DNA of 64,000 nucleotides from Nitrospinaceae bacterium (GTDB taxonomy: Bacteria; Nitrospinota; Nitrospinia; Nitrospinales; Nitrospinaceae), in assembly GCA_965237905.1 (NCBI GenBank), contig OZ250172.1, positions 2,368,001 through 2,432,000 of the forward strand. The letters are read 5' to 3'. Made by a program: the position numbers and the translations under genes. The notes beneath the pieces were generated by a model. That model had not been told where the DNA came from. It did not search any database and saw only the letters and a program-made list of their open reading frames with translations. Of this stretch, positions 1-64,000 are shown one piece after another (within the stretch, counting starts at the first letter, position 1; each line of letters starts with the position of its first letter).

Positions 1-2
1 TG

Positions 3-880
3 AACTACTCAGCCTACACGACGAATGTCTCCATCAATCTCAATGCCAATACGGCAACGGGAGTGACCGGAACGGCAGCCAATATCGTCAACGTGATCGG
101 CGGCACGGGTAACGACACGTTGACGGGTGCCGACAGTGCGAACACCTGGAACGTTACGGGACTGAACTCCGGTAGCGTGGGCGGCACAAGTTTCAGTGGT
201 ATCGAGAATCTCGCCGGTGGTATCGATGCCGACAGTTTCACGTTCGCCGCCCTGAGTTCGGTGGACTCCGTAGCGGGTGGCGGTGGCAGTGACACCCTCG
301 ATCTGTCCTCCGATACAGCAGGTGTGACAGTTGATCTGAGTCTCGGCACGGCGAGTTATGCGGGTACGATCTCTGATATCGAAAATGTGGTGACCGGTGC
401 GGGTAACGATACCATCATCGGTGCGTTGAGCGCGGTGTTGTTGGATACGGGTGCCGGCACGGATACGCTCGACTTCTCGAATGTTGCTTCCAGTTTAAAT
501 ATCACAGTGCATGCGGATGGTACGACCAGCGTAACCGACGGCGTGGATACCGTCAACGGTATCAGTGGTGCCGAGAACATCATCGGCGGTACCGGTACCA
601 ATACCTATACCTTCGAGAATGGGGCATCGCTTGCCGGTAACATCACCGGTGGCAGTAATGTTCTGAGCTACGCGGCGTACACGACGAGTGTTTCAGTTGA
701 TCTGGGTAACAACACGGCGACAGGCACAACGGGTGCATCGAGCGTCGTCAACGTGATCGGCGGCACAGGTTCAGATACGCTGAGGGGTCCTGCGCCCAAT
801 TCCACGTGGACCATAGACGGTCCCAATTCGGGAGAGGTGGCAGGAGTTACCTTCAGCGGTATTGAGAATCTGACCGGCGC
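3..880 (+). repeat. ~660-bp-period repeat unit at the window edge
   Basis: TCGTCAACGTGATCGGCGGCAC occurs at 85-106 and 745-766. The protein motif YxAYTTxVSxxLxxNTATG...VNVIGGTGxDTL...FSGIENLxG recurs with the same spacing. Confidence 0.8.
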
Positions 881-3800
881 GGCCGACAACGAGGATACCT
901 TTATATTTTACAGCACCGGCAGTCTGAGCGGTTTGGCGGATGGTGCGGCCGGTGGTTTCGACAGTCTGATTCTGGCCGATGGGGTGTACGAAACAGTTGT
1001 CTATACAGCGACTGGGATCGACTCGGGCACCATCAGCCGCGACGGCGATATGATCACCTTTGTGGGTTTGGAGCCCACGACAGACAACACGGCTGGTAAC
1101 AAGATCGTAGACATTACCACGGCTCCCTTCGATCCGACGAACGGCGCCGATATAATCACCATCTCGGGCGGTACGGGCACACTGACCGTCGCGGGTGATA
1201 CCTTTGAAGACATTACTTTTGGTGGGCTCAATCCGGGCGACACAGTCACCGTTGATGCCGAAGGTGGGAACGATAGCATTACCATCCAGTCGTTGGGCGA
1301 CTTCGATGGCAATTTGCGCGTTCGAGGCGGTTCCGGCAACGATCAGATTACTATTGAAAATCTTGGAAGTTACAGCCGTACCCTTACTATCCAAGGGAAC
1401 ACTGGGGACGATACCATTACCCTCGATGCCATCACTGCTTCCGCCACCTATGATCTGCGCGGCGGTTTAGAAATCACCGGTGACACGGTGGAAGCTATGG
1501 TATCAGGTGATACTGATTTTACCTTATCGGACACTCAGCTGAAGGTGGGTACCAAGAATATTTCCTTGTTCTTTATTGAGAAAGCCAATCTGACTGGCGG
1601 GGGTGGCAATACCGAATTTGACATTCTGAACACATGGACGGGCGATGCCACACTTACAGGTGGCGGTGGCGACGACAATCTGGATCTGACAGGTCTTGCG
1701 AATCCGTTGGATCTCACCATGTCCGGCAACACCATCACCAATAATAACCCTACTCCTAGTATCACGATTGACCAGCCGGGCGGCATTACCGAAGAAATCG
1801 ACTTTGATCTTTTTAATGACCCCGGTGATTTGGCTCCGGGTACTGTGAGTGCCGGCGAACTGCGTGACGCTTTCACCAAGGGGCTGGACGATCTGGTGGA
1901 TTTCGCCGATAAGCTGGTGGATACCGCCAGCGGCATCCAGGAGTTGCTGAACACTCTGCCTTTCCTGGGAACGCAGGTGGCTGAAGTTACCGAAAACATC
2001 GGACTCAACGATATCTTTAACTTGGGCGACACAGGCGGATTTTTCGATGATCTGAGGGACATCATCAACGGAACCGATGTTTTGGGTTCACTGCCAGCTT
2101 CTCCAAAACTTTCCGATGTGATCAATGCCATCAACTCCGCGGGCACGCCGGGTATCATCGATAACATTAGCGCGTCTTTCCACGACACTGCGTACCGTCC
2201 CAAGGGCAATATGGACGGACAAGCGCTTGAGGTGCTGATCGATCTTAGGATAATGGGAAGCGTGATGGACACCTTTGACTTGGATCTGGGTGAAATCGCC
2301 AACTTCCAGGGTCTTGACCTGGGTACGATTACCGTCGATGCCACGGTGATGGTGGATGCAGACATCACCATTGGTTTGACCACCGGGCCCAGCCCGGAGT
2401 TATTCCTCCTGCCTAACGGCACCCTGACCTTTACGCTGGATGTCGATGCAGACTTGACCGGATTGGATATCAATCTCGGGATTCTCGAGATGGTAGGAGC
2501 CGGCATGCTCGATTATCAGGGTGTGCTGGAGTTGACTCTGAAGGATCCGGGCAACACCGCCTTGGACGACCGGATTGATATCAATGAAATCACCAGCGCG
2601 AATGCCGGTCAGCTGGTTGACGTTAACCCCACCACAGATACTTATAACGCCAGCGCCGCGGTCAACCTCAATGCGGGTATTTCGACCGCCGCCGGTGCGA
2701 TCACCGCGTTTGCCGATTCCCCAGCGGACCTGGGAAATAAAACCAGGGTGACCTCCAACGCGCATGGGTTGTCCAATGGCGATCAGATTTTGATCGAAGG
2801 CACCACCAGTTACAACGATACGTATACGGTTCCCAGTGTTACGGCGGATACGTTTGACATTACCGAGGCGTTTGTTGCCGATGACGCCACCGGTACCTGG
2901 TCGAAAGATCTTTCGTTAGCGAGCGCCACGCTGAATGTCAGCGGTTCTATTTTTGGAAATCTTTCCAGCCCGGCCGCGGCCCCCACGGTGGATTTGGACT
3001 TGGGCGCCATCAATTTATTTGAAGGTTTCAACAACATGAGCCCGCTGGAATTGCTCGGCCTGTTGAGTGATGCGGCCAATACCTTTGCCACCATTACCGG
3101 CACCGATCTCCTGGACCAGGAGATTCCGTTTACCGGCAGGACCATTGGCGATGTGCTGAACTTTGCCGAGACCTTTAGAACGGAAGTGCTGAATCCGCTG
3201 TTCAAGAGCGGCGATGCCGCCAATCCCGATTTCAACGGCGATAACGCGATCGATGCCGACGATCTGAACTTCACCGGTATACAGGGTCTGGTGGATACCC
3301 TGGGAGACAAACTGGGTCTGCCCCCGATCAGCGCCATTTTTGACGACACCACCAAGGAACTGAAATTCACGATAGATTTCGCCCGCGCCTTCGGCATCGG
3401 GAATGGACAGGTCACCACCATTGCGGATGGTGACGGGATTACCGGCGAGCACCAGCAATTGGAAATTGACCGCAACACAGTGGCCAATTTCCGCCTGGCC
3501 TTCATCAGCAGTTCCGGTGATCTCATTCTCACCGACCCGATTGATACCAGTCTCGCGGACACGGATGCCGCCGTAGCTTCGAAGATCCAATCCAAGCTGA
3601 TAGCATTGACCGAGATCACTGGCGTCACGGTAACGCCTGAGGCCAGTGGGGTGACCACGGCGGCGTTTGCCGATTCTGGTGTGAGTCCTGGGCAGAAAAC
3701 CAGAGTGACTGACACCGCCCATGGGTTGGCCAACGGGGATGTGGTTTTTATCGGCGGCACCGACAACTATGACGGCCAATATGAAATTTCGAATGTCACC

Positions 3801-6800
3801 CCGGACACTTTCGACATTACCAAGGCCTTCTCCGAAGACGATCCCAGCGGTCACTGGGGTAAAGGGATTTATAACATTGTCTTCGACGATCCGCTGAGTG
3901 ATTTTCCGCACATGTCGTTTGTGGAAGGCTTGTCCATCAATTTCGGGGAAAGCCTGGGCGACTTTGCGAGTATCGAAACTTCCGGGTCGTTCCATCTGGC
4001 GGCGGGTCTGGATACCGGATTGACCTTTGGCGTGGACCTGAGTCCCAACACCCAGATCGCCGTGGTGCCGCCGGCGTTTACTCCGGACAAAGTGGGCCGG
4101 GTGGATGTGACGACCCTCTTAGATGGCGGCCAATTTTTAGATCCGGAAACTACTGATGAAGAAGTGAGTGTGGTTGTCAATGCGATTGAGGGGACCTTTA
4201 AGCTGGCGTTCCGCAACACCCCGGGATCAGGCGACTTCCTGTTGTCCGATGCCATTGATTTCGATTCTGACGCGGCAGATTTCGAGACAGCTCTGATTAA
4301 CGGTTGGGGAGTTGCGGACAGCGCTATCGATGTTACAAAAGACGGATCGAACCCCGTTTACACGATCTCCTTTAAGGGCACTTTGGCCGATCTGGATGTT
4401 GAGGTTGTTTCAGATGACGGAATTCTAAGCACCGATGCCACCTTCGATTTAAAGGTCTTCAATCTGGGTGCGCCGATTCTGGATAGTGCGGGCAAACTGC
4501 AGTTTTTGCCCAATGGTGAAGTGATGCGTGAGCCCAATGCACTGTTTGCAATGACCACGCCCATCACCGTGCTGAAAGCGAAAACTCTGGACAATGCTTC
4601 GTTGCAGGATCTGGCTGAGGACGTGCAGGCGGCGGTCGATGATGCCGTTAATGCCACGGGCCAGACTTTGGGTATCAATCCGTTGTCCTGGACGGCTGTC
4701 AACAATACTGAAACGGCTGCGCACAATACGATTCTGGAGCCCGAAAACGATTTCCGAATCCTTATCGAACTTAAGGATACAGGGGATTCGGATAATGATT
4801 TTGATGTTCAAGGCATCCTGAGGCAAACTTCGGTTATCTCATCAGACCCATTGGAGCTCCTGTTTGAACAGATGACGCCCTCGATCGGCAATGTGGTGGG
4901 TGAATTGCAGGAGGTGATCACTGCGGCCCTGGACGGAACCGGAATCGGTATCACGGTCGGTCAGAACGGCGCGGGTGATAAATTGACCTTTACTCCTAGC
5001 GGTGTTGGAGCGGGACAAACGCTGACCCTCAGCACGCGGTCTCTGGTGTTGGCTTCGGCAGGCGGCGGACGTATTTCGTTGTCGGCGGAATCGGTCGGTG
5101 CGATCACGGATAGCGAAGGTGACATCACCGCCTTTGCGGATTCCGGAACCGACCCCGGGGTTAAAACCACGGTGACCTCCCCGGGTCATGGGTTGAACGA
5201 CGGGGAAACGGTTTTTATCACCGGCGTCCTGGCGGGTTCCGTGGCGGCCTTTGCTGATTCCATAGCAGACCCGGGAAATAAAACCACAGTGACCACGGGA
5301 GCCGCTCACAACTTGGCTGCCGACGATGTGGTCCGGCTTGCGGGTACGGGTACGGACAAATTTGACGGCGATTTTCTCGTTACCGTTATTGACGCCACTA
5401 ATTTTGACATTGAAAAGGCGTTTGTATCCGGCGCCACACTCGGAACCTGGTCGATCGTCAACAAGGAATTCACCATTTCCAATGTCACCGCCAACACGTA
5501 TGACATTGCACTCGCTTTCGTGGCCGGTGCGTCGACCGGAACGTGGGTGACGGATCCGAACTTCCCGCTGGTGTCGTCGACCCTGGTGGACCGGTTCGTT
5601 CAGATCAATATTCCCGGGGCGACCGGTAATACCGCTTACACCGAATTGGGCCTCGCCAGCTCGCCGACTCGCTTTGACGGCATCATTACCAACGACATCG
5701 AGATCACTCTCCAGATCAATGAGGTGGCTGTGGATGTCACCGTTCTGGCGGGTAATACGGACGGGGCAATCGGCACGGCCAATACCACGATTCAAGACCT
5801 GGTGGATGACATCCAATTGGCTGTGACAACAGCTCTTAATGCCAACTCAGTCGCTTTGACCGCCGCGGGTATTACTGGGATTGTGGGTGACACGATTGAA
5901 GTCAAGCTGGCCGATCCCAACGGCAACCGCATTCAGTTTTTGGCGGCAGATGGCAAGGGAGTCAGCAAGCTTGCTTATAAAATTGATCCATCCAACCCGA
6001 GCAATGGCGCTTTAACAGAGCTTGGTTTTGATCTGGACCAACTCGATACAATAACCGGTCAGAGTGAAGTCAAGAAAGCCAAGGCGGATACGTTCTTCCT
6101 GGAAGACGTTTCGTTCAGCGGCGAGTTCGGTGTGTTCGCCAACAACATTTCAGCCACCGCCAGTGTCGGCTTCCTGGGTGTGACCGCTACGCTCGATCCG
6201 ACCCTCAATGCAACCGATGAATTCATTGGTGCGGATGTGGATTTTGCTCTGCGCAATCCGCTGGACGGGACTTCCCGCATCGGGGTGAAGCTGATCGCCA
6301 ACGCAATCGAGGATGGCAAGCTCTTTTTTGACGCCGCGGAAGGCTTCGGCGGTACTAATGCAGACCCGCAGACTGGATTTGTCGACGGCACGATCGATGG
6401 CGGCATCGGATTGAGCCTCGATATCAAACCGGATGGTTTGTTGAGCGGCCTGCCGGCCAGCATTTCCGCGTCGCTGGATCTCATAGCGGAAAGTCCGAAC
6501 TGGCTCATCTCACCTCCTCTGTTAAGTGATCCGCTGGGTTTCGAGGAAGTACTCAATACTGGAATGGCCCAGGCGGGAATCGCCAATGCCATTACACTGG
6601 CGGCTTCGTCGACGACCCAGGACGACTTCTTCAACGGCTCGAAAATACGCATTACCGGCGGTACCGGCAAGGTTGGCGAAACTCGAAGGATCACGGACTA
6701 TGACGGCACCTCCAAGGTAGCCACGGTCGACGCCAACTGGACCACCAACCCGGATGGTACTACCACCTATGAAATTTTGCTCAGTCCGATCCGGTTCACC

Positions 6801-9800
6801 GGTACCAATACGGAAACACTGGCCACGGCCTTGTCGAGTGGTGTCTTGACGGAGAACGTCAGTATCGTTGTTTCCAATAATAATGACGGAGTGAATGCCG
6901 ATCCGGACGAGGCGGTGGGTCTGCTGAAGGCCGGAGATTACGGAAACGCGGCGGGATTACAGGCGGTTTTGCAGGGTGTGGTGGATGATGCTCGTGCCCG
7001 GCTGGCCGACAAGGTAGGCGGCCCGGTTGGAGCCATCACGGTAGGTCTTACCGGCTCCAATCTGACGGTCACCGGCGACAGCGGCATGAGCCTGCGCGCC
7101 AACCGGATTGTATTGGACTTCATGGGACCGGATTTCGATGACATCCTTTCCCAGTTCCGTGATTTCAGTTTTGATGACATCATCGCCGCTCTACAATTCA
7201 TAGTCGACTTCCTGGACGGGATCCAAGAGGCCGGTTTGGCCGAAGACGTGTTCGATTTCCAGATTCCGTTGATCAACCAGAGCGTGGGCGATCTTATTGA
7301 TCTCGGCGGCGAGTTCCTCGACTTTGTCGAAGAAATATCGAGCAATCCCTCCGGTTCCCTGCAGATACTTGAGAATGTATTGCGTGACACATTGAACCTG
7401 CCACAGTTGGCCGATCCGCTGGGAATGGGGCTGGCACTGGGGACCAGTGTTTCGCAAAGCCTGGATACGTTGTTCACGTTTGGTACGGAAACTGCCGCGC
7501 AATTGGCCCAGGATATGTCCTTCCGTCTATCCAACGGGGTTGATGAAGTGCTGGTCGAGTTGCGCGCCGCAGAAACCCAGCTCAACGCCGATCTGGCCGC
7601 TCTGGTCAGTCAAATTCAGGGTAAGGTGGATGCCGCCTTGGCCGAACTGGGAGTGGGCGGGTCGCTGACGGTGACCGAGTCCAGTGGGATGATTTCTCTT
7701 GATCCCAGCGGGCTCACTGGTGTGAACCTGAGTCCGTTCAGCCTGTTCTCACTGGATCTTCCGAACGGTCTGCTGAATCTCGATTACAATTTCTCCGCCT
7801 CGGCGGAAGAGAACCGTTCGTTCAATCTGGATCTGGCCGATGCCGGCCTGCCTTCGGAATTCACCAATCTGCTCGGGGTGAGCTCTTCGGGTCTCCTCGC
7901 GGTGGCGGCGGATTTGGAATTCAACCTCGGCCTGGGCCTTGATCTGCTGGGCAATGATAAAGGATTCTTCATTCGCACCGATGCTACGAACTTAACGGCA
8001 TCCGCGTCGGCGTCTGGCAGTAATCTGAATTTCAGCGGCATGTTGGGGCCGCTGGGATTGTTCGTGAAAGGCGGTGACGCTAATTTAAGTGCCTCTCTCG
8101 CTGTGGATGTGGCGGATCCGGATGGGGATCAGCGTTTGGAAATCGTTGCTCTGGGCGCCAGCGGTGCCGCATCCGATTTGAGCCGTTTAGATGAATTTGT
8201 GGTGTTCGGCAATCTGGTCGATACAGGCAACATCATCCTAACGGCCACTGCGGATGCCTCCCTGCCGTTGTTCTTCGGTCTCGAAAGCAGTCCGGCGCCT
8301 TTAGGCACTCCTAATATTCTGAGTGTGGATATCGATCTGATCGAATTGATCCTCGATGTTGACAACAATATGGACGGGAAAATCGGCTTCGATTTTACTC
8401 TACCCAATGTAAACTTCAACGATCTGTCCGCTCTCATTCCGGATTTGTTCGGCATGCTGGCCGACCCGGCGATGATGGTCGACGGCCTCAACCTGATATT
8501 GAAGACCCTGCAGGATACGTTGAACGGTGAGGTCTTCGGATTTGAACTGCCGTTGATCGGCGATTTGCTGGAGAACAACCCGGTCTCCAACTTTATCGAG
8601 GATTTCCGGGTGGATGTCCTGCAACCCTTTGCCAATACCCTGCGCAACTCCAATGCCAATCTCGACAGTTTGATTGAATTGATACGGAACACGTTCCTGG
8701 ATGGCTTCGGGCCTGCAGGGCTGAATATTTTGAAGGACCAGGCTCTGAACGGTGTGGGACTAGAAGACATTACCGCGAATTTTTTCAAAACGGTTGATAT
8801 GGGGGGCACGCCTACCCGTGTCCTTGCAGATGGTATTACCGATGCTGAATTCCTGCAGTTTGATTTCGACATCGGCAAGATGTTTTCCTTCCAGACGGAA
8901 GAGATCATTCTGGACCTGGGCATCCCGGCGTTTGGATTGAGTGCGCGTCTGCGCCCGCGGGTGAATATCGACTTCAACCTGCACTTCGGGTTCGGTGTCG
9001 ATGAAGATTTGGGTTTTTACTTCGTGGCCGATCATAAAGATAGCATGGGGAATCCCGCTCCGGAGCTTACTGCCGATGTGACGGTGGACTTCGGCACCAC
9101 GTCCAATCCGCTGTCCGATACGTCATCGGAGATGGATGTGCAGGAGGCGTTGGAGAAACTGCCCGGCATCGGCGAGGGTAACGTCATGGTGACTGGAAGC
9201 GCCGGCGGACCGTACACGGTCAACCTGCTCAATGGTGTGCAACTCGACGATGCGTTCCTCGCAGTGAACCTTGGCGGCGCGTCCGTCAGCGTCACTCGGG
9301 TTTCATCCACGCAACAGACCATTACCGTCACCGGCACGGGTCAATTTGCGGTCGGCATTCCCGCCGAGCTCGAAGGCCAACTATTGTTCCTGGCGCTTCA
9401 GATTTCGGATGGTGTTGACCTCATGGGCGATGGATTCGACACCGTTACCGATGCCCTGACCAACGTATCGCAATTTGCCAGTGAGGATTTCAGTAAGTTG
9501 TCCCTGGCCGCTACTCTGGATATTGTGGAACTAAGCGGCGACGGCAAACTGTCCTTTCCGGAGCTGTTCAGTCAATCGTCGGGTGAAACGTTTGAGATCA
9601 ATGTGTTCGGCGCGGCCCTCCTGAGAGCGCACGCCCAGGTGGATTTCAGCACTATTAATGACGACGTGGCCCGGCTCCTGCCGTCCATCGGCACGGATAT
9701 CATTATTGACTTCACCATTGGTTACAATCCAACCGACGGAATCCAGGTGGGCGAACCGAATATCGGGTTGGCCAACATTTCCGTCGACCTCGGGGATATT

Positions 9801-12800
9801 ATCGACGGGATTGCCGGTGACGTTCTGAGGGGCGTCAAAGATATTCTGGCGCCCACGGAATGGTTGATCGGTCCCGATGGTTTGTTGAACTTCCGCATTC
9901 CTCTGATTTCCGACCTGGCGGGAACCAAGGTCACTATTCGAAATACCCTGCTTCCGGCATTCGCTCCGGAGCATGCTCCCGCAGTCAATAAATTCCTGGA
10001 TGTCGTGGAACAACTGTTCTTCCTGGTGGATCTGATCGACGATGCCGCCGGGGACGCTGATGGATTGATGCTCAACTTCGGCGATTTCATCGTTACAGGC
10101 GGCGATGCTTTCGCCAACCAATACATCGGAGTGTTCAATGGTGATAGAAGTCTTCTGAAGGATGAAAGCGACGGGGATATTACCAATGTCAGCCAACTCA
10201 AGAAATTTGATCCCAATAAAATAAAAATACCCTCCGCTGATGAGATTAACCTGAGTCCTACGGCTCCGGCGACTTCCAAGAGCTTTACCAGCGGAGTGAC
10301 CGGCGAGGGAAGCTTCCAACTGGAACTGTTCAAGCCGGAGACGATCTTCAAGTTGTTGCTGGGTCAGCCGGATGTCACCCTGTTTACGGTGGAACTGCCG
10401 GAATTCGGTTTCAACTTCTTCTATCGGCAGACCTTTCCAATCGTGGGCCCGCTGGCGGGAACCTTTGGAGGGGGTATTGGCGCTAAATTTGATTTCGGCG
10501 TGGGCTTGGATACGCGCGGTTTGTCGCAGTTTTTGGCCAGCGGCAACCCGGCGACTCTGCTCAACGGGTTCTTCATCAATGATCTGGATCCGGCTACCGG
10601 ATTCGACCGGAATGAAATCAGCTTCTTTGCTGAAATCGCCGTCGGCGCCGCTCTGGACCTGGGTCTCATTAAAGCCGGGGTGGAAGGTGGAATAGCCGCG
10701 ACCATCAACTTCAACTTTGCCGATCTGGACCAGGATGGCAAGATTCGCTTCGATGAACTGGCGGCCAATCTGGTGGCCAACTCCTTCAATCCCATTGCGG
10801 TATTTGATGTCTCGGGGATGATCGAGTTCTTCCTGCGAGCCTTTGTCACGCTCAACCTGGGTTTCTTCAAGATCACCAAGAACTTCGAGTTCCTCAGGTT
10901 GACCCTGTTCGAGTTTAATATTCCGTTCGAGCGGCCAGCCATTTTGGCCAGTCAGAGCGGAGACACCTTGACGCTCAACATCGGTTCGAGCGCCGCACAA
11001 CGGCTGAACGGCAATACCAGTGATATCTCGGAATCGGTGATCGTGGAATCGGTGGGCGGCGGCGGTGTCATCGTTTATTCCGATCAGTTCAACGTGAACC
11101 GGACGGTGGCTTCAATCAGCCCGTTCTTCGGTGTGACCAAAATCGTCGCCGACGGCGGGGCCGGGAACGATGTCATTGATCTCAGTGGAATGACGGATAC
11201 CGGTATCGTTGCTGAAATCGAGGGTGGTGAAGGCGATGATGTCATCACCGGCGGTTGGGGCGATGATGTGCTGATCGGCGGCGGCGGCCGGGATACGATC
11301 CGCGGGAATAAAGGAAAGGACGAAATCTTCGGCGGCCTTGGAAACGATATGCTTTTTGGTGACGACGGCGATGATTTCCTCTTCGGCGAAGCGGGGGACG
11401 ATGAGCTGGACGGCGGCTTGGGCGCGGATACCCTGGACGGCGGCGTGGGCAACAATTTTTACACCCGAAGTGCTGGTGCAGACGTGTTTACCCTGTTGAA
11501 TACGGGAAGCACGCAATTCATTGAGGGCAATGCGGGCACTCCGGAGCTGAATCTGACCGAGCTGTTCGGCGGCGGTTTTACGTTGCCGACTTCGTTTGAC
11601 ATATTCCTGAAGGATGGTTCCATCCTGGTGGGTTCCGGCGAAAGGCTGACAGGCGTCGCCGTCCACGATATTTTGAATGATCCTTTTGATTTCCTCATCC
11701 CCGACGACGTTCCCGACTTCTACGAACACCAGATTTTTGTGGAAGATGCTTCCGGGTTTGCGAAAATCGTAGGCGGCGAATTTTCGGACAACTTTTATGT
11801 TGTGGATACCCCGAATGCGATGACCCTGGATGGCGGCATCGGTGCCGATCATTATTTCCTGATCACCAGTGACGCGATCGGCAATTCGACCATCACGGCG
11901 ACGATTGACGATCAGGGTGAAGGGCTGGCTGAGGCGAACACGATTGAAATCGTCGATCTGGATGAATTCGATGTACTTGATGTATTTGATGAAAACGGTG
12001 TGCTGATACCCGGTTTTAATTTTGCCAGTCATCAGGACGACGTCATCATTAGGGAAGATTCCATTATTCTTGATGCAGGTAGTGGCACTCCCGATACCAT
12101 TACCTATGTGTCTCCCGCAGGTGTATTCAATACCGACCAACTCGTTATCAACGTTCGTACTCTCGGTATGGATGACTTGATAACGGTTGAAAGCACTTCG
12201 TTGACCGTACCGGTACGGGTCGAAGGTGGCGCGGGTGATGACAAGATCGTTGTCGGCGGTATTGCCGCGGGTATCGATGAAATCAAGTCGATCCTGCAAC
12301 CCGGCGGTAATGGCAACGTAGGTTTCGGTCCCCTGGTTCTAGTGGGCGGCGCAGGTACCGACACGGTGGTGGTCGACGATAGTCAGGATACGTCCAATGA
12401 TACCGGTAACATCGCGGCCTTCCTCGAAACCCGTGAAGTGGAGCCCGTGGACATGGGAGGTAGCACCAATTTTACCGATGATTTCGAGGTCGGCGTGATC
12501 AGCGGCCTGGGTATGAGATTTAAGGTTCAAGATGGTGTTGTGGACGATTTTGATGAGGATACCGTTGATGTCGATCCTATTTTCGATCCACTGCAGGAAC
12601 AGGACGGCCGGATCGAGTTCGAAGGGTTTGAGATTGCCCAGGTATTGATGGGCGGAGGGAACGACATTTTCACCGTGGGCGGGGCTTTCAATCTCGATAA
12701 TGACGATTCTCAAGCCGGTACTGCGGATCCGCTGATGAACACCACTACCAAACTCAGCGTACTGCGTCTTGCCGATGATCTCATGCTTGATTCCTCTGTG

Positions 12801-15800
12801 GGCATCAAAGAGAACCTCCATACCTTCTCCGGCATGACGATCGTTGATGGCGGATTGGGCGAAGATGACATCCGCGTCTTGCAGACCCAGGCGTTGAATC
12901 AGCAGGCGAGCCCGAACGTGACCACCACGGTAATCCAGAATGGTGATCGCGCAATCCCCCAGCAGGAGATTGTGCGCCTCGACATATTTGAAGACATCGG
13001 CTTCTTCGTGCTGGAGTTTGCCGATCGAAGTTTGGATGACAGCGACCCCTCCGATGACGAGGCCGTACCCGGCGCTCAGCAAACCGTAGTTCTTACTTAC
13101 AAGTTTGATGGAACGGCTGAACAGCAAGAGAATCTCATCAAAGAAGCGTTGGCCGATCTGCGGTTGGTTGGCGGTCTCGACTTCGTTGATGAGGTCAACC
13201 TGTTGGGGACGCCGTTTGGGGACGCCAAACGTTCGTTCGAGATCAAGTTTTCGAGCCAGCTCAGCGATCTGCCGGTACTGCAGGTCTTCGACACACGCCT
13301 CCTGGTGGATGGCAACGCAGGTGATGACGTCATCAGCATCCAATCCATTGATCAGCCGACCTACGTACTCGGCGGCGGTGATAATGATGAACTCAATGCC
13401 AATGTCGAAATCGGCATTGGCGGCCCGATCCTCGATAATCCACCTACACCGTTGAACGAGCAGATCGCGCAGAAGGCGATCGCCAATGGTGTCATGGACC
13501 TCTTGACCCTGGACGGCGGGGAAGAGGGCGACCAATACCTGGTTTATCTGTTCGGTGGCGGTGTCAACTCACAGATCAACCTGTTCGATTCCGGAGCATC
13601 CACCGACGACTCCGGCCTCATCCTTGGGACTGATGCTGCCGATCTGTTCCTGCTGCGTGCCGCGGTTGCCGATGACGGCCTGGCCTTCGTCGCGATGTTG
13701 AAGCCCCCGGTTGTGGGAGATGCGGTCGACGTTGAGCGCATCAACTATCGCGGTTCCCTCGATTCGCTGGATCTCTTTGGCCTGGGCGGCGATGATGCTT
13801 TCGGTATCGATGACACACGCATCAACATGAATGTCTATGGCGGCTTGGGTGAAGACTTCTTCCAGATCGGCCAGCTTTACAAGTCGCAGCGTAATGCGGT
13901 GGCGGGTGTGCGGAATGCGGATGTGTTCACCACTATCGAGACCACCCGGGGATTCCTGTCCAACGGCATCACCGCGCCGATGACCATCTTCGGCGGCAAG
14001 AACAACGACGAATTCGTCGTTTTTCACAACCTGGCACCACTGGTGCTGAACGGGGATGATGGAGACGACAGTTTCCTGATCCGCGCATTCGCGTTGGTCG
14101 GCTCGCAGGAAGATCTGCGTGAGCGTACCGATGTCAGCGGCGGCGCCGGTGCCGACTTGATCCGCTATGCCGTTAACGCTCCGGTCAACATCGATGGCGG
14201 CGACGGCTTCGATACCGTGATTGTCATTGGAACCGAGTTCAACGATGATTTCGTGATTACGGAAGATGGTATCTTCGGCGCCGGACTCAATATTCAGTTC
14301 ACCCGCGTTGAGACGGTGGAAGTAGACGGCGCCGAAGGTGACGACCGTTTCTTCATCCTCGGAACCAGCGCCGGCATTTTGACCAAGATTACCGGCGGGC
14401 TGGGCAGTGACACGTTCTTCGGCAACGGGCCGACCCCCGATGTGGTCAGTAACGATCTGTTGGGCCACAGTGGCTTGATCTCGCACAGTGTCGATACCGA
14501 TCTCATTGACCCGGCAAGCAGTTTCTTCGCCGGCATCAAGGTGGAAGGGATTTCGGCCAACGTCGTCGATAACGACGAACCCGCGATCCGGGTGATTATT
14601 TCCGATGGCACCTCGGTCGTTTCTCAAATCGATGGCCTGTTCGACACCTATGGGATCGTGTTGGCGCGTAAGCCTGAGAATGGAGCCGAGGTAATCGTCA
14701 CTTCCTTCGCGCCGCGTGGAATCCGGTTCACCTCGGATAAAGATGGCACCGTCGGCGATGGTGGCAAGTCGATAGCGCTTAAATTCACCGCCTTGACCTG
14801 GAATACAGTCCAGACGGTTTCGTTTGTTGCCGACGAAAGTGGTGATGCGGCGATTACCGTTATCGAGCCGGGGGGCATGGGCAGCGATGCGGTTCAAATC
14901 CTTGGGCTGGGTGCTACCGAGGGTACTTTCACCATTTCATCTGACAGCGATGCCGACGGTTTGATCAATTTCACTACGGCGGATATCTCATTTGATATTC
15001 GCGATCTGAATGATGATGACGAAGAAGACGCCCTTGATATGCTCGGTACGGATATTCAGAGTGCGCTGAATGCCAAGATCATGGGTTCGGGAGGTGTCAT
15101 CGCTGATGTGACGCGGATCGGCAAGAGTTTTGTCATCACCTTCCTGAATACGGACGCGCTCGTCAATGGCGTCGATAAACTGGAAACGGATACAACGAAT
15201 CTCACTGCAAACGATTTTATCGGCACCTCAGCGGGTTTCATCACTCACGACGTCTCCGTGGTCGGTGAGGGCGATTCCATCAGCGGTAAGTTCGTAAGTT
15301 CCGATGTTGACGGGCAACGTGCTGGAATGGCAACCGTGACGCCGGTGACCGACGGCGATATGATAGAAAATGAAGTGCAGTTCCTCTCCTTCGATGCTTC
15401 GGACGGATTTTTCTTCGTGAGCCTGGAGGATCCGAACAATCCGGGACAGATCCTCACCAGTGAGGAAATGCTGTTCATCCCGTTCGATGCGACCCGGGTC
15501 GGGGAGTCCATCAGTGCGGCTCTCAATGCGATGGCGGGTATCGAAGCGGTTGTCACCCACGTGGGTGCCACCGATCTCGATTACGAATATGAAATCGAGT
15601 TTATAGGCGTCAGCGCGAATACAGATATCAGTTTCCTGAGCGTCGATGACAGCAATCTGACCAAGGGTGAGCGCACGATCGGGATTGTCGGTGGATTGCC
15701 GCCGTGGGTTCTGGCGCAGGGCGACGACATTTTGCGCGGTGCCACGATCAAGATCATCGCTGGCGCCGGGATCGGCCAGACGCGCCTCGTTATCGAGAAT

Positions 15801-18800
15801 ACCGCCGACACGATCACGGTGGCCAACCCCTGGATTGAGCCGCTGGATGTAACCAGCCGGATCGAGATTCTCCGCTATGCCGGTGTGGTCCTGCCGGCTA
15901 CGTTGGTGGAGATTGTCGGTGACGATGGTAAAGAAATTGATCTGCGCGAGACCGGTGGAGAAACCTTTGCGCTCGAAGCACCGGAGATTCACGGCTTTGT
16001 CGATGGAGACTTTGATTTCCTCGATGATGACAACACGCTGGGACTGGTGGACACGATTACCGTATCCCTGACCAGCGCGCCGACTAGCGATGTCACGGTG
16101 ACTTTCGATTCGGACGATGCGTTCGATAATACGCAACTTTTCTTCGCGGTTGAGACGGCGGGCGGTCAGTTCCAGCTTATTGATGAAATAACGGGTCTCG
16201 TTTTTGACGATAACGACCTTGCAGCTAACTCCTGGAAAAACCAGCAGACCGTCTACGTTTTTGGCACAGACGACACTCTGACGGAAGGTTTCCATAAGGG
16301 TGTGCTGACCTTGACCGCCACCGGTGGCGGCTATAACGCGACCTCCTCCATCGTCGTTGATATCGGTGACAACGAGGTGGCGGGCGTGATGGTTATTGAA
16401 AACGATAACTCCACTGACGTCGTTGAAATCGATCCGCTTGCCTTCCCCATCGGGCTCGAGAGTCAAACTCAAAGCGGCAATGTATTTACGGGTAACGTTC
16501 TGACATTCGATTTTAATGTGAGTGGCTTGGCACCCGTGGGAGATGGGGTGCTCACGGTTTCGGGCATCGCCGATTTAGACCTCAGTTCTGAATTTCTCAC
16601 GCTTGATGCCGAAGGCATCATTGTACAAAATCTGTTCGTGACGGGTGGGTCGCAAGGTGGGTCGGTGACGACCGACGTCAATTTGACAAAAGAACAGCTT
16701 GAGACTCTGGGCGCCGACGGCACGATCACCTTTACCGTTACACCGTCTGCGGCTGTGGGTAGCTTCATCACCGATAACGAACTGACATTGGATTTGACGT
16801 ACCCCACCGGTGTCTTTACCGAAAATCAACCTCAAAGCGGCAATGTATTTACGGGTAACACTCTGACCTTCGATTTTAATGTGAGTGGGGTGACGCCTCA
16901 AGGCGATGGGGTGCTCGCGGTTTCAGCCATTGCCGACTTAAACTTCTTTACTGAATTTCTCACGCTCGATGCCGAAGGCATTGTTGTTCAGAATCTGTTT
17001 GTCTCGGGCGGGTCGCAAGGTGGTCTGTCGACGACCGAGGTCAGTTTTACCAAGGCGCAACTCGAGACTCTGGCGGCCGATGGCGTAATCACCTTTACCG
17101 TTACACCGTCGGCGGCTGTGGGTAGCTTTATTAGCAATAACAAATTGACATTGGATTTGACGTTCGGCACCGATGAGGTGTTCTCGAATTTTCCGACCAG
17201 TGATTCGTACCAGTTGGTGTTGACCAAGGCGCCAGAGATCGGGGAGACCGTGGAGGTTAACCTGTCCGCGGATCTGACCCGTACCCAGCGTGGTGCCGGG
17301 CTCCTGGGTATCCGGGCGTTCGAGCAGGAAGTCGTGCTGTCGAGCGATTCCCTGACTTTCGACACGAGCAACTGGTTCCTGCCGCAGGCGGTCACGGTCA
17401 CAGCGTTGGATGACGACCGGGTGGACGGCAGTGATTCCAAGTCCTTCCCGACCCTGCTCGATCAGGCCAACAGCATCGAAGGTCCGCTCGAGATCACCGG
17501 CGGGCTCTCCGCAGACCGCTCCGCAGACCTCGAGCGCGAACCGGTGGTTCTGCCCGGCGAAACCAACTTCAAACCCTCTATCGGGACCGTGCAGGCAACT
17601 CCGCCGGGTGAAGATCCATCTTTTACCCTGACCATAGATCTGGATGAGATCATCGACGGCGCAACCATTATCGATACCCTGGTGAACGGTGGCACGGACG
17701 GTGTCACCAGAGTGACGACTAACACCAATGGCGATACCTTGGTGCAAGAAGTTCAGATTCTCACTATCGACGCAGTCAGCGGTAAATTCAAACTATCGCT
17801 CGACGGTGGAACGAACAAGACGGTCGACATCAACTACGATCCCTCCGATCTGGAAGCCGTCGCAACCGCTATCAAGAACGCCCTCCAGCCTCTTCCGGGA
17901 TTCGAGATTGTCGATGTGACCGCTTCAGGGACCTCTTTTGTCATCACCTTCCTTGCTGGGGCCGATCATCCGCTCCTCGAGGTTTTCGATCCAGTTACTC
18001 CGATCGGCGATTTCGAAACAGGTACCTTTAGCGGTTGGGATACCACGGGTACAACCAGCATCGAGACGGCAGCCTTTGGCAGCGGCCCAACGGAGGGAAC
18101 CTTCCAGGCCCTGCTCTCGACCTTCAATGACACCACCAATCCCACAACTAGTGATACCGACCTCGAGACGTTCCTGGGACTGGCGGCGGGCAGCTTGGAC
18201 GGCTTAAACACTGGCGACGCCACCGAAGGTTCGGCCATCCGCCGCACGGTGACGGTACAGGCCGGGGACGAGCTTAGCTTTGATTGGAACTTCTTGACCG
18301 ACGAGTTTACACCGGGCTCCCTTTCTTTCAACGATTTTGCTTTTGTGTCGATTGCGGGCACTGCCTCCGAACTGGCGGACACGAATAGTTTTTTCTTGGG
18401 GTCTCTGACTGTCGACTTTAACGAAGAGACCGGTTTCGATACGTTCACGCATACGTTTGCCACGGCAGGTACTTTCACCATCGGGGTGGGGGTGATCGAC
18501 GTGGATGACACAGGTGTCGATTCCGGCCTCCTGGTGGACAATTTCAAGTTGGTGAGCACGGCAGAGTTTTTAACTCGCGTGGGCACTGAAGTCGATTTCG
18601 ATCCATCGAATCATACTGAACAGGTGCTGACGGTTCACGGCAATGGAGGTAGCTTCAAGTTGAAGGTGGGCGCCAACCCCGCAACCGCTGATATCAATTT
18701 TTCACCGGATAACCCCTCGGTCATTCAAGCTCAGGTAATTGAGAACGCGCTCAATGCCGTTTTGGTCGGAAACACCGCCGACGTATCCGGTTCCGGATCG

Positions 18801-20069
18801 GTTTACGTCATTACATTCGACTCTGATCCGCTTGTGCCACTCACCGTTCTTGACGAAGATCTGCGGGTCGACGAGGTTCAGACTCTCACGATCAACGCCA
18901 GCAGTGGCGATTTCCGTCTGTCGCTGGACGGTGGCGTGACTTTCGCGCCTGATATATTAGACCCGGCTCTTACCAGTAGCGTGACCGAGACGGAGCTGGC
19001 GCAGGCGATCGAAGCTCTTGGTTTTACAGATGTGACGGTTGTGAAAGACGCGAATGATCCTTTCTACACGATCATCTACAATGGCCCGGGGGGTGAAGAC
19101 GTGCCCCAGATCGAAGTGGTCGAGTCGACTCTCCTGCGCACGGTGAAGGAAGCGCTTGAAACCAACCTCAGTACGACCATTGATGGACCTGATGATCTGA
19201 AAGATTTCGCTATCGAGATTACCCAGGGCGATGGCAAGAACAAGATCCGCGTGATCATTGGAAGTAGCGATCCGAATAACTCACCTGATGGACTCATTCT
19301 TACTGTATCCCGTCCGTGGGAAGGCGGCCTGACGGATGAGGTTCCATCGGTACTTGGTTTGAGCGAGTTTACCATCGAGAAGGTCAACCGCAACCTCCTG
19401 GTCGATGAGAATGAAGAAACTGATTTCTTCTTCCTGAATGACACCGACAACGTGACATCCATTGGAGAATTGCCGACCGCAGAGCTCATCATTACTGCCG
19501 ACCGGCTCCGGGGGCTGGGTATGGGCGGCGATCAGATGATCGGCGACAAACTGGTTGAAGGCGGAATTCGCTACACCGGCCTTGAAGAGTTGATTATCAA
19601 TCTGGGTTCCGGTGACAACCGCATTGTGATTGAAGATACCCAGCCCGGCGCAACGACCATCAACGCGGGCGACGGCGACGACACCTTCTTCGTCAAGAGT
19701 CTCAGCGGCCACACGTTCCTGAATGGTTCGGCGGGCGCGGATGTGTTCAATGTGGACAATGGCACCGGCAAGCTCGAAGACATCAACGCGTTGCTCACCG
19801 TGACCGGGGATGTAGCGCAGGCGGTTGCATTGACCCTCGGCAAGGGCTCCGAACCTGATCTGATTGCTAATGTCGAAGGTGTCGATGAGGTTCAGCAGAT
19901 CACCGTGGACGCAACCGACGGGACCTTTAAAGTCGGCTTCGTGATAGACGGTATGCGTTACTTTACGCCGGCACTCGATCATGCGGCCTCGGCGACGGGT
20001 CTCGAAGACGCCTTACAGCTCGTCCTCAATATGGCTTTTGGGGTTGATGGCGGTGGACGACCCGGATGA
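3..20069 (+). CDS. Giant repetitive Ca-binding (RTX-type) surface protein/adhesin, N-terminal segment (5'-partial, ends at a frameshift)
   Basis: The frame is open from base 3 (NYSAYTTNVSINLNANTATGVTG...), so the GTG at 63 is not the real start. It has many GGxGxDx(L/I) repeats, e.g. 11150-11460, EF-hand-like DxDxDG motifs and a D/G/T-rich composition. The same domain continues in the next frame after 20043. Confidence 0.9.
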   Translation, partial: NYSAYTTNVSINLNANTATGVTGTAANIVNVIGGTGNDTLTGADSANTWNVTGLNSGSVGGTSFSGIENLAGGIDADSFTFAALSSVDSVAGGGGSDTLDLSSDTAGVTVDLSLGTASYAGTISDIENVVTGAGNDTIIGALSAVLLDTGAGTDTLDFSNVASSLNITVHADGTTSVTDGVDTVNGISGAENIIGGTGTNTYTFENGASLAGNITGGSNVLSYAAYTTSVSVDLGNNTATGTTGASSVVNVIGGTGSDTLRGPAPNSTWTIDGPNSGEVAGVTFSGIENLTGAADNEDTFIFYSTGSLSGLADGAAGGFDSLILADGVYETVVYTATGIDSGTISRDGDMITFVGLEPTTDNTAGNKIVDITTAPFDPTNGADIITISGGTGTLTVAGDTFEDITFGGLNPGDTVTVDAEGGNDSITIQSLGDFDGNLRVRGGSGNDQITIENLGSYSRTLTIQGNTGDDTITLDAITASATYDLRGGLEITGDTVEAMVSGDTDFTLSDTQLKVGTKNISLFFIEKANLTGGGGNTEFDILNTWTGDATLTGGGGDDNLDLTGLANPLDLTMSGNTITNNNPTPSITIDQPGGITEEIDFDLFNDPGDLAPGTVSAGELRDAFTKGLDDLVDFADKLVDTASGIQELLNTLPFLGTQVAEVTENIGLNDIFNLGDTGGFFDDLRDIINGTDVLGSLPASPKLSDVINAINSAGTPGIIDNISASFHDTAYRPKGNMDGQALEVLIDLRIMGSVMDTFDLDLGEIANFQGLDLGTITVDATVMVDADITIGLTTGPSPELFLLPNGTLTFTLDVDADLTGLDINLGILEMVGAGMLDYQGVLELTLKDPGNTALDDRIDINEITSANAGQLVDVNPTTDTYNASAAVNLNAGISTAAGAITAFADSPADLGNKTRVTSNAHGLSNGDQILIEGTTSYNDTYTVPSVTADTFDITEAFVADDATGTWSKDLSLASATLNVSGSIFGNLSSPAAAPTVDLDLGAINLFEGFNNMSPLELLGLLSDAANTFATITGTDLLDQEIPFTGRTIGDVLNFAETFRTEVLNPLFKSGDAANPDFNGDNAIDADDLNFTGIQGLVDTLGDKLGLPPISAIFDDTTKELKFTIDFARAFGIGNGQVTTIADGDGITGEHQQLEIDRNTVANFRLAFISSSGDLILTDPIDTSLADTDAAVASKIQSKLIALTEITGVTVTPEASGVTTAAFADSGVSPGQKTRVTDTAHGLANGDVVFIGGTDNYDGQYEISNVTPDTFDITKAFSEDDPSGHWGKGIYNIVFDDPLSDFPHMSFVEGLSINFGESLGDFASIETSGSFHLAAGLDTGLTFGVDLSPNTQIAVVPPAFTPDKVGRVDVTTLLDGGQFLDPETTDEEVSVVVNAIEGTFKLAFRNTPGSGDFLLSDAIDFDSDAADFETALINGWGVADSAIDVTKDGSNPVYTISFKGTLADLDVEVVSDDGILSTDATFDLKVFNLGAPILDSAGKLQFLPNGEVMREPNALFAMTTPITVLKAKTLDNASLQDLAEDVQAAVDDAVNATGQTLGINPLSWTAVNNTETAAHNTILEPENDFRILIELKDTGDSDNDFDVQGILRQTSVISSDPLELLFEQMTPSIGNVVGELQEVITAALDGTGIGITVGQNGAGDKLTFTPSGVGAGQTLTLSTRSLVLASAGGGRISLSAESVGAITDSEGDITAFADSGTDPGVKTTVTSPGHGLNDGETVFITGVLAGSVAAFADSIADPGNKTTVTTGAAHNLAADDVVRLAGTGTDKFDGDFLVTVIDATNFDIEKAFVSGATLGTWSIVNKEFTISNVTANTYDIALAFVAGASTGTWVTDPNFPLVSSTLVDRFVQINIPGATGNTAYTELGLASSPTRFDGIITNDIEITLQINEVAVDVTVLAGNTDGAIGTANTTIQDLVDDIQLAVTTALNANSVALTAAGITGIVGDTIEVKLADPNGNRIQFLAADGKGVSKLAYKIDPSNPSNGALTELGFDLDQLDTITGQSEVKKAKADTFFLEDVSFSGEFGVFANNISATASVGFLGVTATLDPTLNATDEFIGADVDFALRNPLDGTSRIGVKLIANAIEDGKLFFDAAEGFGGTNADPQTGFVDGTIDGGIGLSLDIKPDGLLSGLPASISASLDLIAESPNWLISPPLLSDPLGFEEVLNTGMAQAGIANAITLAASSTTQDDFFNGSKIRITGGTGKVGETRRITDYDGTSKVATVDANWTTNPDGTTTYEILLSPIRFTGTNTETLATALSSGVLTENVSIVVSNNNDGVNADPDEAVGLLKAGDYGNAAGLQAVLQGVVDDARARLADKVGGPVGAITVGLTGSNLTVTGDSGMSLRANRIVLDFMGPDFDDILSQFRDFSFDDIIAALQFIVDFLDGIQEAGLAEDVFDFQIPLINQSVGDLIDLGGEFLDFVEEISSNPSGSLQILENVLRDTLNLPQLADPLGMGLALGTSVSQSLDTLFTFGTETAAQLAQDMSFRLSNGVDEVLVELRAAETQLNADLAALVSQIQGKVDAALAELGVGGSLTVTESSGMISLDPSGLTGVNLSPFSLFSLDLPNGLLNLDYNFSASAEENRSFNLDLADAGLPSEFTNLLGVSSSGLLAVAADLEFNLGLGLDLLGNDKGFFIRTDATNLTASASASGSNLNFSGMLGPLGLFVKGGDANLSASLAVDVADPDGDQRLEIVALGASGAASDLSRLDEFVVFGNLVDTGNIILTATADASLPLFFGLESSPAPLGTPNILSVDIDLIELILDVDNNMDGKIGFDFTLPNVNFNDLSALIPDLFGMLADPAMMVDGLNLILKTLQDTLNGEVFGFELPLIGDLLENNPVSNFIEDFRVDVLQPFANTLRNSNANLDSLIELIRNTFLDGFGPAGLNILKDQALNGVGLEDITANFFKTVDMGGTPTRVLADGITDAEFLQFDFDIGKMFSFQTEEIILDLGIPAFGLSARLRPRVNIDFNLHFGFGVDEDLGFYFVADHKDSMGNPAPELTADVTVDFGTTSNPLSDTSSEMDVQEALEKLPGIGEGNVMVTGSAGGPYTVNLLNGVQLDDAFLAVNLGGASVSVTRVSSTQQTITVTGTGQFAVGIPAELEGQLLFLALQISDGVDLMGDGFDTVTDALTNVSQFASEDFSKLSLAATLDIVELSGDGKLSFPELFSQSSGETFEINVFGAALLRAHAQVDFSTINDDVARLLPSIGTDIIIDFTIGYNPTDGIQVGEPNIGLANISVDLGDIIDGIAGDVLRGVKDILAPTEWLIGPDGLLNFRIPLISDLAGTKVTIRNTLLPAFAPEHAPAVNKFLDVVEQLFFLVDLIDDAAGDADGLMLNFGDFIVTGGDAFANQYIGVFNGDRSLLKDESDGDITNVSQLKKFDPNKIKIPSADEINLSPTAPATSKSFTSGVTGEGSFQLELFKPETIFKLLLGQPDVTLFTVELPEFGFNFFYRQTFPIVGPLAGTFGGGIGAKFDFGVGLDTRGLSQFLASGNPATLLNGFFINDLDPATGFDRNEISFFAEIAVGAALDLGLIKAGVEGGIAATINFNFADLDQDGKIRFDELAANLVANSFNPIAVFDVSGMIEFFLRAFVTLNLGFFKITKNFEFLRLTLFEFNIPFERPAILASQSGDTLTLNIGSSAAQRLNGNTSDISESVIVESVGGGGVIVYSDQFNVNRTVASISPFFGVTKIVADGGAGNDVIDLSGMTDTGIVAEIEGGEGDDVITGGWGDDVLIGGGGRDTIRGNKGKDEIFGGLGNDMLFGDDGDDFLFGEAGDDELDGGLGADTLDGGVGNNFYTRSAGADVFTLLNTGSTQFIEGNAGTPELNLTELFGGGFTLPTSFDIFLKDGSILVGSGERLTGVAVHDILNDPFDFLIPDDVPDFYEHQIFVEDASGFAKIVGGEFSDNFYVVDTPNAMTLDGGIGADHYFLITSDAIGNSTITATIDDQGEGLAEANTIEIVDLDEFDVLDVFDENGVLIPGFNFASHQDDVIIREDSIILDAGSGTPDTITYVSPAGVFNTDQLVINVRTLGMDDLITVESTSLTVPVRVEGGAGDDKIVVGGIAAGIDEIKSILQPGGNGNVGFGPLVLVGGAGTDTVVVDDSQDTSNDTGNIAAFLETREVEPVDMGGSTNFTDDFEVGVISGLGMRFKVQDGVVDDFDEDTVDVDPIFDPLQEQDGRIEFEGFEIAQVLMGGGNDIFTVGGAFNLDNDDSQAGTADPLMNTTTKLSVLRLADDLMLDSSVGIKENLHTFSGMTIVDGGLGEDDIRVLQTQALNQQASPNVTTTVIQNGDRAIPQQEIVRLDIFEDIGFFVLEFADRSLDDSDPSDDEAVPGAQQTVVLTYKFDGTAEQQENLIKEALADLRLVGGLDFVDEVNLLGTPFGDAKRSFEIKFSSQLSDLPVLQVFDTRLLVDGNAGDDVISIQSIDQPTYVLGGGDNDELNANVEIGIGGPILDNPPTPLNEQIAQKAIANGVMDLLTLDGGEEGDQYLVYLFGGGVNSQINLFDSGASTDDSGLILGTDAADLFLLRAAVADDGLAFVAMLKPPVVGDAVDVERINYRGSLDSLDLFGLGGDDAFGIDDTRINMNVYGGLGEDFFQIGQLYKSQRNAVAGVRNADVFTTIETTRGFLSNGITAPMTIFGGKNNDEFVVFHNLAPLVLNGDDGDDSFLIRAFALVGSQEDLRERTDVSGGAGADLIRYAVNAPVNIDGGDGFDTVIVIGTEFNDDFVITEDGIFGAGLNIQFTRVETVEVDGAEGDDRFFILGTSAGILTKITGGLGSDTFFGNGPTPDVVSNDLLGHSGLISHSVDTDLIDPASSFFAGIKVEGISANVVDNDEPAIRVIISDGTSVVSQIDGLFDTYGIVLARKPENGAEVIVTSFAPRGIRFTSDKDGTVGDGGKSIALKFTALTWNTVQTVSFVADESGDAAITVIEPGGMGSDAVQILGLGATEGTFTISSDSDADGLINFTTADISFDIRDLNDDDEEDALDMLGTDIQSALNAKIMGSGGVIADVTRIGKSFVITFLNTDALVNGVDKLETDTTNLTANDFIGTSAGFITHDVSVVGEGDSISGKFVSSDVDGQRAGMATVTPVTDGDMIENEVQFLSFDASDGFFFVSLEDPNNPGQILTSEEMLFIPFDATRVGESISAALNAMAGIEAVVTHVGATDLDYEYEIEFIGVSANTDISFLSVDDSNLTKGERTIGIVGGLPPWVLAQGDDILRGATIKIIAGAGIGQTRLVIENTADTITVANPWIEPLDVTSRIEILRYAGVVLPATLVEIVGDDGKEIDLRETGGETFALEAPEIHGFVDGDFDFLDDDNTLGLVDTITVSLTSAPTSDVTVTFDSDDAFDNTQLFFAVETAGGQFQLIDEITGLVFDDNDLAANSWKNQQTVYVFGTDDTLTEGFHKGVLTLTATGGGYNATSSIVVDIGDNEVAGVMVIENDNSTDVVEIDPLAFPIGLESQTQSGNVFTGNVLTFDFNVSGLAPVGDGVLTVSGIADLDLSSEFLTLDAEGIIVQNLFVTGGSQGGSVTTDVNLTKEQLETLGADGTITFTVTPSAAVGSFITDNELTLDLTYPTGVFTENQPQSGNVFTGNTLTFDFNVSGVTPQGDGVLAVSAIADLNFFTEFLTLDAEGIVVQNLFVSGGSQGGLSTTEVSFTKAQLETLAADGVITFTVTPSAAVGSFISNNKLTLDLTFGTDEVFSNFPTSDSYQLVLTKAPEIGETVEVNLSADLTRTQRGAGLLGIRAFEQEVVLSSDSLTFDTSNWFLPQAVTVTALDDDRVDGSDSKSFPTLLDQANSIEGPLEITGGLSADRSADLEREPVVLPGETNFKPSIGTVQATPPGEDPSFTLTIDLDEIIDGATIIDTLVNGGTDGVTRVTTNTNGDTLVQEVQILTIDAVSGKFKLSLDGGTNKTVDINYDPSDLEAVATAIKNALQPLPGFEIVDVTASGTSFVITFLAGADHPLLEVFDPVTPIGDFETGTFSGWDTTGTTSIETAAFGSGPTEGTFQALLSTFNDTTNPTTSDTDLETFLGLAAGSLDGLNTGDATEGSAIRRTVTVQAGDELSFDWNFLTDEFTPGSLSFNDFAFVSIAGTASELADTNSFFLGSLTVDFNEETGFDTFTHTFATAGTFTIGVGVIDVDDTGVDSGLLVDNFKLVSTAEFLTRVGTEVDFDPSNHTEQVLTVHGNGGSFKLKVGANPATADINFSPDNPSVIQAQVIENALNAVLVGNTADVSGSGSVYVITFDSDPLVPLTVLDEDLRVDEVQTLTINASSGDFRLSLDGGVTFAPDILDPALTSSVTETELAQAIEALGFTDVTVVKDANDPFYTIIYNGPGGEDVPQIEVVESTLLRTVKEALETNLSTTIDGPDDLKDFAIEITQGDGKNKIRVIIGSSDPNNSPDGLILTVSRPWEGGLTDEVPSVLGLSEFTIEKVNRNLLVDENEETDFFFLNDTDNVTSIGELPTAELIITADRLRGLGMGGDQMIGDKLVEGGIRYTGLEELIINLGSGDNRIVIEDTQPGATTINAGDGDDTFFVKSLSGHTFLNGSAGADVFNVDNGTGKLEDINALLTVTGDVAQAVALTLGKGSEPDLIANVEGVDEVQQITVDATDGTFKVGFVIDGMRYFTPALDHAASATGLEDALQLVLNMAFGVDGGGRPG
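16468..17163 (+). repeat. Intragenic tandem duplication, 2 copies, 363-bp period (121 aa)
   Basis: 16468-16800 and 16831-17163 both start CTCAAAGCGGCAATGTATTTACGGGTAAC and end GACATTGGATTTGACGT. Both encode QSGNVFTGNxLTFDFNVSG...LTLDLT. Confidence 0.95.
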
Positions 20070-23000
20070 TGAAGAACTGGGCACCAAGGACGTATTGGTC
20101 ACGCGGGGCGGCAATGTTTACCGCATTACTTTTACGGATGAAATGGGCAACCAGGATGTCGCACTGCTCGACATCGACGATTTTGCGGATCCCAACGACC
20201 TGGCTCATCTTGGCCTCACCATGGAGAGCGGGGCCGTAGGCGATGTGTTGAATATCAACAACAGCGCAGACGACACGGACACGGTTGCGATCCTGACCGA
20301 TACCTCGTTGACCGGGCTTGGCATGGGCGATATCGGTATTGAGGAAACCACCTTCAACGAGATTCAGACGCTTCGCCTCGATGCCACCGGCGGCACTTTC
20401 CGCTTGAGCTACACCAATGAGGATCTCGATACGTTCGAGACTGCCAATCTGAACTTCGATATTTCTGCGGCGGCTTTGCAGGCGGAACTGGAAACGGTGC
20501 TGGCGACTGCCTTGAGCCTCACACCCGAAGAGCCCATTGATAACATCCGTGTCGTCCAGAATGACGATGTCTACGTGTTCTACTTCCGTGGACTGTTGTC
20601 CAACGCGGATGTCGCTCCCATTGAGGTTGTTGAATTGGCCAATAACCTGACGCGTATCGAGGAGCTTCCGGGAGGAGACTTAACAACAGTAGTGCCTGGC
20701 GACCTTTTCACCACCACCCGCCTCGATGGTATTACAGCGGCCGCTCAAAACGAAATCCAGCAGTTACTCATAACGGCAACGGGCGGCACCTTTACGCTCG
20801 CCTTCCCGGATAATACGGATCCGGACGACATTACTGTGGAATTGCCTTTCGACGTAACTCGCGCGCAACTCCAGCTCGCACTCGAGGCGCTACCGGCCAT
20901 TGTTCCGGGTGATGTCATCATCAGCGAAATTACGGGTGGATTCAATATCGAGTTTGTCAGCGAGCTGTCCTCGCAAAACGTGCCGGAAATGATCGTCGAC
21001 AACCTTACCGATGGCACGGTGACGGTTAACGAGATACAAGCGGGGCTCGACACCGGGCTGAATAACGTCCAGGTAGTGACCGTCAACGCCTCGCAAGGTT
21101 TCTTCCAACTTCAGTTGTATGTCCCGTTGGTTCAGAAGACCCTGCTTACCGAACAGTTGGCTCATGATGCGAGTGCTGAGCAGGTGCGGAGAGCCCTGCA
21201 ACAGGAGTTGGCACGGGAACTCAACGGTATCGCGGAGGGTGCTGACCTGAGCCGCACCCGTGAAGCCTTCAAGTCTGATTTCTCCGTTGCACGGATCGAC
21301 AACGTCTACATCATCGGCTTCCAGGGCGTGACCCGTCAGATCGACGGTGGAGAGGGCGTCAGTCTCTTGAACGTGATCGGTGATGATGAGTTCAACGACA
21401 GCGGCTCTGCCGAGGTGCGCACGCGAATGGACGGCATCAACTACTACGGCATCGAGCAAATCAATCTCAATATGGGTAGTGGTACCGACATTCTGAACGT
21501 ACAGGGCACCAGCCCGGGCAGTTTCAAGCTGGATCGCGATAATACCGTACACGCCGCAACCAATATCACCCTCGCCGTCGGTAACGACCAGATCTTTATC
21601 TCCTCGAATGCCGATCTCGATCACGCCAACATAAACGATGGCGACGTGTTTGAATTCCTGACCGGGCATCTGGACGATGTGTTGGGCAACTTGAATCTCG
21701 ATGTCGGTACCGGGACTCACCGTTTGCTGATCAGTGATGAAGCGGCCACCGTGGGTGACGCCAACATCACGATTTCAGACATCATCACGACGCCAACGGG
21801 TGGGGATACATTTGATGATACTTCGGCCGCCGAGATCCAGGTCAAGGGACTTGCCTATGGCGATATCACCTACGGAGCGGACGCCAGTGCCAATTTTTAC
21901 GATGGCATCATTTACTGGACGGGTTCCGGAGACGATACCATTTTCATCGACGGTACTCATGTGCGGGATGAAGCGGTAGAACGCACCACCACACTGCTCA
22001 ATACCGGACTGGGTGATGACCATGTCACGGTCGACCTCGATGTCCTCGATGAATTCGATGAGCCCGAAGACGGCTTCTTTGTACTGCATACCATGGGCGC
22101 CAAGGTAGCACACACGCCTGTGGATCCAACTCTCAGTGACGGGATTGACGATCCCAGCGACGATGACACAGTCCGGGCATCTGAATCCACGTTGCCGCTG
22201 ATCATTTTCGGCGGCCTCGGCAATGATGACATCATCGCCGGTCAGAACGAGGACATCGTTTTTGGTGACTTTGGCCGCGTGCAGTACCTCAATAGCATCG
22301 GCGAACTGATCGCGGTATTCGGCTTCGGCGCCCGCGATGACGTGATTAGCAGTCAGGTGATCGATCCGACCTGGGTCATTTCTCGCGACTTGAACCTCGG
22401 TGGTGTGGATATTATCGAAGGCGGCGAGGACGACGACATCCTCATCGGCGGCGCCGGGGGGAACAGCATCGGCGACTATATCGACGGCGATGAAGGCGAT
22501 GACCTGATCTTTGGTGATGCCGTTCGACTGGAACGCAGGGACACGGATGTCACGGTGGTTGGCGGAGAACCCGGCAGTATCACTAATCCACGCTTCCAGA
22601 CACTGGAAGGGCAGGTGATTTACACCCGTAACGATATTCCCGCATTCCTGCAGGGACTCACCCCGGCAGAGTTTGGTGAACTGAACGGCAGTAACGTCGG
22701 CGAGGTGTTGGTCGATGGCGTATCACGTGATATTCGCCACCAGGACGGCACACTGGTAGCCGCTTGGAACGAATACGAGATCGTTGAACTGTACCACAGC
22801 TTTGACATCGAGGCGGGGATGGTACCCGGGCTTGAGGACAGCTTCGGCGACGATTACATCGCGGGTGGCGCAGACCACGACGTGATCTTCGGTCAGCTCG
22901 GCGACGATGTGATTCAGGGTGACGGTAGTATTGAGAGCGCGGTAGGTGCGGAGACCCTCGCAGATAACCGGGTTGCCGCGGCACAGGCCGGACTCAATCC

Positions 23001-26000
23001 AGTAGGCGCACGGCGTGTTGATGCCGGCACGAGCATTCTGCCGCCGGAGCTTGTCGGTTTGGTTAACCAAATCCTCGATATAACCGCCTCCTTCGAGACG
23101 GCAGAAGACGGCGACGACTACATCGAAGGTAACGGCGGAAACGATACGGTCTTCGGTAACCTTGGGCAGGACGACATCATCGGCGGCAGTTCCAGTCTGT
23201 TCACTTTGAATGACAGTTCACTCAGGCCCGATGGCGACGGAGCGGATTTCCTCTTCGGCGGGTCGGGCGAGCGCATCGATCGTAATCACGATATCACCGA
23301 TACGAACAAAGACACAATCGTTCTGGATGATGTGCATGCTCGTGATTCGGATGTCATCGCCGGCGACAACGCCAATATTTACAGGATTGTGGGCACTGGC
23401 GACATCACACCGCCCGGTGAAGCTACAATTCCAGGCACGGGAGATACCGGCGGGTTCCTCGATTTTAATTATGATGCGGTGCGCGAAGCGCAACGGATCA
23501 TCGTTCGCGCGGTGGAACTGCTCGACTACACCCTCGGCGGACCGGATTTCGATATGGCGAGTGCGGCCACAGATATTGGCGCGGGCGATGAGATCCATGG
23601 TGGATCCGGCGACGACTTCATCTACGGCATGGTCGGCTCGGATGTCCTGTTCGGTGACAGCGAAGATGACGACATCATTGGTGGCTGGGGCTTAGAATGG
23701 ATTTCCGGCGGCACGGGTGACGATGGCGTGTTGGGCGATGGCGGCCGGATTTATACGAGCAGAAACAGTACTATTTTCGGGGAGTCGCTTTTCGGGATTG
23801 CTGCCTTGAGTGCCGTGGATGTTGAGATCGACACGCCGGGCAATATTCAGGAGGCGATCATCAATGTGAATGGCCAACTTAAAAAGACGGTCGACCTCAC
23901 GCCATTTAACGTTGACCCGAGTAGTTTGCAGGATGCCTTGTTCAATCCGATGTATGCCGACGATATCATTTATGGCGGTCTGGGTGGTGACTTCCTGCAC
24001 GGTGGTGCGGGAGACGACGCGATTTCCGGTGCCGAGGCGCTTCCCATTTCTGCGGCAGTAGTGTACCCGGACAACGACATGACCGATAATGCACGCACCG
24101 ACGGCGTGGTGATCACCCTCGGTTATGACACTCCATTCAATTCCGGAAATATTCTGGGCGCCGATGCGCTCAGGGCGGAAGAGTTTGCCGCTTACGATGA
24201 ATTCAATCCACGGACTAAGATTCTGGTAAATGTGGATGGCGATCTTCTGGATTACTTCCTCAACTTTGATGAAACCGAGGGTCCGGTAGCTCCAGGCAGC
24301 CCGAGCAAGTTTACGGATGGCGATGACCGGATCTTTGGCGATCTCGGCAACGACTGGCTGGTGGGCGGTACGGGTCGAGACACATCGTACGGTGGGCGTG
24401 GCAACGATCTGATGAACGCCGATGACGACCACAATACCGCCAGTGGGTTGAATGATGTTCCCGATGGCCCTGAGTACAGTTACGAAGATCGGGCTTTTGG
24501 TGGCGCTGGCCGGGATGTGCTCATCGCCAATACCGGTGGCGATCGCCTGATCGACTGGGTTGGGGAATTCAACAGTTTCCTCGTACCCTTTGCACCTTTT
24601 GGCCCGCCGACCGTTAGTAGAGCTCCGCAGCCACAAATGGCGGAATTTCTGTATGATCTTTCCGAGAGCGACGGCGCGGATCCAACACGCGCGGCGGATA
24701 CCGGTAATGCGGTTAATCGCAACGGCGAGCCGGACGGGGAACTGGGTGTGGTCCTGCAAAAAGATGATGACTGGGGTGATCAGACCGGTGGGCCGGCTGA
24801 TCCGCAAGCAGGCAATATTCCGGGCGGCAAGCGGGATATTCGGGGAGGTGCCGATTTTAATTCGGGTACTGCGAGCAGCTTTTTCGCTGATAGTGGCACT
24901 TGGACGGTGAGTGGCGGGCGTTTTGAAGTAGCGCCTGAAATCCTGGGAGCGGATGCGGTCAGCGTTTATATGGTCAACGAGTATCTGCCCAACTATTTTG
25001 AGCTCAAGGCCACCATCAATGCCGGCAAACCCACAGCCGGATTGAAATCGAATGCGTATCTGATTTTTGATTACCAGAGCGAGACCGATTTCAAATACGC
25101 CGGGGTCAATATTTCCAACGACAAAATGGAAATGGGATACCGTGATGCCACCGGTTGGCACGAGTTGGTGCAAACCTCTGCGAAGCTCAGACCGAACACG
25201 GATTATGAACTGCTTCTGGCTCTGAATGGTACCGCTGTCACACTGGTGGTGGATAACCAGGATGTCTTCAATTACGTTTATGCACCTCGCGTCGATGCGG
25301 ACGGGTTCAGCTATGGATTGAACGCCGGCATGGTGGGTATCGGTGCTCTCAATTCAGTGGCGCGTATTGATAATGTCAAGGTGCAGGTCCTGCCGCCGGA
25401 GATCACGTTTGAGGACACTGATGATTTTACCACTGCGGCGACGCTGCTCACCGGGGCGACTACGGGTGATTGGCAGGTCGTTAATAATCGTTATCAGGTG
25501 GATGCGACATCTATCGAGTTAGCCCAAAGCCTGGCCGGGTTGACGGTGGACGGGTCGAGTTTGATCCGGCTGGAAGGTGTGTTGAACACCGATGGTATTG
25601 CGGGATATGTGTTCGACCGTTACAGCGCCACCGATTTTAAATTTGCTGCGATTTCGGCAACGGATGATCAGGCTATCATCGGTCACTATGCGAGACAGGG
25701 ATGGGTCATCGATACGGCCGCCAACTGGGTGATCAACGACAATCAGGATTACGACGTTGATGTGACCGTCAAAGGTTCCACGGTGAGTGTCCTGGTGAAC
25801 GGCCAAACCGTGGTCAGTCATGCCTTCAACGCAGTTGCAGTGGACGGCGAGTTTGGCCTTTTGGCCAAAGACGGAATAGCAAGTTTCGATACGGTGACTT
25901 TCGGTACCGACGATCCGGCATTTGGCGGAGTAGGAGAAGCAGCTCTACTGGCGGCGCAGTCGGCGGGTGAGTCGGTGGCGACGTCGACCTTGACGCACGG

Positions 26001-26763
26001 TCAGCTGGAGAAGATATTCGACGCGGCGGTTACCCGGTGGACCGGAGTTGGGTATATCGATCAGGCCCGGTTGGCGACTTTGGATGATCTGGAATTCTAC
26101 ATTGCCGATATGGTCGGATTGGCCCTGGGCCGATCTTCCGGCAACCGGATCTTTATCGATCCCAACGCGGCGGGTCACGGCTGGTTTGTCGATGAGACAC
26201 CGGATGCCAATGAGGAGTTCCTATTAAGCAGTAACGGTTGGGTGGCGAAGCCCAATAGCGCGGCTTATGGCAAGATGGACCTGCTGACAGCGGTCAGCCA
26301 TGAGATAGGCCATTATCTGGGACTGGATCACGACGATGCCACTTCTGATACCTCGGTGATGAGCGATACCCTGCAGTCGGGTTCCCGGTATGTGGGAGAA
26401 GAGTCCAGCTACCGGCATATGGGAGAAGATACCCTTCTGAGCAGTGCATTCTTTGCGGCAGGTTCAGCCTTCCTGGAAGAGACGTTGGGCTTGACGGGCG
26501 AGTCGGAGGACGAGGAGGATGGCTCAGAGGAGACTCTGGCGCTGGTCTTTGACGAGGAATCCGGTGAGTTCAGCGAATCCGAAGCCACCAGTGATGATGA
26601 TGAATGGTACATCGATAATGGCGATGTGGAGCCGGATGAGGATGTATACGCCCTATTGGATCTGGAGGATGAGGATTTCACCCAGCTGGCCGGCTTGAGC
26701 CTGAATGACACTAACGGCCAGAGTGATTCCAGAATCAATTGGAATGGTCAATTTACGGGATAA
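19981..26763 (+). CDS. Giant surface protein, C-terminal segment (+1 frame continuation; real coding from ~20044): RTX repeats, two ConA-like domains, zinc metalloprotease motif, acidic tail
   Basis: The first ~20 residues (MRPRRRVSK...) look non-coding. From LMAVDDPDDEELGTKDVLVTRGGNVYRITF the sequence completes the module begun in the upstream ORF. It contains many GGxGxD repeats and HEIGHYLGLDH at 26299-26331. Confidence 0.9.
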   Translation: MRPRRRVSKTPYSSSSIWLLGLMAVDDPDDEELGTKDVLVTRGGNVYRITFTDEMGNQDVALLDIDDFADPNDLAHLGLTMESGAVGDVLNINNSADDTDTVAILTDTSLTGLGMGDIGIEETTFNEIQTLRLDATGGTFRLSYTNEDLDTFETANLNFDISAAALQAELETVLATALSLTPEEPIDNIRVVQNDDVYVFYFRGLLSNADVAPIEVVELANNLTRIEELPGGDLTTVVPGDLFTTTRLDGITAAAQNEIQQLLITATGGTFTLAFPDNTDPDDITVELPFDVTRAQLQLALEALPAIVPGDVIISEITGGFNIEFVSELSSQNVPEMIVDNLTDGTVTVNEIQAGLDTGLNNVQVVTVNASQGFFQLQLYVPLVQKTLLTEQLAHDASAEQVRRALQQELARELNGIAEGADLSRTREAFKSDFSVARIDNVYIIGFQGVTRQIDGGEGVSLLNVIGDDEFNDSGSAEVRTRMDGINYYGIEQINLNMGSGTDILNVQGTSPGSFKLDRDNTVHAATNITLAVGNDQIFISSNADLDHANINDGDVFEFLTGHLDDVLGNLNLDVGTGTHRLLISDEAATVGDANITISDIITTPTGGDTFDDTSAAEIQVKGLAYGDITYGADASANFYDGIIYWTGSGDDTIFIDGTHVRDEAVERTTTLLNTGLGDDHVTVDLDVLDEFDEPEDGFFVLHTMGAKVAHTPVDPTLSDGIDDPSDDDTVRASESTLPLIIFGGLGNDDIIAGQNEDIVFGDFGRVQYLNSIGELIAVFGFGARDDVISSQVIDPTWVISRDLNLGGVDIIEGGEDDDILIGGAGGNSIGDYIDGDEGDDLIFGDAVRLERRDTDVTVVGGEPGSITNPRFQTLEGQVIYTRNDIPAFLQGLTPAEFGELNGSNVGEVLVDGVSRDIRHQDGTLVAAWNEYEIVELYHSFDIEAGMVPGLEDSFGDDYIAGGADHDVIFGQLGDDVIQGDGSIESAVGAETLADNRVAAAQAGLNPVGARRVDAGTSILPPELVGLVNQILDITASFETAEDGDDYIEGNGGNDTVFGNLGQDDIIGGSSSLFTLNDSSLRPDGDGADFLFGGSGERIDRNHDITDTNKDTIVLDDVHARDSDVIAGDNANIYRIVGTGDITPPGEATIPGTGDTGGFLDFNYDAVREAQRIIVRAVELLDYTLGGPDFDMASAATDIGAGDEIHGGSGDDFIYGMVGSDVLFGDSEDDDIIGGWGLEWISGGTGDDGVLGDGGRIYTSRNSTIFGESLFGIAALSAVDVEIDTPGNIQEAIINVNGQLKKTVDLTPFNVDPSSLQDALFNPMYADDIIYGGLGGDFLHGGAGDDAISGAEALPISAAVVYPDNDMTDNARTDGVVITLGYDTPFNSGNILGADALRAEEFAAYDEFNPRTKILVNVDGDLLDYFLNFDETEGPVAPGSPSKFTDGDDRIFGDLGNDWLVGGTGRDTSYGGRGNDLMNADDDHNTASGLNDVPDGPEYSYEDRAFGGAGRDVLIANTGGDRLIDWVGEFNSFLVPFAPFGPPTVSRAPQPQMAEFLYDLSESDGADPTRAADTGNAVNRNGEPDGELGVVLQKDDDWGDQTGGPADPQAGNIPGGKRDIRGGADFNSGTASSFFADSGTWTVSGGRFEVAPEILGADAVSVYMVNEYLPNYFELKATINAGKPTAGLKSNAYLIFDYQSETDFKYAGVNISNDKMEMGYRDATGWHELVQTSAKLRPNTDYELLLALNGTAVTLVVDNQDVFNYVYAPRVDADGFSYGLNAGMVGIGALNSVARIDNVKVQVLPPEITFEDTDDFTTAATLLTGATTGDWQVVNNRYQVDATSIELAQSLAGLTVDGSSLIRLEGVLNTDGIAGYVFDRYSATDFKFAAISATDDQAIIGHYARQGWVIDTAANWVINDNQDYDVDVTVKGSTVSVLVNGQTVVSHAFNAVAVDGEFGLLAKDGIASFDTVTFGTDDPAFGGVGEAALLAAQSAGESVATSTLTHGQLEKIFDAAVTRWTGVGYIDQARLATLDDLEFYIADMVGLALGRSSGNRIFIDPNAAGHGWFVDETPDANEEFLLSSNGWVAKPNSAAYGKMDLLTAVSHEIGHYLGLDHDDATSDTSVMSDTLQSGSRYVGEESSYRHMGEDTLLSSAFFAAGSAFLEETLGLTGESEDEEDGSEETLALVFDEESGEFSESEATSDDDEWYIDNGDVEPDEDVYALLDLEDEDFTQLAGLSLNDTNGQSDSRINWNGQFTG

Positions 26764-26903
26764 AGTAAAACACAGAAGAATCTCGCGGGCCTCTATCAGA
26801 TTTTATAGAGACCTTTAAATCTAATCATAATAAGTATTTTTTTAAATAAATTTACGTTAACTATACATTTCTTTTTGTAAAAAATTCGCGGAACCCAATT
26901 TCC

Positions 26904-26933
26904 TTGACATGTTGTTAAGGAATTTGCTAATTT
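26904..26933 (+). promoter_or_regulatory. Putative sigma70 promoter for the DUF3467/export operon
   Basis: Perfect TTGACA at 26904-26909 followed by TGcTAATTT (extended -10-like) at 26925-26933, in an AT-rich intergenic region. Confidence 0.45.
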
Positions 26934-27117
26934 GTGTATCAATTCAATCCGTTATAAATAGAAAGCTTATCTTTAAGTTTTGGTTACCCCTTTTGGGGCG
27001 TGACGTGTGTTTGGGAGAGTTCCTTGTAGAGTTTAACGAGGTTCACCTTTAGCTTTTTTGAGCAGCTGAAGTTCCTATTATTTTTTAAGTATTATTAAAT
27101 TTTTTGGGAGAAAACTT

Positions 27118-27477
27118 ATGGCAGAGCAAAAAGCTCAGGCAGTAGCCGAGCAAAAAGAAAAGAGTGAATCGGGGAAAGCAAATACCACGTCGAACGAATT
27201 TTTAAATTCGCTGACACTTAAGTGGGATGATTCGAAGATGCAGACCACTTACGCTAACGTGGTGAATGCGTCGAGCACCCGGGAAGAGGTTTCAATTTTC
27301 TTCGGAACCAACCAATCCTGGAACATCTCTGAAGATCGCGAATTGGCCATTCAGTTGAGCGACCGTATGGTGCTCAACCCTTATGCCGCGAAACGTCTGC
27401 TGGTGTTGTTATCCCGGATTGTCAAAGAATATGAAAACCGTTTTGGGACTTTAAAATTGGACGGGGACACCAAGTAA
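27118..27477 (+). CDS. DUF3467-family small protein
   Basis: Motifs WDDSKMQTTYANVVNASSTREEVSIFFG and RMVLNPYAAKRL...YENRFG match my recollection of DUF3467. GGGAG ribosome-binding site upstream. Confidence 0.8.
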   Translation: MAEQKAQAVAEQKEKSESGKANTTSNEFLNSLTLKWDDSKMQTTYANVVNASSTREEVSIFFGTNQSWNISEDRELAIQLSDRMVLNPYAAKRLLVLLSRIVKEYENRFGTLKLDGDTK

Positions 27478-27529
27478 ATTGAACCGTCGAAACCATCTTT
27501 TAAAAAAAAGGTGGGACATCGATTTCGTC

Positions 27530-27558
27530 ATCCCCGCCCTTGGGCGGGGATTTTTTTT
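27530..27558 (+). terminator. Rho-independent terminator after the DUF3467 gene
   Basis: ATCCCCGCCC-TT-GGGCGGGGAT inverted repeat followed by a T-run. Confidence 0.85.
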
Positions 27559-27596
27559 ATAAAGAGGATATTTGATCAGTCCATAAGGTTTACGTT

Positions 27597-29477
27597 ATGA
27601 AGTCAAAATTTACATCGGGAGAAAAACCCGAAAAGAGCAACGGCCTAAATGATTCCCAGTTATGGAAGGAATTTTCCAACGCCAAAACTTCCAGCGAGTT
27701 TGCCCATCATTGGTTGAGTCTGCAATGCCGTTACCTTCCCGGAGTGCTTCGTGGAGTCGTTGTGCTGGGAGATCCCAAGACTGATTCTTATGCGCCTGCC
27801 GCTTTTTGGCCACAGAACTCCAATGGAAATCTAAATTTAACCCGTGTTGCTGATTTTGCGATTGAGCAAAAAAAAGGTGTGCTGCATGAAGGGGGTTCCA
27901 AGAATGGGAAAAATAATCGAAAAGGGGAAAAGAATTCATTTATGGCCTATCCCTTTTTAATCGACGAAAGCTTGTACGGAGTGGTTGCGGTAGAGGCCCA
28001 TACCTCCGATGAGAAGGAAACTCAACAAGCCATGCGGCAGTTGCAGTGGGGGACTTCCTGGATGGAAGTGATGATTCGCAGGCAGTTTAACCAAAACACG
28101 TTGCCTGACCGAAAACGCCTGAGCACGGTTCTCGAATTAATCGCCAGCGGCTTGGAAAATGAACAATTTAAAAAAGCTGCCAACGCAGTGGTCACTGATA
28201 TGGCTGTTCAACTGGATTGCGAGCGCGTCAGCCTGGGGTTTGTCAAAGGGAAATTCGTAAAGGTTGCCGCGTTATCCCACAGCGCCAAATTCAGCAAAAA
28301 GTCGAACTTGATTCGGGATATAGGCCATGTCATGGATGAGGCGATCGATCAAAAGTCCATGATTATTTTTCCTCCCATGGATGAGCAGACTCCATTAATC
28401 CATCGGTTGCATGCCGACTTAAACGACAAAAATGGGGGCGGAGGGGTTTGTACGGTACCGTTGAGTTCGGGAGATAAAGTGTTTGGCGCGTTGACTTTTG
28501 AAAAAACCAAAAAAAAGCAATTTAGCGAACAGGATGTGCATCTCTGTGAAACCGCCGCCCACATGGTGGGTCCCATTTTACATATTAAGCGCAAAGAGGA
28601 TCGATGGATATTGACCAAGGTGTTAATCTCCCTAAAGAATTTTTTAGGAAAACTGGTGGGACCCCGGCATTTGGGTTGTAAGATGGGATTCATCATTTTG
28701 ACGGCCCTGGTAGTTTTCTTTTATTATGCGATGTGGGATTTTCGAATTGCGGCAGACACCAAAATTGAAGGGGCCGTCCAGCGAGTCGTGGTGGCCCCGG
28801 TGGAAGGATATATCCAGAATACGTTTGTGAGACCGGGGGACGTTGTAAAAAAAGGTGACTTGATTTGTGAACTTGAGGATAAAGACCTGATTGTGGAAAG
28901 AGTTAAATGGGAAAGCCAGATCAATCAGTATCAAGGACAGTACCGGGATGCGTTGGCTAAATACAACCGAAGTGAAATAAAAATTTTGAAGGCTCAATTG
29001 AAACAGGCGGAAGCCAAACTGGAATTAATCCAGAAGCAATTGAACCGAACCCACATTTACTCCCCCTTCGACGGGATTATCGTTTCGGGAGATTTGAGCC
29101 AATCCCTGGGTGCGCCGGTGGAACGGGGCGAAGTGTTATATCAATTGGCCCCGCTGGATGAGTACCGGGTAGTTCTGGAAGTGGATGAAAAGGATATTGC
29201 GGAAATCCAAACCATGATGCGCGGAGAGTTGGTATTGACGGGGGCGGTCAAGGAAAACCTCCCCTTTATAGTGAAAAAAATCACCCCGGTCTCGGAAAAC
29301 CGGGAGGGAAGCAATTTCTTCAGAGTGGAAGCCCAGTTACTGGAACATCGAGATTATCTGCGGCCAGGCATGGAGGGAGTAGGTAAAATCAATGTCGGTG
29401 AGCGTAAATTAATCTGGATTTTAACCCGTGAAATGATTAACTGGTTCCGATTAAAAATCTGGACTTGGTGGCCTTAA
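27597..29477 (+). CDS. GAF-domain + HlyD/efflux membrane-fusion (periplasmic adaptor) protein
   Basis: N-terminal GAF-like regions (CTVPLSSGDKVFGALTFE), one TM segment, lipoyl-like halves (VAPVEGYI...VRPGDVVKKGDLI and IYSPFDGIIVSGDL) flanking a coiled hairpin, and C-terminal LRPGMEGVGKI. Confidence 0.88.
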   Translation: MKSKFTSGEKPEKSNGLNDSQLWKEFSNAKTSSEFAHHWLSLQCRYLPGVLRGVVVLGDPKTDSYAPAAFWPQNSNGNLNLTRVADFAIEQKKGVLHEGGSKNGKNNRKGEKNSFMAYPFLIDESLYGVVAVEAHTSDEKETQQAMRQLQWGTSWMEVMIRRQFNQNTLPDRKRLSTVLELIASGLENEQFKKAANAVVTDMAVQLDCERVSLGFVKGKFVKVAALSHSAKFSKKSNLIRDIGHVMDEAIDQKSMIIFPPMDEQTPLIHRLHADLNDKNGGGGVCTVPLSSGDKVFGALTFEKTKKKQFSEQDVHLCETAAHMVGPILHIKRKEDRWILTKVLISLKNFLGKLVGPRHLGCKMGFIILTALVVFFYYAMWDFRIAADTKIEGAVQRVVVAPVEGYIQNTFVRPGDVVKKGDLICELEDKDLIVERVKWESQINQYQGQYRDALAKYNRSEIKILKAQLKQAEAKLELIQKQLNRTHIYSPFDGIIVSGDLSQSLGAPVERGEVLYQLAPLDEYRVVLEVDEKDIAEIQTMMRGELVLTGAVKENLPFIVKKITPVSENREGSNFFRVEAQLLEHRDYLRPGMEGVGKINVGERKLIWILTREMINWFRLKIWTWWP

Positions 29478-29492
29478 TCGAAAGGGTGATTT

Positions 29493-31643
29493 ATGTCTGT
29501 TGATGCGATGTTCAGCCCTTCCTGGTACCGGGTCGCAAATCTACAACCCCGCCTACGCAGTCATACCCAAATTCACCGTCACCATTACCGTGGAAAAATA
29601 TGGTTTGTTCTTCAGGACCACTCGAGCGGAAGTTATCACCGGTTCAGTCCTCCTGTTTATTATATTATCTCGCAGATGGACGGCACGCGAACGTTTCAGG
29701 AGATCTGGGATCGCGCTGTTGAGCATTTGGGCGACGATGCCCCCACCCAAGATCAGATGATACGGTTAGCGGGCCAGCTTCATTCAAACGATACCCTGTT
29801 GTGTGATGTGCCGCCGGATACGTTCGAGTTGTTTCAGCGTCATGAGTCTCATCAGAAAATGAAATGGAAGCAGTGGTTCCTGAACCCACTTTCCTTGCGC
29901 TTCCCCTTCTTCGATCCGGAACGCCTGCTGAATCAAATGTTGCCTTGGGTTCGACCATTTTTCGGTTGGTTCGGAATTTTTATATGGTGCGCAGTCGTAG
30001 GATACGCTTTGTACCTTTCCGGATTGCACTGGGATGGTTTGACGAAAAATGTGAGCGATCGGATTCTTACTCCGGAAAACCTGCTACTGCTTTGGCTCGT
30101 GTACCCCTTGGTAAAGTTGGTGCACGAATTTGGACACGCCTTTGCTGTTAAAAACTGGGGTGGGGAAGTCCATGAAATTGGAATCATGCTTCTCGTGTTC
30201 ATTCCGGTTCCTTATGTGGAGGCGTCCAGTGCCTCCGCATTCCGGGAAAAACATCGGCGCATGATGGTGGATGCCGCTGGGATTGTAGTGGAGTTGTTGT
30301 TGGCGGCAATCGCTTTAGTAGTTTGGGTTAATGTGGAGCACGGGATTGTTCATGCCATTGCCTATAATGTGATTTTAATTGGCAGTGTGTCCACTCTTTT
30401 TTTCAACGGCAACCCTCTATTACGGTTTGACGGTTATTATTTTCTTGCCGACGCTATTGAAGTACCCAACCTTGGCTCCCGCTCAAATAATTATCTCGGG
30501 TATTTGATTCAGCGGTATGGTTTTGGAGTCCGGAACGCCAAATCTCCGGCAAATACATCTGGGGAACGTTTTTGGATGTTCTCTTATGGAATATCCTCCT
30601 TTTTCTACAGGATGTTTATTGTTGCGGTGATTGCTCTGGTCGTTGCTGAAAAATTCTTTATTGTCGGAATCCTATTAGCCAGCTGGGCGTTGACCACCAT
30701 GATCGGGGTGCCTCTTTATAAAAGACTTAAATTCCTATTTTCAAGTCCCTTGATTAGCGGGAATCGAGCTCGGGCAATAGTGCTCACCACAAGTTTTGTT
30801 GTATCGTTGCTGGGTTTTATATTTTTTGCGCCTTTTCCCTATGCAACTCGGGCGGAAGGAGTGATTTGGCCGCCGGAACATTCCCTGATACGGGCTGAAA
30901 CTGATGGATTTTGTCGAGAAATTCTTGTGAAGTCCAACCAATGGGTTCAACAGGGAGATACCATCATGATCAGCGAGGACCCCTTGTTGGATGCCGAAAA
31001 ACGCATTCTGGAAGCGCGCCTGCAAGAATTGGAAGCGCGCTATCTATCTTTGCGTTACACGGAACGAACCAAAGCGCTGATTCAAAAAGAGGAAATGGTT
31101 ACTGTTAAAAAGCAATTAGACCGCATCCAAGAGTTGGAAAGCCGGTTGACTATTCGTAGCCAGGCTAAAGGAAAACTGATTCTTCCCCGGTTGGAAGATA
31201 TGAAGGGCCGCTTTCTCCATAAGGGAGAATTGATAGGGTATGTGGTCGATTTTCCCTTGAATACAGCTCGAGTGGTAGTACCTCAGGATAATATCGGTTT
31301 GGTAAGGGAACAAACGGTCAAAATACAGATTCGCTTGGCAGAAAGTATCGGAAAAGTTTCTGAAGCGATGGTTTTGCGGGAGGTTCCCGCGGCTACAGTG
31401 AAATTGCCGAGTGTGGCCTTGGGTTTTGCGGGAGGCGGCGAGGTCCCCGTTGATCCGCGGGATGAAGAAGGGACTAAAGCCTTTGACTCGTTTTTTCAGT
31501 TGGATTTGACTTTATCCGACCAGAAAAATATACGATATATTGGAGAGCGGGTTTTTGTGCGTTTCGATCATGGCAGGGTTCCCTTGGCGGAACAGTGGTA
31601 CTACTTCTTTCGACAACTGTTTTTAAGAAAGTTCAGTGTTTAA
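29493..31643 (+). CDS. PqqD-like N-domain / site-2 (M50) zinc metalloprotease / HlyD-like adaptor fusion
   Basis: HEFGH (HExxH) in a TM helix, NGNPLLRFDGYY (M50 NPxxxxDG motif) and multiple TM segments. C-terminal lipoyl/hairpin adaptor. N-terminal MDGTRTFQEIW...QL winged-helix pattern. Confidence 0.88.
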   Translation: MSVDAMFSPSWYRVANLQPRLRSHTQIHRHHYRGKIWFVLQDHSSGSYHRFSPPVYYIISQMDGTRTFQEIWDRAVEHLGDDAPTQDQMIRLAGQLHSNDTLLCDVPPDTFELFQRHESHQKMKWKQWFLNPLSLRFPFFDPERLLNQMLPWVRPFFGWFGIFIWCAVVGYALYLSGLHWDGLTKNVSDRILTPENLLLLWLVYPLVKLVHEFGHAFAVKNWGGEVHEIGIMLLVFIPVPYVEASSASAFREKHRRMMVDAAGIVVELLLAAIALVVWVNVEHGIVHAIAYNVILIGSVSTLFFNGNPLLRFDGYYFLADAIEVPNLGSRSNNYLGYLIQRYGFGVRNAKSPANTSGERFWMFSYGISSFFYRMFIVAVIALVVAEKFFIVGILLASWALTTMIGVPLYKRLKFLFSSPLISGNRARAIVLTTSFVVSLLGFIFFAPFPYATRAEGVIWPPEHSLIRAETDGFCREILVKSNQWVQQGDTIMISEDPLLDAEKRILEARLQELEARYLSLRYTERTKALIQKEEMVTVKKQLDRIQELESRLTIRSQAKGKLILPRLEDMKGRFLHKGELIGYVVDFPLNTARVVVPQDNIGLVREQTVKIQIRLAESIGKVSEAMVLREVPAATVKLPSVALGFAGGGEVPVDPRDEEGTKAFDSFFQLDLTLSDQKNIRYIGERVFVRFDHGRVPLAEQWYYFFRQLFLRKFSV

Positions 31644-33635
31644 ATGTTTATCGCTGAGTGGGAGCGTCCCAGAACCAATTTGGAGCTTTACCCGGAAAAA
31701 AAGTGGGAAGAGCCTAATTTGCTGGAACGAATTTTTTTAAAGGGTAGCCGGTATTTCCGGAAAGGGCCTTCCCTCTCACAGATGTATGAGTTTGCCCACA
31801 GGGTGGAGAGGGCGGGGAAGGAATTCCAACACATTTCTGAAAAGCAGATTGCTCTATGTTCAAAAAAAATACGGACTGACCTTCATAAAAATGGATTCAA
31901 ACCACAGTCCGTAGTCCAAAGTTTTGCTCTGATTCGCGAAGTTTCCCGTCGAACTCTTGGAATCCAGCATTACCCTGTACAGATCATTGGCGGCTACGTC
32001 ATGCTGAATGGTATGATTGCCGAAATGGAAACCGGAGAGGGCAAAACCCTGACAGCAACTCTTCCCGCCTGTACTGCAGCCCTGGCCGGGATTCCCGTTC
32101 ATCTTATTACGGTCAATGATTATCTGGTGCAACGCGATGCGGAGTGGATGGGACCGGTTTACCGAGCCCTTGGGTTGAAAGTGGGAACCATTTTGGAGGG
32201 CATGGATTTGCCAACCCGCAATGAAAGTTATAATGCGGATATTACTTATTGCACCAACAAACAGCTCACTTTTGATTACCTGAAAGACCGTTTGGTTTTT
32301 GGCAACAAACGCGGCCATCTCCGGATGAGTATTGACCGATTGAATGACGATGCTTCGAGTATGAGTAAACTTCTTCTAAGAGGTCTTCATTTCGGAATTG
32401 TCGATGAAGCGGACAGCGTTTTGATTGACGAAGCTCGAACCCCTCTGATTATTTCAAAGACTACCGACAACAATATATCCGATCAGATGTGTCACCAAGC
32501 CCTTCAATTATCCCAAGAAATGATTTTTGGGAGCGACTTTTTAATTTTGGAGCGAGACCGTAAAATCGAGTTCACCCCAAACGGCCAAAACCACGTGTTG
32601 CAAATGGCGAAGGATCTTGGGGGATTATGGAAAGGACAATCACGTAGTTTAGAACTGGTGAGCCAGGCTTTAAGCGCCCGCCATTTGTTTATAAAGGACA
32701 AGCATTATCTTATCCAGGACGAGAAGATTGTAATCATTGATGAGTTCACCGGGCGGGCCATGCCGGACCGGTCTTGGGAACGGGGTCTGCACCAAATGAT
32801 TGAGGCAAAAGAAGACGTTCCCGTTACCGGCCTGAGAGAGACTCTGGCTAAAATCAGCTATCAGCAATTTTTTCGAAGATATCTGCGTTTGGCAGGTATG
32901 ACAGGGACTGCGGATGAAGCATCGAAGGAGTTGGAATCTGTCTACCATCTGAAGGTAATGAAAATACCCACCAATCGCAAAGCTCAACGGGTTTTTCTTT
33001 CCACGCGATCTTTTTCAAAAGCTGCGGACAAATGGGCGGCCATTGCTTCCCGAGTCGAACACATTCATGCCTTAAAGCGCCCGATTTTAATTGGAACCCG
33101 ATCCGTTTCGGATTCCGAGCTGATCAGTTCTTTATTGTCTGAAAAAAAAATTCCGCACCAAACTTTGAATGCAAGACAGGATACGGACGAAGCGAAAGTC
33201 GTCGAGCAGGCCGGGCAGGCGGAGCGCATCACTGTAGCAACCAATATGGCCGGGCGGGGAACCGATATCAAGTTGGCCCCAGGAATCGCCAAGCTGGGAG
33301 GTCTTCACGTCATCGCCAGCGAGCCTCATGAAGCCGGGCGGATTGACCGTCAATTGTTCGGCCGTTGTGGCAGGCAAGGCGATCCGGGAAGCTATGAGTT
33401 GTTTTTTTCTTTGGAAGATGAATTGGTGCAGAGCCATGGTCCTATTATAGCCCTGATGCGTTTGCTTCGTGTCTTCAGGATTAACAGGAATACGGGAAGT
33501 TCCTGGGTCGATAGGATGATTTTATACTGGACTCAAAGATTTGCCGAACGCCATCACGCGAGGATTCGGAAACAATTACTGAAAATGGATCAACAAGTTA
33601 ATAAGATGTTGGCTTTTTCAGGTCAATCGGAGTGA
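31644..33635 (+). CDS. secA: Secondary, C-terminally truncated SecA-like DEAD ATPase
   Basis: AEMETGEGKT (Walker A), TVNDYLVQRD, FDYLKD, IVDEADSVLIDEARTPLIIS, IDEFTGR, GLHQMIEAKE, ATNMAGRGTDI and RIDRQLFGRCGRQGDPG are all present. It is only 663 aa and ends shortly after RKQLLKMD. Confidence 0.93.
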   Translation: MFIAEWERPRTNLELYPEKKWEEPNLLERIFLKGSRYFRKGPSLSQMYEFAHRVERAGKEFQHISEKQIALCSKKIRTDLHKNGFKPQSVVQSFALIREVSRRTLGIQHYPVQIIGGYVMLNGMIAEMETGEGKTLTATLPACTAALAGIPVHLITVNDYLVQRDAEWMGPVYRALGLKVGTILEGMDLPTRNESYNADITYCTNKQLTFDYLKDRLVFGNKRGHLRMSIDRLNDDASSMSKLLLRGLHFGIVDEADSVLIDEARTPLIISKTTDNNISDQMCHQALQLSQEMIFGSDFLILERDRKIEFTPNGQNHVLQMAKDLGGLWKGQSRSLELVSQALSARHLFIKDKHYLIQDEKIVIIDEFTGRAMPDRSWERGLHQMIEAKEDVPVTGLRETLAKISYQQFFRRYLRLAGMTGTADEASKELESVYHLKVMKIPTNRKAQRVFLSTRSFSKAADKWAAIASRVEHIHALKRPILIGTRSVSDSELISSLLSEKKIPHQTLNARQDTDEAKVVEQAGQAERITVATNMAGRGTDIKLAPGIAKLGGLHVIASEPHEAGRIDRQLFGRCGRQGDPGSYELFFSLEDELVQSHGPIIALMRLLRVFRINRNTGSSWVDRMILYWTQRFAERHHARIRKQLLKMDQQVNKMLAFSGQSE

Positions 33636-33639
33636 ATAT

Positions 33640-34467
33640 ATGATTCGAATTCTTTTGTATTCGGTGAGTTTTGTATTTCTTTTTTTATGTTTTGCAGTTC
33701 CTGCGTTTACGGCAAAGAAAGATGATCTGGATTGCGTGATCGAGCCCTATATGACGGTCGAGCTCAGCAGTTCCGTGCAGGGCGTTTTGGAAGAAGTTTT
33801 GGTCAAGCGGGGAGACTCTGTTAAAAAAGGCCAGGTGCTGGCGCGGTTAAAATCCGGTGTTGAGCAGGCGGGTGTTAATCTGGCCAAGGCGCGGGCGGAA
33901 AGTATGACGGAAATTAAGGTTAACAGCGAAAAATATGAATTGAGTAAGCGTACTCTAAAGCGCGTCAGAGAGTTATATCAGAAAAAACTTGTTCCCTCGA
34001 ATGAGTATGATGAAGCGTCAACTTCTGTAGTCGTGGGAGAGCTGGAAGTTTTATTGGCTACAGAAGGCCATCATATCGCACAGTTGGAATTAAAGCGCGC
34101 TGAAGAGATTTTAAAATTGAGAAATATTGTCAGCCCTATAGACGGTGTGGTGGTCGAGCGCTATAAATCGCCCGGGGAATTTGTGGAGGATCAACCTTTA
34201 TTGAAGCTGGCGCGGGTGGATCCTTTATATGTTGAAGTTATTGTTCCCTTATATTGGTTAGGGAGGATCAAAAATGGAATGGCTGTCCAAGTGTATCCTG
34301 AAAAACCTGTGGGAGGATCTTATACAGCCAAAGTTGTCATTGTCGATCCTGTAGTCGATTCGGCAAGCGGAACCTTTGGGGTCCGTCTGGAACTTCCGAA
34401 CGACAACTACAGGATACCCGCAGGGTTGACCTGCGATGTTAAATTTCCTCGAAACCGAAGAAAATAA
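33640..34467 (+). CDS. RND/HlyD-type periplasmic membrane-fusion protein
   Basis: N-terminal signal or TM segment, VELSSSVQGVLEEVLVKRGDSVKKGQVLA, IVSPIDGVV and VDPVVDSASGTFGVRLELPN. Confidence 0.9.
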   Translation: MIRILLYSVSFVFLFLCFAVPAFTAKKDDLDCVIEPYMTVELSSSVQGVLEEVLVKRGDSVKKGQVLARLKSGVEQAGVNLAKARAESMTEIKVNSEKYELSKRTLKRVRELYQKKLVPSNEYDEASTSVVVGELEVLLATEGHHIAQLELKRAEEILKLRNIVSPIDGVVVERYKSPGEFVEDQPLLKLARVDPLYVEVIVPLYWLGRIKNGMAVQVYPEKPVGGSYTAKVVIVDPVVDSASGTFGVRLELPNDNYRIPAGLTCDVKFPRNRRK

Positions 34468-34515
34468 AACGGTTGTAAGTTTCGCCGCCTTTTATGGGCG
34501 GTCATTCATTATCCT

Positions 34516-35241
34516 CTAAGAAGAACCCGCCGATGAAGGTTTCTCCCGGATCATTGAACTGAGCAGGTCATAGATTTCGATGACCATTCGGTTGAACATG
34601 CCCGCCAGGGGTAATAGTGTGAGCCCGAATAAAGGGGCCATCAGGCTGAGACTGATTTCCACCAGACGCCGGGTATTTTTCTGATCCCTGGATCCGTCCA
34701 GAGACCAGAACAATATAATCGCCAAATTGAACAACCACAAAAGCCGAGGCAGATAAGGCCGAAGCGAAGAGGTTATTCTCAAATCACTCCCCTCCACCGC
34801 CTCACCAATCAAGGCCGTTGCATCATTTCTCAGGGAAGACATTTCGGCTGAAAACGGTGAAAGAGGGTGGTCGGGATGGATCCCGGCTTGGGTCAACACC
34901 ACAAACAGCTCCCTGTGCCCGGATAGAAGGTCCAATCGATGAAACTGGAGGTCTAAAAACCGGGCTTTGAAGCTCCGCGTCCGGCTGCAGGTCTCCCGAT
35001 TGCGGACTTCTGCATCCCGCTGGGAGCGGACAAACACCTCCAGAATCATCTCTTCCTTGGATTGAAAGTAATAATAGGCATTCCCTACGGAAACCCCCGC
35101 CTGTTTGGCAATATCCCGCATCGTGGTTCCGCTGTACCCCTTTACCCTAAATTGCTCCAGAGCGGCCTTCAAGATGAGTTCCTTGGTTTTTTGAGCTTTT
35201 GCAGTTTTTTTAGAAGCGGCAGAAATCATGAGGTTTTCCAT
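34516..35241 (-). CDS. TetR-family transcriptional regulator
   Basis: N-terminal HTH ILKAALEQFRVKGYSGTTMRDIAKQAGVSVGNAYYYFQSKEE. Confidence 0.93.
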   Translation of the reverse strand: MENLMISAASKKTAKAQKTKELILKAALEQFRVKGYSGTTMRDIAKQAGVSVGNAYYYFQSKEEMILEVFVRSQRDAEVRNRETCSRTRSFKARFLDLQFHRLDLLSGHRELFVVLTQAGIHPDHPLSPFSAEMSSLRNDATALIGEAVEGSDLRITSSLRPYLPRLLWLFNLAIILFWSLDGSRDQKNTRRLVEISLSLMAPLFGLTLLPLAGMFNRMVIEIYDLLSSMIREKPSSAGSS

Positions 35242-35249
35242 GTTTAAAG

Positions 35250-35350
35250 TTGAACACGTTCATATTATAAGTTCAAATAAATCAATAGTCAATTAAAATA
35301 TTTGAACATGTTCAAAAAAAGACTTCCAATTCTATTTGAACTGATTATAA
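35250..35350. promoter_or_regulatory. Palindromic operator array, probably bound by the adjacent TetR
   Basis: Perfect 16-bp palindrome TTTGAACATGTTCAAA at 35301-35316 and a related TGAACACGTTCA at 35251-35262. Half-sites GTTCAAA (35271) and TTTGAAC (35335) also lie between the divergent genes. Confidence 0.75.
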
Positions 35351-35472
35351 TGGATTCATCAGATTAATACTTTCCGTATGTAATGGAATTGAATTTAGGA
35401 AGGGGAGGAAGCCTTTCCGGCCGATTTGAAGCATTTTTTCACTTCCCCTATTGAGGATGAAAGGAGGGCCCA

Positions 35473-36156
35473 ATGAGAGATTCCAATCAGCCTGTATTAA
35501 GTCCCGTTTGGGATGACTTCCCCATGGGTCTAGTGGCCTTGAAACCCAGATTAGAGCCGGTTACGGGCGATTTGTCCCCAGCCATTGCCAGGGGAAAGTT
35601 GATTCATACCCTGAAAAACGCTTATTCCGGAGAGCTGGGAGCCATCAACGCTTACACAGGTCATCGAAAATCAGTGAATGATCCTGCTGAAAAACAGATG
35701 ATTTATCGAATCGAGGTGGAGGAAATATACCATCGTGAGCGGGTTGGAGAAATACTTTCCGCTCTTGGAGAAGCTCCGTTCGTTCATCAGGATACGGCAA
35801 TGGGGTGGGTTGGAAAAACGCTGGGATATTTGTGTTCGTTGAGTGGTTGGTTTGCCCCTATGTATGGGGCGGGGTTGCTTGAAAGCCGAAATATAAAAGA
35901 ATATGAAGAGGCGGCGCAATTTGCCCTCGCGGCGGGTCATGTCGAATTTCTGGATGATTTGTTGACCATGGCGGAGGTGGAGTGGGAGCATGAGAAATTT
36001 TTTAGAGAGAAATGCCGCTCTCATTTTCTCTATCATTGGTTTCCAAAGTGGCAAACGCCTCCCGCCAGGGAGACGATACGCGAACCTTTTAAATGGGTAG
36101 AATACCCGGAAGGTCAACTGAGCCATCAATTAAATATCGAAGATTTTATCCTGTGA
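35473..36156 (+). CDS. Ferritin-like di-iron carboxylate protein (Coq7/rubrerythrin-like fold)
   Basis: AYSGELGA...EEIYH...LESRNIKEY...EVEWEH gives the E..ExxH..E..ExxH ligand pattern. AAGGAGG ribosome-binding site. Confidence 0.8.
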   Translation: MRDSNQPVLSPVWDDFPMGLVALKPRLEPVTGDLSPAIARGKLIHTLKNAYSGELGAINAYTGHRKSVNDPAEKQMIYRIEVEEIYHRERVGEILSALGEAPFVHQDTAMGWVGKTLGYLCSLSGWFAPMYGAGLLESRNIKEYEEAAQFALAAGHVEFLDDLLTMAEVEWEHEKFFREKCRSHFLYHWFPKWQTPPARETIREPFKWVEYPEGQLSHQLNIEDFIL

Positions 36157-36222
36157 TCGTCTAATGAGAAAAAGAGACCCGATGTTGTTAAGGAGAGGGG
36201 GGATACGATTTCCGGTAGAATC

Positions 36223-36948
36223 CTAATGAAAGGGCGGTTTGGTCCGGCGTTCCATTTCCTCTTCCGTCAAGTTCATTCTCCCCTTTAAAAAGAGAAGTTT
36301 GTTCTCAGCAATGGAAATGGCCTGCTGGTTCCCGGTTTGCTTTCCGAGTTGCAGGGAGAGGGCAATTTCTTTGAGGGATTTATCCCATTCCTTCATGTGT
36401 TCATAAACACTGGCCAGGTTGAGGTGCGCCTGCAGGTGGCCGGGATTCATGGCAATCACTTTGCGGTAATGCTCCGCGGTTTCCGGTAATTTTTGGAGAT
36501 ACCAATACTCCAGGGCAATTTTAAAATGAATCTCGGGATCGGTGGGTTTCAATGCCGCCGCTTTTTCGTACTCCAGAATGGCCAACTCATTTTTAAACGA
36601 TTTGCCATAAGCAGAGGCCAACCCCAGCCGGGCGTCAAGGTGCTTGGGATCTACTTCCAGTGCCTGTTGATAGGCCGCAATCGCTTCTTTGCGTTGGTCC
36701 CATTCTTCATAAACCGATCCCATCCGGTAATGAGCCGGAACAAATTTGGGATCGATTTCCAAGGCCTTGTTGAGAATTTCAACCGCTTCTTCGAATGCGC
36801 CGATTTCCTGTTTTTGAAAAGCGCGCTGAGTCAGCTCTCCAGGATCGGTAATTTCACTGGGGGCTGCGGGATCTTCAACGCTCCCCTCGCATCCCGCCAG
36901 GATCAGAACAAACCCTAAACAAAGAATCTGGAAATTTAGTTTTGACAT
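36223..36948 (-). CDS. TPR-repeat lipoprotein
   Basis: Lipobox LILAGC and about five TPR units (AHYRMGSVY...ALEVDPKH, ARLGLASAY, AHLNLASVY). Confidence 0.88.
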   Translation of the reverse strand: MSKLNFQILCLGFVLILAGCEGSVEDPAAPSEITDPGELTQRAFQKQEIGAFEEAVEILNKALEIDPKFVPAHYRMGSVYEEWDQRKEAIAAYQQALEVDPKHLDARLGLASAYGKSFKNELAILEYEKAAALKPTDPEIHFKIALEYWYLQKLPETAEHYRKVIAMNPGHLQAHLNLASVYEHMKEWDKSLKEIALSLQLGKQTGNQQAISIAENKLLFLKGRMNLTEEEMERRTKPPFH

Positions 36949-37265
36949 GGGAATTCCTTTGGCCCGCCTCTTCAGTGGGTGGGACCGCGATGGAACCCCC
37001 TGAGGCGGAAATTTTCAAGTAAGGGGATTATAGATTAAACGTGGCAATATTCGAGTCCAAACTCATTCGAATCGTTAATTATTTTGAATATTATTTGGGT
37101 GGAGATCGACACCGCTCTTGGCACTCCCTCCAATCGATTGCCAACAAGTTTGAAAAAAGTTGTAAAAAATACTTCCCCTCTCCCTTGGACTCCTTATACT
37201 AATATTATCGATTGTTGCAGGGAGTGCGTTTACCCGTCAGTTCTTACTGTGAATGGGAGGTTGGA

Positions 37266-37961
37266 ATGAGTCGAGCCATGAAGTTTGCGCATCTGGATAC
37301 GAAAGACATCGAAACCACGGAGTCGTATTTTTTCGACCGGTTTTTAAGTGCCCGCATCGATAGCGGGAACGAATCGAACGAAGGCTACGATCTGATTCTG
37401 GAGTTGGGGAGGGATAACGATTGGCACGATCAAAACTGGTCGGCAATCAAGGAAAACGATTTGAAATACGATGAGGACGTGAACCAGTACATCACCCTCA
37501 CCCTGGCGGAGTTGGCGAGTCCCCAGACCCTTCCTTTGATCAACAAGTACCTGGTGAGCCTCGAATCCGATATCGGGCAGGAGGCGGTCAGTTTTGACGA
37601 TCGCGCTAAAACGTATCTGGCTTACAAGGTCAACGCCGACTTCCTGCTCCTCAACCTCGGTTTATTGAATTCCGATTCCAACTTGTTGGGAGATGCCTAT
37701 TTCGACAAGGGCGAGACCTATTATTATTCCGCCGCATCCAGTTTAAAGGCAATCAAAGGCGGGCGCTCCGGGTTGTCGGACGTGATGGAAAAACTTTCCG
37801 AACGGTTCGGAAAGTATGTTGAAATATTGAGAGCCATGAAAAACCAGCACGAAAATTATTTCAGCTTCCATGTCCGCATTCCGGATACAGAATTGAAACG
37901 ATTTGAGCATGAATTGGCTGTGGAGGCCGCCAAACGGCACGATCCCCCGTTGTTGCCCTAA
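37266..37961 (+). CDS. Hypothetical protein
   Basis: Long ORF with coding-like codon pattern. The ATG at 37266 follows GGGAGG (37255-37260) and is preferred over the TTG at 37212. Confidence 0.75.
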   Translation: MSRAMKFAHLDTKDIETTESYFFDRFLSARIDSGNESNEGYDLILELGRDNDWHDQNWSAIKENDLKYDEDVNQYITLTLAELASPQTLPLINKYLVSLESDIGQEAVSFDDRAKTYLAYKVNADFLLLNLGLLNSDSNLLGDAYFDKGETYYYSAASSLKAIKGGRSGLSDVMEKLSERFGKYVEILRAMKNQHENYFSFHVRIPDTELKRFEHELAVEAAKRHDPPLLP

Positions 37962-38090
37962 ATACCCTTCTACGGCGAGCATCCCTCCCTTGTTTTTCTC
38001 CTGAATAATGAATCTTTCGCTATCTCAAACCAATCTTAATAATAGACGACTCTGAATTATGTAAAGGCTCCTGTGTGAAAGGAGGGCCTT

Positions 38091-38221
38091 ATGACCCCGT
38101 CCATTTCTCCATCCAACCATTTTGAGTTTGTAATTATTGGCGGCGGCACAGCATGTATCTGCTTAAGCGCTACATATTACCCCTTCTCTACTGGCATGGC
38201 ATGTTGAAGGGGAGGGCTTGA
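38091..38221 (+). pseudogene. sqr: Internally deleted remnant of a sulfide:quinone oxidoreductase-like flavoprotein gene
   Basis: AAGGAGG plus ATG gives MTPSISPSNHFEFVIIGGGTA, the start of an FAD-binding Rossmann motif. It is joined out of frame to SMYLLKRYILPLLYWHGMLKGRA-stop, which resembles the C-terminus of type II SQRs. Confidence 0.75.
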
Positions 38222-38426
38222 TTTCCCATCGGTAACTTGGAAATCACGGGTGCGAAACCCGTTCTCATCCCTTCATGCCTTGATCAGGGGATGCCCCCCA
38301 GTCCTATTGGAAAACAACTGGATTAACATTATTTAGTCAACTTTTTTGCCCTCCTGTATGAAAATTTGAACATTGAAAGACTATGTAATAACCCTAGTCA
38401 GGGGGGCAGATAAGTAAGGAGATATA

Positions 38427-38480
38427 TATCAAAGGTTTATATTTCTTAATAAACCCTGAGGTGTTGGCACACGGTTTGCG
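38427..38480 (+). promoter_or_regulatory. sigma54 (-24/-12) promoter with upstream IHF site
   Basis: TTGGCACACGGTTTGCG (38464-38480) has GG-N10-GC spacing. TATCAAAGGTTTA (38427-38439) fits the IHF consensus WATCARNNNNTTR. Confidence 0.8.
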
Positions 38481-38598
38481 TCTAACTGAGGTAAATAGAG
38501 GAGTTTTTGATTGTAAACCTTATAGCCGAAATTTGGAGACGCCGTATTTCAAAAAGAAAGGTCCCGAATCTGTTGGCCCCCACCCCAGGAGTTATTAA

Positions 38599-40074
38599 AT
38601 GGACAGCTTGAACTCAAGTTTAAAAGGATGGATGTTTTTCCCCAATCAACCTGGGGTTTCCGTGTTTATCCTGGTGATTTTGCTGATGGCAGGCTTGTAT
38701 ATGATGCGGTCATCCATTCACTATGTAATCACGCAGTTGATGGGAATGATTTATTCGATGTTTCGCATTGCCTCCCGGTCTCTGGGACAAGGAGCCCTAA
38801 AACTGAAGGCCCGCAATAGGGATGTTCTTCTCCAGTTGGGTAAGGAAGAAGTAGAAGGGAAAATTGAGCGCGAATTCTTCCGCGTGAACGCAATGGTGGA
38901 ACGTGACCTGGGAAAATATCCCGCCCTCCAACGGTTAATGTCCGATCAGATTTCACATATTGATGATGACTATAAGAAGAGCGGTCAAGTATTGCCGCCC
39001 CCGCCGGAGTGGGTGGAAGCCGTGGAATCGGTGGCCAAACTTAAAGTAAGCCACAAGAGTAATCCTCTCACAGCCAATATTCTAAGCAGTATCCACAACG
39101 CTTCTGAAAAACATCAAAAACAGGTGATCACTGAGTTCCGGCAGTCGGTGTCGCAGCGGCACAGGCTGTTGCAAGGGATGCGCCCTTACTGGCGGCGTTT
39201 ATCCAACACGATCGAGGAAACCGGGAAAACCGTCCGACGGTTGATTGATCGTTCCACTGAAATCGACAAACACATGGATAAATATGAAAAGATTCTCAGT
39301 GGGTCGAAATCGGTCGAGCGTTCGCTCAAATCGTCCGCGGGCATCTATTTTGCCTATTCTCTGCTGGCTGTGATGGTCGCCATTGGCGGCGTCATCATCA
39401 ACTTTAATCTGATCGCTCTGCCGATGTCCGAAATGGTTGGTGCCACGGCGACGATCGGCGAATTCAAGGTTTCCGAATTTGCCGCTCTGGTCATCATACT
39501 GGTGGAAATATTTCTTGGGATTTTTATGATGGAAGCATTGCGGTTTACGCACATGTTTCCGGTGATCGGAGCCTTGGATGACAAGCTGAGAGTCCGCATG
39601 GCCTGGATTTCCTTCTCATTTCTGTTGACGCTGGCTTGTGTCGAAGCGGCCCTGGCTTTCATGCGTGACCATATCGCGGCGGATTTAAGCGCTCTGCGCC
39701 AGTCTCTCACCTCTGGCGGCGTGCAACAGGTGGTTGAAGTGGCTGGGATCAACAAATGGATTCCCATGCTGGGCCAAATGGTATTGGGATTTATTTTACC
39801 CTTCGCCCTGGCTTTGGTAGCGATACCTTTGGAGTCTTTAGGGCATTCCGCGCGAGTCGTTTTGGGTGAAATGCTGGTCATATTTTTCCAAGGCAGTGCG
39901 ATGGCCTTGCGTACGGTAGGAATTGGATTCCGCCATGCAGGCCAATGGTTGACCCATGTTTATGACATATTTATTTTTCTGCCTCTTTGGATCGAGCGTA
40001 TGGTTAAAAAACAGCCTGGGGAAGGATCCCGAATAGGAATGAGCGAAACAAAACTGGGAGAGGTTACAAAATGA
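38599..40074 (+). CDS. Uncharacterised multi-pass membrane protein with a long coiled soluble region
   Basis: CAGGAG ribosome-binding site, N-terminal TM segment, ~200-aa helical region, then several TM helices. Its stop overlaps the next start (ATGA). Confidence 0.85.
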   Translation: MDSLNSSLKGWMFFPNQPGVSVFILVILLMAGLYMMRSSIHYVITQLMGMIYSMFRIASRSLGQGALKLKARNRDVLLQLGKEEVEGKIEREFFRVNAMVERDLGKYPALQRLMSDQISHIDDDYKKSGQVLPPPPEWVEAVESVAKLKVSHKSNPLTANILSSIHNASEKHQKQVITEFRQSVSQRHRLLQGMRPYWRRLSNTIEETGKTVRRLIDRSTEIDKHMDKYEKILSGSKSVERSLKSSAGIYFAYSLLAVMVAIGGVIINFNLIALPMSEMVGATATIGEFKVSEFAALVIILVEIFLGIFMMEALRFTHMFPVIGALDDKLRVRMAWISFSFLLTLACVEAALAFMRDHIAADLSALRQSLTSGGVQQVVEVAGINKWIPMLGQMVLGFILPFALALVAIPLESLGHSARVVLGEMLVIFFQGSAMALRTVGIGFRHAGQWLTHVYDIFIFLPLWIERMVKKQPGEGSRIGMSETKLGEVTK

Positions 40075-40733
40075 AGAAATTATTTGTTTGTGTATTAATG
40101 AGTTTTTGCTTGGTGATGACTTCCTGTTCGGATAGTGGAACTACCAAAACAGGAAGCGGCCGTGGAGTTTACCTGCTATTGGATACTTCCGGCACCTACA
40201 CTGCGGAATTGAAAAAAGCCCAGCAAATTATCAACTATTTGATGGGTTCGCAACTGGGACCGGGCGATTCTCTGGTGGTGGCGCGGATCGACAGCGGCAG
40301 TTTCAGCGAAAAGGATATCGTGGCAAAAGTGACTTTTGATGCGAGGCCTTCGGTTTCCAACAATCAAAAGAAGGTGTTTGCCCAGACCGTAGATAAATTC
40401 GTGAAATCGGTCAGAGGCAGTAAATACACCGACATTTCCGGCGGTCTCCTGCAGGCGATCGAATACCTGAACGAAGTGGATGCGGCCGAAAAACACATCC
40501 TCATTTATTCAGATCTTAAAGAGGAACTGCCCAAAGGCTTTGTCCGGAATATGAATTTTACACTGGACGAATTTAAAGTTCGGGCCCTCAACGTCACCAA
40601 GTTGCGCACGGACAATGTGAATCCCCAGGAATATCTCGACCGTTTGAAAGAATGGGAGACCCGCGTCAAGCAAGGCGGCGGCGAATGGATTGTCGTTAAC
40701 GATATGCAACGGGAAAGTGCCTTGGAGCTGTAA
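40071..40733 (+). CDS. VWA-domain lipoprotein
   Basis: Lipobox-like VMTSC, MIDAS-like LLDTSGT, TDISGGL and ILIYSD. Confidence 0.8.
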   Translation: MKKLFVCVLMSFCLVMTSCSDSGTTKTGSGRGVYLLLDTSGTYTAELKKAQQIINYLMGSQLGPGDSLVVARIDSGSFSEKDIVAKVTFDARPSVSNNQKKVFAQTVDKFVKSVRGSKYTDISGGLLQAIEYLNEVDAAEKHILIYSDLKEELPKGFVRNMNFTLDEFKVRALNVTKLRTDNVNPQEYLDRLKEWETRVKQGGGEWIVVNDMQRESALEL

Positions 40734-40800
40734 TTTTTTTGAGGCATTATAAAAATCTGAATAACCCTGGTTTACCTCCTCTCTAAAGATGGCCCCAGGT

Positions 40801-40832
40801 AAAAAAGCCTGACCTTGTGTCAGGCTTTTTTT
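40801..40832. terminator. Bidirectional rho-independent terminator
   Basis: AAAAAAGCCTGAC-CTTGT-GTCAGGCTTTTTTT. Confidence 0.9.
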
Positions 40833-41252
40833 ATTTTTACTGGGAAAGCCTGCTTCCCACCTCATATCCAGTCTCCAACTCAAGGTCTTTATTTTCAATT
40901 ACATGGAAAGTTAAGTTCATTTTATGCTTGACCCTGTGGTTAATTGGGACTTTAATAGTACATTGGCCAGGCCTCTTAAATATTAGCTGTTTCAGCGTTT
41001 GAGGAAACTCAGTTGTAGGATTAGGTATTTTGATCCAATTTGCGTGTAGGCATGAAACGTGAGAAGAAGGCCGCCAAACCACGTTCCATTTACAGCTGGT
41101 TTGTTGAAATGATTCCCCCTTAAATCAGTGAGGCCGGGAAAATGTCTGGGGAGAGGCAAAAGGTCAGAAAAAGGGCAGTCCCAACTTGGGTCCATGGTTG
41201 TCGAAAGCATTGAAAAATTTTGCTTTATTTGATTTTTGCCGGGTTTATTTTG

Positions 41253-41280
41253 TTGACTTTTAAGCCCTATTTCATACAAT
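41253..41280 (+). promoter_or_regulatory. Putative sigma70 promoter
   Basis: TTGACT-N16-TACAAT upstream of the kinase gene at 41454. Confidence 0.45.
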
Positions 41281-41453
41281 CATAGCTCAAAAGTAAACAC
41301 AGTACTTACAATAAAATTGTCACTTTAGACGTTTATTTGCTTTTGGTTGGAGGTTAATTCACTTTTTTAGGTCAGTAGGTCTGTCAGCCGGAGTATGCCA
41401 CGCAGTAGGGTTGTCTGAGCCTGCTTGATCCCCGCTTTCCCTTTGGAGGAGGA

Positions 41454-43679
41454 ATGAGGGACCCCGATTCTATTCTATTAATAGAAGACGAAAGCCTGGT
41501 TGTTGAGACGCTGAAAGGCAACTTTCAGGACAATGGCTACCATATCACCACCGCCCACAACGGTGAGGAAGGTCTCCGCAAATTCCAGAGTGACAGCTTC
41601 GATCTGGTGATTACAGACTTGAAATTGCAGGGTATAGATGGCCTGCAAGTGTCAAGGAAGATCAAGAAAATCAATCCTCATATTCCCGTCATCGTGGTCA
41701 CCGGTTATCCCAAACGGTTGACTTCGGATGAAGCTTCCCGGTTTGGCGTCCATGACTTTATGCTCAAACCGTTCACTTGGGCGGAGATGCTCAAGAAAGT
41801 TACGGATTGTCTGGACACTCCTGAAATTACTACCTTTTTGCCCCACCCGAAAGCATCCGATTCCCTGATCGTGGCACGGGAAAAGGAAACGGATATGCCG
41901 GCCGCCCGTTTGGAGGAGCGCCGGGCATCGAAAAGCCGAAAAGACCCCTATCAGAGTCTATCCCAGTTTTTGTCCGGCCAGACCCGTGTCCTGGAGATGT
42001 TGATTCGGGGAGAACCGTTGAAAGAGATTTTAAATGCGTTGATTGCGGAAATGGAATCTTGTTCGGACCAGATATCGGGATCTATTCACTTGTTGAATTC
42101 GGAAAGAGCCCAGCTTGATTGTATTGCGGGCCCCAATCTACCCGCACCCTTGTTGCAGGATATCGGATCAGTCAGCCTGGGAGGTTGGGTGAATCCCTGG
42201 GGAACCGCGGTCACTCAAAACAAACCGATCCTCATTGAAGATATCAACAAGAGCCCCCTTTGGGAGCGGTGTCACGCCTCGGCGAAAACTAATGGATTCA
42301 GAGCATCGTGGTCGTTTCCATTACGAAGTTCCGATCAGCTGGCGCTGGGAGTATTGACCTTTTACAACCGCGAGTCCCGGTCCCCTTCCTCTACGGAGCT
42401 CAAATGGATTTTGTCCGCTACCCGGTTACTGAGCACCATTATGGAATATAAAAACCTGGAAAACACCGGAAGTCAGGCCGAGGATCAGGTTGAAAGTTTT
42501 GTGGAACAAGGTCGAGAAGCCGTGGTGATGTTTAACGATAGAGGGGTGATCGATTCCTTCAATGCGGCGGCAGCTAAATTATTCGGATATTCAGGTAAAA
42601 CGCTGATTGGCCAAAATATCAAAAACCTGATCACCGGACAGAATCCTTCACAAAACCATAACGCGTTCCAAAGAATTGATGACGGAAGCGAAGAGGAGCC
42701 CGGTACCCTAAAAGCGGCGGCTATGGGTCTTCACAAGGATGGGTCCAAGCTGTTTCTGGATTTGTCCGTGGGTGAACTGGCTCAACAAACAGGCCGGAAA
42801 TTTGTCGCGACCCTGGTGGACGTTTCCAAACTGAAATATGCAGAGAAAATCCTCAACGAAACCCGGAATAAACTTGAGGAATTGAATGAATCCTTAATCG
42901 TCCCCGCTAGCGGAGAGTCCCAAAGCCTGCAGAAGCAACTGGTGCAATCGGAAAAATGGGCCGCTACCGGAAAACTGGCCGCTTCGCTGGCCCATGAATT
43001 TAAAAATCCCCTATTTGGAATTCTCAATGTTTTGGAAAGAGCCGCGCGAGAATTCTCCCTGAAGCAGGGTTCTGAAAATTTGCTGGAACTGGCGATCCGG
43101 GAATGCCACCGAGCGATGGGCCTGGTTGAAAAAATGCAGGATATTCATCGGCCTTCTTCCCATTCCGTTGAGCCGATGGATTTGCATTCCGCGATCAAAG
43201 ACATGGTTACGTTGACTCAAGCCCGGTTGCAAAAGCGGAATATCAAGCTGGTGATGGACCTGGATTCCAAGCTTCTCAAAGTTTACGGTATTGAAGATCA
43301 GATCAAGCAGGTGGTACTGAACCTTTTGAACAATGCCGAAGAAGCTATTTCGGATGATGATGGAAAAATTGTCGTAGGAACACGGGCGCTGGAGTCTTCA
43401 TTGAAAATTGTTGTGAAGGATAACGGACAGGGCATCCCGAAAGACCAGCGGCAAAAGGTATTTGAACCTTTTTTTACCACCAAAAAGGATAGCGGAGGCA
43501 TGGGTCTGGGCCTGGCGGTCAGTTATGGAATCATCAAAGCCCATGGCGGCCGGATCGATGTGCAAGAAGGGATTGAGGGCAAGGGCACCTCATTTATTAT
43601 CACGCTCCCTAAACGAACTTCCCGAAAGGCGGGTCGCCGTTCGGATAATTATTTAACACCCACCACTTCCTGGAATTGA
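41454..43679 (+). CDS. Cytoplasmic hybrid histidine kinase (REC-GAF-PAS-HisKA-HATPase)
   Basis: REC (LLIEDE...DLVITD...KP), GAF (ASWSFPL), PAS (FNAAAAKLFGY...HKDG), H-box LAHEFKNP, N-box NLLNNA, and G-boxes DNGQGI, FFTTK and GMGLGL. Confidence 0.92.
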   Translation: MRDPDSILLIEDESLVVETLKGNFQDNGYHITTAHNGEEGLRKFQSDSFDLVITDLKLQGIDGLQVSRKIKKINPHIPVIVVTGYPKRLTSDEASRFGVHDFMLKPFTWAEMLKKVTDCLDTPEITTFLPHPKASDSLIVAREKETDMPAARLEERRASKSRKDPYQSLSQFLSGQTRVLEMLIRGEPLKEILNALIAEMESCSDQISGSIHLLNSERAQLDCIAGPNLPAPLLQDIGSVSLGGWVNPWGTAVTQNKPILIEDINKSPLWERCHASAKTNGFRASWSFPLRSSDQLALGVLTFYNRESRSPSSTELKWILSATRLLSTIMEYKNLENTGSQAEDQVESFVEQGREAVVMFNDRGVIDSFNAAAAKLFGYSGKTLIGQNIKNLITGQNPSQNHNAFQRIDDGSEEEPGTLKAAAMGLHKDGSKLFLDLSVGELAQQTGRKFVATLVDVSKLKYAEKILNETRNKLEELNESLIVPASGESQSLQKQLVQSEKWAATGKLAASLAHEFKNPLFGILNVLERAAREFSLKQGSENLLELAIRECHRAMGLVEKMQDIHRPSSHSVEPMDLHSAIKDMVTLTQARLQKRNIKLVMDLDSKLLKVYGIEDQIKQVVLNLLNNAEEAISDDDGKIVVGTRALESSLKIVVKDNGQGIPKDQRQKVFEPFFTTKKDSGGMGLGLAVSYGIIKAHGGRIDVQEGIEGKGTSFIITLPKRTSRKAGRRSDNYLTPTTSWN

Positions 43680-45076
43680 GTAAAGATATGAGCCAAGGCA
43701 AAGTCATCGTCGTTGAAGATTCAAAGATCATTCGCCTGGGCTACAAGGACACCCTGGAGCGGAGGGATTACGAAGTAGAAACCTTCGATTCGGCGAAAAC
43801 CGCATTGAACCGGATCAGTTTTGGATGGCCCGGAATCATTATCAGTGATGTGATCATGCCGGGAATGGATGGTATCTCCATGATGAAACGGATTAAGGAA
43901 GTGGATTCCGATTTGCCGGTGATTCTTATCACCGGGCAAGGGGATATCCTGACGGCTGTTCAAGCCATCCGCGACGGGGCCTACGATTTTCTGGAAAAAC
44001 CTTTTTCCGGCGAAGTTCTGATGGAAGTGGTTCACCGGGCCATGGAAAAACGGCGTTTGGTCGGGGAGGTCCGCGTTTTAAGGAAAGAAATCAACGACCA
44101 GCAGGAAACCAATTTCAGGATCATCGGCAAATCCCCCGCCATGGCCCGGCTTCGGGAAACGATCACCAGCATGTCCGGTTCCGATCCGGATGTTCTTATT
44201 TTAGGGGAGACGGGTTCTGGAAAAGATCTGGTCGCCCGATGCCTGCATGAAAACAGCCCCCGGAAAGAAAATAATTTTGTTTCCATTAATTGTGGCGCGA
44301 TTCCTGAGAATATTATAGAGAGCGAACTTTTCGGACATGAATCGGGTTCTTTCACCGGGGCGGAGCAACGCCGCATCGGAAAATTCGAGCATGCTCATGG
44401 CGGAACCGTTTTCCTGGATGAAATTGAGAGCATGCCTCTCCACCTTCAGGTAAAGTTGCTCCATGTGCTTCAAGACCGGGTCATTTACCGGGTTGGCTCC
44501 AACGACCCTGTACCGGTCGATATTCGGGTCGTCGCCGCGACCAAAACAGATTTGAAGCAGGCTTTCGAGGAAAATAAATTTCGAAAGGATTTATATTACC
44601 GTCTCAATGTGTTTCAAATGTACCTCCCGCCTATCCGTGAGCGGATGGAAGACATTCCCCTGTTGTTCAATCATTTCGTCTCGGAAATTGGTTGGCGGTA
44701 TAAGGTGTCCGTGCTCACTCTGCCTGCCGGGGATTTTATGCAGAGATTGTTGACGCGACCTTGGGAAGGCAATGTGCGTGAATTGAAAAACGAAGCTGAG
44801 AAATATGTGCTCCAATTGATCATGGATATTCCAGGACAAAACGAGTGCTTTGCGCCTTTTCCTGACAACAGTATCTCTGGAAACGGAGAGATGACTCTGA
44901 ATGATCAATTGACCGCGTTTGAGAAAACTATTATCGAGCAGGAACTCATTCGCCAAAATGGTGATATTAAAAACACCTATCTCGCTTTGGGCATCCCCCG
45001 CCAGACGCTTTATTACAAAATTCAAAAGTACGGTTTAAACCGAAAGCACTACCAAAAAGTTTTGGAAACCTCCTGA
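43676..45076 (+). CDS. sigma54-dependent response regulator (DctD/NtrC family; REC-AAA+-HTH)
   Basis: GETGSGKD, ESELFGHESGSFTGA, FLDEIE, DLYYRLNV, WEGNVREL and a C-terminal Fis-like HTH. The start may be the ATG at 43688. Confidence 0.93.
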   Translation: MSKDMSQGKVIVVEDSKIIRLGYKDTLERRDYEVETFDSAKTALNRISFGWPGIIISDVIMPGMDGISMMKRIKEVDSDLPVILITGQGDILTAVQAIRDGAYDFLEKPFSGEVLMEVVHRAMEKRRLVGEVRVLRKEINDQQETNFRIIGKSPAMARLRETITSMSGSDPDVLILGETGSGKDLVARCLHENSPRKENNFVSINCGAIPENIIESELFGHESGSFTGAEQRRIGKFEHAHGGTVFLDEIESMPLHLQVKLLHVLQDRVIYRVGSNDPVPVDIRVVAATKTDLKQAFEENKFRKDLYYRLNVFQMYLPPIRERMEDIPLLFNHFVSEIGWRYKVSVLTLPAGDFMQRLLTRPWEGNVRELKNEAEKYVLQLIMDIPGQNECFAPFPDNSISGNGEMTLNDQLTAFEKTIIEQELIRQNGDIKNTYLALGIPRQTLYYKIQKYGLNRKHYQKVLETS

Positions 45077-45536
45077 TTTCAATCTCCGTAGGCTTCTCTC
45101 TCCTTAACCATTTTCCCAAGTCATCACACTCAGTGACCGTATCTTAGGGGTTGTCCCCGGTATCAAATACCTTTTTGGAACTCCATCGAGTGTAGTCCCA
45201 AAATGATTTGTTTTCAGTGATAGTCGTTTGTTTCCTAAGGCTTTTTTTAATAAGGAGTTAGCCTGGAAATGGGATTCTTAAAGGGGCTTTCCCGGCCCGT
45301 CTTCATTTTCTCGGCTTTATAACTTTACATCGCTATCTGCTGTAATTACACTAGCATTAAGCCTTTTCCCTGATAAAACAAGACTTTGGATATAAAAACG
45401 GGCTCATTCAGCTGGTTTGATGGATCTGCCTCCATCTCGTTTTTAATTGAAAACAGTCTCCGAATGCTTGGATATTGGGAATCAAGGAGAATCCGTTAAT
45501 TTTGCGTTGGGTTGTTAATGCCAGGAGGTTCATTCC

Positions 45537-48215
45537 ATGGATGATATGAGTCCAATCATCGGCGAGTTTCTTACCGAGAGCTATGAAAATCTGGATCAAT
45601 TAGATCAGGATCTGGTGGATTTGGAAGCCAACCCAGGAGAGAAAAATCTGCTGGCAAGTATTTTCCGGACAATTCATACCATCAAGGGTACCTGCGGCTT
45701 TTTGGGTTTTACCAAACTGGAGTCCGTAGCACATGTCGGTGAAAACCTTCTCAGTAAATTGAGGGACGGGGAACTGAGCATGACCCCGGATATTGCCAAT
45801 TCCTTGTTGACGATGGTGGACGCCGTTCGTGAAATTTTATCCAACATTGAAAACGACCATTCTGAAGGTGACATTGATTATTCCGATCTGGTGGAGTTGA
45901 TCACCCATCTGCAATCCGGCCGAAATCCAGAATCCAAAAAGATAGAAACCACCAAGACCGTCAAGAAGAAAAAGTCCCGCTCGGTTAAAGAGCCTACAGC
46001 ACATTCCGTTAGCGGATCCTTGTTTGAACGTATGGGTGGACAGAATACGATCGATGTCCTGATCGATCAATTTTTTGACAAAGTTTTGGCGGATAAACGG
46101 GTCAAAAAATTTTTCAAGGGTGTGGATACGGAACGCCTTCGAAATAAGGAAAAATCTTATTGGGCCTTTGCTTTTGGCGGAGAGTCCGAGTATGCCGGTA
46201 AAGCTCTGGCAGAAGCTCACCAGCCTTTGCTGGACAAGGGTTTGGCCGACCAGCACTTTGAAGCGATGATGGAGATTTTCAATGAAACCTTGTGTGAAAT
46301 GGATATTCATGCCGATGTGGTTCAGGAAGCTTGCGAAATCGCCTTGTCAACACGGGATGAAATCTTAGGTAGAGCTCAGGCGGAGCCAGTGCCAGCCAGT
46401 GACGATGCCGCCGCCATCGCGGAAGTGAAAGAATCGGTGCGAAGAGATGTGGAGGACCGGAGATCGGGAGATAAGGAAGCTGAAGAAGCTTTTCTGACCT
46501 CGCACAAAGATCGTAGGGCCAGGGGTGACCGCCGATCTGAAAGTATTCGCGTTGATGTAGGTCTTCTGGACAGGCTGATGAATTTGGTGGGTGAACTGGT
46601 CCTGGCGCGTAATCAGATGGTTCAGTTTACAGCCACCGAACCAGACCCCTCCTTTCTTTCCACCACCCAGCATTTAGATCAATTGACTTCCGAGCTTCAG
46701 GAAGGGGTGATGAAAACCCGGATGCAGCCTATTGGCAATATCTGGGACAAATTTCCTCGTGTGGTCCGCGACCTTGCCGCGACGTGCGGTAAAAAAGTTC
46801 GTTTGGATATGGAAGGAAAGGGTACGGAGTTGGACAAGACCTTGATCGAGGCGATCAAGGATCCCATGACTCACATCATCCGGAATTCTGTGGATCATGG
46901 AATTGAGATGCCGGATGAAAGAGTCGCCAACGGAAAAAATCCGGAAGGCCGTCTCTCTCTCCGAGCTTACCATGAAGGCGGCCAGGTCAATATCGAAATC
47001 GTTGATGACGGTGGAGGCATTGATCCTGAAAAAATCAAGACGAAGGCCCTCAGCAAAAACTTGATCACTCCTCAGGATGCCAGCCATATGAGTGATCGTG
47101 AACTCATCAATTTGATCTTTGCTCAGGGGTTTTCCACGGTGGAGACGGTATCCCATCTATCCGGTCGTGGAGTTGGCATGGATGTGGTCAAGTCCAATAT
47201 AGAAAAAATCGGAGGAACCGTCGATATTCAATCAAAGGTAGGGCAGGGGACGACACTGAAAGTTAAAATTCCCCTGACCCTGGCAATTATCCCCGCATTG
47301 ATTGTGACTTGCGGGACTTTGAGGTATGCGATTCCCCAAGTGAGCCTTATGGAATTGGTTCGGCTGGAGGTGGTTGAGGGTGAATCGGCCATCGAAACCA
47401 TTCAAGGGTCTCCTGTCTATCGGCTCCGCGGCAATCTTCTTCCCCTCGTTTACCTGAAGGAGGCATTGGAGATTGAGGGTCCATCCAACTCTGATGCCGT
47501 GAATGTGGCAATCTTGCAAGCGGGTTCCTGCCAGTTTGGTTTGGTGGTTGATGGCATCAACGATTCCGAGGAAATTGTGGTGAAGCCTCTCGGCAAGCTA
47601 TTCAATGGAATAACCACTTATGCCGGCGCTACGATCATGGGAGATGGCAAGGTGGTCCTGATTCTTGATGCCATGGGGCTGGCGCAAAAGGCTCATGTTG
47701 TGGATCAAGAAGGCCGCGATCATGTCCGTAAGGATGTCAACGACCAGGAAGAAGCCAAGGGCATCGATTACCAAACACTTCTTGTCTTCTCTCCAGGCAA
47801 CGAAACCCGGATGGCGGTGCCCTTGTCCATGGTGGCACGGCTCGAGGAGTTCAATCCAGACATACTGGAAAACTCTGATGGGAAGCAAGTGGTTCAGTAT
47901 CGGGGTAATATCATGCCCTTGATTTTTCTGTCCGATGTTTTTGGTATGGATACCTCAAGGAAAGAAGAAGATACCGTGCGTGTCATTGTCTATTCCGATC
48001 AAGGGCGAAGCGTGGGTGTGGTGGTAGACAAAATCATTGATATTGTGGAAGAGGCGGTGACCCTTAAAAAGGGATCGGTTGGGCAGGGTTTGCTGGGTTC
48101 TACAGTGGTCCAGGATAAGGTGACCGATCTCTTGGATGTCGAAGATGTGATTCGCCGGGTCGATCCGGACTTTTACAAAAACCAGCCGGTTGCCACATCC
48201 AATAATATTGAATAA
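45537..48215 (+). CDS. cheA: CheA-like kinase with an inserted truncated-haemoglobin domain and tandem C-terminal CheW domains
   Basis: Hpt IFRTIHTIKG, group-I truncated globin at ~46017-46370, dimerisation domain IRVDVGLLDRLMNLVGELVLARN, kinase HIIRNSVDHGIE/DDGGGID/GFST/SGRGVGMDVV, and two CheW-like domains. Confidence 0.93.
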   Translation: MDDMSPIIGEFLTESYENLDQLDQDLVDLEANPGEKNLLASIFRTIHTIKGTCGFLGFTKLESVAHVGENLLSKLRDGELSMTPDIANSLLTMVDAVREILSNIENDHSEGDIDYSDLVELITHLQSGRNPESKKIETTKTVKKKKSRSVKEPTAHSVSGSLFERMGGQNTIDVLIDQFFDKVLADKRVKKFFKGVDTERLRNKEKSYWAFAFGGESEYAGKALAEAHQPLLDKGLADQHFEAMMEIFNETLCEMDIHADVVQEACEIALSTRDEILGRAQAEPVPASDDAAAIAEVKESVRRDVEDRRSGDKEAEEAFLTSHKDRRARGDRRSESIRVDVGLLDRLMNLVGELVLARNQMVQFTATEPDPSFLSTTQHLDQLTSELQEGVMKTRMQPIGNIWDKFPRVVRDLAATCGKKVRLDMEGKGTELDKTLIEAIKDPMTHIIRNSVDHGIEMPDERVANGKNPEGRLSLRAYHEGGQVNIEIVDDGGGIDPEKIKTKALSKNLITPQDASHMSDRELINLIFAQGFSTVETVSHLSGRGVGMDVVKSNIEKIGGTVDIQSKVGQGTTLKVKIPLTLAIIPALIVTCGTLRYAIPQVSLMELVRLEVVEGESAIETIQGSPVYRLRGNLLPLVYLKEALEIEGPSNSDAVNVAILQAGSCQFGLVVDGINDSEEIVVKPLGKLFNGITTYAGATIMGDGKVVLILDAMGLAQKAHVVDQEGRDHVRKDVNDQEEAKGIDYQTLLVFSPGNETRMAVPLSMVARLEEFNPDILENSDGKQVVQYRGNIMPLIFLSDVFGMDTSRKEEDTVRVIVYSDQGRSVGVVVDKIIDIVEEAVTLKKGSVGQGLLGSTVVQDKVTDLLDVEDVIRRVDPDFYKNQPVATSNNIE

Positions 48216-48276
48216 TCGGTTGTTAATGATTTTGGATATCGAAACAGTGGTGGAATGTGATGCGGTTACGGCATAA
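48208..48276 (+). pseudogene. cheW: C-terminal remnant of a deleted cheW gene
   Basis: A frame overlapping the cheA stop reads LNNRLLMILDIETVVECDAVTA-stop, resembling the last strand and helix of CheW, at the position where cheW usually follows cheA. Confidence 0.55.
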
Positions 48277-48366
48277 TGGTGTACTTCCTAATGAATTCAA
48301 TGGATTGCCGCTGATTTTACCTGAATTAGATTCGGGGAATTCTCATGAAACCACTAAGGTAGGCAG

Positions 48367-51300
48367 ATGAATAAATCGAATAAAGGTTTCCTGAGTTTTC
48401 TTCTGGGTGGTCGCAAGCTTCTTTTGCTGACACTTTTGGGGCTCGCCGTCATCGTTTTAGTCGGTTTAAATGCAGTTAAAAAACAGCTTGAAAGAAACCT
48501 TTCCTCCGAACTGCAAACCATTCTCCAATCCAATCAGGATACCTTGGGAATTTGGAACCAGGAAAAAAGCTCTCAGGTAAAAAATTGGGCGAACAATCCC
48601 AATGTGAGAGCAAACATCCTTTCATTGTCGCAGCGCACTCTACAAGAAAAAGTACCCCCAGACACTCTTTTAAAGAGCAAGGAGCTGGAAGAGCTCCGCA
48701 AAATTCTGGGTCCGGTATGTAACCGACACAATTATGTAGAGTTCGTTGTATTCAACTCTTCCGGATTGCAGATTGGTGCTTTATTAGACAAAACCGTAGG
48801 TCAACGGGAATTGGTTGCGTATTCGGATTTCATAAGGCGGTCTCTGAAAGGGGAAACGGTAGTTTCCCTTCCCTTCTTTTCGGAGACTCCCCTGCCCACT
48901 ATTCATGGACAATGGAAGGAAGATTGGCCGACCATGTTCATTTCTGCTCCGGTCCGGGATGATTCTGGCGATGTAGTGGCCGTTCTATCTTTCCGGTTGA
49001 GACCGGAAATCGAATTTTCCAGAATCACGGAATTGGGCAGAACGGGTGAGTCAGGGGAAACCTATGCATTTAATGAAAGTGGATTTTTGATCAGTAACAG
49101 CCGGTTCGATGATCAGCTCAGAGACATTGGAATTCTTTCGGACGATCCAGACCAGATGTCCATGTTAGCGGTGAAGCTGATTGAACGAGGTAAATACGTT
49201 AACAAGAGAAACCCTCGCTTGACCCAGGCGGTCGGCAGCGCCCTCAAGGGTGAAAACGGGGTGGATATTAATGGATACCCGGATTACCGGGGTGTGAGGG
49301 TGATTGGAGCTTGGACCTGGATGGAGGAATATGGTTTTGGCCTGACTACGAAAATCGATGTGGACGAAGCTTTTGCGCCCTTGATCATTATGAAGCGCGT
49401 ATTTGTTTCCTTTTTTGCATTGCTGTTGGTAGCCATTGGAGCCTTCTGGTTTGTTTCGACCCGCGAGCGTAAATTAGAGAAAGAGCGCAAGAAAGTTTCT
49501 GGTTTACTGGAAGACAGTGAAAAAAAGGCTGATCTGATTTTATCGAGTACCCTCGACGGAATTGTCACGATTCTTCCCAACGGCATGATTCAGTCGTTCA
49601 ATCTCGCTGCCGAAAAAATCTTCGGTTATAAGGCGGAGGAAGTGATCGGTAAAAACGTGAAACTTCTGATGCCTGAACCGTATTTCAGCGAGCATGACTG
49701 GTATTTGAAAAAGTATTTACTGACCGGGGAAAAAAAAATTCTGGGAACCGTGCGGGAGGTTCCTGGACGGCGCAAAGACGGATCCATTTTTGATTTGGAA
49801 ATTGCCATCAGTGAAATCTTTCTGCAAGACGAGCGAGTATTCATCGGATTGGTCCGGGATATTACGGAGAGAAAACGGGTGGAGGCCTTGTCGAATCGTA
49901 TGGGCCGTATTCTAGACGATTCTTTCAATGAGATTTATATCTTTGACGTTAAAACGTTTAAATACGTCGAAGTCAATCGAGGCGCTTGTGAAAATCTGGG
50001 ATACCTAAAGGAAGAGCTCCTGCAATTAACCCCATTTGATATTTTCCCGGAATTTGGACCGGAGCGGTTAGAAAAACTGGTTACGCCCCTGCGGCGCGAG
50101 TCGGCCTCCCGCATTGTATTTGAAACCGAGCAGACGCGAAAGGACGGCTCCAGTTACCCGGTGGAAGTCCGTTTGCAGTTGACTGCTATCGACGGGAGCT
50201 CCCTGTTTTTGGCTATTGTGCAGGATATTACAGAGCGGAAGAAAGCGGAGCAGGTGCGATTGCAGGCTCAAAATGAACTGGAGGACCGGGTTCAGCAGCG
50301 GACGGTGGAATTGAAGGATGTTAATGAGGTTTTAAGAGAAGAAATTGCCGAGCGGGAAGTCATGGAAAGGGCTTTAAGGGATAATGAAGCTCAAATCCGC
50401 GCCATTGTCGAGAATGTGGTGGATGGTATCGTGACCATTGATGAAGAGGGAACCATTGAGTTGTTCAACCCCACTGCCGAGGAAATTTTTGGATATTCGG
50501 CAAAGGAAGTGATTGGTGAAAATATCAGCATGTTGATGCCTCAACCTTATCAAGGCGAGCATGATGGCTATATGCAAAGCTACCATGAAACCGGAGAGGC
50601 CAAGATCCTCGGGTTGAAACGGGAAGTCTGGGGCTTAAGGAAAGATGGCTCGGTTTTTCCCATGGAGTTGGCCATTAATGAATTTTATATCGGCGAGCGG
50701 AGGGCGTATACCGGCGTCGTTCAGGATATTACAGAGAAGAAGCAGGCTCAATGGTCTTTGGATCGTCTGACCCGGCAAAACGAGTTGATTCTTAAATCCG
50801 TTGGAGATGGAATATTTGGGATGAACCTGGAAGGTGAGATCACATTTTATAATCCCTCTGCTTTAAAAATGACCCGGTTTGATGAAAACGAGTTGGTGGG
50901 AAAATCTTTGCACGAGGTCCTGAGTCTTCCTCATGAGGAGAAATCGCCTCTTAGTCAAGACTATCCTCTGTATCAGGTATTCAAGGAAGGTCAGACTCAA
51001 TCTAAAGATGAAGAAGTGTTTTGGACAAAAGAGGGTTCCGCCTTGTTGGCGGAATATATATGCGCTCCTATTTATGAGGATGAAAAAATTGTAGGGGCAG
51101 TGGTCACGTTTCGTGACATTTTAAGAAGGAAGCGGGTGGAGGAGGCGCTGGTCCAGGCGAAAGAAGAGGCGGAGCGTGCCAACCGGGCCAAATCGGATTT
51201 TTTATCCCGGATGAGTCACGAATTGAGGACTCCCATGAATTCCATCCTGGGCTTTGCGCAAATTCTCGAAATGGATAAAATCGATCGTCTGACGACTCGG

Positions 51301-52338
51301 CAAAAACCCTGGGTCAGCCAAGTTCGGAAGGCTGGAGATCATTTGCTGGAACTGATCAATGAGATATTGGATCTGGCTCGTATTGAATCGGGTAAAATGA
51401 CTGTGACCATGGAAAATGTGGATGTCGTTCCTCTTATGAAAGAAGTGCTGGTTTTGATTATGCCGATGTCGAAAGATAGAAAAATCAAAATTGTAAATAT
51501 GGTTTCCATTCCCAGTCTGGTGGTCTTTGGGGACCGGATTCGCTTGAGACAAGTTTTCTTGAATTTATTGTCCAATGCGGTCAAGTACAATATCGAAAAT
51601 GGCATTATTTCTATTTATTATAGAAAAACTTCCGAAGGAAAAATCCGGATCAGTATCGAAGATTCGGGCATTGGGGTTTCTAAAGATAAAATCAATGATT
51701 TGTTTGAGCCCTTTGCAAGGCTGGATGCCGATAGCTCGGAAGTCGAGGGAACCGGCATCGGACTTACCATAACCCGACGCTTGGTCGAACAAATGAGTGG
51801 GGACATCTCCGTTAAAAGTACTCTGGATAAAGGCAGTTGTTTTACCCTGGAACTTCCAGCCGGGGCGGCCCAGGAAGTAGAGAGGGATCCAGAAGATGCC
51901 AGAGTTGAGTTTTCGCAACAATCACTGAACCCGAATGAGAACTATACTCTTTTATATATCGAGGATAACCCGGATAATCTGATTTTGATCAGGCAGGTTT
52001 TGAAAACCCGGCCGAATATTCGTTTGATTTTTTCAAGGGACAGCAGGACGGGGATTGAGCTTGCCTTGGCGCATCACCCGGACTTGATTTTAATGGATAT
52101 TAACCTCCCGGGTATGGATGGCTTTACCGCATTGAAGGCTCTACGGGCCTATCGGGGAATCCGTTCCATCCCCGTTATTGCAGTAAGTGCCAATGCCATG
52201 CAAGATGATATTGATCATGGATTGGAGGCAGGTTTTGATTCTTATATTACCAAACCTATTAATATTGCCCGGTTTATGGAAGTGGTGGACCGGTTGTTAG
52301 TACAGAAAAAAGGAGCTTCTTTAAATTCTTCTTCATAA
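48367..52338 (+). CDS. Membrane hybrid histidine kinase: TM-Cache-like-TM, four PAS (two FixL-like), HisKA, HATPase, REC
   Basis: Two TM segments, PAS motifs MPEPYFSEHDWYL and MPQPYQGEHDGYM, MSHELRTPMN, NLLSNAVKY, GTGIGL and a C-terminal REC (YIEDN...LMDINLP...KP). Confidence 0.93.
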   Translation: MNKSNKGFLSFLLGGRKLLLLTLLGLAVIVLVGLNAVKKQLERNLSSELQTILQSNQDTLGIWNQEKSSQVKNWANNPNVRANILSLSQRTLQEKVPPDTLLKSKELEELRKILGPVCNRHNYVEFVVFNSSGLQIGALLDKTVGQRELVAYSDFIRRSLKGETVVSLPFFSETPLPTIHGQWKEDWPTMFISAPVRDDSGDVVAVLSFRLRPEIEFSRITELGRTGESGETYAFNESGFLISNSRFDDQLRDIGILSDDPDQMSMLAVKLIERGKYVNKRNPRLTQAVGSALKGENGVDINGYPDYRGVRVIGAWTWMEEYGFGLTTKIDVDEAFAPLIIMKRVFVSFFALLLVAIGAFWFVSTRERKLEKERKKVSGLLEDSEKKADLILSSTLDGIVTILPNGMIQSFNLAAEKIFGYKAEEVIGKNVKLLMPEPYFSEHDWYLKKYLLTGEKKILGTVREVPGRRKDGSIFDLEIAISEIFLQDERVFIGLVRDITERKRVEALSNRMGRILDDSFNEIYIFDVKTFKYVEVNRGACENLGYLKEELLQLTPFDIFPEFGPERLEKLVTPLRRESASRIVFETEQTRKDGSSYPVEVRLQLTAIDGSSLFLAIVQDITERKKAEQVRLQAQNELEDRVQQRTVELKDVNEVLREEIAEREVMERALRDNEAQIRAIVENVVDGIVTIDEEGTIELFNPTAEEIFGYSAKEVIGENISMLMPQPYQGEHDGYMQSYHETGEAKILGLKREVWGLRKDGSVFPMELAINEFYIGERRAYTGVVQDITEKKQAQWSLDRLTRQNELILKSVGDGIFGMNLEGEITFYNPSALKMTRFDENELVGKSLHEVLSLPHEEKSPLSQDYPLYQVFKEGQTQSKDEEVFWTKEGSALLAEYICAPIYEDEKIVGAVVTFRDILRRKRVEEALVQAKEEAERANRAKSDFLSRMSHELRTPMNSILGFAQILEMDKIDRLTTRQKPWVSQVRKAGDHLLELINEILDLARIESGKMTVTMENVDVVPLMKEVLVLIMPMSKDRKIKIVNMVSIPSLVVFGDRIRLRQVFLNLLSNAVKYNIENGIISIYYRKTSEGKIRISIEDSGIGVSKDKINDLFEPFARLDADSSEVEGTGIGLTITRRLVEQMSGDISVKSTLDKGSCFTLELPAGAAQEVERDPEDARVEFSQQSLNPNENYTLLYIEDNPDNLILIRQVLKTRPNIRLIFSRDSRTGIELALAHHPDLILMDINLPGMDGFTALKALRAYRGIRSIPVIAVSANAMQDDIDHGLEAGFDSYITKPINIARFMEVVDRLLVQKKGASLNSSS

Positions 52339-52350
52339 TTATGGGAATCT

Positions 52351-53511
52351 ATGTTGAATCTAAAAGCTTATCTGAAATCTAAAATACTGATTGTGGACGA
52401 CGAGCCAGGCAACGTCCTTCTTCTGGAACAAATGATGATCCAGGAGGGATACGACCGTCTTCACAGTACCTCTGATTCTACACAGTCCCTTGGATTGTTT
52501 ACCGAGGTCCAGCCGGATTTAGTATTGCTGGATTTGAATATGCCGCAGATGGATGGTTTCGAGGTTATGGAGCAGTTGAAGAAAGCGGACCCGGAATCGC
52601 TGGTTCCCATTTTGGTGTTGACTGCTTTGAAAGACGAGGAAACGAAGTTGCGCGCCTTGAGGTCGGGAGCCAAGGACTTTTTGAGTAAACCCTTCGATCT
52701 GACAGAAGCGAGCTTGCGCATCAAGAATCTTTTGGAGATGCGATTCTTGCATCAAGAAGTTCAAAAGCATAATCAGATATTGGAGGATCAAGTTCAGGTG
52801 CGAACAGCGGAGCTGGAAAGATCCACAGAAGAATTGGCAAACTTCGCCTATATCGCGTCTCACGATCTTCAGGAACCGTTAAGGAAGATCATCACGTTCG
52901 GAGACCGGCTTGCCGGAAAGTTCGGCTCGGTTTTAAACGATACGGGCAAGGATTATATTGATCGAATGCAAAAATCTGCGATTCGCATGAAGGGTTTGAT
53001 CGATGGTCTCCTTCATTTTTCCAAGGTCACCATGCATTCAACCCCTTTTCAGGAAATTGATTTGAACGAGGCGATATCGGAAGTGTTGGCGGACCTGGAA
53101 GTCCAGATTGAAAGAACCAAGGGGCGGGTGGAGGTGGATACCCTTCCCAGTATTCAAGGGGAACAGTTTCAAATACGCCAATTATTCCAAAACCTGATTT
53201 CCAACGGCCTCAAGTACCATCGTGATGAAGAGGCTCCTGTGATCAAAATCAAATATGCCGGGTTCGATAAGAACCTTGAAGAAATTTATATCGAAGATAA
53301 TGGAAAAGGGTTTGATGAAAAACATCTGGATCGGATTTTTCGTCCCTTTGAACGCCTTCATGGCCATAGTGAATATGGGGGGACGGGAATGGGGCTGGCA
53401 ATTTGCCATAAAATAGTTACGCACCATAAAGGACAGATCACCGCAAAGAGTCAACCGAATCAAGGTGCCACGTTTATCGTAAAACTTCCTTCCAAGCAGA
53501 AGACAGAATGA
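52351..53511 (+). CDS. REC-HisKA-HATPase hybrid kinase
   Basis: ILIVDDE...LLDLNMP...KPF, ASHDLQEPLRKI, NLISNGLKY and GTGMGLAIC. Confidence 0.92.
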   Translation: MLNLKAYLKSKILIVDDEPGNVLLLEQMMIQEGYDRLHSTSDSTQSLGLFTEVQPDLVLLDLNMPQMDGFEVMEQLKKADPESLVPILVLTALKDEETKLRALRSGAKDFLSKPFDLTEASLRIKNLLEMRFLHQEVQKHNQILEDQVQVRTAELERSTEELANFAYIASHDLQEPLRKIITFGDRLAGKFGSVLNDTGKDYIDRMQKSAIRMKGLIDGLLHFSKVTMHSTPFQEIDLNEAISEVLADLEVQIERTKGRVEVDTLPSIQGEQFQIRQLFQNLISNGLKYHRDEEAPVIKIKYAGFDKNLEEIYIEDNGKGFDEKHLDRIFRPFERLHGHSEYGGTGMGLAICHKIVTHHKGQITAKSQPNQGATFIVKLPSKQKTE

Positions 53512-53885
53512 AACAGGGGAAAATATTATTGGTAGATGATGAGGTGATTATCCTCGAAACCGTTGGCGACGACCTGAGAGAGGCAGGATTCAATGTGGTC
53601 CAAGCTAACAACGGCACCGAAGGACTCCGCCAATTCAAGGCAGGAGAGTTTGACTTGGTGATCAGTGATCTGATGATGGATGAAGTGGACGGTTTCGGAG
53701 TGCTGAGAGAAATTAAAAGAATTTCTCCGGAGACGCCCGTTATCATCATTACCGGATACCCTTCTTCCAAAGCCTCCAAAGAAGCTCTTATTCTGGGAGC
53801 AAATGATATCATCATCAAGCCCTCTGGCTTGGGGGAAATATTTAAAGTCATAAGTCAGCATATCGGCCCCCCAAAAAGCGGATGA
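53508..53885 (+). CDS. Single-domain response regulator (REC only)
   Basis: ILLVDDE, DLVISDLMM, IIITG and IKP. Its start overlaps the upstream stop (ATGA). Confidence 0.9.
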   Translation: MKQGKILLVDDEVIILETVGDDLREAGFNVVQANNGTEGLRQFKAGEFDLVISDLMMDEVDGFGVLREIKRISPETPVIIITGYPSSKASKEALILGANDIIIKPSGLGEIFKVISQHIGPPKSG

Positions 53886-54086
53886 GATAAAAAGTCTCGT
53901 CCTCCTTCAGGAACTCCTTCCACCGTCCCACCCAGCGTTGTGATGTTTCCCGTTCTGAAACAGTCTGTGCGAACCCCGCGACGCAAAGTGTTTCATATCC
54001 GGGATTTCGTATGTCAGCAGTGGCATCCATTCGACTCGCTGTTTAATAAAGCTAAATAAAACAATAGCTTATTTATTATCGGTGTA

Positions 54087-54102
54087 TGGCATATAAATTG
54101 CT
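54087..54102 (+). promoter_or_regulatory. sigma54 (-24/-12) promoter
   Basis: TGGCATATAAATTGCT has GG-N10-GC spacing. An AT-rich IHF-like tract lies just upstream, and the inverted repeat TGTTTC-N7-GAAACA at 53944-53962 is a candidate enhancer. Confidence 0.75.
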
Positions 54103-54170
54103 ATTCATGTGTATAGAAGTCAATGAAATTAATGAATGGATCATTCTTAAACTTACCTTAGGAGGCAGGC

Positions 54171-54392
54171 ATGTTTTATGAAGTCCGGATATACAAAGCA
54201 GATGGCACGTTGAAAAAACAGATTTCCCGTACTGAATTGAGTGACAAGCATTGGGAAAATTTTGAAAAGATCGAAGGAGAGATCGGCCTCAATACCTCTG
54301 GAACGAAACCCGTACCGGCATGGGTTAAGGCCAAATTGGATGTGGAATTTCCGACCAACTTGGAATTGGATCATCAAAGTTCCCAGGGTTAA
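54171..54392 (+). CDS. Small hypothetical protein (73 aa)
   Basis: Strong AGGAGG ribosome-binding site, located between the sigma54 promoter and the HD-GYP gene. Confidence 0.75.
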   Translation: MFYEVRIYKADGTLKKQISRTELSDKHWENFEKIEGEIGLNTSGTKPVPAWVKAKLDVEFPTNLELDHQSSQG

Positions 54393-54420
54393 ACCGGGAT
54401 AATCAATTGGAGACTTGCTA

Positions 54421-55551
54421 ATGAATTATCCCAATTTTCCGAAAAGATCCTTTGAGGATGTCCTGGACTGTAAGATTCTTGTCGTCGACGACGAAGAAAT
54501 CAACGTCAAGCTATTGGAGTATTTGCTCCTCCGGAACGGATATCGTTCGGTACGCTCGACTACCGACCCGCGCGATGTAGTACAACTTTATCTGGAATTT
54601 CGTCCGGATTTAGTTCTTCTGGACCTCAATATGCCTCATATGGATGGTGTTGAGGTCATGGAAAAACTTTATGGAATCGAAACAGAAACGTATCCCTCCA
54701 TTGTAATTATTACTGCAAACAATAATGATGAAGCCAAGATCCGTTGTTTGGATTCGGGAGCGTTGGATTTTCTTGCCAAGCCCTTCAATGCGGTGGAAGT
54801 GGTGGCGCGTATCAAAAATATATTGAATATCCGCCTGCTTCACAATCGCATCAATCATCAGAATAAAATTTTGGATCAGAAAATCCGGGAGAGGACCCAG
54901 GAGTTGTCCGATACCCGGTTAGAAGTCGCCCAGCGACTGAGCCGCGCCGCGGAATGTCGGGATAATGAAACCGGCATGCACGTCATTCGTATGAGCCGTT
55001 ATTCCTATCTTTTGGCAGAAGCGGTAGGGCTGTCCATCAATCAATGTGAGCTGTTACAGCACGCCAGCCCGATGCACGACATCGGTAAAATCGGAATTCC
55101 CGACAGCATTTTGCTGAAACCCGGTAAGCTGGATGCAGAGGAATGGAAAATTATGAAAAGCCATACCGAAATCGGAGGAAAAATTCTTTCCGGTTCCGAT
55201 TCCAATCTGATGCAAATGGCTGAAAGCATCGCCCGCACCCATCATGAGAAATGGGATGGTTCGGGATATCCTCAAGGATTGAAAGGTGAGGACATTCCTT
55301 TGGAAGGACGTATTGTGGCTGTTTGCGACGTGTTTGACGCGCTTACTTCCGAGCGTCCTTATAAAAAACAATGGTCGGTGGAAAAGGCTGTTCAAGAGTT
55401 AAAAGATAATTCCGGCATTCACTTTGATCCGGTTCTGGTGAACAAATTTATCGAAATCCTGCCGCAGGTTCTGAGAGTCATGGAATGCTGTCAGGATGAG
55501 CCGGCCCCGGAAGAAGTGTTGAAGGCGCAACCCGTTTTGCATCCCCACTAA
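54421..55551 (+). CDS. REC + HD-GYP cyclic-di-GMP phosphodiesterase (RpfG-like)
   Basis: REC domain, RDNETGMHVIR, MHDIGKIGIPD, HHEKWDGSGYP and DVFDALTSERPYK. The start is the ATG at 54421 or the TTG at 54415. Confidence 0.93.
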   Translation: MNYPNFPKRSFEDVLDCKILVVDDEEINVKLLEYLLLRNGYRSVRSTTDPRDVVQLYLEFRPDLVLLDLNMPHMDGVEVMEKLYGIETETYPSIVIITANNNDEAKIRCLDSGALDFLAKPFNAVEVVARIKNILNIRLLHNRINHQNKILDQKIRERTQELSDTRLEVAQRLSRAAECRDNETGMHVIRMSRYSYLLAEAVGLSINQCELLQHASPMHDIGKIGIPDSILLKPGKLDAEEWKIMKSHTEIGGKILSGSDSNLMQMAESIARTHHEKWDGSGYPQGLKGEDIPLEGRIVAVCDVFDALTSERPYKKQWSVEKAVQELKDNSGIHFDPVLVNKFIEILPQVLRVMECCQDEPAPEEVLKAQPVLHPH

Positions 55552-55576
55552 TTCTCCAAAAAGGATAAAGGTTTGT

Positions 55577-57085
55577 TTAGGGCCAAAGCTGAAGTTGAGA
55601 CACTTCATCTACTTGCAGCCCTGTGGTTTGTTGGATGAGGTGAATCACACTCGCATCCATCATCTCCATCAATGGTCCGGGATACAATCCAATACACAAT
55701 ACGAGGATAGCCAATGGAATCAGCGTAGCCAATTCCCGATTCGATAAATCTGGGAGCACTTTGGCGGCTTCTGTCGATGGTTCTCCCAACGCCACCCTTT
55801 GGAGCATCCACAACATATAGGCGGCGGCTAAAACAATACCGCCCATAGAGAGAATAACCATGGCAAAGCTGACATAGGAAGTCCCTACTAAGACTAAAAA
55901 TTCGCCAACGAAATTACAGGTGCCTGGTAACCCAAAGGCGGCGACTGAAAACAAAAAGAACAATGCAACAAATCTTGGCATGGGTTTATGCAAGCCGCCG
56001 TAGTCAGAAATCTCTCGACTGTGAGTGCGGTCGTATAATTGTCCAACACAAATAAATAAGGCTGCAGTAGTAATCCCGTGATTAAACATTTGCAAGACGG
56101 CCCCCTGGATACCTTGGCTATTGAACACAAAAATTCCGAGAGTAACAAAACCCATGTGGGAAACTGAGGAATAGGCCACGAGCTTTTTAAGATCTGACTG
56201 CGCCAAGGCCATATACCCGCCATAGATAATGGCTATGACCGATAACCACAAAATATATGGGGCGAAATTCGCCGAAGCCTCTGGAAACATCGGCAAACAA
56301 AAACGCAAAAACCCATATCCCCCCATTTTCAACAGCACCCCAGCCAGAATCACACTGCCAGCCGTAGGGGCTTCGGAGTGCGCGTCAGGGAGCCACGTAT
56401 GAAAGGGAAACATTGGCATTTTTATCGCAAAAGCCAGGAAGAACGCCAGGAATAACCAGAATTGTGTGCTGGAAGAATAAGTTTGTTCAGATAACACCAA
56501 CAGATCGTAGGTATGTCCCCCATTAAGATAAACGCCCAATATTCCCACCAGTAGCAGTAAGCTTCCTGTTAGACTGTACAAAACGAATTTAAGCCCAGCA
56601 GCAACACGATTCGGCCCCCCCCAGAGAATAATCATGAAATACATGGGAATCATTGTAAGTTCCCACAACATGAAAAACAGGAAAAGATCCAGGGCGGTAA
56701 AGACCACAAGCATGGCGCCTTCAACTAACAAGATCAGCGAGAGATAGGCTCGTACTCGTGTTTTAATTCCCGTCCACGAACAAAGGACACAGAGTGGACA
56801 AAGAAGGGCTGTGAGAATCACCATAAGAATACTGATGCCATCAACACCAACCGCATACTGAATATTAAACGTGGTCATCCATTCCACGCGTTCCACGAAC
56901 TGCATGTCTGGCAGGGTGGAATCAAAATTCTTCCATAGTATCAGCGAAAGGAAAAACACCACCATTGTGATTCCAAAGGCAATGCGTCGAATCCATTCTT
57001 CATTACGCACAAATGCCAGAATGACGATTCCTAAAAAAGGAACGGCAACAATCCAGCTAATCAGATGATCCATCAATAGAGCCAT
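55577..57085 (-). CDS. nuoM: NuoM-like proton-translocating membrane subunit
   Basis: GVDGIS, FMLWELTMIPMY, AFAIKMPMFPFHTWLPDAHSEAPT, LLKMGGYG and AYSSVSHMG. Confidence 0.9.
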   Translation of the reverse strand: MALLMDHLISWIVAVPFLGIVILAFVRNEEWIRRIAFGITMVVFFLSLILWKNFDSTLPDMQFVERVEWMTTFNIQYAVGVDGISILMVILTALLCPLCVLCSWTGIKTRVRAYLSLILLVEGAMLVVFTALDLFLFFMLWELTMIPMYFMIILWGGPNRVAAGLKFVLYSLTGSLLLLVGILGVYLNGGHTYDLLVLSEQTYSSSTQFWLFLAFFLAFAIKMPMFPFHTWLPDAHSEAPTAGSVILAGVLLKMGGYGFLRFCLPMFPEASANFAPYILWLSVIAIIYGGYMALAQSDLKKLVAYSSVSHMGFVTLGIFVFNSQGIQGAVLQMFNHGITTAALFICVGQLYDRTHSREISDYGGLHKPMPRFVALFFLFSVAAFGLPGTCNFVGEFLVLVGTSYVSFAMVILSMGGIVLAAAYMLWMLQRVALGEPSTEAAKVLPDLSNRELATLIPLAILVLCIGLYPGPLMEMMDASVIHLIQQTTGLQVDEVSQLQLWP

Positions 57086-57210
57086 TTAAGAATCCTCCTG
57101 CCTACGAAAGAAGCAAACTCCCGGCTTTTCAGGTTAGCACAAGAAAAATAACGTAAGGCCATTCGCAACCAGATCCATTTTTTATAATAGGGATACAAAT
57201 CGGGAACTCA

Positions 57211-59238
57211 TTAAACCAAGAAATACAATAGTCCAGTCATCGCCACTAACCAAAATATCATTACTAATAATTGATGTTGGATGGTGCGGGGTTCCATCTC
57301 TTGCAGTAATTGCCCCGCAGCAACTTGTTCTGCTACTTTTCCCACTTTCCGATCCAACCAACGAATATCAACAATTCGCCACAACCGCCCGGCAAAATAC
57401 ACAGAATAAGTCGCGATAGAATGGATGAAACGATCTATAACCTTTATATCAACATTTCGCCACAACCAGTGTGCGAACCGAATGGTTGGGGTTACCAGAT
57501 AGGCATCATAGATTTCATCAAAATATCCTTTATTCCAAAATAGGACATACAATCGATTGCTTCTCGCATTTGCTCTGGAGACCTGATGTTGAGATCGAAT
57601 CTGTGTTGAGTAGGCATAGACCCACCCCGCCACTGCCATGCCAAGAGAAACCACAAGCCAAAAAGGAAAGCCATGCTCGACTGCACCTTCGCCCAACGCG
57701 ACTCCTGAAAAGGCCAAAGCCGGAGCAAGAAAGTTGGCGAACCAACTCCAAAACAGAGTCAATAGCCCACCTGCAAAAACCGTAGCCAAAAAAAGACCGG
57801 CTAAAATGGAGCCATTTAAAAACTGTGGTCGAACAGATTGCGTCTCCAGACTATGCTGTCCTGAAGCAGGCCAATACGTCTTTGGACCGTGAGCGAAAAG
57901 CGAGGTGACGCCTTTAAAAAGATATTGAGAAGCCACAAATACCGTGATCAAGCCAATGATTTTGAATCCGATCGAGGCAGAAACAAACCCCGTGACCCCC
58001 CACAAATATTCATACGATCCGGAAAACAGCACTAACGGCGGGAGTAACGCCAACAACAAGGCCCCGCCATATAAGACCCCCATGCCCTCAGAGACATGGT
58101 GTTCATGGTCACCATGCCCAAGGTCCCGTTCCACTGATCGCAACGCATTGCCGGTAGATAGGAAAAAGAACGCTTTGTAGCACCCATGGGCAAGAAGATG
58201 GAAAATCGCAACTGCAAACGCGCCCAAACCACAGGCCATAACCATGAACCCGATTTGACTAATAGTGGAATAGGCCAAAATCTTTTTGATGTCCGATTGA
58301 GTCAAGGAAACTATCCCGGCAAATACCGCGGTAGTGGCACCAATAATGGCAATGAACGTCATGGCGTACGGAGAAAGGATAATCAACGGACTCAATCGCA
58401 CTAACAAAAAAGGACCCGCATTCACCATAGTAGCCGCATGAATAAGTGCCGAGACCGGAGTCGGAGCTTCCATCGCCCCGGGTAACCACACGTGAAACGG
58501 TATTTGTGCTGATTTTCCCATGGCCCCCATAAAGAGGAAGAAGGGGATGAGCGTCACAGGATAGATATGAAGATCCAAGCCCATCCACCCTAAGATATTG
58601 ATGGTATGGTCCTGCATGCCTTCAGCCTGAACAAGAATAGTCTGGATATCGAGTGTACCAAAAGTAAAAAAGGTTAGAATGATGCCAAAACTGAATCCGA
58701 CATCCGCGATTGCATTAACGAGAAAAGCTTTGGTGGCTGCCCGGCAAGCTGAAGGTCGTTTTGCTGCGTGAGAAATTAACAGATAGGAGCAAATCCCCAT
58801 GACTTCCCAACTAATCAATGTTATCAAAAGGTTGCCACTCATGACCAACAAAATCATAGAAAAAGTAAACAAGGCAATGACGGCGAAAAAACGATTATAT
58901 CGTGACTCTCCTATCATGTAACGAGAGGAATACACATGCACAACCCCACTTACTCCTGTGACCAAGAGCAAAAGCAGAACCGTCAGTTGGTCAACGAACA
59001 GAGTTAAATCAATGGTCAAGGAACCCGATTGAAAGAAGCGATAAAGAGAAAGAGAAAATGGTCCATTTCTCAACACTTCAATGAAAGCGGCAATTGATAA
59101 CCCAAAGGAAAAACCGATGGCAGGAATCCCAATCCGGTGACTGTTTTCACCCCAACGACGACCTCCAAGCAAAAGGATGAGAGAAGCCAGAAGGGGAAGC
59201 AAAGGAATGAGGACGTAAATTGCCATAATTTCCATCAA
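57211..59238 (-). CDS. nuoL: NuoL/MrpA/DabB-like proton-translocating membrane subunit
   Basis: SWEVMGICSYLLI, KSAQIPFHVWLPGAMEAPTPVSALIHAATMVNAG, LAYSTISQIGFM, HLLAHGCYKA and a long C-terminal amphipathic helix. Confidence 0.88.
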   Translation of the reverse strand: MMEIMAIYVLIPLLPLLASLILLLGGRRWGENSHRIGIPAIGFSFGLSIAAFIEVLRNGPFSLSLYRFFQSGSLTIDLTLFVDQLTVLLLLLVTGVSGVVHVYSSRYMIGESRYNRFFAVIALFTFSMILLVMSGNLLITLISWEVMGICSYLLISHAAKRPSACRAATKAFLVNAIADVGFSFGIILTFFTFGTLDIQTILVQAEGMQDHTINILGWMGLDLHIYPVTLIPFFLFMGAMGKSAQIPFHVWLPGAMEAPTPVSALIHAATMVNAGPFLLVRLSPLIILSPYAMTFIAIIGATTAVFAGIVSLTQSDIKKILAYSTISQIGFMVMACGLGAFAVAIFHLLAHGCYKAFFFLSTGNALRSVERDLGHGDHEHHVSEGMGVLYGGALLLALLPPLVLFSGSYEYLWGVTGFVSASIGFKIIGLITVFVASQYLFKGVTSLFAHGPKTYWPASGQHSLETQSVRPQFLNGSILAGLFLATVFAGGLLTLFWSWFANFLAPALAFSGVALGEGAVEHGFPFWLVVSLGMAVAGWVYAYSTQIRSQHQVSRANARSNRLYVLFWNKGYFDEIYDAYLVTPTIRFAHWLWRNVDIKVIDRFIHSIATYSVYFAGRLWRIVDIRWLDRKVGKVAEQVAAGQLLQEMEPRTIQHQLLVMIFWLVAMTGLLYFLV

Positions 59239-60704
59239 AGACCTGGTGGCAGAGTCTGGTTCAACAACAGTTGAACAATGGGAGCACTGAATATACCAAG
59301 AATCATGACGGCTGCGGACGTGACTCCCAGAGTCAGTTTAAAAGAGAGTGGAATTTCACCAAACTGAACGTCCGATCGAGTTGATGTTTGGCGGAAAATG
59401 CCCTCAAACAGTTTAACGAAATAGGCAAGCGTCAAGAGCGTGGAGAGCACTACCGCAGCGACCGAAACATAATTGCCTGCTTCTAACGCTCCCAGAATGA
59501 TGTACCATTTGCCAAAAAATCCACCCGTCGGAGGCAGGCCAATCATGCCTAAGGCCATAACAATTAAAGACCCAGTAAGCCAGGGGGCTTGTCTCCCAAC
59601 ACGCCCTAGGTCGTCTATTGTTCGGACCCCATACTGACAAAACGCCACGCCTGCTATAAAAAACAGGCCAGCTTGCATAACGGCATCGTTCAATAAATAA
59701 AAAACTCCTCCGACAAACCCAGTTGGGTTGCCTTGACCGATTCCAATGAGAATGATGCCGATGTGCGAAATCCCTCCATAAGCGAACATCATTTTAATAT
59801 CCCGCTGGGCCAAGGCCAGACTTGCGCCTATGACCGCCGCTAATACTCCAAGAACTGCGACCAGTAGCAAAATCGGAATATCATAAATAACAATTGACGC
59901 ATTTAAGACCCAATAGATTATTCTGACCCACGCCAATAGCACTACTTTCGTGAGGAGTGGAGCCAAGATAGGGGAAATAGACTCAGGAGCATAGGTATAG
60001 GCCTCGGGCATCCAGGCATGAAACGGGACTAAGGCCATCTTGATCCCCAAGCCAATAAACATAAAAAGCAGTCCACCCACTAGAGCTTTAGAGTTTAGTA
60101 GCAAGGGAAGTTTGTCGGCTATATCAGCCATATTCAGTGTGCCAGTTACCGCATAGAGATAACTCACCCCTAAAAGATAAAGGGAAGCACCAATGGTTCC
60201 CAATATAAGATACCGAAAGGCTGCAAATAGCGCTCTTCCGCCAGCGACACCCACAAGTGCGTAACTCGAGATAGCTGCAACCTCTAAAAACACGAACAGA
60301 TTGAATAAATCCCCAGCGAAAACAATGCCGGTCAAGGCGGATACCAATAACATAATCAACGTGTAATAATGGACAATTCGGCCACCTAGAGCCTTTGGGG
60401 AAGTGGGTCCAGTAAACACCACACCCAGTAAACCCAAAATACTCAATAAAAGTAAGATGACACTCGCTAATCCATCAGCCACCCACTCAATACCGAGGGG
60501 CGCAGTCCACCCACTAAACATATACCGCACCTCTCCATGATGAATGACGTTATGGAGGTTCAAAATAGAGACCAGCACCATAGCCGCGAGAATTGCCACA
60601 GAAATTGGCTGGCTCCAATGACGGTGTTTTAGACAAACCACTGGCATGGAAATAGCGGCAAACAATGGGAGAAGGAATAGGATTGCGGGAAGTTGGTGAC
60701 TCAT
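59235..60704 (-). CDS. mrpD: Mrp/Mnh cation:H+ antiporter subunit D-like
   Basis: GWTAPLGIEWVADGL, DLFNLFVFLEV, AAFRYLILGTIGA, IKMALVPFHAWMPEAY and GLPPTGGFFGKW. Confidence 0.9.
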   Translation of the reverse strand: MSHQLPAILFLLPLFAAISMPVVCLKHRHWSQPISVAILAAMVLVSILNLHNVIHHGEVRYMFSGWTAPLGIEWVADGLASVILLLLSILGLLGVVFTGPTSPKALGGRIVHYYTLIMLLVSALTGIVFAGDLFNLFVFLEVAAISSYALVGVAGGRALFAAFRYLILGTIGASLYLLGVSYLYAVTGTLNMADIADKLPLLLNSKALVGGLLFMFIGLGIKMALVPFHAWMPEAYTYAPESISPILAPLLTKVVLLAWVRIIYWVLNASIVIYDIPILLLVAVLGVLAAVIGASLALAQRDIKMMFAYGGISHIGIILIGIGQGNPTGFVGGVFYLLNDAVMQAGLFFIAGVAFCQYGVRTIDDLGRVGRQAPWLTGSLIVMALGMIGLPPTGGFFGKWYIILGALEAGNYVSVAAVVLSTLLTLAYFVKLFEGIFRQTSTRSDVQFGEIPLSFKLTLGVTSAAVMILGIFSAPIVQLLLNQTLPPGL

Positions 60705-61078
60705 TCTAATTTTTCAAGAATTTCTTGTTCGTCAAGGCTTCCATATTGTCGATAGATCGCCGCGCACAGGGCTAATCCCACGCCCAGGGTCGCTACGCCA
60801 ACCACAATAGCAGTGAGCGTCAAGACATGAGGTAACGGATTCGCGTAACTGGCCGCTTGCACCGGCTCCGTGGTTGACAAGAGCACGGGAACCGTCGCGC
60901 CCTTCTTCGCGCTAATAGACACCAGGAAAAAAATCACGCTGGTTTGCACCAAATACATCCCTATGAGTTTCTTTACGAGATTGTATCGCGTAACCATGAT
61001 ATAAAAGCCCCACAGGAAAATGATGACAAAAGTCAAAAAATTGGGTCGCTGAAAAACTGCGATAAATGCATCAACCAT
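60701..61078 (-). CDS. mrpC: Mrp/Mnh subunit C-like
   Basis: NLVKKLIG and NPLPHVLTLTAIVVG...YGSLDE. Confidence 0.92.
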   Translation of the reverse strand: MVDAFIAVFQRPNFLTFVIIFLWGFYIMVTRYNLVKKLIGMYLVQTSVIFFLVSISAKKGATVPVLLSTTEPVQAASYANPLPHVLTLTAIVVGVATLGVGLALCAAIYRQYGSLDEQEILEKLE

Positions 61079-61523
61079 TTATTGAATCCTCGACAATTTC
61101 TTCAGCAGATAAGCTGAACACAATAGAAATGGCTGTTACCGCAACATCTACAGCCACACCGATTTGCGTGAGTACGATTCCCAAAGATCTTCGAGAAGCA
61201 GTTTCAAGACCTGGAATTTCCAAATTCGCATAATTGAGAAACTCTCCACCTCCAATCATACACAAGCCACCTACCCCCGCGTAGATCAGCATCCCGACCC
61301 CATCACCATGTAAAACCTTTTGGGCAATTCGACTCCGGGAAGCGTCATGACCAAAAATCAAAACTGATAAGATCAACCCCGTGCCTAAAATCACCCCACC
61401 CACAAAGCCTCCCCCGGGTCCGTATTGCCCAAAAAACAACACGTATAAACCAAACATTTGGACCACCGGGATGAGAAAGCGTCCTAAAGCCTGTACGATA
61501 ATGCTGTCGTGTCGGCGTATCAT
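61071..61523 (-). CDS. mrpB: Mrp/Mnh subunit B-like (MnhB domain)
   Basis: GQYGPGGGFVGGVI motif and four TM segments. Confidence 0.88.
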   Translation of the reverse strand: MIRRHDSIIVQALGRFLIPVVQMFGLYVLFFGQYGPGGGFVGGVILGTGLILSVLIFGHDASRSRIAQKVLHGDGVGMLIYAGVGGLCMIGGGEFLNYANLEIPGLETASRRSLGIVLTQIGVAVDVAVTAISIVFSLSAEEIVEDSING

Positions 61524-62050
61524 TATGCCTGTCTCCTAAGCAGTAAAGCACAAGCAATGCCCGCCGCAAAAATCACTACGGTTTCGATCATCGTATCAAG
61601 CGATCGATAGTCCATCAGTACCGCAGTCACAACATTCGGAGTGTGGGTATCCTGATAGCTCTGCTCGAGATAGGTCGGCGAAATATGAACACTCGCTGGA
61701 GAATTCGGGTCCCCAAATCCAGGAAGATCCTCCGCGGCATAGAGCAAAAGAACTCCCAAGAGAGGAAAAACAATTAACGTTGTCAGAGAAGGAGGAGGGC
61801 GCCGAAGCCGAGTGTCTTTGGGAGCAGTACCGAATAGAGTTAATAGAAACAGAACCGTAGCCAATCCTGCTCCTACGACGGCTTCCACGAAGGCGACATC
61901 CACAGCTCCGAACCATGCCCATACCAACGCCAGGAAAAAACTATAAGAGCCCAAGAGCAGAACGGCACTCATCAAATCCTTAACCAGGATGGCACCTGCG
62001 GCAGTAACAAGCAGAAGAAGGAGTAAAGGAATTTCATATGAAAAGATCAT
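61523..62050 (-). CDS. DUF4040/MbhD-MbhE-like subunit (split MrpA C-terminus / MrpB N-terminus)
   Basis: AVDVAFVEAVVGAG and PNVVTAVLMDYRSLDTMIE. The likely start is the ATG at 62050, overlapping the mrpG stop. Confidence 0.85.
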   Translation of the reverse strand: MIFSYEIPLLLLLLVTAAGAILVKDLMSAVLLLGSYSFFLALVWAWFGAVDVAFVEAVVGAGLATVLFLLTLFGTAPKDTRLRRPPPSLTTLIVFPLLGVLLLYAAEDLPGFGDPNSPASVHISPTYLEQSYQDTHTPNVVTAVLMDYRSLDTMIETVVIFAAGIACALLLRRQA

Positions 62051-62346
62051 GAGTTTTCCTTTTGCCAAGGTTTTAAGCCAGACCGGAGAGCCGCGCGAAC
62101 CGTGGCATGTGTAATGGCTGGATTTAGAATGTACAGCAAGGCCAACACCACTAGAATTTTCAGCATATTTTTGCCCAGTCCCTCATGCAAGGCGATTCCA
62201 ACTAGCATTAAAAAGGCCCCTAAGGAGTCTGTTAATGATACGGCATGAGAACGACTAAACACATCGGGCAATCGAATCACGCCAATCGCAGCAACAATCA
62301 GAAAAAATAAACCCGCTACTATAAAAATAATGGAAAGTATGTCCAT
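62047..62346 (-). CDS. mrpG: Mrp/Mnh subunit G-like
   Basis: GVIRLPDVFSRSHA and NPAITHA. The likely start is the ATG at 62346, just after the mrpF stop. Confidence 0.9.
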   Translation of the reverse strand: MDILSIIFIVAGLFFLIVAAIGVIRLPDVFSRSHAVSLTDSLGAFLMLVGIALHEGLGKNMLKILVVLALLYILNPAITHATVRAALRSGLKPWQKENS

Positions 62347-62347
62347 G

Positions 62348-62614
62348 CTACGGAAGTCCCTTTTGTTCCAAATATTTGGCCACGGCAAGCGCTCCGACTA
62401 AATTGAGCAGGGCATACCCAGTCGAGATATCAATAAACATATCGACCCGTTCAAAATAAACTCCAATGACAATAAGTAAAATAATTGCCTTGGTGGAAAT
62501 GCCGTTGAGACCCAACACACGATCAAAAATTGTGGGACCGCGCAGGACACGGTACAGGTATGCAGCAATGAGAATAGCCAGTAACACCAAAACGCAGAAA
62601 AGAAAAGTTTTCAT
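62348..62614 (-). CDS. mrpF: Mrp/Mnh subunit F-like
   Basis: RVLRGPTIFDRVLG and three TM segments. Confidence 0.9.
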   Translation of the reverse strand: MKTFLFCVLVLLAILIAAYLYRVLRGPTIFDRVLGLNGISTKAIILLIVIGVYFERVDMFIDISTGYALLNLVGALAVAKYLEQKGLP

Positions 62615-63117
62615 AAATCCGGCTCTTCGTCCTTAAAAATATCAGCAATTTTCAATTCGATCTGTTTGCTTGCAACATCTTCGCTTAAAACTTTATCCAT
62701 CGCGTGAACAATGAGGTTGTTACGGTCAACCTCTGCGGTAATCGTTCCAGGGGTTAATGTAATGGAATTACCGAGAAGAACAACGGCTGCGCGATGACGT
62801 AGTTTTGATTCCACAGAAATCAACTGAGGAGCAATGGGAAGCGCAGGATGCAAAATAAGCTTGGACAAATGAAGGCCACTTTCAACGATTTTATAAAAAA
62901 GCCATGGAAGGTAAAGGAGGATTCTGAGCCACAAACGAAATTTCGGAACAAAAGGTGAATGGCCAGAGTTGATCCAGGCCACGGCGAAGGAACAAATAAG
63001 CCCCAAGCCAAGATGAATCCATTCAAAGCTGGCAGACAACAAAACCCAAAACACAAACAGTGCCATGGCTTTTAAAAACAGGAATTCTGATGATATTGGT
63101 CTAGATCGAGTTGCCAT
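62611..63117 (-). CDS. mrpE: Mrp/Mnh subunit E-like
   Basis: FWVLLS and NSITLTPGTIT...LIVHA. Confidence 0.92.
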   Translation of the reverse strand: MATRSRPISSEFLFLKAMALFVFWVLLSASFEWIHLGLGLICSFAVAWINSGHSPFVPKFRLWLRILLYLPWLFYKIVESGLHLSKLILHPALPIAPQLISVESKLRHRAAVVLLGNSITLTPGTITAEVDRNNLIVHAMDKVLSEDVASKQIELKIADIFKDEEPDL

Positions 63118-63253
63118 AAAATTATCAGATACAAGTTTGACGGCAGAGTATCAGTATTATTCGATTTTTCCTATAAAAAATCAGCCGGAGACTTATAATG
63201 AAACATCTATACTCTTGTAAAAGTCCAAGAGCCTATCTTCAATATATGCCTAA

Positions 63254-64000
63254 TTACGGAACTTGAATCGTTTCCCACGTCGCATTCGGATTGTACCGAT
63301 GAAATTCAAACGTATGGGGATCCAAGGCCACAAGATTAAGCCACTGATTATGAAACAACTGTTGAAGGATCGAGTGTTTTTGAATGACAGATGAGATTAC
63401 ACTCGGCGTCTGTTCAATGATCGCTAAGAGTCGCATCGGTTCATGATAGTGAGTGCTCCCGTTATTGACTGTTTGTAAGGGGAATCCCATTTGCAAATCA
63501 CTTTGAGTTCCCAGCATCATCCCAACACCCCCAACGACATTGTGTAACACCTTACTCCCACTTCCATACGCGTATGGATCAACTGCAGAAAAATAATAAC
63601 CCGTATTAATCCACTCGCCGACAATTAATGGCGCGGTCATGATTTTTTCGATGATGGCACCTTGAGGATCAGCAATAGGATCATAAGAATGCAAGAAAAC
63701 CCGACCGCCTAAATCTAATCCTTTGGTCAGTTTTCGTCTTCCAATGAGAAACGCGGCATTGCCCGCTAATCCCCATTCCGGTCGAGTACTCGCCCAATCG
63801 CAACTGCGTTCGTCTACATGAGCAAAAGCCTGCTCTGGAGAAATTTCAGTCGGAGCACCGGGAAGGCGATGGCATCGCTCAAGAGCCTGCTTCGTACCAG
63901 CTTCTTCGAGATCCTTGTTCAACGCCTGCAAATCTTCTTTATGCGAATCAGGCAATTCCTCCAGATCGTAAAACTCGACCCGATCAGTCGTCGTGATATG
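63254..64000 (-). CDS. dabA: DUF2309 / DabA (MpsB)-family soluble subunit of an inorganic carbon transporter, 5'-partial
   Basis: The frame is open to the window edge (HITTTDRV...). Motifs DWASTRPEWGLAGNAAFLIGRR, RVFLHSYD, IMTAPLIVGEWINTGYYFS, GSGSKVLHNV and HEPMRL are present. Confidence 0.9.
   Translation of the reverse strand, partial: HITTTDRVEFYDLEELPDSHKEDLQALNKDLEEAGTKQALERCHRLPGAPTEISPEQAFAHVDERSCDWASTRPEWGLAGNAAFLIGRRKLTKGLDLGGRVFLHSYDPIADPQGAIIEKIMTAPLIVGEWINTGYYFSAVDPYAYGSGSKVLHNVVGGVGMMLGTQSDLQMGFPLQTVNNGSTHYHEPMRLLAIIEQTPSVISSVIQKHSILQQLFHNQWLNLVALDPHTFEFHRYNPNATWETIQVP

Follow-up and report, generated by a model that had tools for sequence, protein, structure and literature searches.

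Four adjacent genes of this Nitrospinaceae genome, encoding a GAF adaptor, an RRE-M50-MFP fusion, a short SecA-family ATPase and a small periplasmic adaptor, probably constitute a dedicated, ABC-independent exporter for the two LEPR-XLL giant proteins of the genome, which would be recognised by their N-terminal tag. The locus bears on how bacteria export proteins of 10,000–36,000 residues that lack both Sec and type I signals, and represents a clean case, with tagged giants, the module and no canonical type I system in a near-complete genome with complete relatives. If this reading is true, LEPR-XLL would be an export signal, a site-2 protease would gain a role in translocation, and SecA would be used without SecY.

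Layout of the locus and its giant cargo gene

The features of the window (the whole stretch of 64,000 nucleotides analysed) that bear on this reading are the following, with domain matches from profile searches:

3..20069, +: giant LEPR-XLL cargo gene, part of its 5' ORF within the window (8,026 aa in all; ORF calls)
19981..26763, +: giant cargo gene, 3' ORF, 2,260 aa, with RTX repeats, a laminin-G-like region and an acidic tail
20019..20076, +: frameshift splitting the giant gene (ORF comparison; same-sample contigs)
27118..27477, +: DUF3467 protein of 119 aa without a membrane segment (domain match, E 6e-20)
27530..27559, +: terminator-like, GC-rich hairpin with a T-tail, between DUF3467 and the four-gene core
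27597..29477, +: membrane-anchored GAF adaptor, with GAF, one TM helix (361-379) and a periplasmic MFP (GAF + HlyD_3)
29493..31643, +: RRE - site-2 protease M50 - MFP fusion, 716 aa (Peptidase_M50 + HlyD_3; model)
31644..33635, +: short SecA-family ATPase, 663 aa (SecA_DEAD + PP_bind + P-loop_SecA)
33640..34467, +: small periplasmic adaptor of 275 aa whose N-terminus bears a hydrophobic signal (HlyD_D23)
34484..34502, +: hairpin 3' of the last gene, ahead of a convergent TetR gene

The ORF calls place the five co-directional genes, all on the forward strand, where an earlier note on this DNA had put them, and the short gaps that it reported are real (15 bp between the GAF and M50 genes, 0 between M50 and SecA, and 4 between SecA and the third MFP). 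The M50 gene lies immediately 5' of the short SecA gene in every related locus whose upstream sequence extends to 2.5 kb or more (62/62), and the GAF-MFP gene is also conserved upstream (57/57 loci with at least 4.5 kb), so the arrangement is not due to chance. The genome, which is 96%-complete, holds one module, with one M50 fusion, one GAF-MFP and one short SecA. Because a terminator-like hairpin follows DUF3467, it is unlikely that all five genes form a single, simple operon. The same hairpin (27530-27551) recurs after the second DUF3467 copy elsewhere in the genome, and the one at 34484..34502 is likely the end of the transcription unit. Taken as a whole, sites from the terminator scan were not commoner than in shuffled sequence, and the promoter scan gave no excess over shuffles.

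The upstream neighbour had been described as a single protein of more than 8,900 aa. The giant is indeed there, but its size and single-ORF form have to be revised, as the two ORFs belong to one gene of ~10,250 codons that starts outside the window (genome position 2,363,989, 4,011 bp before it). Both ORFs align to consecutive parts (residues 4140-4414 and 4419-4654) of an intact relative of 6,044 aa, and the gene is intact in the relatives G021 and G022. In this assembly both giants are frameshifted (three frameshifts in total), and a strain in this state may not make the full-length cargo; the frameshifts recur, without gaps, in contigs that come from the same sample and are not independent, their library type not being on record. 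At least one ordinary gene, an ABC gene at 2,760,118, is also split in the assembly.

The 5' ORF contains no cysteine, 12 dispersed RTX-type nonapeptides and the tag LETLEPRVLL around residue 52, and the 3' ORF holds a metzincin-type HExxHxxGxxH motif near its C-terminus. The last 821 bp of the gene are 98% identical to the second giant of the genome. Each giant lies beside its own DUF3467 gene, and both score 31.4 bits with NF012209 (cut-off 17). No hydrophobic stretch is seen in the leader (within residues 1-120 the hydropathy over 19 residues peaks at 0.99), and the RTX repeats are spread from residue 205 on rather than clustered ahead of a C-terminal signal. The N-terminal tag is conserved across phyla, whereas the C-termini of neighbouring giants are unlike. 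Together with the predicted RRE fold of the M50 protein, the tag on the cargo suggests that export is guided by a leader at the N-terminus and not by an RTX signal at the C-terminus, a point missed by the earlier note.

Components of the module

The M50 fusion comprises an RRE (about residues 10-106), the motifs HEFGH (211-215) and NGNPLLRFDG (305-314), and an MFP region (447-700). Both HExxH and NxxP..D (the NxxPxxxxD zinc ligands) are invariant in 143 sequences, so the protease site is intact, which supports the reading of the earlier note, and the PqqD-like domain named there is supported by the RRE fold of the predicted model (pLDDT 93.8). In this model, residues 19-105 match the RRE of TbiB1 in complex with the leader peptide (Z 10.2, rmsd 2.8, 83 aligned), residues 189-324 match RseP (Z 9.5), and residues 449-694 match MexA (Z 13.8). 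Against 5V1U, 6JX3 and 5SXY, the N-terminal domain gives Z values of 10.2, 9.9 and 8.9 over most of its length, and it is hence predicted to be an RRE leader-binding fold. The best NCBIfam match of the fusion is the daptide RRE-protease daptide_HExxH (NF041824; E 9e-42, 143.5 bits against a cut-off of 300), and the locus holds no daptide genes.

A complex prediction of M50(1-345) with Zn and a 40-aa tag peptide scored 0.50, compared to 0.00 for the best control, with contacts agreeing between runs to at least 84% and a partner pLDDT of at least 52. The mark used was reached by 116/157 solved and 2/215 mismatched pairs in the calibration, and at 0.60 or under by just 18 of the 157 solved pairs and both mismatches. 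Since solved RRE-leader complexes exist, the score may reflect likeness, and it lends weak support to the predicted binding of the tag peptide by the M50 protein.

The short SecA keeps Walker A (K134), DEAD (254-257) and the clamp domain, and its ATPase site is intact, which likewise supports the reading of the earlier note; Walker A is found in 75/77 and DEAD in 76/77 short SecAs. The protein stops within the first scaffold helix, at a point corresponding to roughly residue 603 in Bacillus SecA, so that most of the scaffold, the wing, the two-helix finger and the C-terminal tail are absent, and the domain profile search gave no SecA_SW match. The wing and the two-helix finger are the parts of SecA that drive SecY. 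A canonical SecA of 855 aa is encoded over cut-off elsewhere in the genome, which also has a canonical SecY. The short SecA is 46-87% identical to other module SecAs and 40% to the canonical SecA of its own genome. It stays below every SecA2 family cut-off, and neither SecY2 nor accessory genes are found in the locus. A second SecY-like gene was considered as a module part and rejected, being unlinked and absent from the module-bearing relatives G020-G022 and G025.

Among the adaptors, the GAF protein holds one clear GAF domain and likely a second, N-terminal GAF-like one. The hairpin tip of the small adaptor reads R-x3-L-x6-P here and R-x3-L-x6-S in most relatives (R-L-S in 36 of 54 rows), Nitrospinaceae having P or A in place of the serine. 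TolC adjoins the module in 16/38 well-flanked related loci, and is found neither in the locus here nor in those of G020-G022. Each of the three TolC genes that the genome has belongs to an efflux operon, and their identity to the TolCs linked with modules is only 21-30%; the one borrowed would most plausibly be the 581-aa TolC of the MacAB-type operon.

A second DUF3467 copy, 84% identical, lies 5' of the second giant, and DUF3467 is likely a cargo-linked chaperone. Its single-sequence fold prediction reached a pLDDT of 47, the Atlas returned unnamed matches only, under 0.9, and the profile search of solved structures yielded nothing (best E 0.6). DUF3467 is not specific to the module, because seven genomes from remote families of this phylum have it without the module, beside unrelated metabolic genes in the six loci read.

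Distribution of the module and absence of a canonical type I exporter

The co-occurrence of tag and module was surveyed in 221 Burkholderiales-order genomes. Kin are not independent, and Fisher P values for such co-occurrence therefore carry no weight here. The RRE-M50-adaptor gene is present in 24 of the 25 LEPR-XLL-positive genomes. Conversely, the tag occurs in 23/28 genomes with the close M50 type (no tag match in the other 5/28), in 1/13 with the distant sister type only, and in 1/180 without the fusion (a 23-aa frame). In the phylum to which the present genome belongs (92 genomes), the close M50 is found in six and the tag in five, with an overlap of four; in the fifth tagged genome (G023), a ~24-kb deletion has fused the stub of the tag with the last adaptor's end. 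This close-type count leaves out G033, whose divergent, planctomycete-like module may be contamination. NF012209 gave no match in 17/49 module-bearing MAGs, at least three of which hold a tag variant missed by the model. In 7/49 module-bearing genomes, the module adjoins a tagged frame that runs without a break for 10,600-25,900 aa; together with the co-occurrence of tag and M50 fusion, this supports the link between module and giant protein that the earlier note drew.

The short SecA is present in 28/28 close-type genomes and absent from 13/13 with the distant type only, each of which has a single, housekeeping SecA. Four of the six distant-type loci read show the order giant-TolC-adaptors-M50 with no ATPase, and no ABC lies within the cassette in the loci read. 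The core is thus the predicted leader-binding protease with the adaptors and TolC. The proposal that SecA replaces the ABC motor is supported as regards independence from an ABC protein; as a general motor role it is weakened, because the sister subtype lacks any ATPase, and it would apply to at most one subtype. The short SecA is therefore likely a subtype-specific motor rather than a defining part.

Domain profiles gave no ABC, RND or TolC match among the 17 window proteins scanned, and every OEP and ABC_membrane match of the genome lies outside the window. In the whole genome, the best scores for HlyB, PrtD and LssB (TIGR01846/01842/03375) were 431, 258 and 342 bits against cut-offs of 726, 510 and 693, and that for HlyD (TIGR01843) was 45 bits against 209, the MFP fold itself being present; for the six ABC exporters of the genome, the best-scoring assignment is MsbA/SmdA-like. 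HlyB and HlyD over cut-off were likewise missing from all five relatives tested (G020-G023, G025). In 80 related loci, a PrtD-type ABC occurs in one (L037, with PrtD and HlyD 4.6 kb past the module), and ABC ATPases, of mixed types, in seven. The claimed ABC-independence is supported by these results. A canonical HlyD is found elsewhere in 37/49 module-bearing genomes, and export via an ordinary type I system could still operate in most module-bearing species.

Proposed route, alternatives and known systems

In the proposed mechanism, the basic, non-hydrophobic leader with its (F/L)ExLEPRxLL motif would bind the RRE at the cytoplasmic face, where the site-2 protease would clip it, by analogy with the RRE-fused daptide peptidase MpaP. 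The short SecA, having kept motor and clamp and lost the SecY-driving parts, would thread the still unfolded protein, starting from its N-terminus, into a putative channel built from the membrane-embedded regions of the M50 fusion and the GAF adaptor; we infer these roles of channel and motor. The adaptors would bridge the periplasm, with the small one docking the TolC borrowed from an efflux operon, calcium-driven folding outside the cell would help to pull the chain, and DUF3467 would serve the cargo, likely as a chaperone. Against this route, no site-2 protease is known to form a protein channel. On a wider scale, it is a serious possibility, if somewhat less than probable, that the module represents a distinct secretion system, in which a RiPP-style leader reader (RRE and site-2 protease) provides both the receptor and the channel of the inner membrane, a stripped SecA the motor and MFP-TolC the conduit. 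Such a system would pass the largest proteins of bacteria, among them the Chlorochromatium symbiosis proteins of 36,800 residues, starting from their N-terminus, and LEPR-XLL would be its export signal, which would be cleavable and serve several cargoes in trans.

A two-step route is rather unlikely. Here the RRE-M50 protein would recognise and clip the leader, the short SecA (or the housekeeping SecA in the sister subtype) would push the chain through the inner membrane via the housekeeping SecYEG, and adaptors and TolC would then carry it over the outer membrane or hold it in the periplasm. The loss of wing and two-helix finger from the short SecA, the lack of a hydrophobic stretch in the leader, and the absence of the second SecY-like gene from all four module-bearing relatives tested argue against it, whereas the clamp domain of the module ATPase, the canonical SecA and SecY of the genome, and the need of the SecA-less subtype for a motor in trans speak in its favour, as does the use of SecYEG by accessory SecA2-only systems (accessible text of PMC4452313). 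The Chlorobium giants, reported in the periplasm of axenic cells, without their partner (bioRxiv 10.64898/2026.03.19.712371, accessible text), fit this route as well. It is improbable that the module serves only for maturation or anchoring (leader removal, periplasmic scaffold), with energy and pore from an ABC protein encoded elsewhere (type I, MacB or MsbA-like). The HlyD genes of 37/49 module-bearing genomes, the L037 locus, the RTX-type nonapeptides of the giants and the MacAB-type operon around the best TolC candidate would agree with this, but they are set against the genome-wide lack of type I ABC and HlyD over cut-off here, the lack of HlyB and HlyD in the five relatives, the scarce and mixed ABC ATPases (7/80 loci) and RTX repeats that are spread along the chain rather than clustered ahead of a C-terminal signal.

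Two further readings would give the module a different function altogether. Signalling systems make use of both site-2 proteases and GAF domains, and the GAF domains could sense while the protease frees a regulator or the N-terminus of the giant, with no bulk export. A regulatory role for the GAF protein has been suggested (accessible text of PMC4452313). Trans-envelope signalling is nevertheless very improbable, since the module has three MFP domains and an ATPase that bears a polypeptide clamp, and is often accompanied by TolC; no sigma factor or regulator recurs among the neighbours, whose most recurrent unlabelled clusters are tails of giant proteins. Even less credible is an exporter of small, daptide-like ribosomal peptides with the giant as a chance neighbour: RRE and site-2 protease are RiPP parts, and the best NCBIfam match is daptide_HExxH, but tag and M50 fusion co-occur across genomes and no tailoring enzymes recur in the 80 loci (ORFs of 90 aa and up).

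An exporter with SecA as ATPase, M50 as pore and no ABC is not a new idea, as it was published by Kamneva, Poudel and Ward in 2015 (PMC4452313). This paper, cited in the earlier note, does describe secondary SecA_DEAD proteins beside T1SS-related genes. Shared with its loci are GAF-HlyD, M50-HlyD, a SecA lacking SecA_SW, which is a second SecA_DEAD protein besides the canonical SecA, a small HlyD and the lack of ABC. An OEP is sometimes present there, and, unlike those loci, no SapC-like neighbour is seen here. In its accessible text, the study is comparative, without experiments, and makes no mention of a cargo, a leader, an RRE or a SecA-less subtype; its lists contain no Nitrospinaceae. Among the loci in its table are META1p2399-2402 of Methylorubrum extorquens AM1 and SPO2714-2718 of Ruegeria pomeroyi. 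This kind of module is known from comparative genomics only. In the literature searched, mostly outside the subscription journals, neither a leader mechanism for such modules nor a paper combining site-2 protease, MFP, SecA-like protein and TolC was found. The papers on Achromobacter ArtA (PMC9430717), which concerns a canonical type I system, and on Azospirillum DUF4347 (PMC13723633), with no export data in its accessible text, were set aside as parallels.

The LEPRxLL giants Cag_663 and Cag_665 of Chlorobium chlorochromatii leave the cell and are said to lack known signals (bioRxiv 10.64898/2026.03.19.712371, accessible text). They share the N-terminal LEPRxLL, in a genome with horizontally acquired secA, tolC, sapC and hlyD, and the species is listed with a secondary SecA by Kamneva (PMC4452313, accessible text). 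The preprint puts forward a Sap-like type I route for them, in which the C-terminus would leave first, and the term M50 is absent from its main text.

The daptide peptidase MpaP (bioRxiv 10.1101/2023.03.08.531785, accessible text) shares the RRE and M50 architecture with HExxH, and its acidic leader motif ELExMEAP resembles LExLEPR. The M50 fusion differs in its extra C-terminal MFP, in staying below the NF041824 cut-off and in its likely substrate of 6,000-25,000 residues, not a short peptide. As in Gram-positive accessory SecA2 systems, a second SecA lies beside a giant repeat surface protein; the short SecA, however, lacks the wing and most of the scaffold, has no SecY2 in its locus and is coupled to MFPs and TolC. 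With type I systems (HlyB-HlyD-TolC, PrtDEF, LapBCE), the module shares MFP adaptors, TolC in many relatives, and a large cargo that is acidic and free of cysteine, carries RTX-type calcium repeats and lacks a Sec signal. Contrary to them, it has no ABC protein, three different adaptors, one of them fused to a protease, a SecA-family ATPase, and a cargo whose conserved N-terminal tag would take the place of the C-terminal signal.

The module and its putative cargo in the genome

The five co-directional ORFs placed by an earlier note at 27118-34467 lie there on the plus strand, with gaps of 15, 0 and 4 bp among the last four, and their products have the following Pfam matches:
first: DUF3467
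second: GAF and HlyD (GAF-MFP, MFP being a periplasmic adaptor)
third: Peptidase_M50 and HlyD (M50 fusion)
fourth: SecA_DEAD, preprotein-binding and P-loop domains (short SecA), with no match to SecA_SW
fifth: lone MFP (small MFP)
The genome, a single contig 96.3% complete, holds one M50 fusion, one GAF-MFP and one short SecA. A second, divergent SecY-family gene outside the window (G000:C1:1696410-1697894, L162; 494 aa, 85 bits) shares 24% identity with the housekeeping SecY and has an extra C-terminal domain; it occurs in one of 49 phylum genomes searched and is unlinked to the module. Window positions 45537-48215 encode a CheA-like kinase whose Hpt and dimerisation domains flank a bacterial globin domain, possibly an oxygen-sensing chemosensory kinase.

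The upstream neighbour of more than 8,900 aa is indeed a giant, but not a single protein in the window: its two ORFs, the first beginning 4,011 bp before the window edge, align to successive parts of an unbroken 6,044-aa relative and thus represent one frameshifted gene of about 10,250 codons. The frameshift is also present in same-sample contigs, which are not independent of the assembly. Ordinary genes look split too (an MsbA-like ABC gene, G000:C1:2759777-2761533; a probable condensing enzyme, window 35478-36523), so the assembly or strain carries further frameshifts.

The LEPR-XLL signature (NF012209; the tag) matches two proteins in this genome, the window's giant and a second one, which two frameshifts split into three ORFs over about 14,180 codons:
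G000:C1:959919-1003325 (L082, L090): second LEPR-XLL giant, NF012209 match, with its own DUF3467 upstream
Their first 2,650 bp are identical, 4.7 kb match at 93% and the final 821 bp at 98%, and the middles differ. Contig depth is doubled across the common start, which indicates two real copies; their common ends suggest that the gene was duplicated and the middles swapped, or that gene conversion took place. One module would therefore serve two cargoes. Since the second DUF3467 (84% identical) directly precedes the second giant, with no further module gene beside them, DUF3467 travels with the cargo; in the window, a terminator-like hairpin lies 3' of it. Homologues in distant families (L110-L115) occupy a conserved metabolic gene context without the module, indicating other roles for DUF3467 proteins. 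Both giants are acidic and free of cysteine, with dispersed RTX-type nonapeptides and no hydrophobic N-terminus. A metzincin-type motif, HEIGHYLGLDH, lies near both C-termini (window 26200-26350) and is missing from the giants of the related genomes G021 and G022.

Conservation of the locus and its association with the tag

Neighbourhoods of the short SecA were surveyed in the best 80 of 318 related stretches (flanks of up to 10 kb), hence a sample of close relatives. The expected partnership with M50 stood, the M50 gene being directly upstream of SecA in all 62 loci with enough upstream DNA and GAF-MFP upstream in all 57 such loci; that with DUF3467 was found in seven of the 38 loci with both flanks, against 29 for the small MFP and 16 for TolC. 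In L050, L052 and L078 the small adaptor is extended by about 230 aa at its C-terminus; the one copy scanned gave no Pfam match there. L106, in a genome assigned to the phylum of the window's organism (G033), is a divergent module whose gene set looks planctomycete-like, either contamination or transfer.

Among 92 genomes of the phylum, a close M50 orthologue occurs in six and the tag in five. G020-G022 share the order DUF3467, giant, GAF, M50, SecA, MFP; two of the three encode an unbroken giant, one of 6,044 aa and one of 6,027 aa. G024 and G025 hold the module without a tag match, their contigs stopping at the module. In G023 (L104:13140-14382), a single natural deletion of about 24 kb has taken out the body of the giant together with three module genes; DUF3467, half an adaptor and a 262-aa tagged stub remain, the stub joined to the end of the module's last adaptor.

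Of 49 module-bearing genomes (from 50 of 63 candidate loci), 32 carry the tag and seven an uninterrupted tagged frame of 10,600-25,900 aa adjoining the module. An even sample of 221 genomes from the Burkholderiales order of G096 has the tag in 23 of 28 genomes with a close-type fusion, like the window's, in one of 13 with only the distant type, a sister subtype, and in one of 180 without a fusion. Each of G124, G169 and G220 carries four or five tags and one M50 gene. G021 also encodes a 710-aa LEPR-XLL protein (L105:8958-11090) without other domains, distant from the module and possibly a small cargo in trans.

ABC transporters, TolC and a sister subtype without SecA

The claim that no type I ABC exporter accompanies the module is supported: TIGR01846, TIGR01842, TIGR03375 and TIGR01843, models of type I secretion, give nothing over cut-off in the genome, whose six ABC_membrane genes all score best as MsbA/SmdA-like. 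ABC ATPases occur in seven of the best 80 of 318 loci, one being PrtD-type, with HlyD (L037, 4.6 kb past the module), and the remainder ABC-F, importers or MacB-type. Most of these loci stop short of the giant's 5' side; in this genome and G020-G022, where that flank was seen, it has no ABC gene. The HlyB and HlyD models, searched without those for PrtD and LssB, give nothing over cut-off in G020-G023 and G025. Canonical HlyD is also found in 37 of the 49 genomes that bear the module (drawn from 50 of 63 candidate loci). The genome has three full TolC-family genes, each inside an efflux operon; the best match to a profile built from module-linked TolCs is the 581-aa TolC encoded in a MacAB-type operon (E 2e-33), which is not their close orthologue.

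In the 221-genome sample, a second SecA_DEAD protein adjoins the M50 gene in all 28 close-type genomes, and all 13 distant-only genomes have a single SecA; the label 'SecA-powered' would thus suit one subtype at most. Of six distant-type loci read, four comprise giant, TolC, small MFP, a shorter GAF-MFP and RRE-M50-MFP without an ATPase, a fifth has M50 and the adaptors, an ABC ATPase that looks unrelated lying 5 kb off, and the sixth is interrupted by a contig end; the two giants whose starts were seen bear LEPRxxFDGA. This subtype leaves protease-adaptor, second adaptor, small adaptor, TolC and tagged giant as the constant core. In the SecA-bearing type the GAF-MFP is longer, at 584-703 aa in 55 proteins (L159 is an exception), and likely includes a second GAF-like domain, judging from a self-match (E 3e-4).

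Proposed mechanism and relation to known systems

The modelled M50 protein (143-sequence alignment, pLDDT 93.8) has a predicted RRE fold at its N-terminus: residues 10-106 resemble leader-binding RREs (TbiB1 with leader, Z 10.2; PqqD, Z 8.9), 189-324 RseP (Z 9.5) and 447-700 MexA (Z 13.8) and EmrA (Z 13.5). HExxH and the third-ligand motif do not vary across 143 M50-fusion sequences. A single complex prediction of the tag with the RRE-M50 region (0.50 vs 0.00 for the best control) hints at binding. The small MFP begins with a signal-like segment, and 36 of 54 rows for this adaptor, some of them duplicates, show R-x3-L-x6-S, the TolC-docking motif, at the tip; Nitrospinaceae copies have P or A at the serine position.

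Given the observed gene content, motifs and co-occurrence, we favour as the somewhat likelier course that RRE-M50 would read and then clip the tag, the short SecA would push the chain, N-terminus leading, into a ring that both anchored adaptors form in the membrane, and this ring would be linked to a shared TolC by the small adaptor; cutting of the leader, the channel, the direction of export and the use of TolC are the inferred elements. According to the main rival, which we consider unlikely, the chain crosses SecYEG first. The genome does encode a canonical 855-aa SecA and SecY. The wing and two-helix finger of SecA drive SecY; the short SecAs, with Walker A in 75 of 77 and DEAD in 76 of 77, have 473-543 residues past the P-loop vs 752 in the canonical copy, and the short SecA terminates within the first scaffold helix.

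The idea of a SecA motor with an M50 pore is not new: Kamneva et al. 2015 (PMC4452313), the study cited in the earlier note, describes the same gene set and already proposes SecA as the ATPase and M50 as the pore, the available part of its text naming no cargo or signal. The window's locus is a new member of this published set, known from comparative genomics. In the supplements of that study, a second SecA is listed for Chlorobium chlorochromatii CaD3, together with cluster 2, 3 and SapC homologues. In the accessible part of a 2026 preprint (bioRxiv 10.64898/2026.03.19.712371), LEPRxLL giants of this organism, without known signals according to the authors, are made and passed to a partner cell, and a horizontally acquired secA is noted; the connection drawn between the two papers is ours. 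The value of the window's locus is its clean genomic setting and a leader hypothesis that can be tested.

Among characterised architectures, that of the daptide leader peptidase MpaP comes closest to the M50 fusion, and the MpaP leader motif, ELExMEAP (bioRxiv 10.1101/2023.03.08.531785), resembles the tag consensus LExLEPRxLLS. By membership tests the module is not a type I system, which it would resemble in its outer half.

Follow-up and report, generated by a model that had tools for sequence, protein, structure and literature searches.

A survey of CheA histidine kinases describes them as having no sensor domain and as dependent on chemoreceptors; no globin fusion is listed there, and its tables hold no Nitrospin- entries (PMC10782961). 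In the 64,000-nucleotide stretch analysed here, from the genome of a nitrite-oxidising Nitrospinaceae bacterium (GCA_965237905.1, contig OZ250172.1, positions 2,368,001–2,432,000; the window), one cheA gene encodes a globin between its phosphotransfer and dimerisation domains. The question raised by this locus is whether the kinase has a gas or redox input of its own and whether such an input replaces the receptor, as a sequence-only reading had proposed, or accompanies it. No description of a globin–CheA fusion was found in the literature searched; the survey of multidomain truncated haemoglobins by Hade et al. 2017 lay outside that scope.

Domain architecture of the sole CheA

The gene and its parts were placed as follows.

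45537..48215, + strand: cheA, 892 aa, intact open reading frame, Hpt–globin–dimerisation–HATPase–CheW–CheW
45558..45833, + strand: P1/Hpt domain (PF01627, residues 8–99)
45921..46013, + strand: Lys-rich flexible linker 1, residues 129–159 (pLDDT <50 for 132–158)
46017..46370, + strand: group I truncated (2/2) globin domain, residues 161–278 (Pfam, alignment, model)
46371..46535, + strand: flexible linker 2, residues 279–333 (pLDDT <50 for 281–311 and 316–340)
46536..46718, + strand: P3 dimerisation domain (PF02895, residues 334–394)
46860..47279, + strand: P4 HATPase catalytic domain (PF02518, residues 442–581; Foldseek)
47295..47690, + strand: first CheW-like (P5) domain (Pfam)
47778..48158, + strand: second CheW-like (P5) domain (Pfam), a duplication typical of F5-class CheA (PMC10782961)

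Pfam matches (Hpt 8–99, Bac_globin 161–268, H-kinase_dim 334–394, HATPase_c 442–581 and two CheW stretches) and CheA proteins as top Foldseek matches identify the product as a CheA histidine kinase, and P4 matched T. maritima CheA P4 with a TM of 0.9 by target length. The domain order expected from the sequence-only reading was recovered, except that it had missed the second CheW domain. His47 (45675–45677), which we take from CheA homology to be the phospho-accepting residue, was at least 90% conserved in CheA alignments; the ATP-box residues were also conserved, and what we presume to be the N, G1, F and G2 boxes of P4 were intact. Whole-genome searches returned one match for the Hpt and CheW parts, this cheA, which was also the sole strong match to the kinase core; the single-contig genome encodes one CheA, the 892-residue globin-bearing protein. 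Two public contig sets span the whole stretch in one piece with 0 differing letters, and they are not counted as independent confirmation because they may be the source of this DNA. An assembly chimera or chance match was rejected since the fusion is common to 82 proteins, as was a pseudogene, given the open frame and purifying selection.

The globin had been proposed to stand in place of P2, which holds by position only. No P2 or CheY-binding domain was found in this CheA or in the precomputed domains of 120 listed relatives, and no PF07194 match was found in the genome. At the globin position, orthologues that lack the globin carry a low-complexity linker of 66–104 residues or a second Hpt, and no P2. 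About 52% of CheAs are without P2, and the CheW domain is duplicated in 99% of F5 CheAs as well as in some F1 and one F10 CheA (PMC10782961); the duplication is present here as two CheW matches in the open reading frame. Replacement of P2 by the globin was rejected because this two-CheW family has no P2. Linker 2 contains conserved DRR motifs, also seen in orthologues lacking the globin. The full-length AlphaFold model, in which the linkers that flank the globin are disordered, had a pTM of 0.35 and no fixed domain arrangement and offers no allosteric path.

Fold and predicted haem pocket of the globin

As had been proposed, CheA residues 161–278 are a group I truncated globin (trHbN) with a 2/2 fold. 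Bac_globin matched residues 161–268 at 43.8 bits against a cut-off of 21 (E = 3.5e-11), and among solved structures each of the best relatives belonged to group I of the truncated haemoglobins (Synechocystis cyanoglobin, E = 5.9e-23). Group I matches were found at E values down to 3e-8, whereas those to groups II and III were 3e-3 or weaker. Modelled with AlphaFold (pLDDT 92, pTM 0.86), the domain gave TM values of 0.87–0.88 to 1dly and 6cii (THB1 of C. reinhardtii), and of 0.84–0.88 when 1idr (M. tuberculosis trHbN) was included. With Synechocystis GlbN (1s69), C. eugametos LI637 (1dly), THB1 and trHbN the domain shares the 2/2 fold, two GG motifs, Phe-CD1 and His-F8; unlike these stand-alone proteins it is internal to a kinase. 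It is not an N-terminal 3/3 Protoglobin of the sensor-globin type (GCS, S family), and a PF11563 search gave no match on this CheA or in the genome. An NCBIfam search with the globin piece matched no model.

The peptide quoted in the sequence-only reading was exact, and the GG motifs (G167–G168 and G214–G215), CD1 Phe193 and F8 His228 lie where it had put them. The remodelled distal pocket had been overlooked. The haem-site codons are as follows, with helix labels (B10, E7, E10 etc.) that presumably correspond to Synechocystis GlbN numbering.

46074..46163, + strand: distal-pocket codons (alignment to cyanoglobin), starting at 46074 (B10 Phe180), 46113 (CD1 Phe193), 46137 (E7 Leu201), 46146 (E10 Lys204), 46149 (E11 Glu205) and 46161 (E15 Trp209)
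46218..46220, + strand: codon of the F8 residue His228, which aligns with the EAH motif of cyanoglobin; predicted proximal ligand of the haem iron

Haem b is likely to be bound via His228. The Tyr-B10/Gln-E11 network, common though not universal in group I, is absent; Phe-B10, Glu-E11 and Trp-E15 contrast with the usual Tyr, Gln and Leu/Phe, whereas Leu-E7 and Lys-E10 are as in Chlamydomonas THB11 (PMC7082302). The full Phe/Leu/Lys/Glu/Trp/His set was found in 17 of 84 CheA globins. The Phe-B10, Leu-E7, Lys-E10, Glu-E11 and Trp-E15 pocket of this clade predicts weak O2 binding, and O2 becomes the less probable ligand here, since the hydrogen-bond donors at B10 and E11 are gone. Loss of distal hydrogen bonds leads to fast O2 release, low-affinity globins act as NO, CO or redox sensors (PMC4720485), and coordination of the iron by E10 is possible (PMC11904497). 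Deoxy truncated haemoglobins reduce nitrite to NO (PMC7082302). Glu-E11, Trp-E15 and Met-G8 could instead obstruct the pocket.

Distribution, selection and loss of the globin

Non-identical proteins of the globin–CheA type numbered 82, mostly from Nitrospinota, and contained 84 globin domains. Phe-CD1 (82/84), Phe-G5 (81/84) and His-F8 (77/84) were conserved, while B10, E10, E11 and E15 differ by clade (Tyr-B10 in 55/84, Gln-E11 in 51/84), which suggests that the haem site is being retuned rather than decaying. The seven domains that have lost His-F8 persist. The globin is under purifying selection, with a dN/dS of ~0.13 (0.105/0.82) against the congener G032; in the same comparison the P5 domains gave 0.13 and 0.08 and the linkers 0.46 (linker 1, residues 129–159) and 0.27. 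Positions 197–209 were identical in 14–17 of the 17 members of its own clade, and mean identity was 0.49 for the globin versus 0.60–0.77 for the core.

The globin is nevertheless dispensable: it is absent at 18 of 30 cheA loci in the phylum and has been cleanly deleted from CheA in G030, a congener in the same 99%-supported clade. Chemotaxis itself is eroding in this genus, where G033 (97% complete) had no cheA match. Globins were found in the P1–P3 linker, between the CheW domains and at the C-terminus of CheAs, and also in one CheA labelled Alphaproteobacteria; these varied positions and this case suggest repeated recruitment. The globin tree (124 columns) does not decide between one and several origins. 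The core tree was a quick tree, read at starred nodes only and with no reference F5 proteins included, and its group-change counts were set aside because rows lacking the globin were left ungrouped. An ESM Atlas search with residues 1–400 gave matches all below 0.9, including a 67-member Hpt + Bac_globin cluster, mostly from Pseudomonadota, at 0.81. A pattern search of genome contigs for the globin region gave 598 pattern matches, of which 0 were confirmed.

The cheA locus

The following features flank the gene.

41454..43679, + strand: REC-GAF-PAS histidine kinase, upstream, conserved neighbour
43676..45076, + strand: NtrC-type sigma-54 activator, upstream, conserved neighbour in the family and in G061/G098
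45318..45352, + strand: sigma-70-like TTTACA-17-TACACT overlapping a TTACA...TGTAA inverted repeat (conserved upstream box)
48208..48276, + strand: 3′ remnant of a deleted cheW, last ~22 codons and stop (tblastn)
48367..52338, + strand: Cache-PAS4 hybrid histidine kinase, downstream, conserved neighbour in the genus

The box at 45318..45352 is likely the cheA promoter/operator. It lies upstream of cheA in G000, G030, G032, G034, G010 and G037, and also upstream of a globin-bearing MCP gene in G037; it was not found in G019 and G020. In the genome it is the sole perfect match, with one 3-mismatch site versus 1 per shuffle. A canonical sigma-54 −24/−12 site was matched in G019 and G020, and none was found upstream of cheA in G000.

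The cheW remnant after the stop codon, also overlooked earlier, was identical at 11 of 22 positions to the adjacent CheW of the congener G037 (E = 4e-4, a value that none of 200 shuffles attained), and the DNA of this region was 73% identical to G037 over 201 bases, running into the next gene. G037 retains cheW and a triple-globin MCP at its cheA locus, and soluble globin or PAS receptors adjoin the same cheA in G037, G061 and G098. The lack of che neighbours here is attributable to scattered genes and a local cheW deletion.

The remaining chemotaxis system

No MCP, CheR or CheB is encoded near cheA within the window, as had been noted, but all are present elsewhere. The genome encodes, at scattered positions, one membrane MCP, CheW, CheB, CheR, CheX, two CheY-like stand-alone receivers and flagella with flagellins, so that the flagellar chemotaxis inventory (MCP, CheW, CheA, CheY-like, CheB, CheR, phosphatase and flagellar switch) is complete. 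The single transmembrane MCP is intact, including its signalling tip and methylation helices, as are CheW, CheB and CheR, and it shares 93% identity with its counterpart in G030 and 87% with that in G032. Its periplasmic domain is sCache-like and it carries no globin; as no protoglobin was found in the genome either, no chemotaxis component other than CheA bears a globin. A separate stand-alone globin is encoded elsewhere. The proposal of a receptor-independent kinase is not supported, given the two receptor/CheW-binding P5 domains and the intact MCP, CheW, CheB, CheR and CheX. The N-terminus of FliM carries what we take to be a CheY site of the LSQxEVDALL type; from this motif and the single-copy CheA, the kinase may phosphorylate a FliM-binding CheY, with the sigma-54 neighbours as a possible alternative output. 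The genome also encodes NXR (E = 0 to 7b04_B) and NirK (over cut-off). According to PMC5029188, no cultured Nitrospina had been observed to be motile by 2015.

A proposed second input to a receptor-coupled kinase

Because the globin is a genuine, conserved and selected group I domain with haem-anchoring residues, direct gas or redox modulation of CheA is the leading idea. We give an about even chance to the reading that, in this sole two-CheW CheA without P2, the tethered P1–P3 globin binds haem and acts as a second gas/redox input to a receptor-coupled kinase. From the observed architecture, fold, residues, selection and gene inventory, we infer haem loading, ligand identity, kinase coupling and flagellar output along the following route. 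The globin would take up haem b through His228, and the kinase is predicted to join CheW and the one membrane receptor in an ordinary array, its globin input working alongside the MCP and not instead of it. A change of haem ligand or oxidation state would alter the E-helix surface or the coordination, with Lys-E10 as candidate sixth ligand, and could thereby change the frequency with which P1, on its tether, meets P4 or passes phosphate to CheY, shifting CheY-P and flagellar switching; adaptation would come from CheB/CheR methylation of the one MCP. Most relatives, with the O2-stabilising pair Tyr-B10/Gln-E11, are predicted to read O2. For this copy we prefer NO or, in a cell that has NXR and NirK, a haem redox state governed by nitrite or NO, because the Phe-B10/Leu-E7/Glu-E11/Trp-E15 pocket is predicted to hold O2 weakly. 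A bolder and more doubtful form makes the kinase itself the gas sensor of a chemotaxis system reduced to one membrane receptor: the globin would gate P1–P4, an unrelated receptor would adapt, and a pocket retuned from O2 to NO/nitrite redox would permit niche taxis without a haem receptor.

Several other explanations were weighed. It is rather unlikely that what has preserved the globin is its fold or surface, whether as a spacer for P1 reach or as a platform on which CheY, CheB or a receptor docks, doing the job of P2. That this site in orthologues may be empty, or hold a second Hpt or a globin, would fit such a role, as would the persistence of the His-F8-less copies and the clade-wide invariance of E-helix residues that, by helical spacing, appear to face away from the haem; yet few globin positions are better conserved across Nitrospinota than His-F8 and Phe-CD1, and co-ordinated, clade-specific changes at B10, E11, E14 and E15 would be needless in a spacer. 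Less probable than this is that the globin binds haem without controlling the kinase allosterically and instead does enzymatic or relay work nearby, either as an NO dioxygenase or nitrite reductase or by shuttling haem or gas to an array receptor of the soluble globin or PAS type. Group I proteins catalyse NO dioxygenation and nitrite reduction (PMC7082302), most relatives keep the Tyr-B10/Gln-E11 pocket, and soluble receptors of these kinds adjoin cheA in three genomes, as noted above. However, this genome has its stand-alone globin, the O2-stabilising residues that the title of a reference in PMC4720485 connects with NO detoxification are missing from this copy, and the domain is still under selection with no soluble haem receptor left.

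Output and receptor dependence allow two further alternatives. The globin might modulate CheA while phosphate flows to the neighbouring sigma-54 activator or receiver–kinase hybrids, giving transcription and not swimming, which we regard as improbable. A kinase and a sigma-54 activator precede cheA in 9 of 14 neighbourhoods examined, with no adjacent cheY (G032, G037, G034, G030, G019, G020, G010 and G061; G098, activator only). Against this, a cognate kinase is already encoded upstream of the activator, a conserved promoter-like box of its own precedes cheA, the globin-cheA of G051 and G042 sits among cheY-like, cheX and cheB genes, and in this genome the two CheY-like proteins, CheX and FliM have no other CheA to draw on. 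Very improbable is the free-standing, receptor-independent gas-sensing kinase of the sequence-only reading. It would suit a window with no intact che gene besides cheA, the deletion of the adjacent cheW and a genome with one MCP, but both P5 domains are under purifying selection, the intact MCP is conserved in congeners, and the globin also occurs in CheAs of genomes with 7–8 MCPs (G034, G018 and G019).

Comparison with known systems and significance

A globin haem has been proposed as the gas input of a histidine kinase in the globin-coupled kinase AfGcHK. In HemAT it has likewise been proposed as a chemotaxis gas input (PMC13401364), and globins of the HemAT/AfGcHK type are N-terminal 3/3 S-family domains continuous with a helical output (PMC8076648). 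Unlike these, the present CheA holds a 2/2 T-family globin between two disordered linkers. In PTS carbohydrate taxis of E. coli, the state of Enzyme I feeds into the CheA complex; there, as proposed here, a non-periplasmic signal enters at or near CheA and adaptation is by receptor methylation, but the PTS input is a separate reporter of sugar uptake, whereas here it would be a fused haem domain. The Hpt–dimerisation–HATPase–CheW–CheW order without P2 is that of the F5 CheAs of R. centenum, A. brasilense, C. crescentus and A. caulinodans (Berry, Andrianova & Zhulin 2023, PMC10782961), from which this protein differs in having no C-terminal receiver, a globin insert and scattered che genes instead of one operon. 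The same Pfam globin family occurs in a chemosensory pathway in Cc_4972 of Corallococcus coralloides (PAS-Bac_globin-MCPsignal), which the triple-globin MCP of G037 resembles; in Cc_4972 the globin is on a receptor, not a kinase, and its function is likewise only predicted (PMC6194562).

A haem input at the level of CheA would contrast with the survey view of a sensor-less, chemoreceptor-dependent CheA (PMC10782961), and the recurring fusion provides a direct test of signal entry at the P1 tether of the kinase. The haem-competent globin would give a spectroscopic handle on P1–P4 dynamics. This genome is a clean case, with one CheA and one non-globin receptor, and in its congener G030 the same receptor is paired with a CheA from which the globin has been excised precisely. 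With Tyr/Gln, Phe/Glu/Trp and His-less forms, the pocket variants make up a series in which kinase output may be related to haem chemistry among nitrite oxidisers.

Domain architecture and fold of the CheA

The open reading frame at 45537-48215 (+) encodes a CheA of 892 amino acids with the following features, the domains being Pfam matches.

Residues 8-99, + strand, Hpt (P1)
Residues 161-268, + strand, Bac_globin, 43.8 bits against a cut-off of 21
Residues 334-394, + strand, H-kinase_dim (P3)
Residues 442-581, + strand, HATPase_c (P4)
Two stretches, + strand, CheW (P5)
46218-46220, + strand, codon for His228 in cheA

Two contig sets span the window unbroken and with no differences, and both may be the source of its DNA. 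The sequence-only reading had called the segment a globin with its F8 histidine at 46218-46220, and both points were confirmed, the histidine as His228 and the globin by the Pfam match and by structure. Solved sequences matching the globin piece at E 0.01 or better numbered 27, with group I cyanoglobins at the top (E 5.9e-23). The globin-domain model (12-row alignment) reached a pLDDT of 92 and a pTM of 0.86; 1dly and 6cii superpose on it with a TM of 0.87-0.88, and group II/III globins reach 3e-3 or weaker in the structure comparison. In the full-length model (25-row alignment), the globin is well formed, the overall pTM is 0.35, and flanking segments 132-158, 281-311, and 316-340 have pLDDT <50.

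Distribution and inheritance of the globin

The window CheA was matched in 75 of 120 genomes of the phylum, and its named relatives are Nitrospinota or Nitrospinaceae. The best 30 loci in the phylum contained a globin (12), only a low-complexity linker of 66-104 residues (13), or a second Hpt (5). The profile search gave 120 rows, and P2 or a CheY-binding domain appeared in none of them; P2 also had no match anywhere in the genome containing the window (G000). The globin is therefore an insert in a P2-less, two-CheW CheA, and the suggestion that it stands in place of P2 was not borne out. Once 11 loci duplicating listed proteins were set aside, P0001-P0120 and the 30 loci yielded 82 proteins that combine a globin with the kinase core (84 globin domains). 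Among 148 new representatives at 50% identity, 9 more combine a globin with CheA parts. The globin can also be found between the CheW domains (P0058) or at the C terminus (P0075 and P0077); one member carries an Alphaproteobacteria label.

In a quick core tree of 122 rows, with 21 identical cores removed, 18 globin-bearing rows share a clade of 99% support with the globin-less CheA of the congener G030, and three share a clade of 96% support with that of G010. Alignment of the G030 cheA shows the globin domain cleanly deleted, and Bac_globin had no match anywhere in that genome. This nesting and clean deletion, as read from sequence, argue that the globin module is inherited together with CheA and has been lost repeatedly.

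Duplicated Hpt domains occur in orthologues with or without a globin (L018, L023, L033, L035, and L036; P0006, P0007, P0033, P0050, and P0052). Group I globin domains stand in tandem, in up to 12 copies, in proteins P0121-P0140 and P0021 (400-1900 aa); P0021 further bears Pfam labels for cytochrome b5 and protoglobin. In the single-contig genome G090 (C1:132 kb, L082), an ORF that joins Hpt to a globin spans just ~323 aa and is possibly a broken cheA.

Selection and the predicted haem pocket

In comparison with G032, the globin had a dN/dS of about 0.13. P1, P3, and P4 gave about 0.07-0.08, the two P5 domains 0.13 and 0.08, and the linkers 0.46 and 0.27. With G037 and G034 as partners, the globin value was about 0.2, dS being close to saturation. 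Helix labels follow GlbN numbering, positioned by alignment to a cyanoglobin. The 84 CheA globins have His-F8 in 77, Phe-CD1 in 82, Leu-E7 in 74, and Lys-E10 in 55, with Tyr (55) or Phe (24) at B10, Gln (51) or Glu (17) at E11, and Trp at E15 in 20. The window pocket (Phe-B10, Leu-E7, Lys-E10, Glu-E11, and Trp-E15) is common to 17 of the 84.

According to PMC4720485, O2 leaves slowly where Tyr-B10 and Gln-E11 supply hydrogen bonds and quickly where these are missing, E15 is among the residues of the long tunnel, and low-affinity globins serve in NO, CO, or redox sensing; PMC11904497 allows iron coordination by E10. The window globin would thus be predicted to bind O2 weakly, a reading that Glu-E11 could favour or oppose.

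The cheA locus

Neighbourhoods were compared for the 14 of 16 fetched loci with a whole cheA.

41454-55551, dense two-component island: three kinases, a sigma-54 activator, a lone receiver, and a REC-HD-GYP-like protein
45318-45352, conserved box upstream of cheA, common to 7 of 9 aligned upstream regions
48208-48276, cheW remnant
L068:4068-7169 (G037:C13), triple-globin MCP directly upstream of the G037 cheA

Within the genus, cheA follows a kinase gene and a sigma-54 activator gene and precedes another kinase gene; the order of the island is kept across the genus and in G010. In G037 and G034, cheW lies directly 3' of cheA, and the remnant corresponds to the final ~22 codons of this gene (E 4e-4; 0 of 200 shuffles score as high), with 73% DNA identity across 201 bases of the region. 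The locus is a reduced cluster from which cheW was deleted. The C-terminal extensions of P0006 and P0007 resemble the same stretch in a different frame, and the G037 cheA match (L009) has one internal TAG flagged, probably read-through into the adjoining cheW.

Ahead of cheA, G037 has an inserted gene for a soluble 1034-aa MCP with three Bac_globin domains. Two of these have His-F8 and the third lacks it; the first contains an internal duplication. A PAS-like stretch was read by eye (no Pfam match), and the signalling domain is short and eroded. G061 and G098 have the order sigma-54 activator, PAS-MCP, globin-cheA, cheW, and in G051 and G042 cheY-like, cheX, and cheB genes surround globin-cheA. 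The conserved box lies upstream of cheA in six genomes and of the G037 globin-MCP gene. In G000, the copy at 45318-45352 is its sole perfect match, and it is probably a promoter of the sigma-70 type with an overlapping inverted repeat.

Chemotaxis inventory of the genome

G000 is one contig (3.09 Mb, 96% complete). Its nitrite oxidoreductase A subunit (E 0 to 7b04_B) and a NirK scoring above its cut-off suggest that the host is a Nitrospinota nitrite oxidiser. It encodes one CheA, one free CheW, and one MCP (C1:868 kb; 562 aa, HAMP + MCPsignal), whose periplasmic part has sCache as nearest clusters (0.98). G030 and G032 likewise have a single MCP each, sharing 93% and 87% identity, respectively, with that of G000. 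A divergent CheY-like gene accompanies cheB, cheY-like, cheR, and cheX form a cluster (L005:6256-8441), and flagellins and FliM/FliN are encoded. The receptor pathway is therefore complete, though scattered, and the earlier proposal of a receptor-independent kinase is not supported.

The chemotaxis genes are single-copy over five loci (868, 2206, 2414, 2768, and 2860 kb of C1). A convergent PilZ gene alongside the cheY-like cluster, which adjoins dnaK-grpE, makes c-di-GMP input to chemotaxis possible. Beside cheB are candidate ferredoxin-nitrite reductase and formate/nitrite transporter ORFs (L004:9141-11662). Family members have from 9 MCPs down to none, and the near-complete genomes G023-G026 gave no CheA, MCP, or globin match. 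Protoglobin had no match anywhere in G000. A second, stand-alone truncated globin (C1:530742-531224, L003) has a hydrophobic, signal-peptide-like N-terminal extension, and its B10 residue is Ala instead of Tyr; globin ORFs of this kind, 125-190 aa long, occur in many Nitrospinota.

Possible mechanisms

The data establish how the domains of the window CheA are ordered, the globin fold, the residues of the haem site, and the selection acting on the protein, and they show that the genome has a one-receptor pathway with all its parts. We give roughly even chances to a tethered haem globin acting as ligand or redox input to CheA, with adaptation via one MCP and flagellar output. The globin would be loaded with haem, its ligand or redox state would alter the tethered domain, and this change would shift how easily P1 can reach P4 or CheY; the single MCP would supply adaptation, and the output would be flagellar. 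Coupling of globin to kinase would be the weakest step, both flanking linkers being predicted as disordered.

Against the haem-pocket reading, His-F8 is missing in 7 of the 84 globins, and the globin averages 0.49 identity to 56 relatives, compared with 0.60-0.77 for the core domains. A ligand-blind spacer or docking pad is unlikely. Group I globins reduce nitrite to NO (PMC7082302). It is rather improbable that the CheA globin is a local enzyme or relay. A transcriptional output is improbable, and a receptor-free kinase, given the receptor pathway, is the least probable.

Relation to known CheAs

In the available text of Berry et al. 2023, a survey of 13,673 CheAs (PMC10782961), CheA is stated to be without a sensor domain, P2 is absent from about 52% of CheAs, the CheW domain is doubled in 99% of F5 CheAs, and globin is not mentioned. 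Its three supplements contain neither 'globin' nor 'Nitrospin' and include one CZB fusion, so the survey records odd domains and the phylum is unsampled. PMC6194562, PMC8076648, and PMC13401364 concern globins on receptors or globin-coupled sensors (GCS). No paper on a globin-CheA was found in a search, judged at the level of abstracts, with subscription journals mostly outside its scope; Hade et al. 2017, on multidomain truncated haemoglobins, may include such a fusion. The globin-CheA lies outside the GCS family and is a real, recurring new CheA variant with no description found in the searched literature. Distinctive here are the one-receptor inventory on a single contig, what is left of cheW, a congener that has cleanly lost the globin, a neighbouring receptor with three globins in G037, and a retuned pocket.
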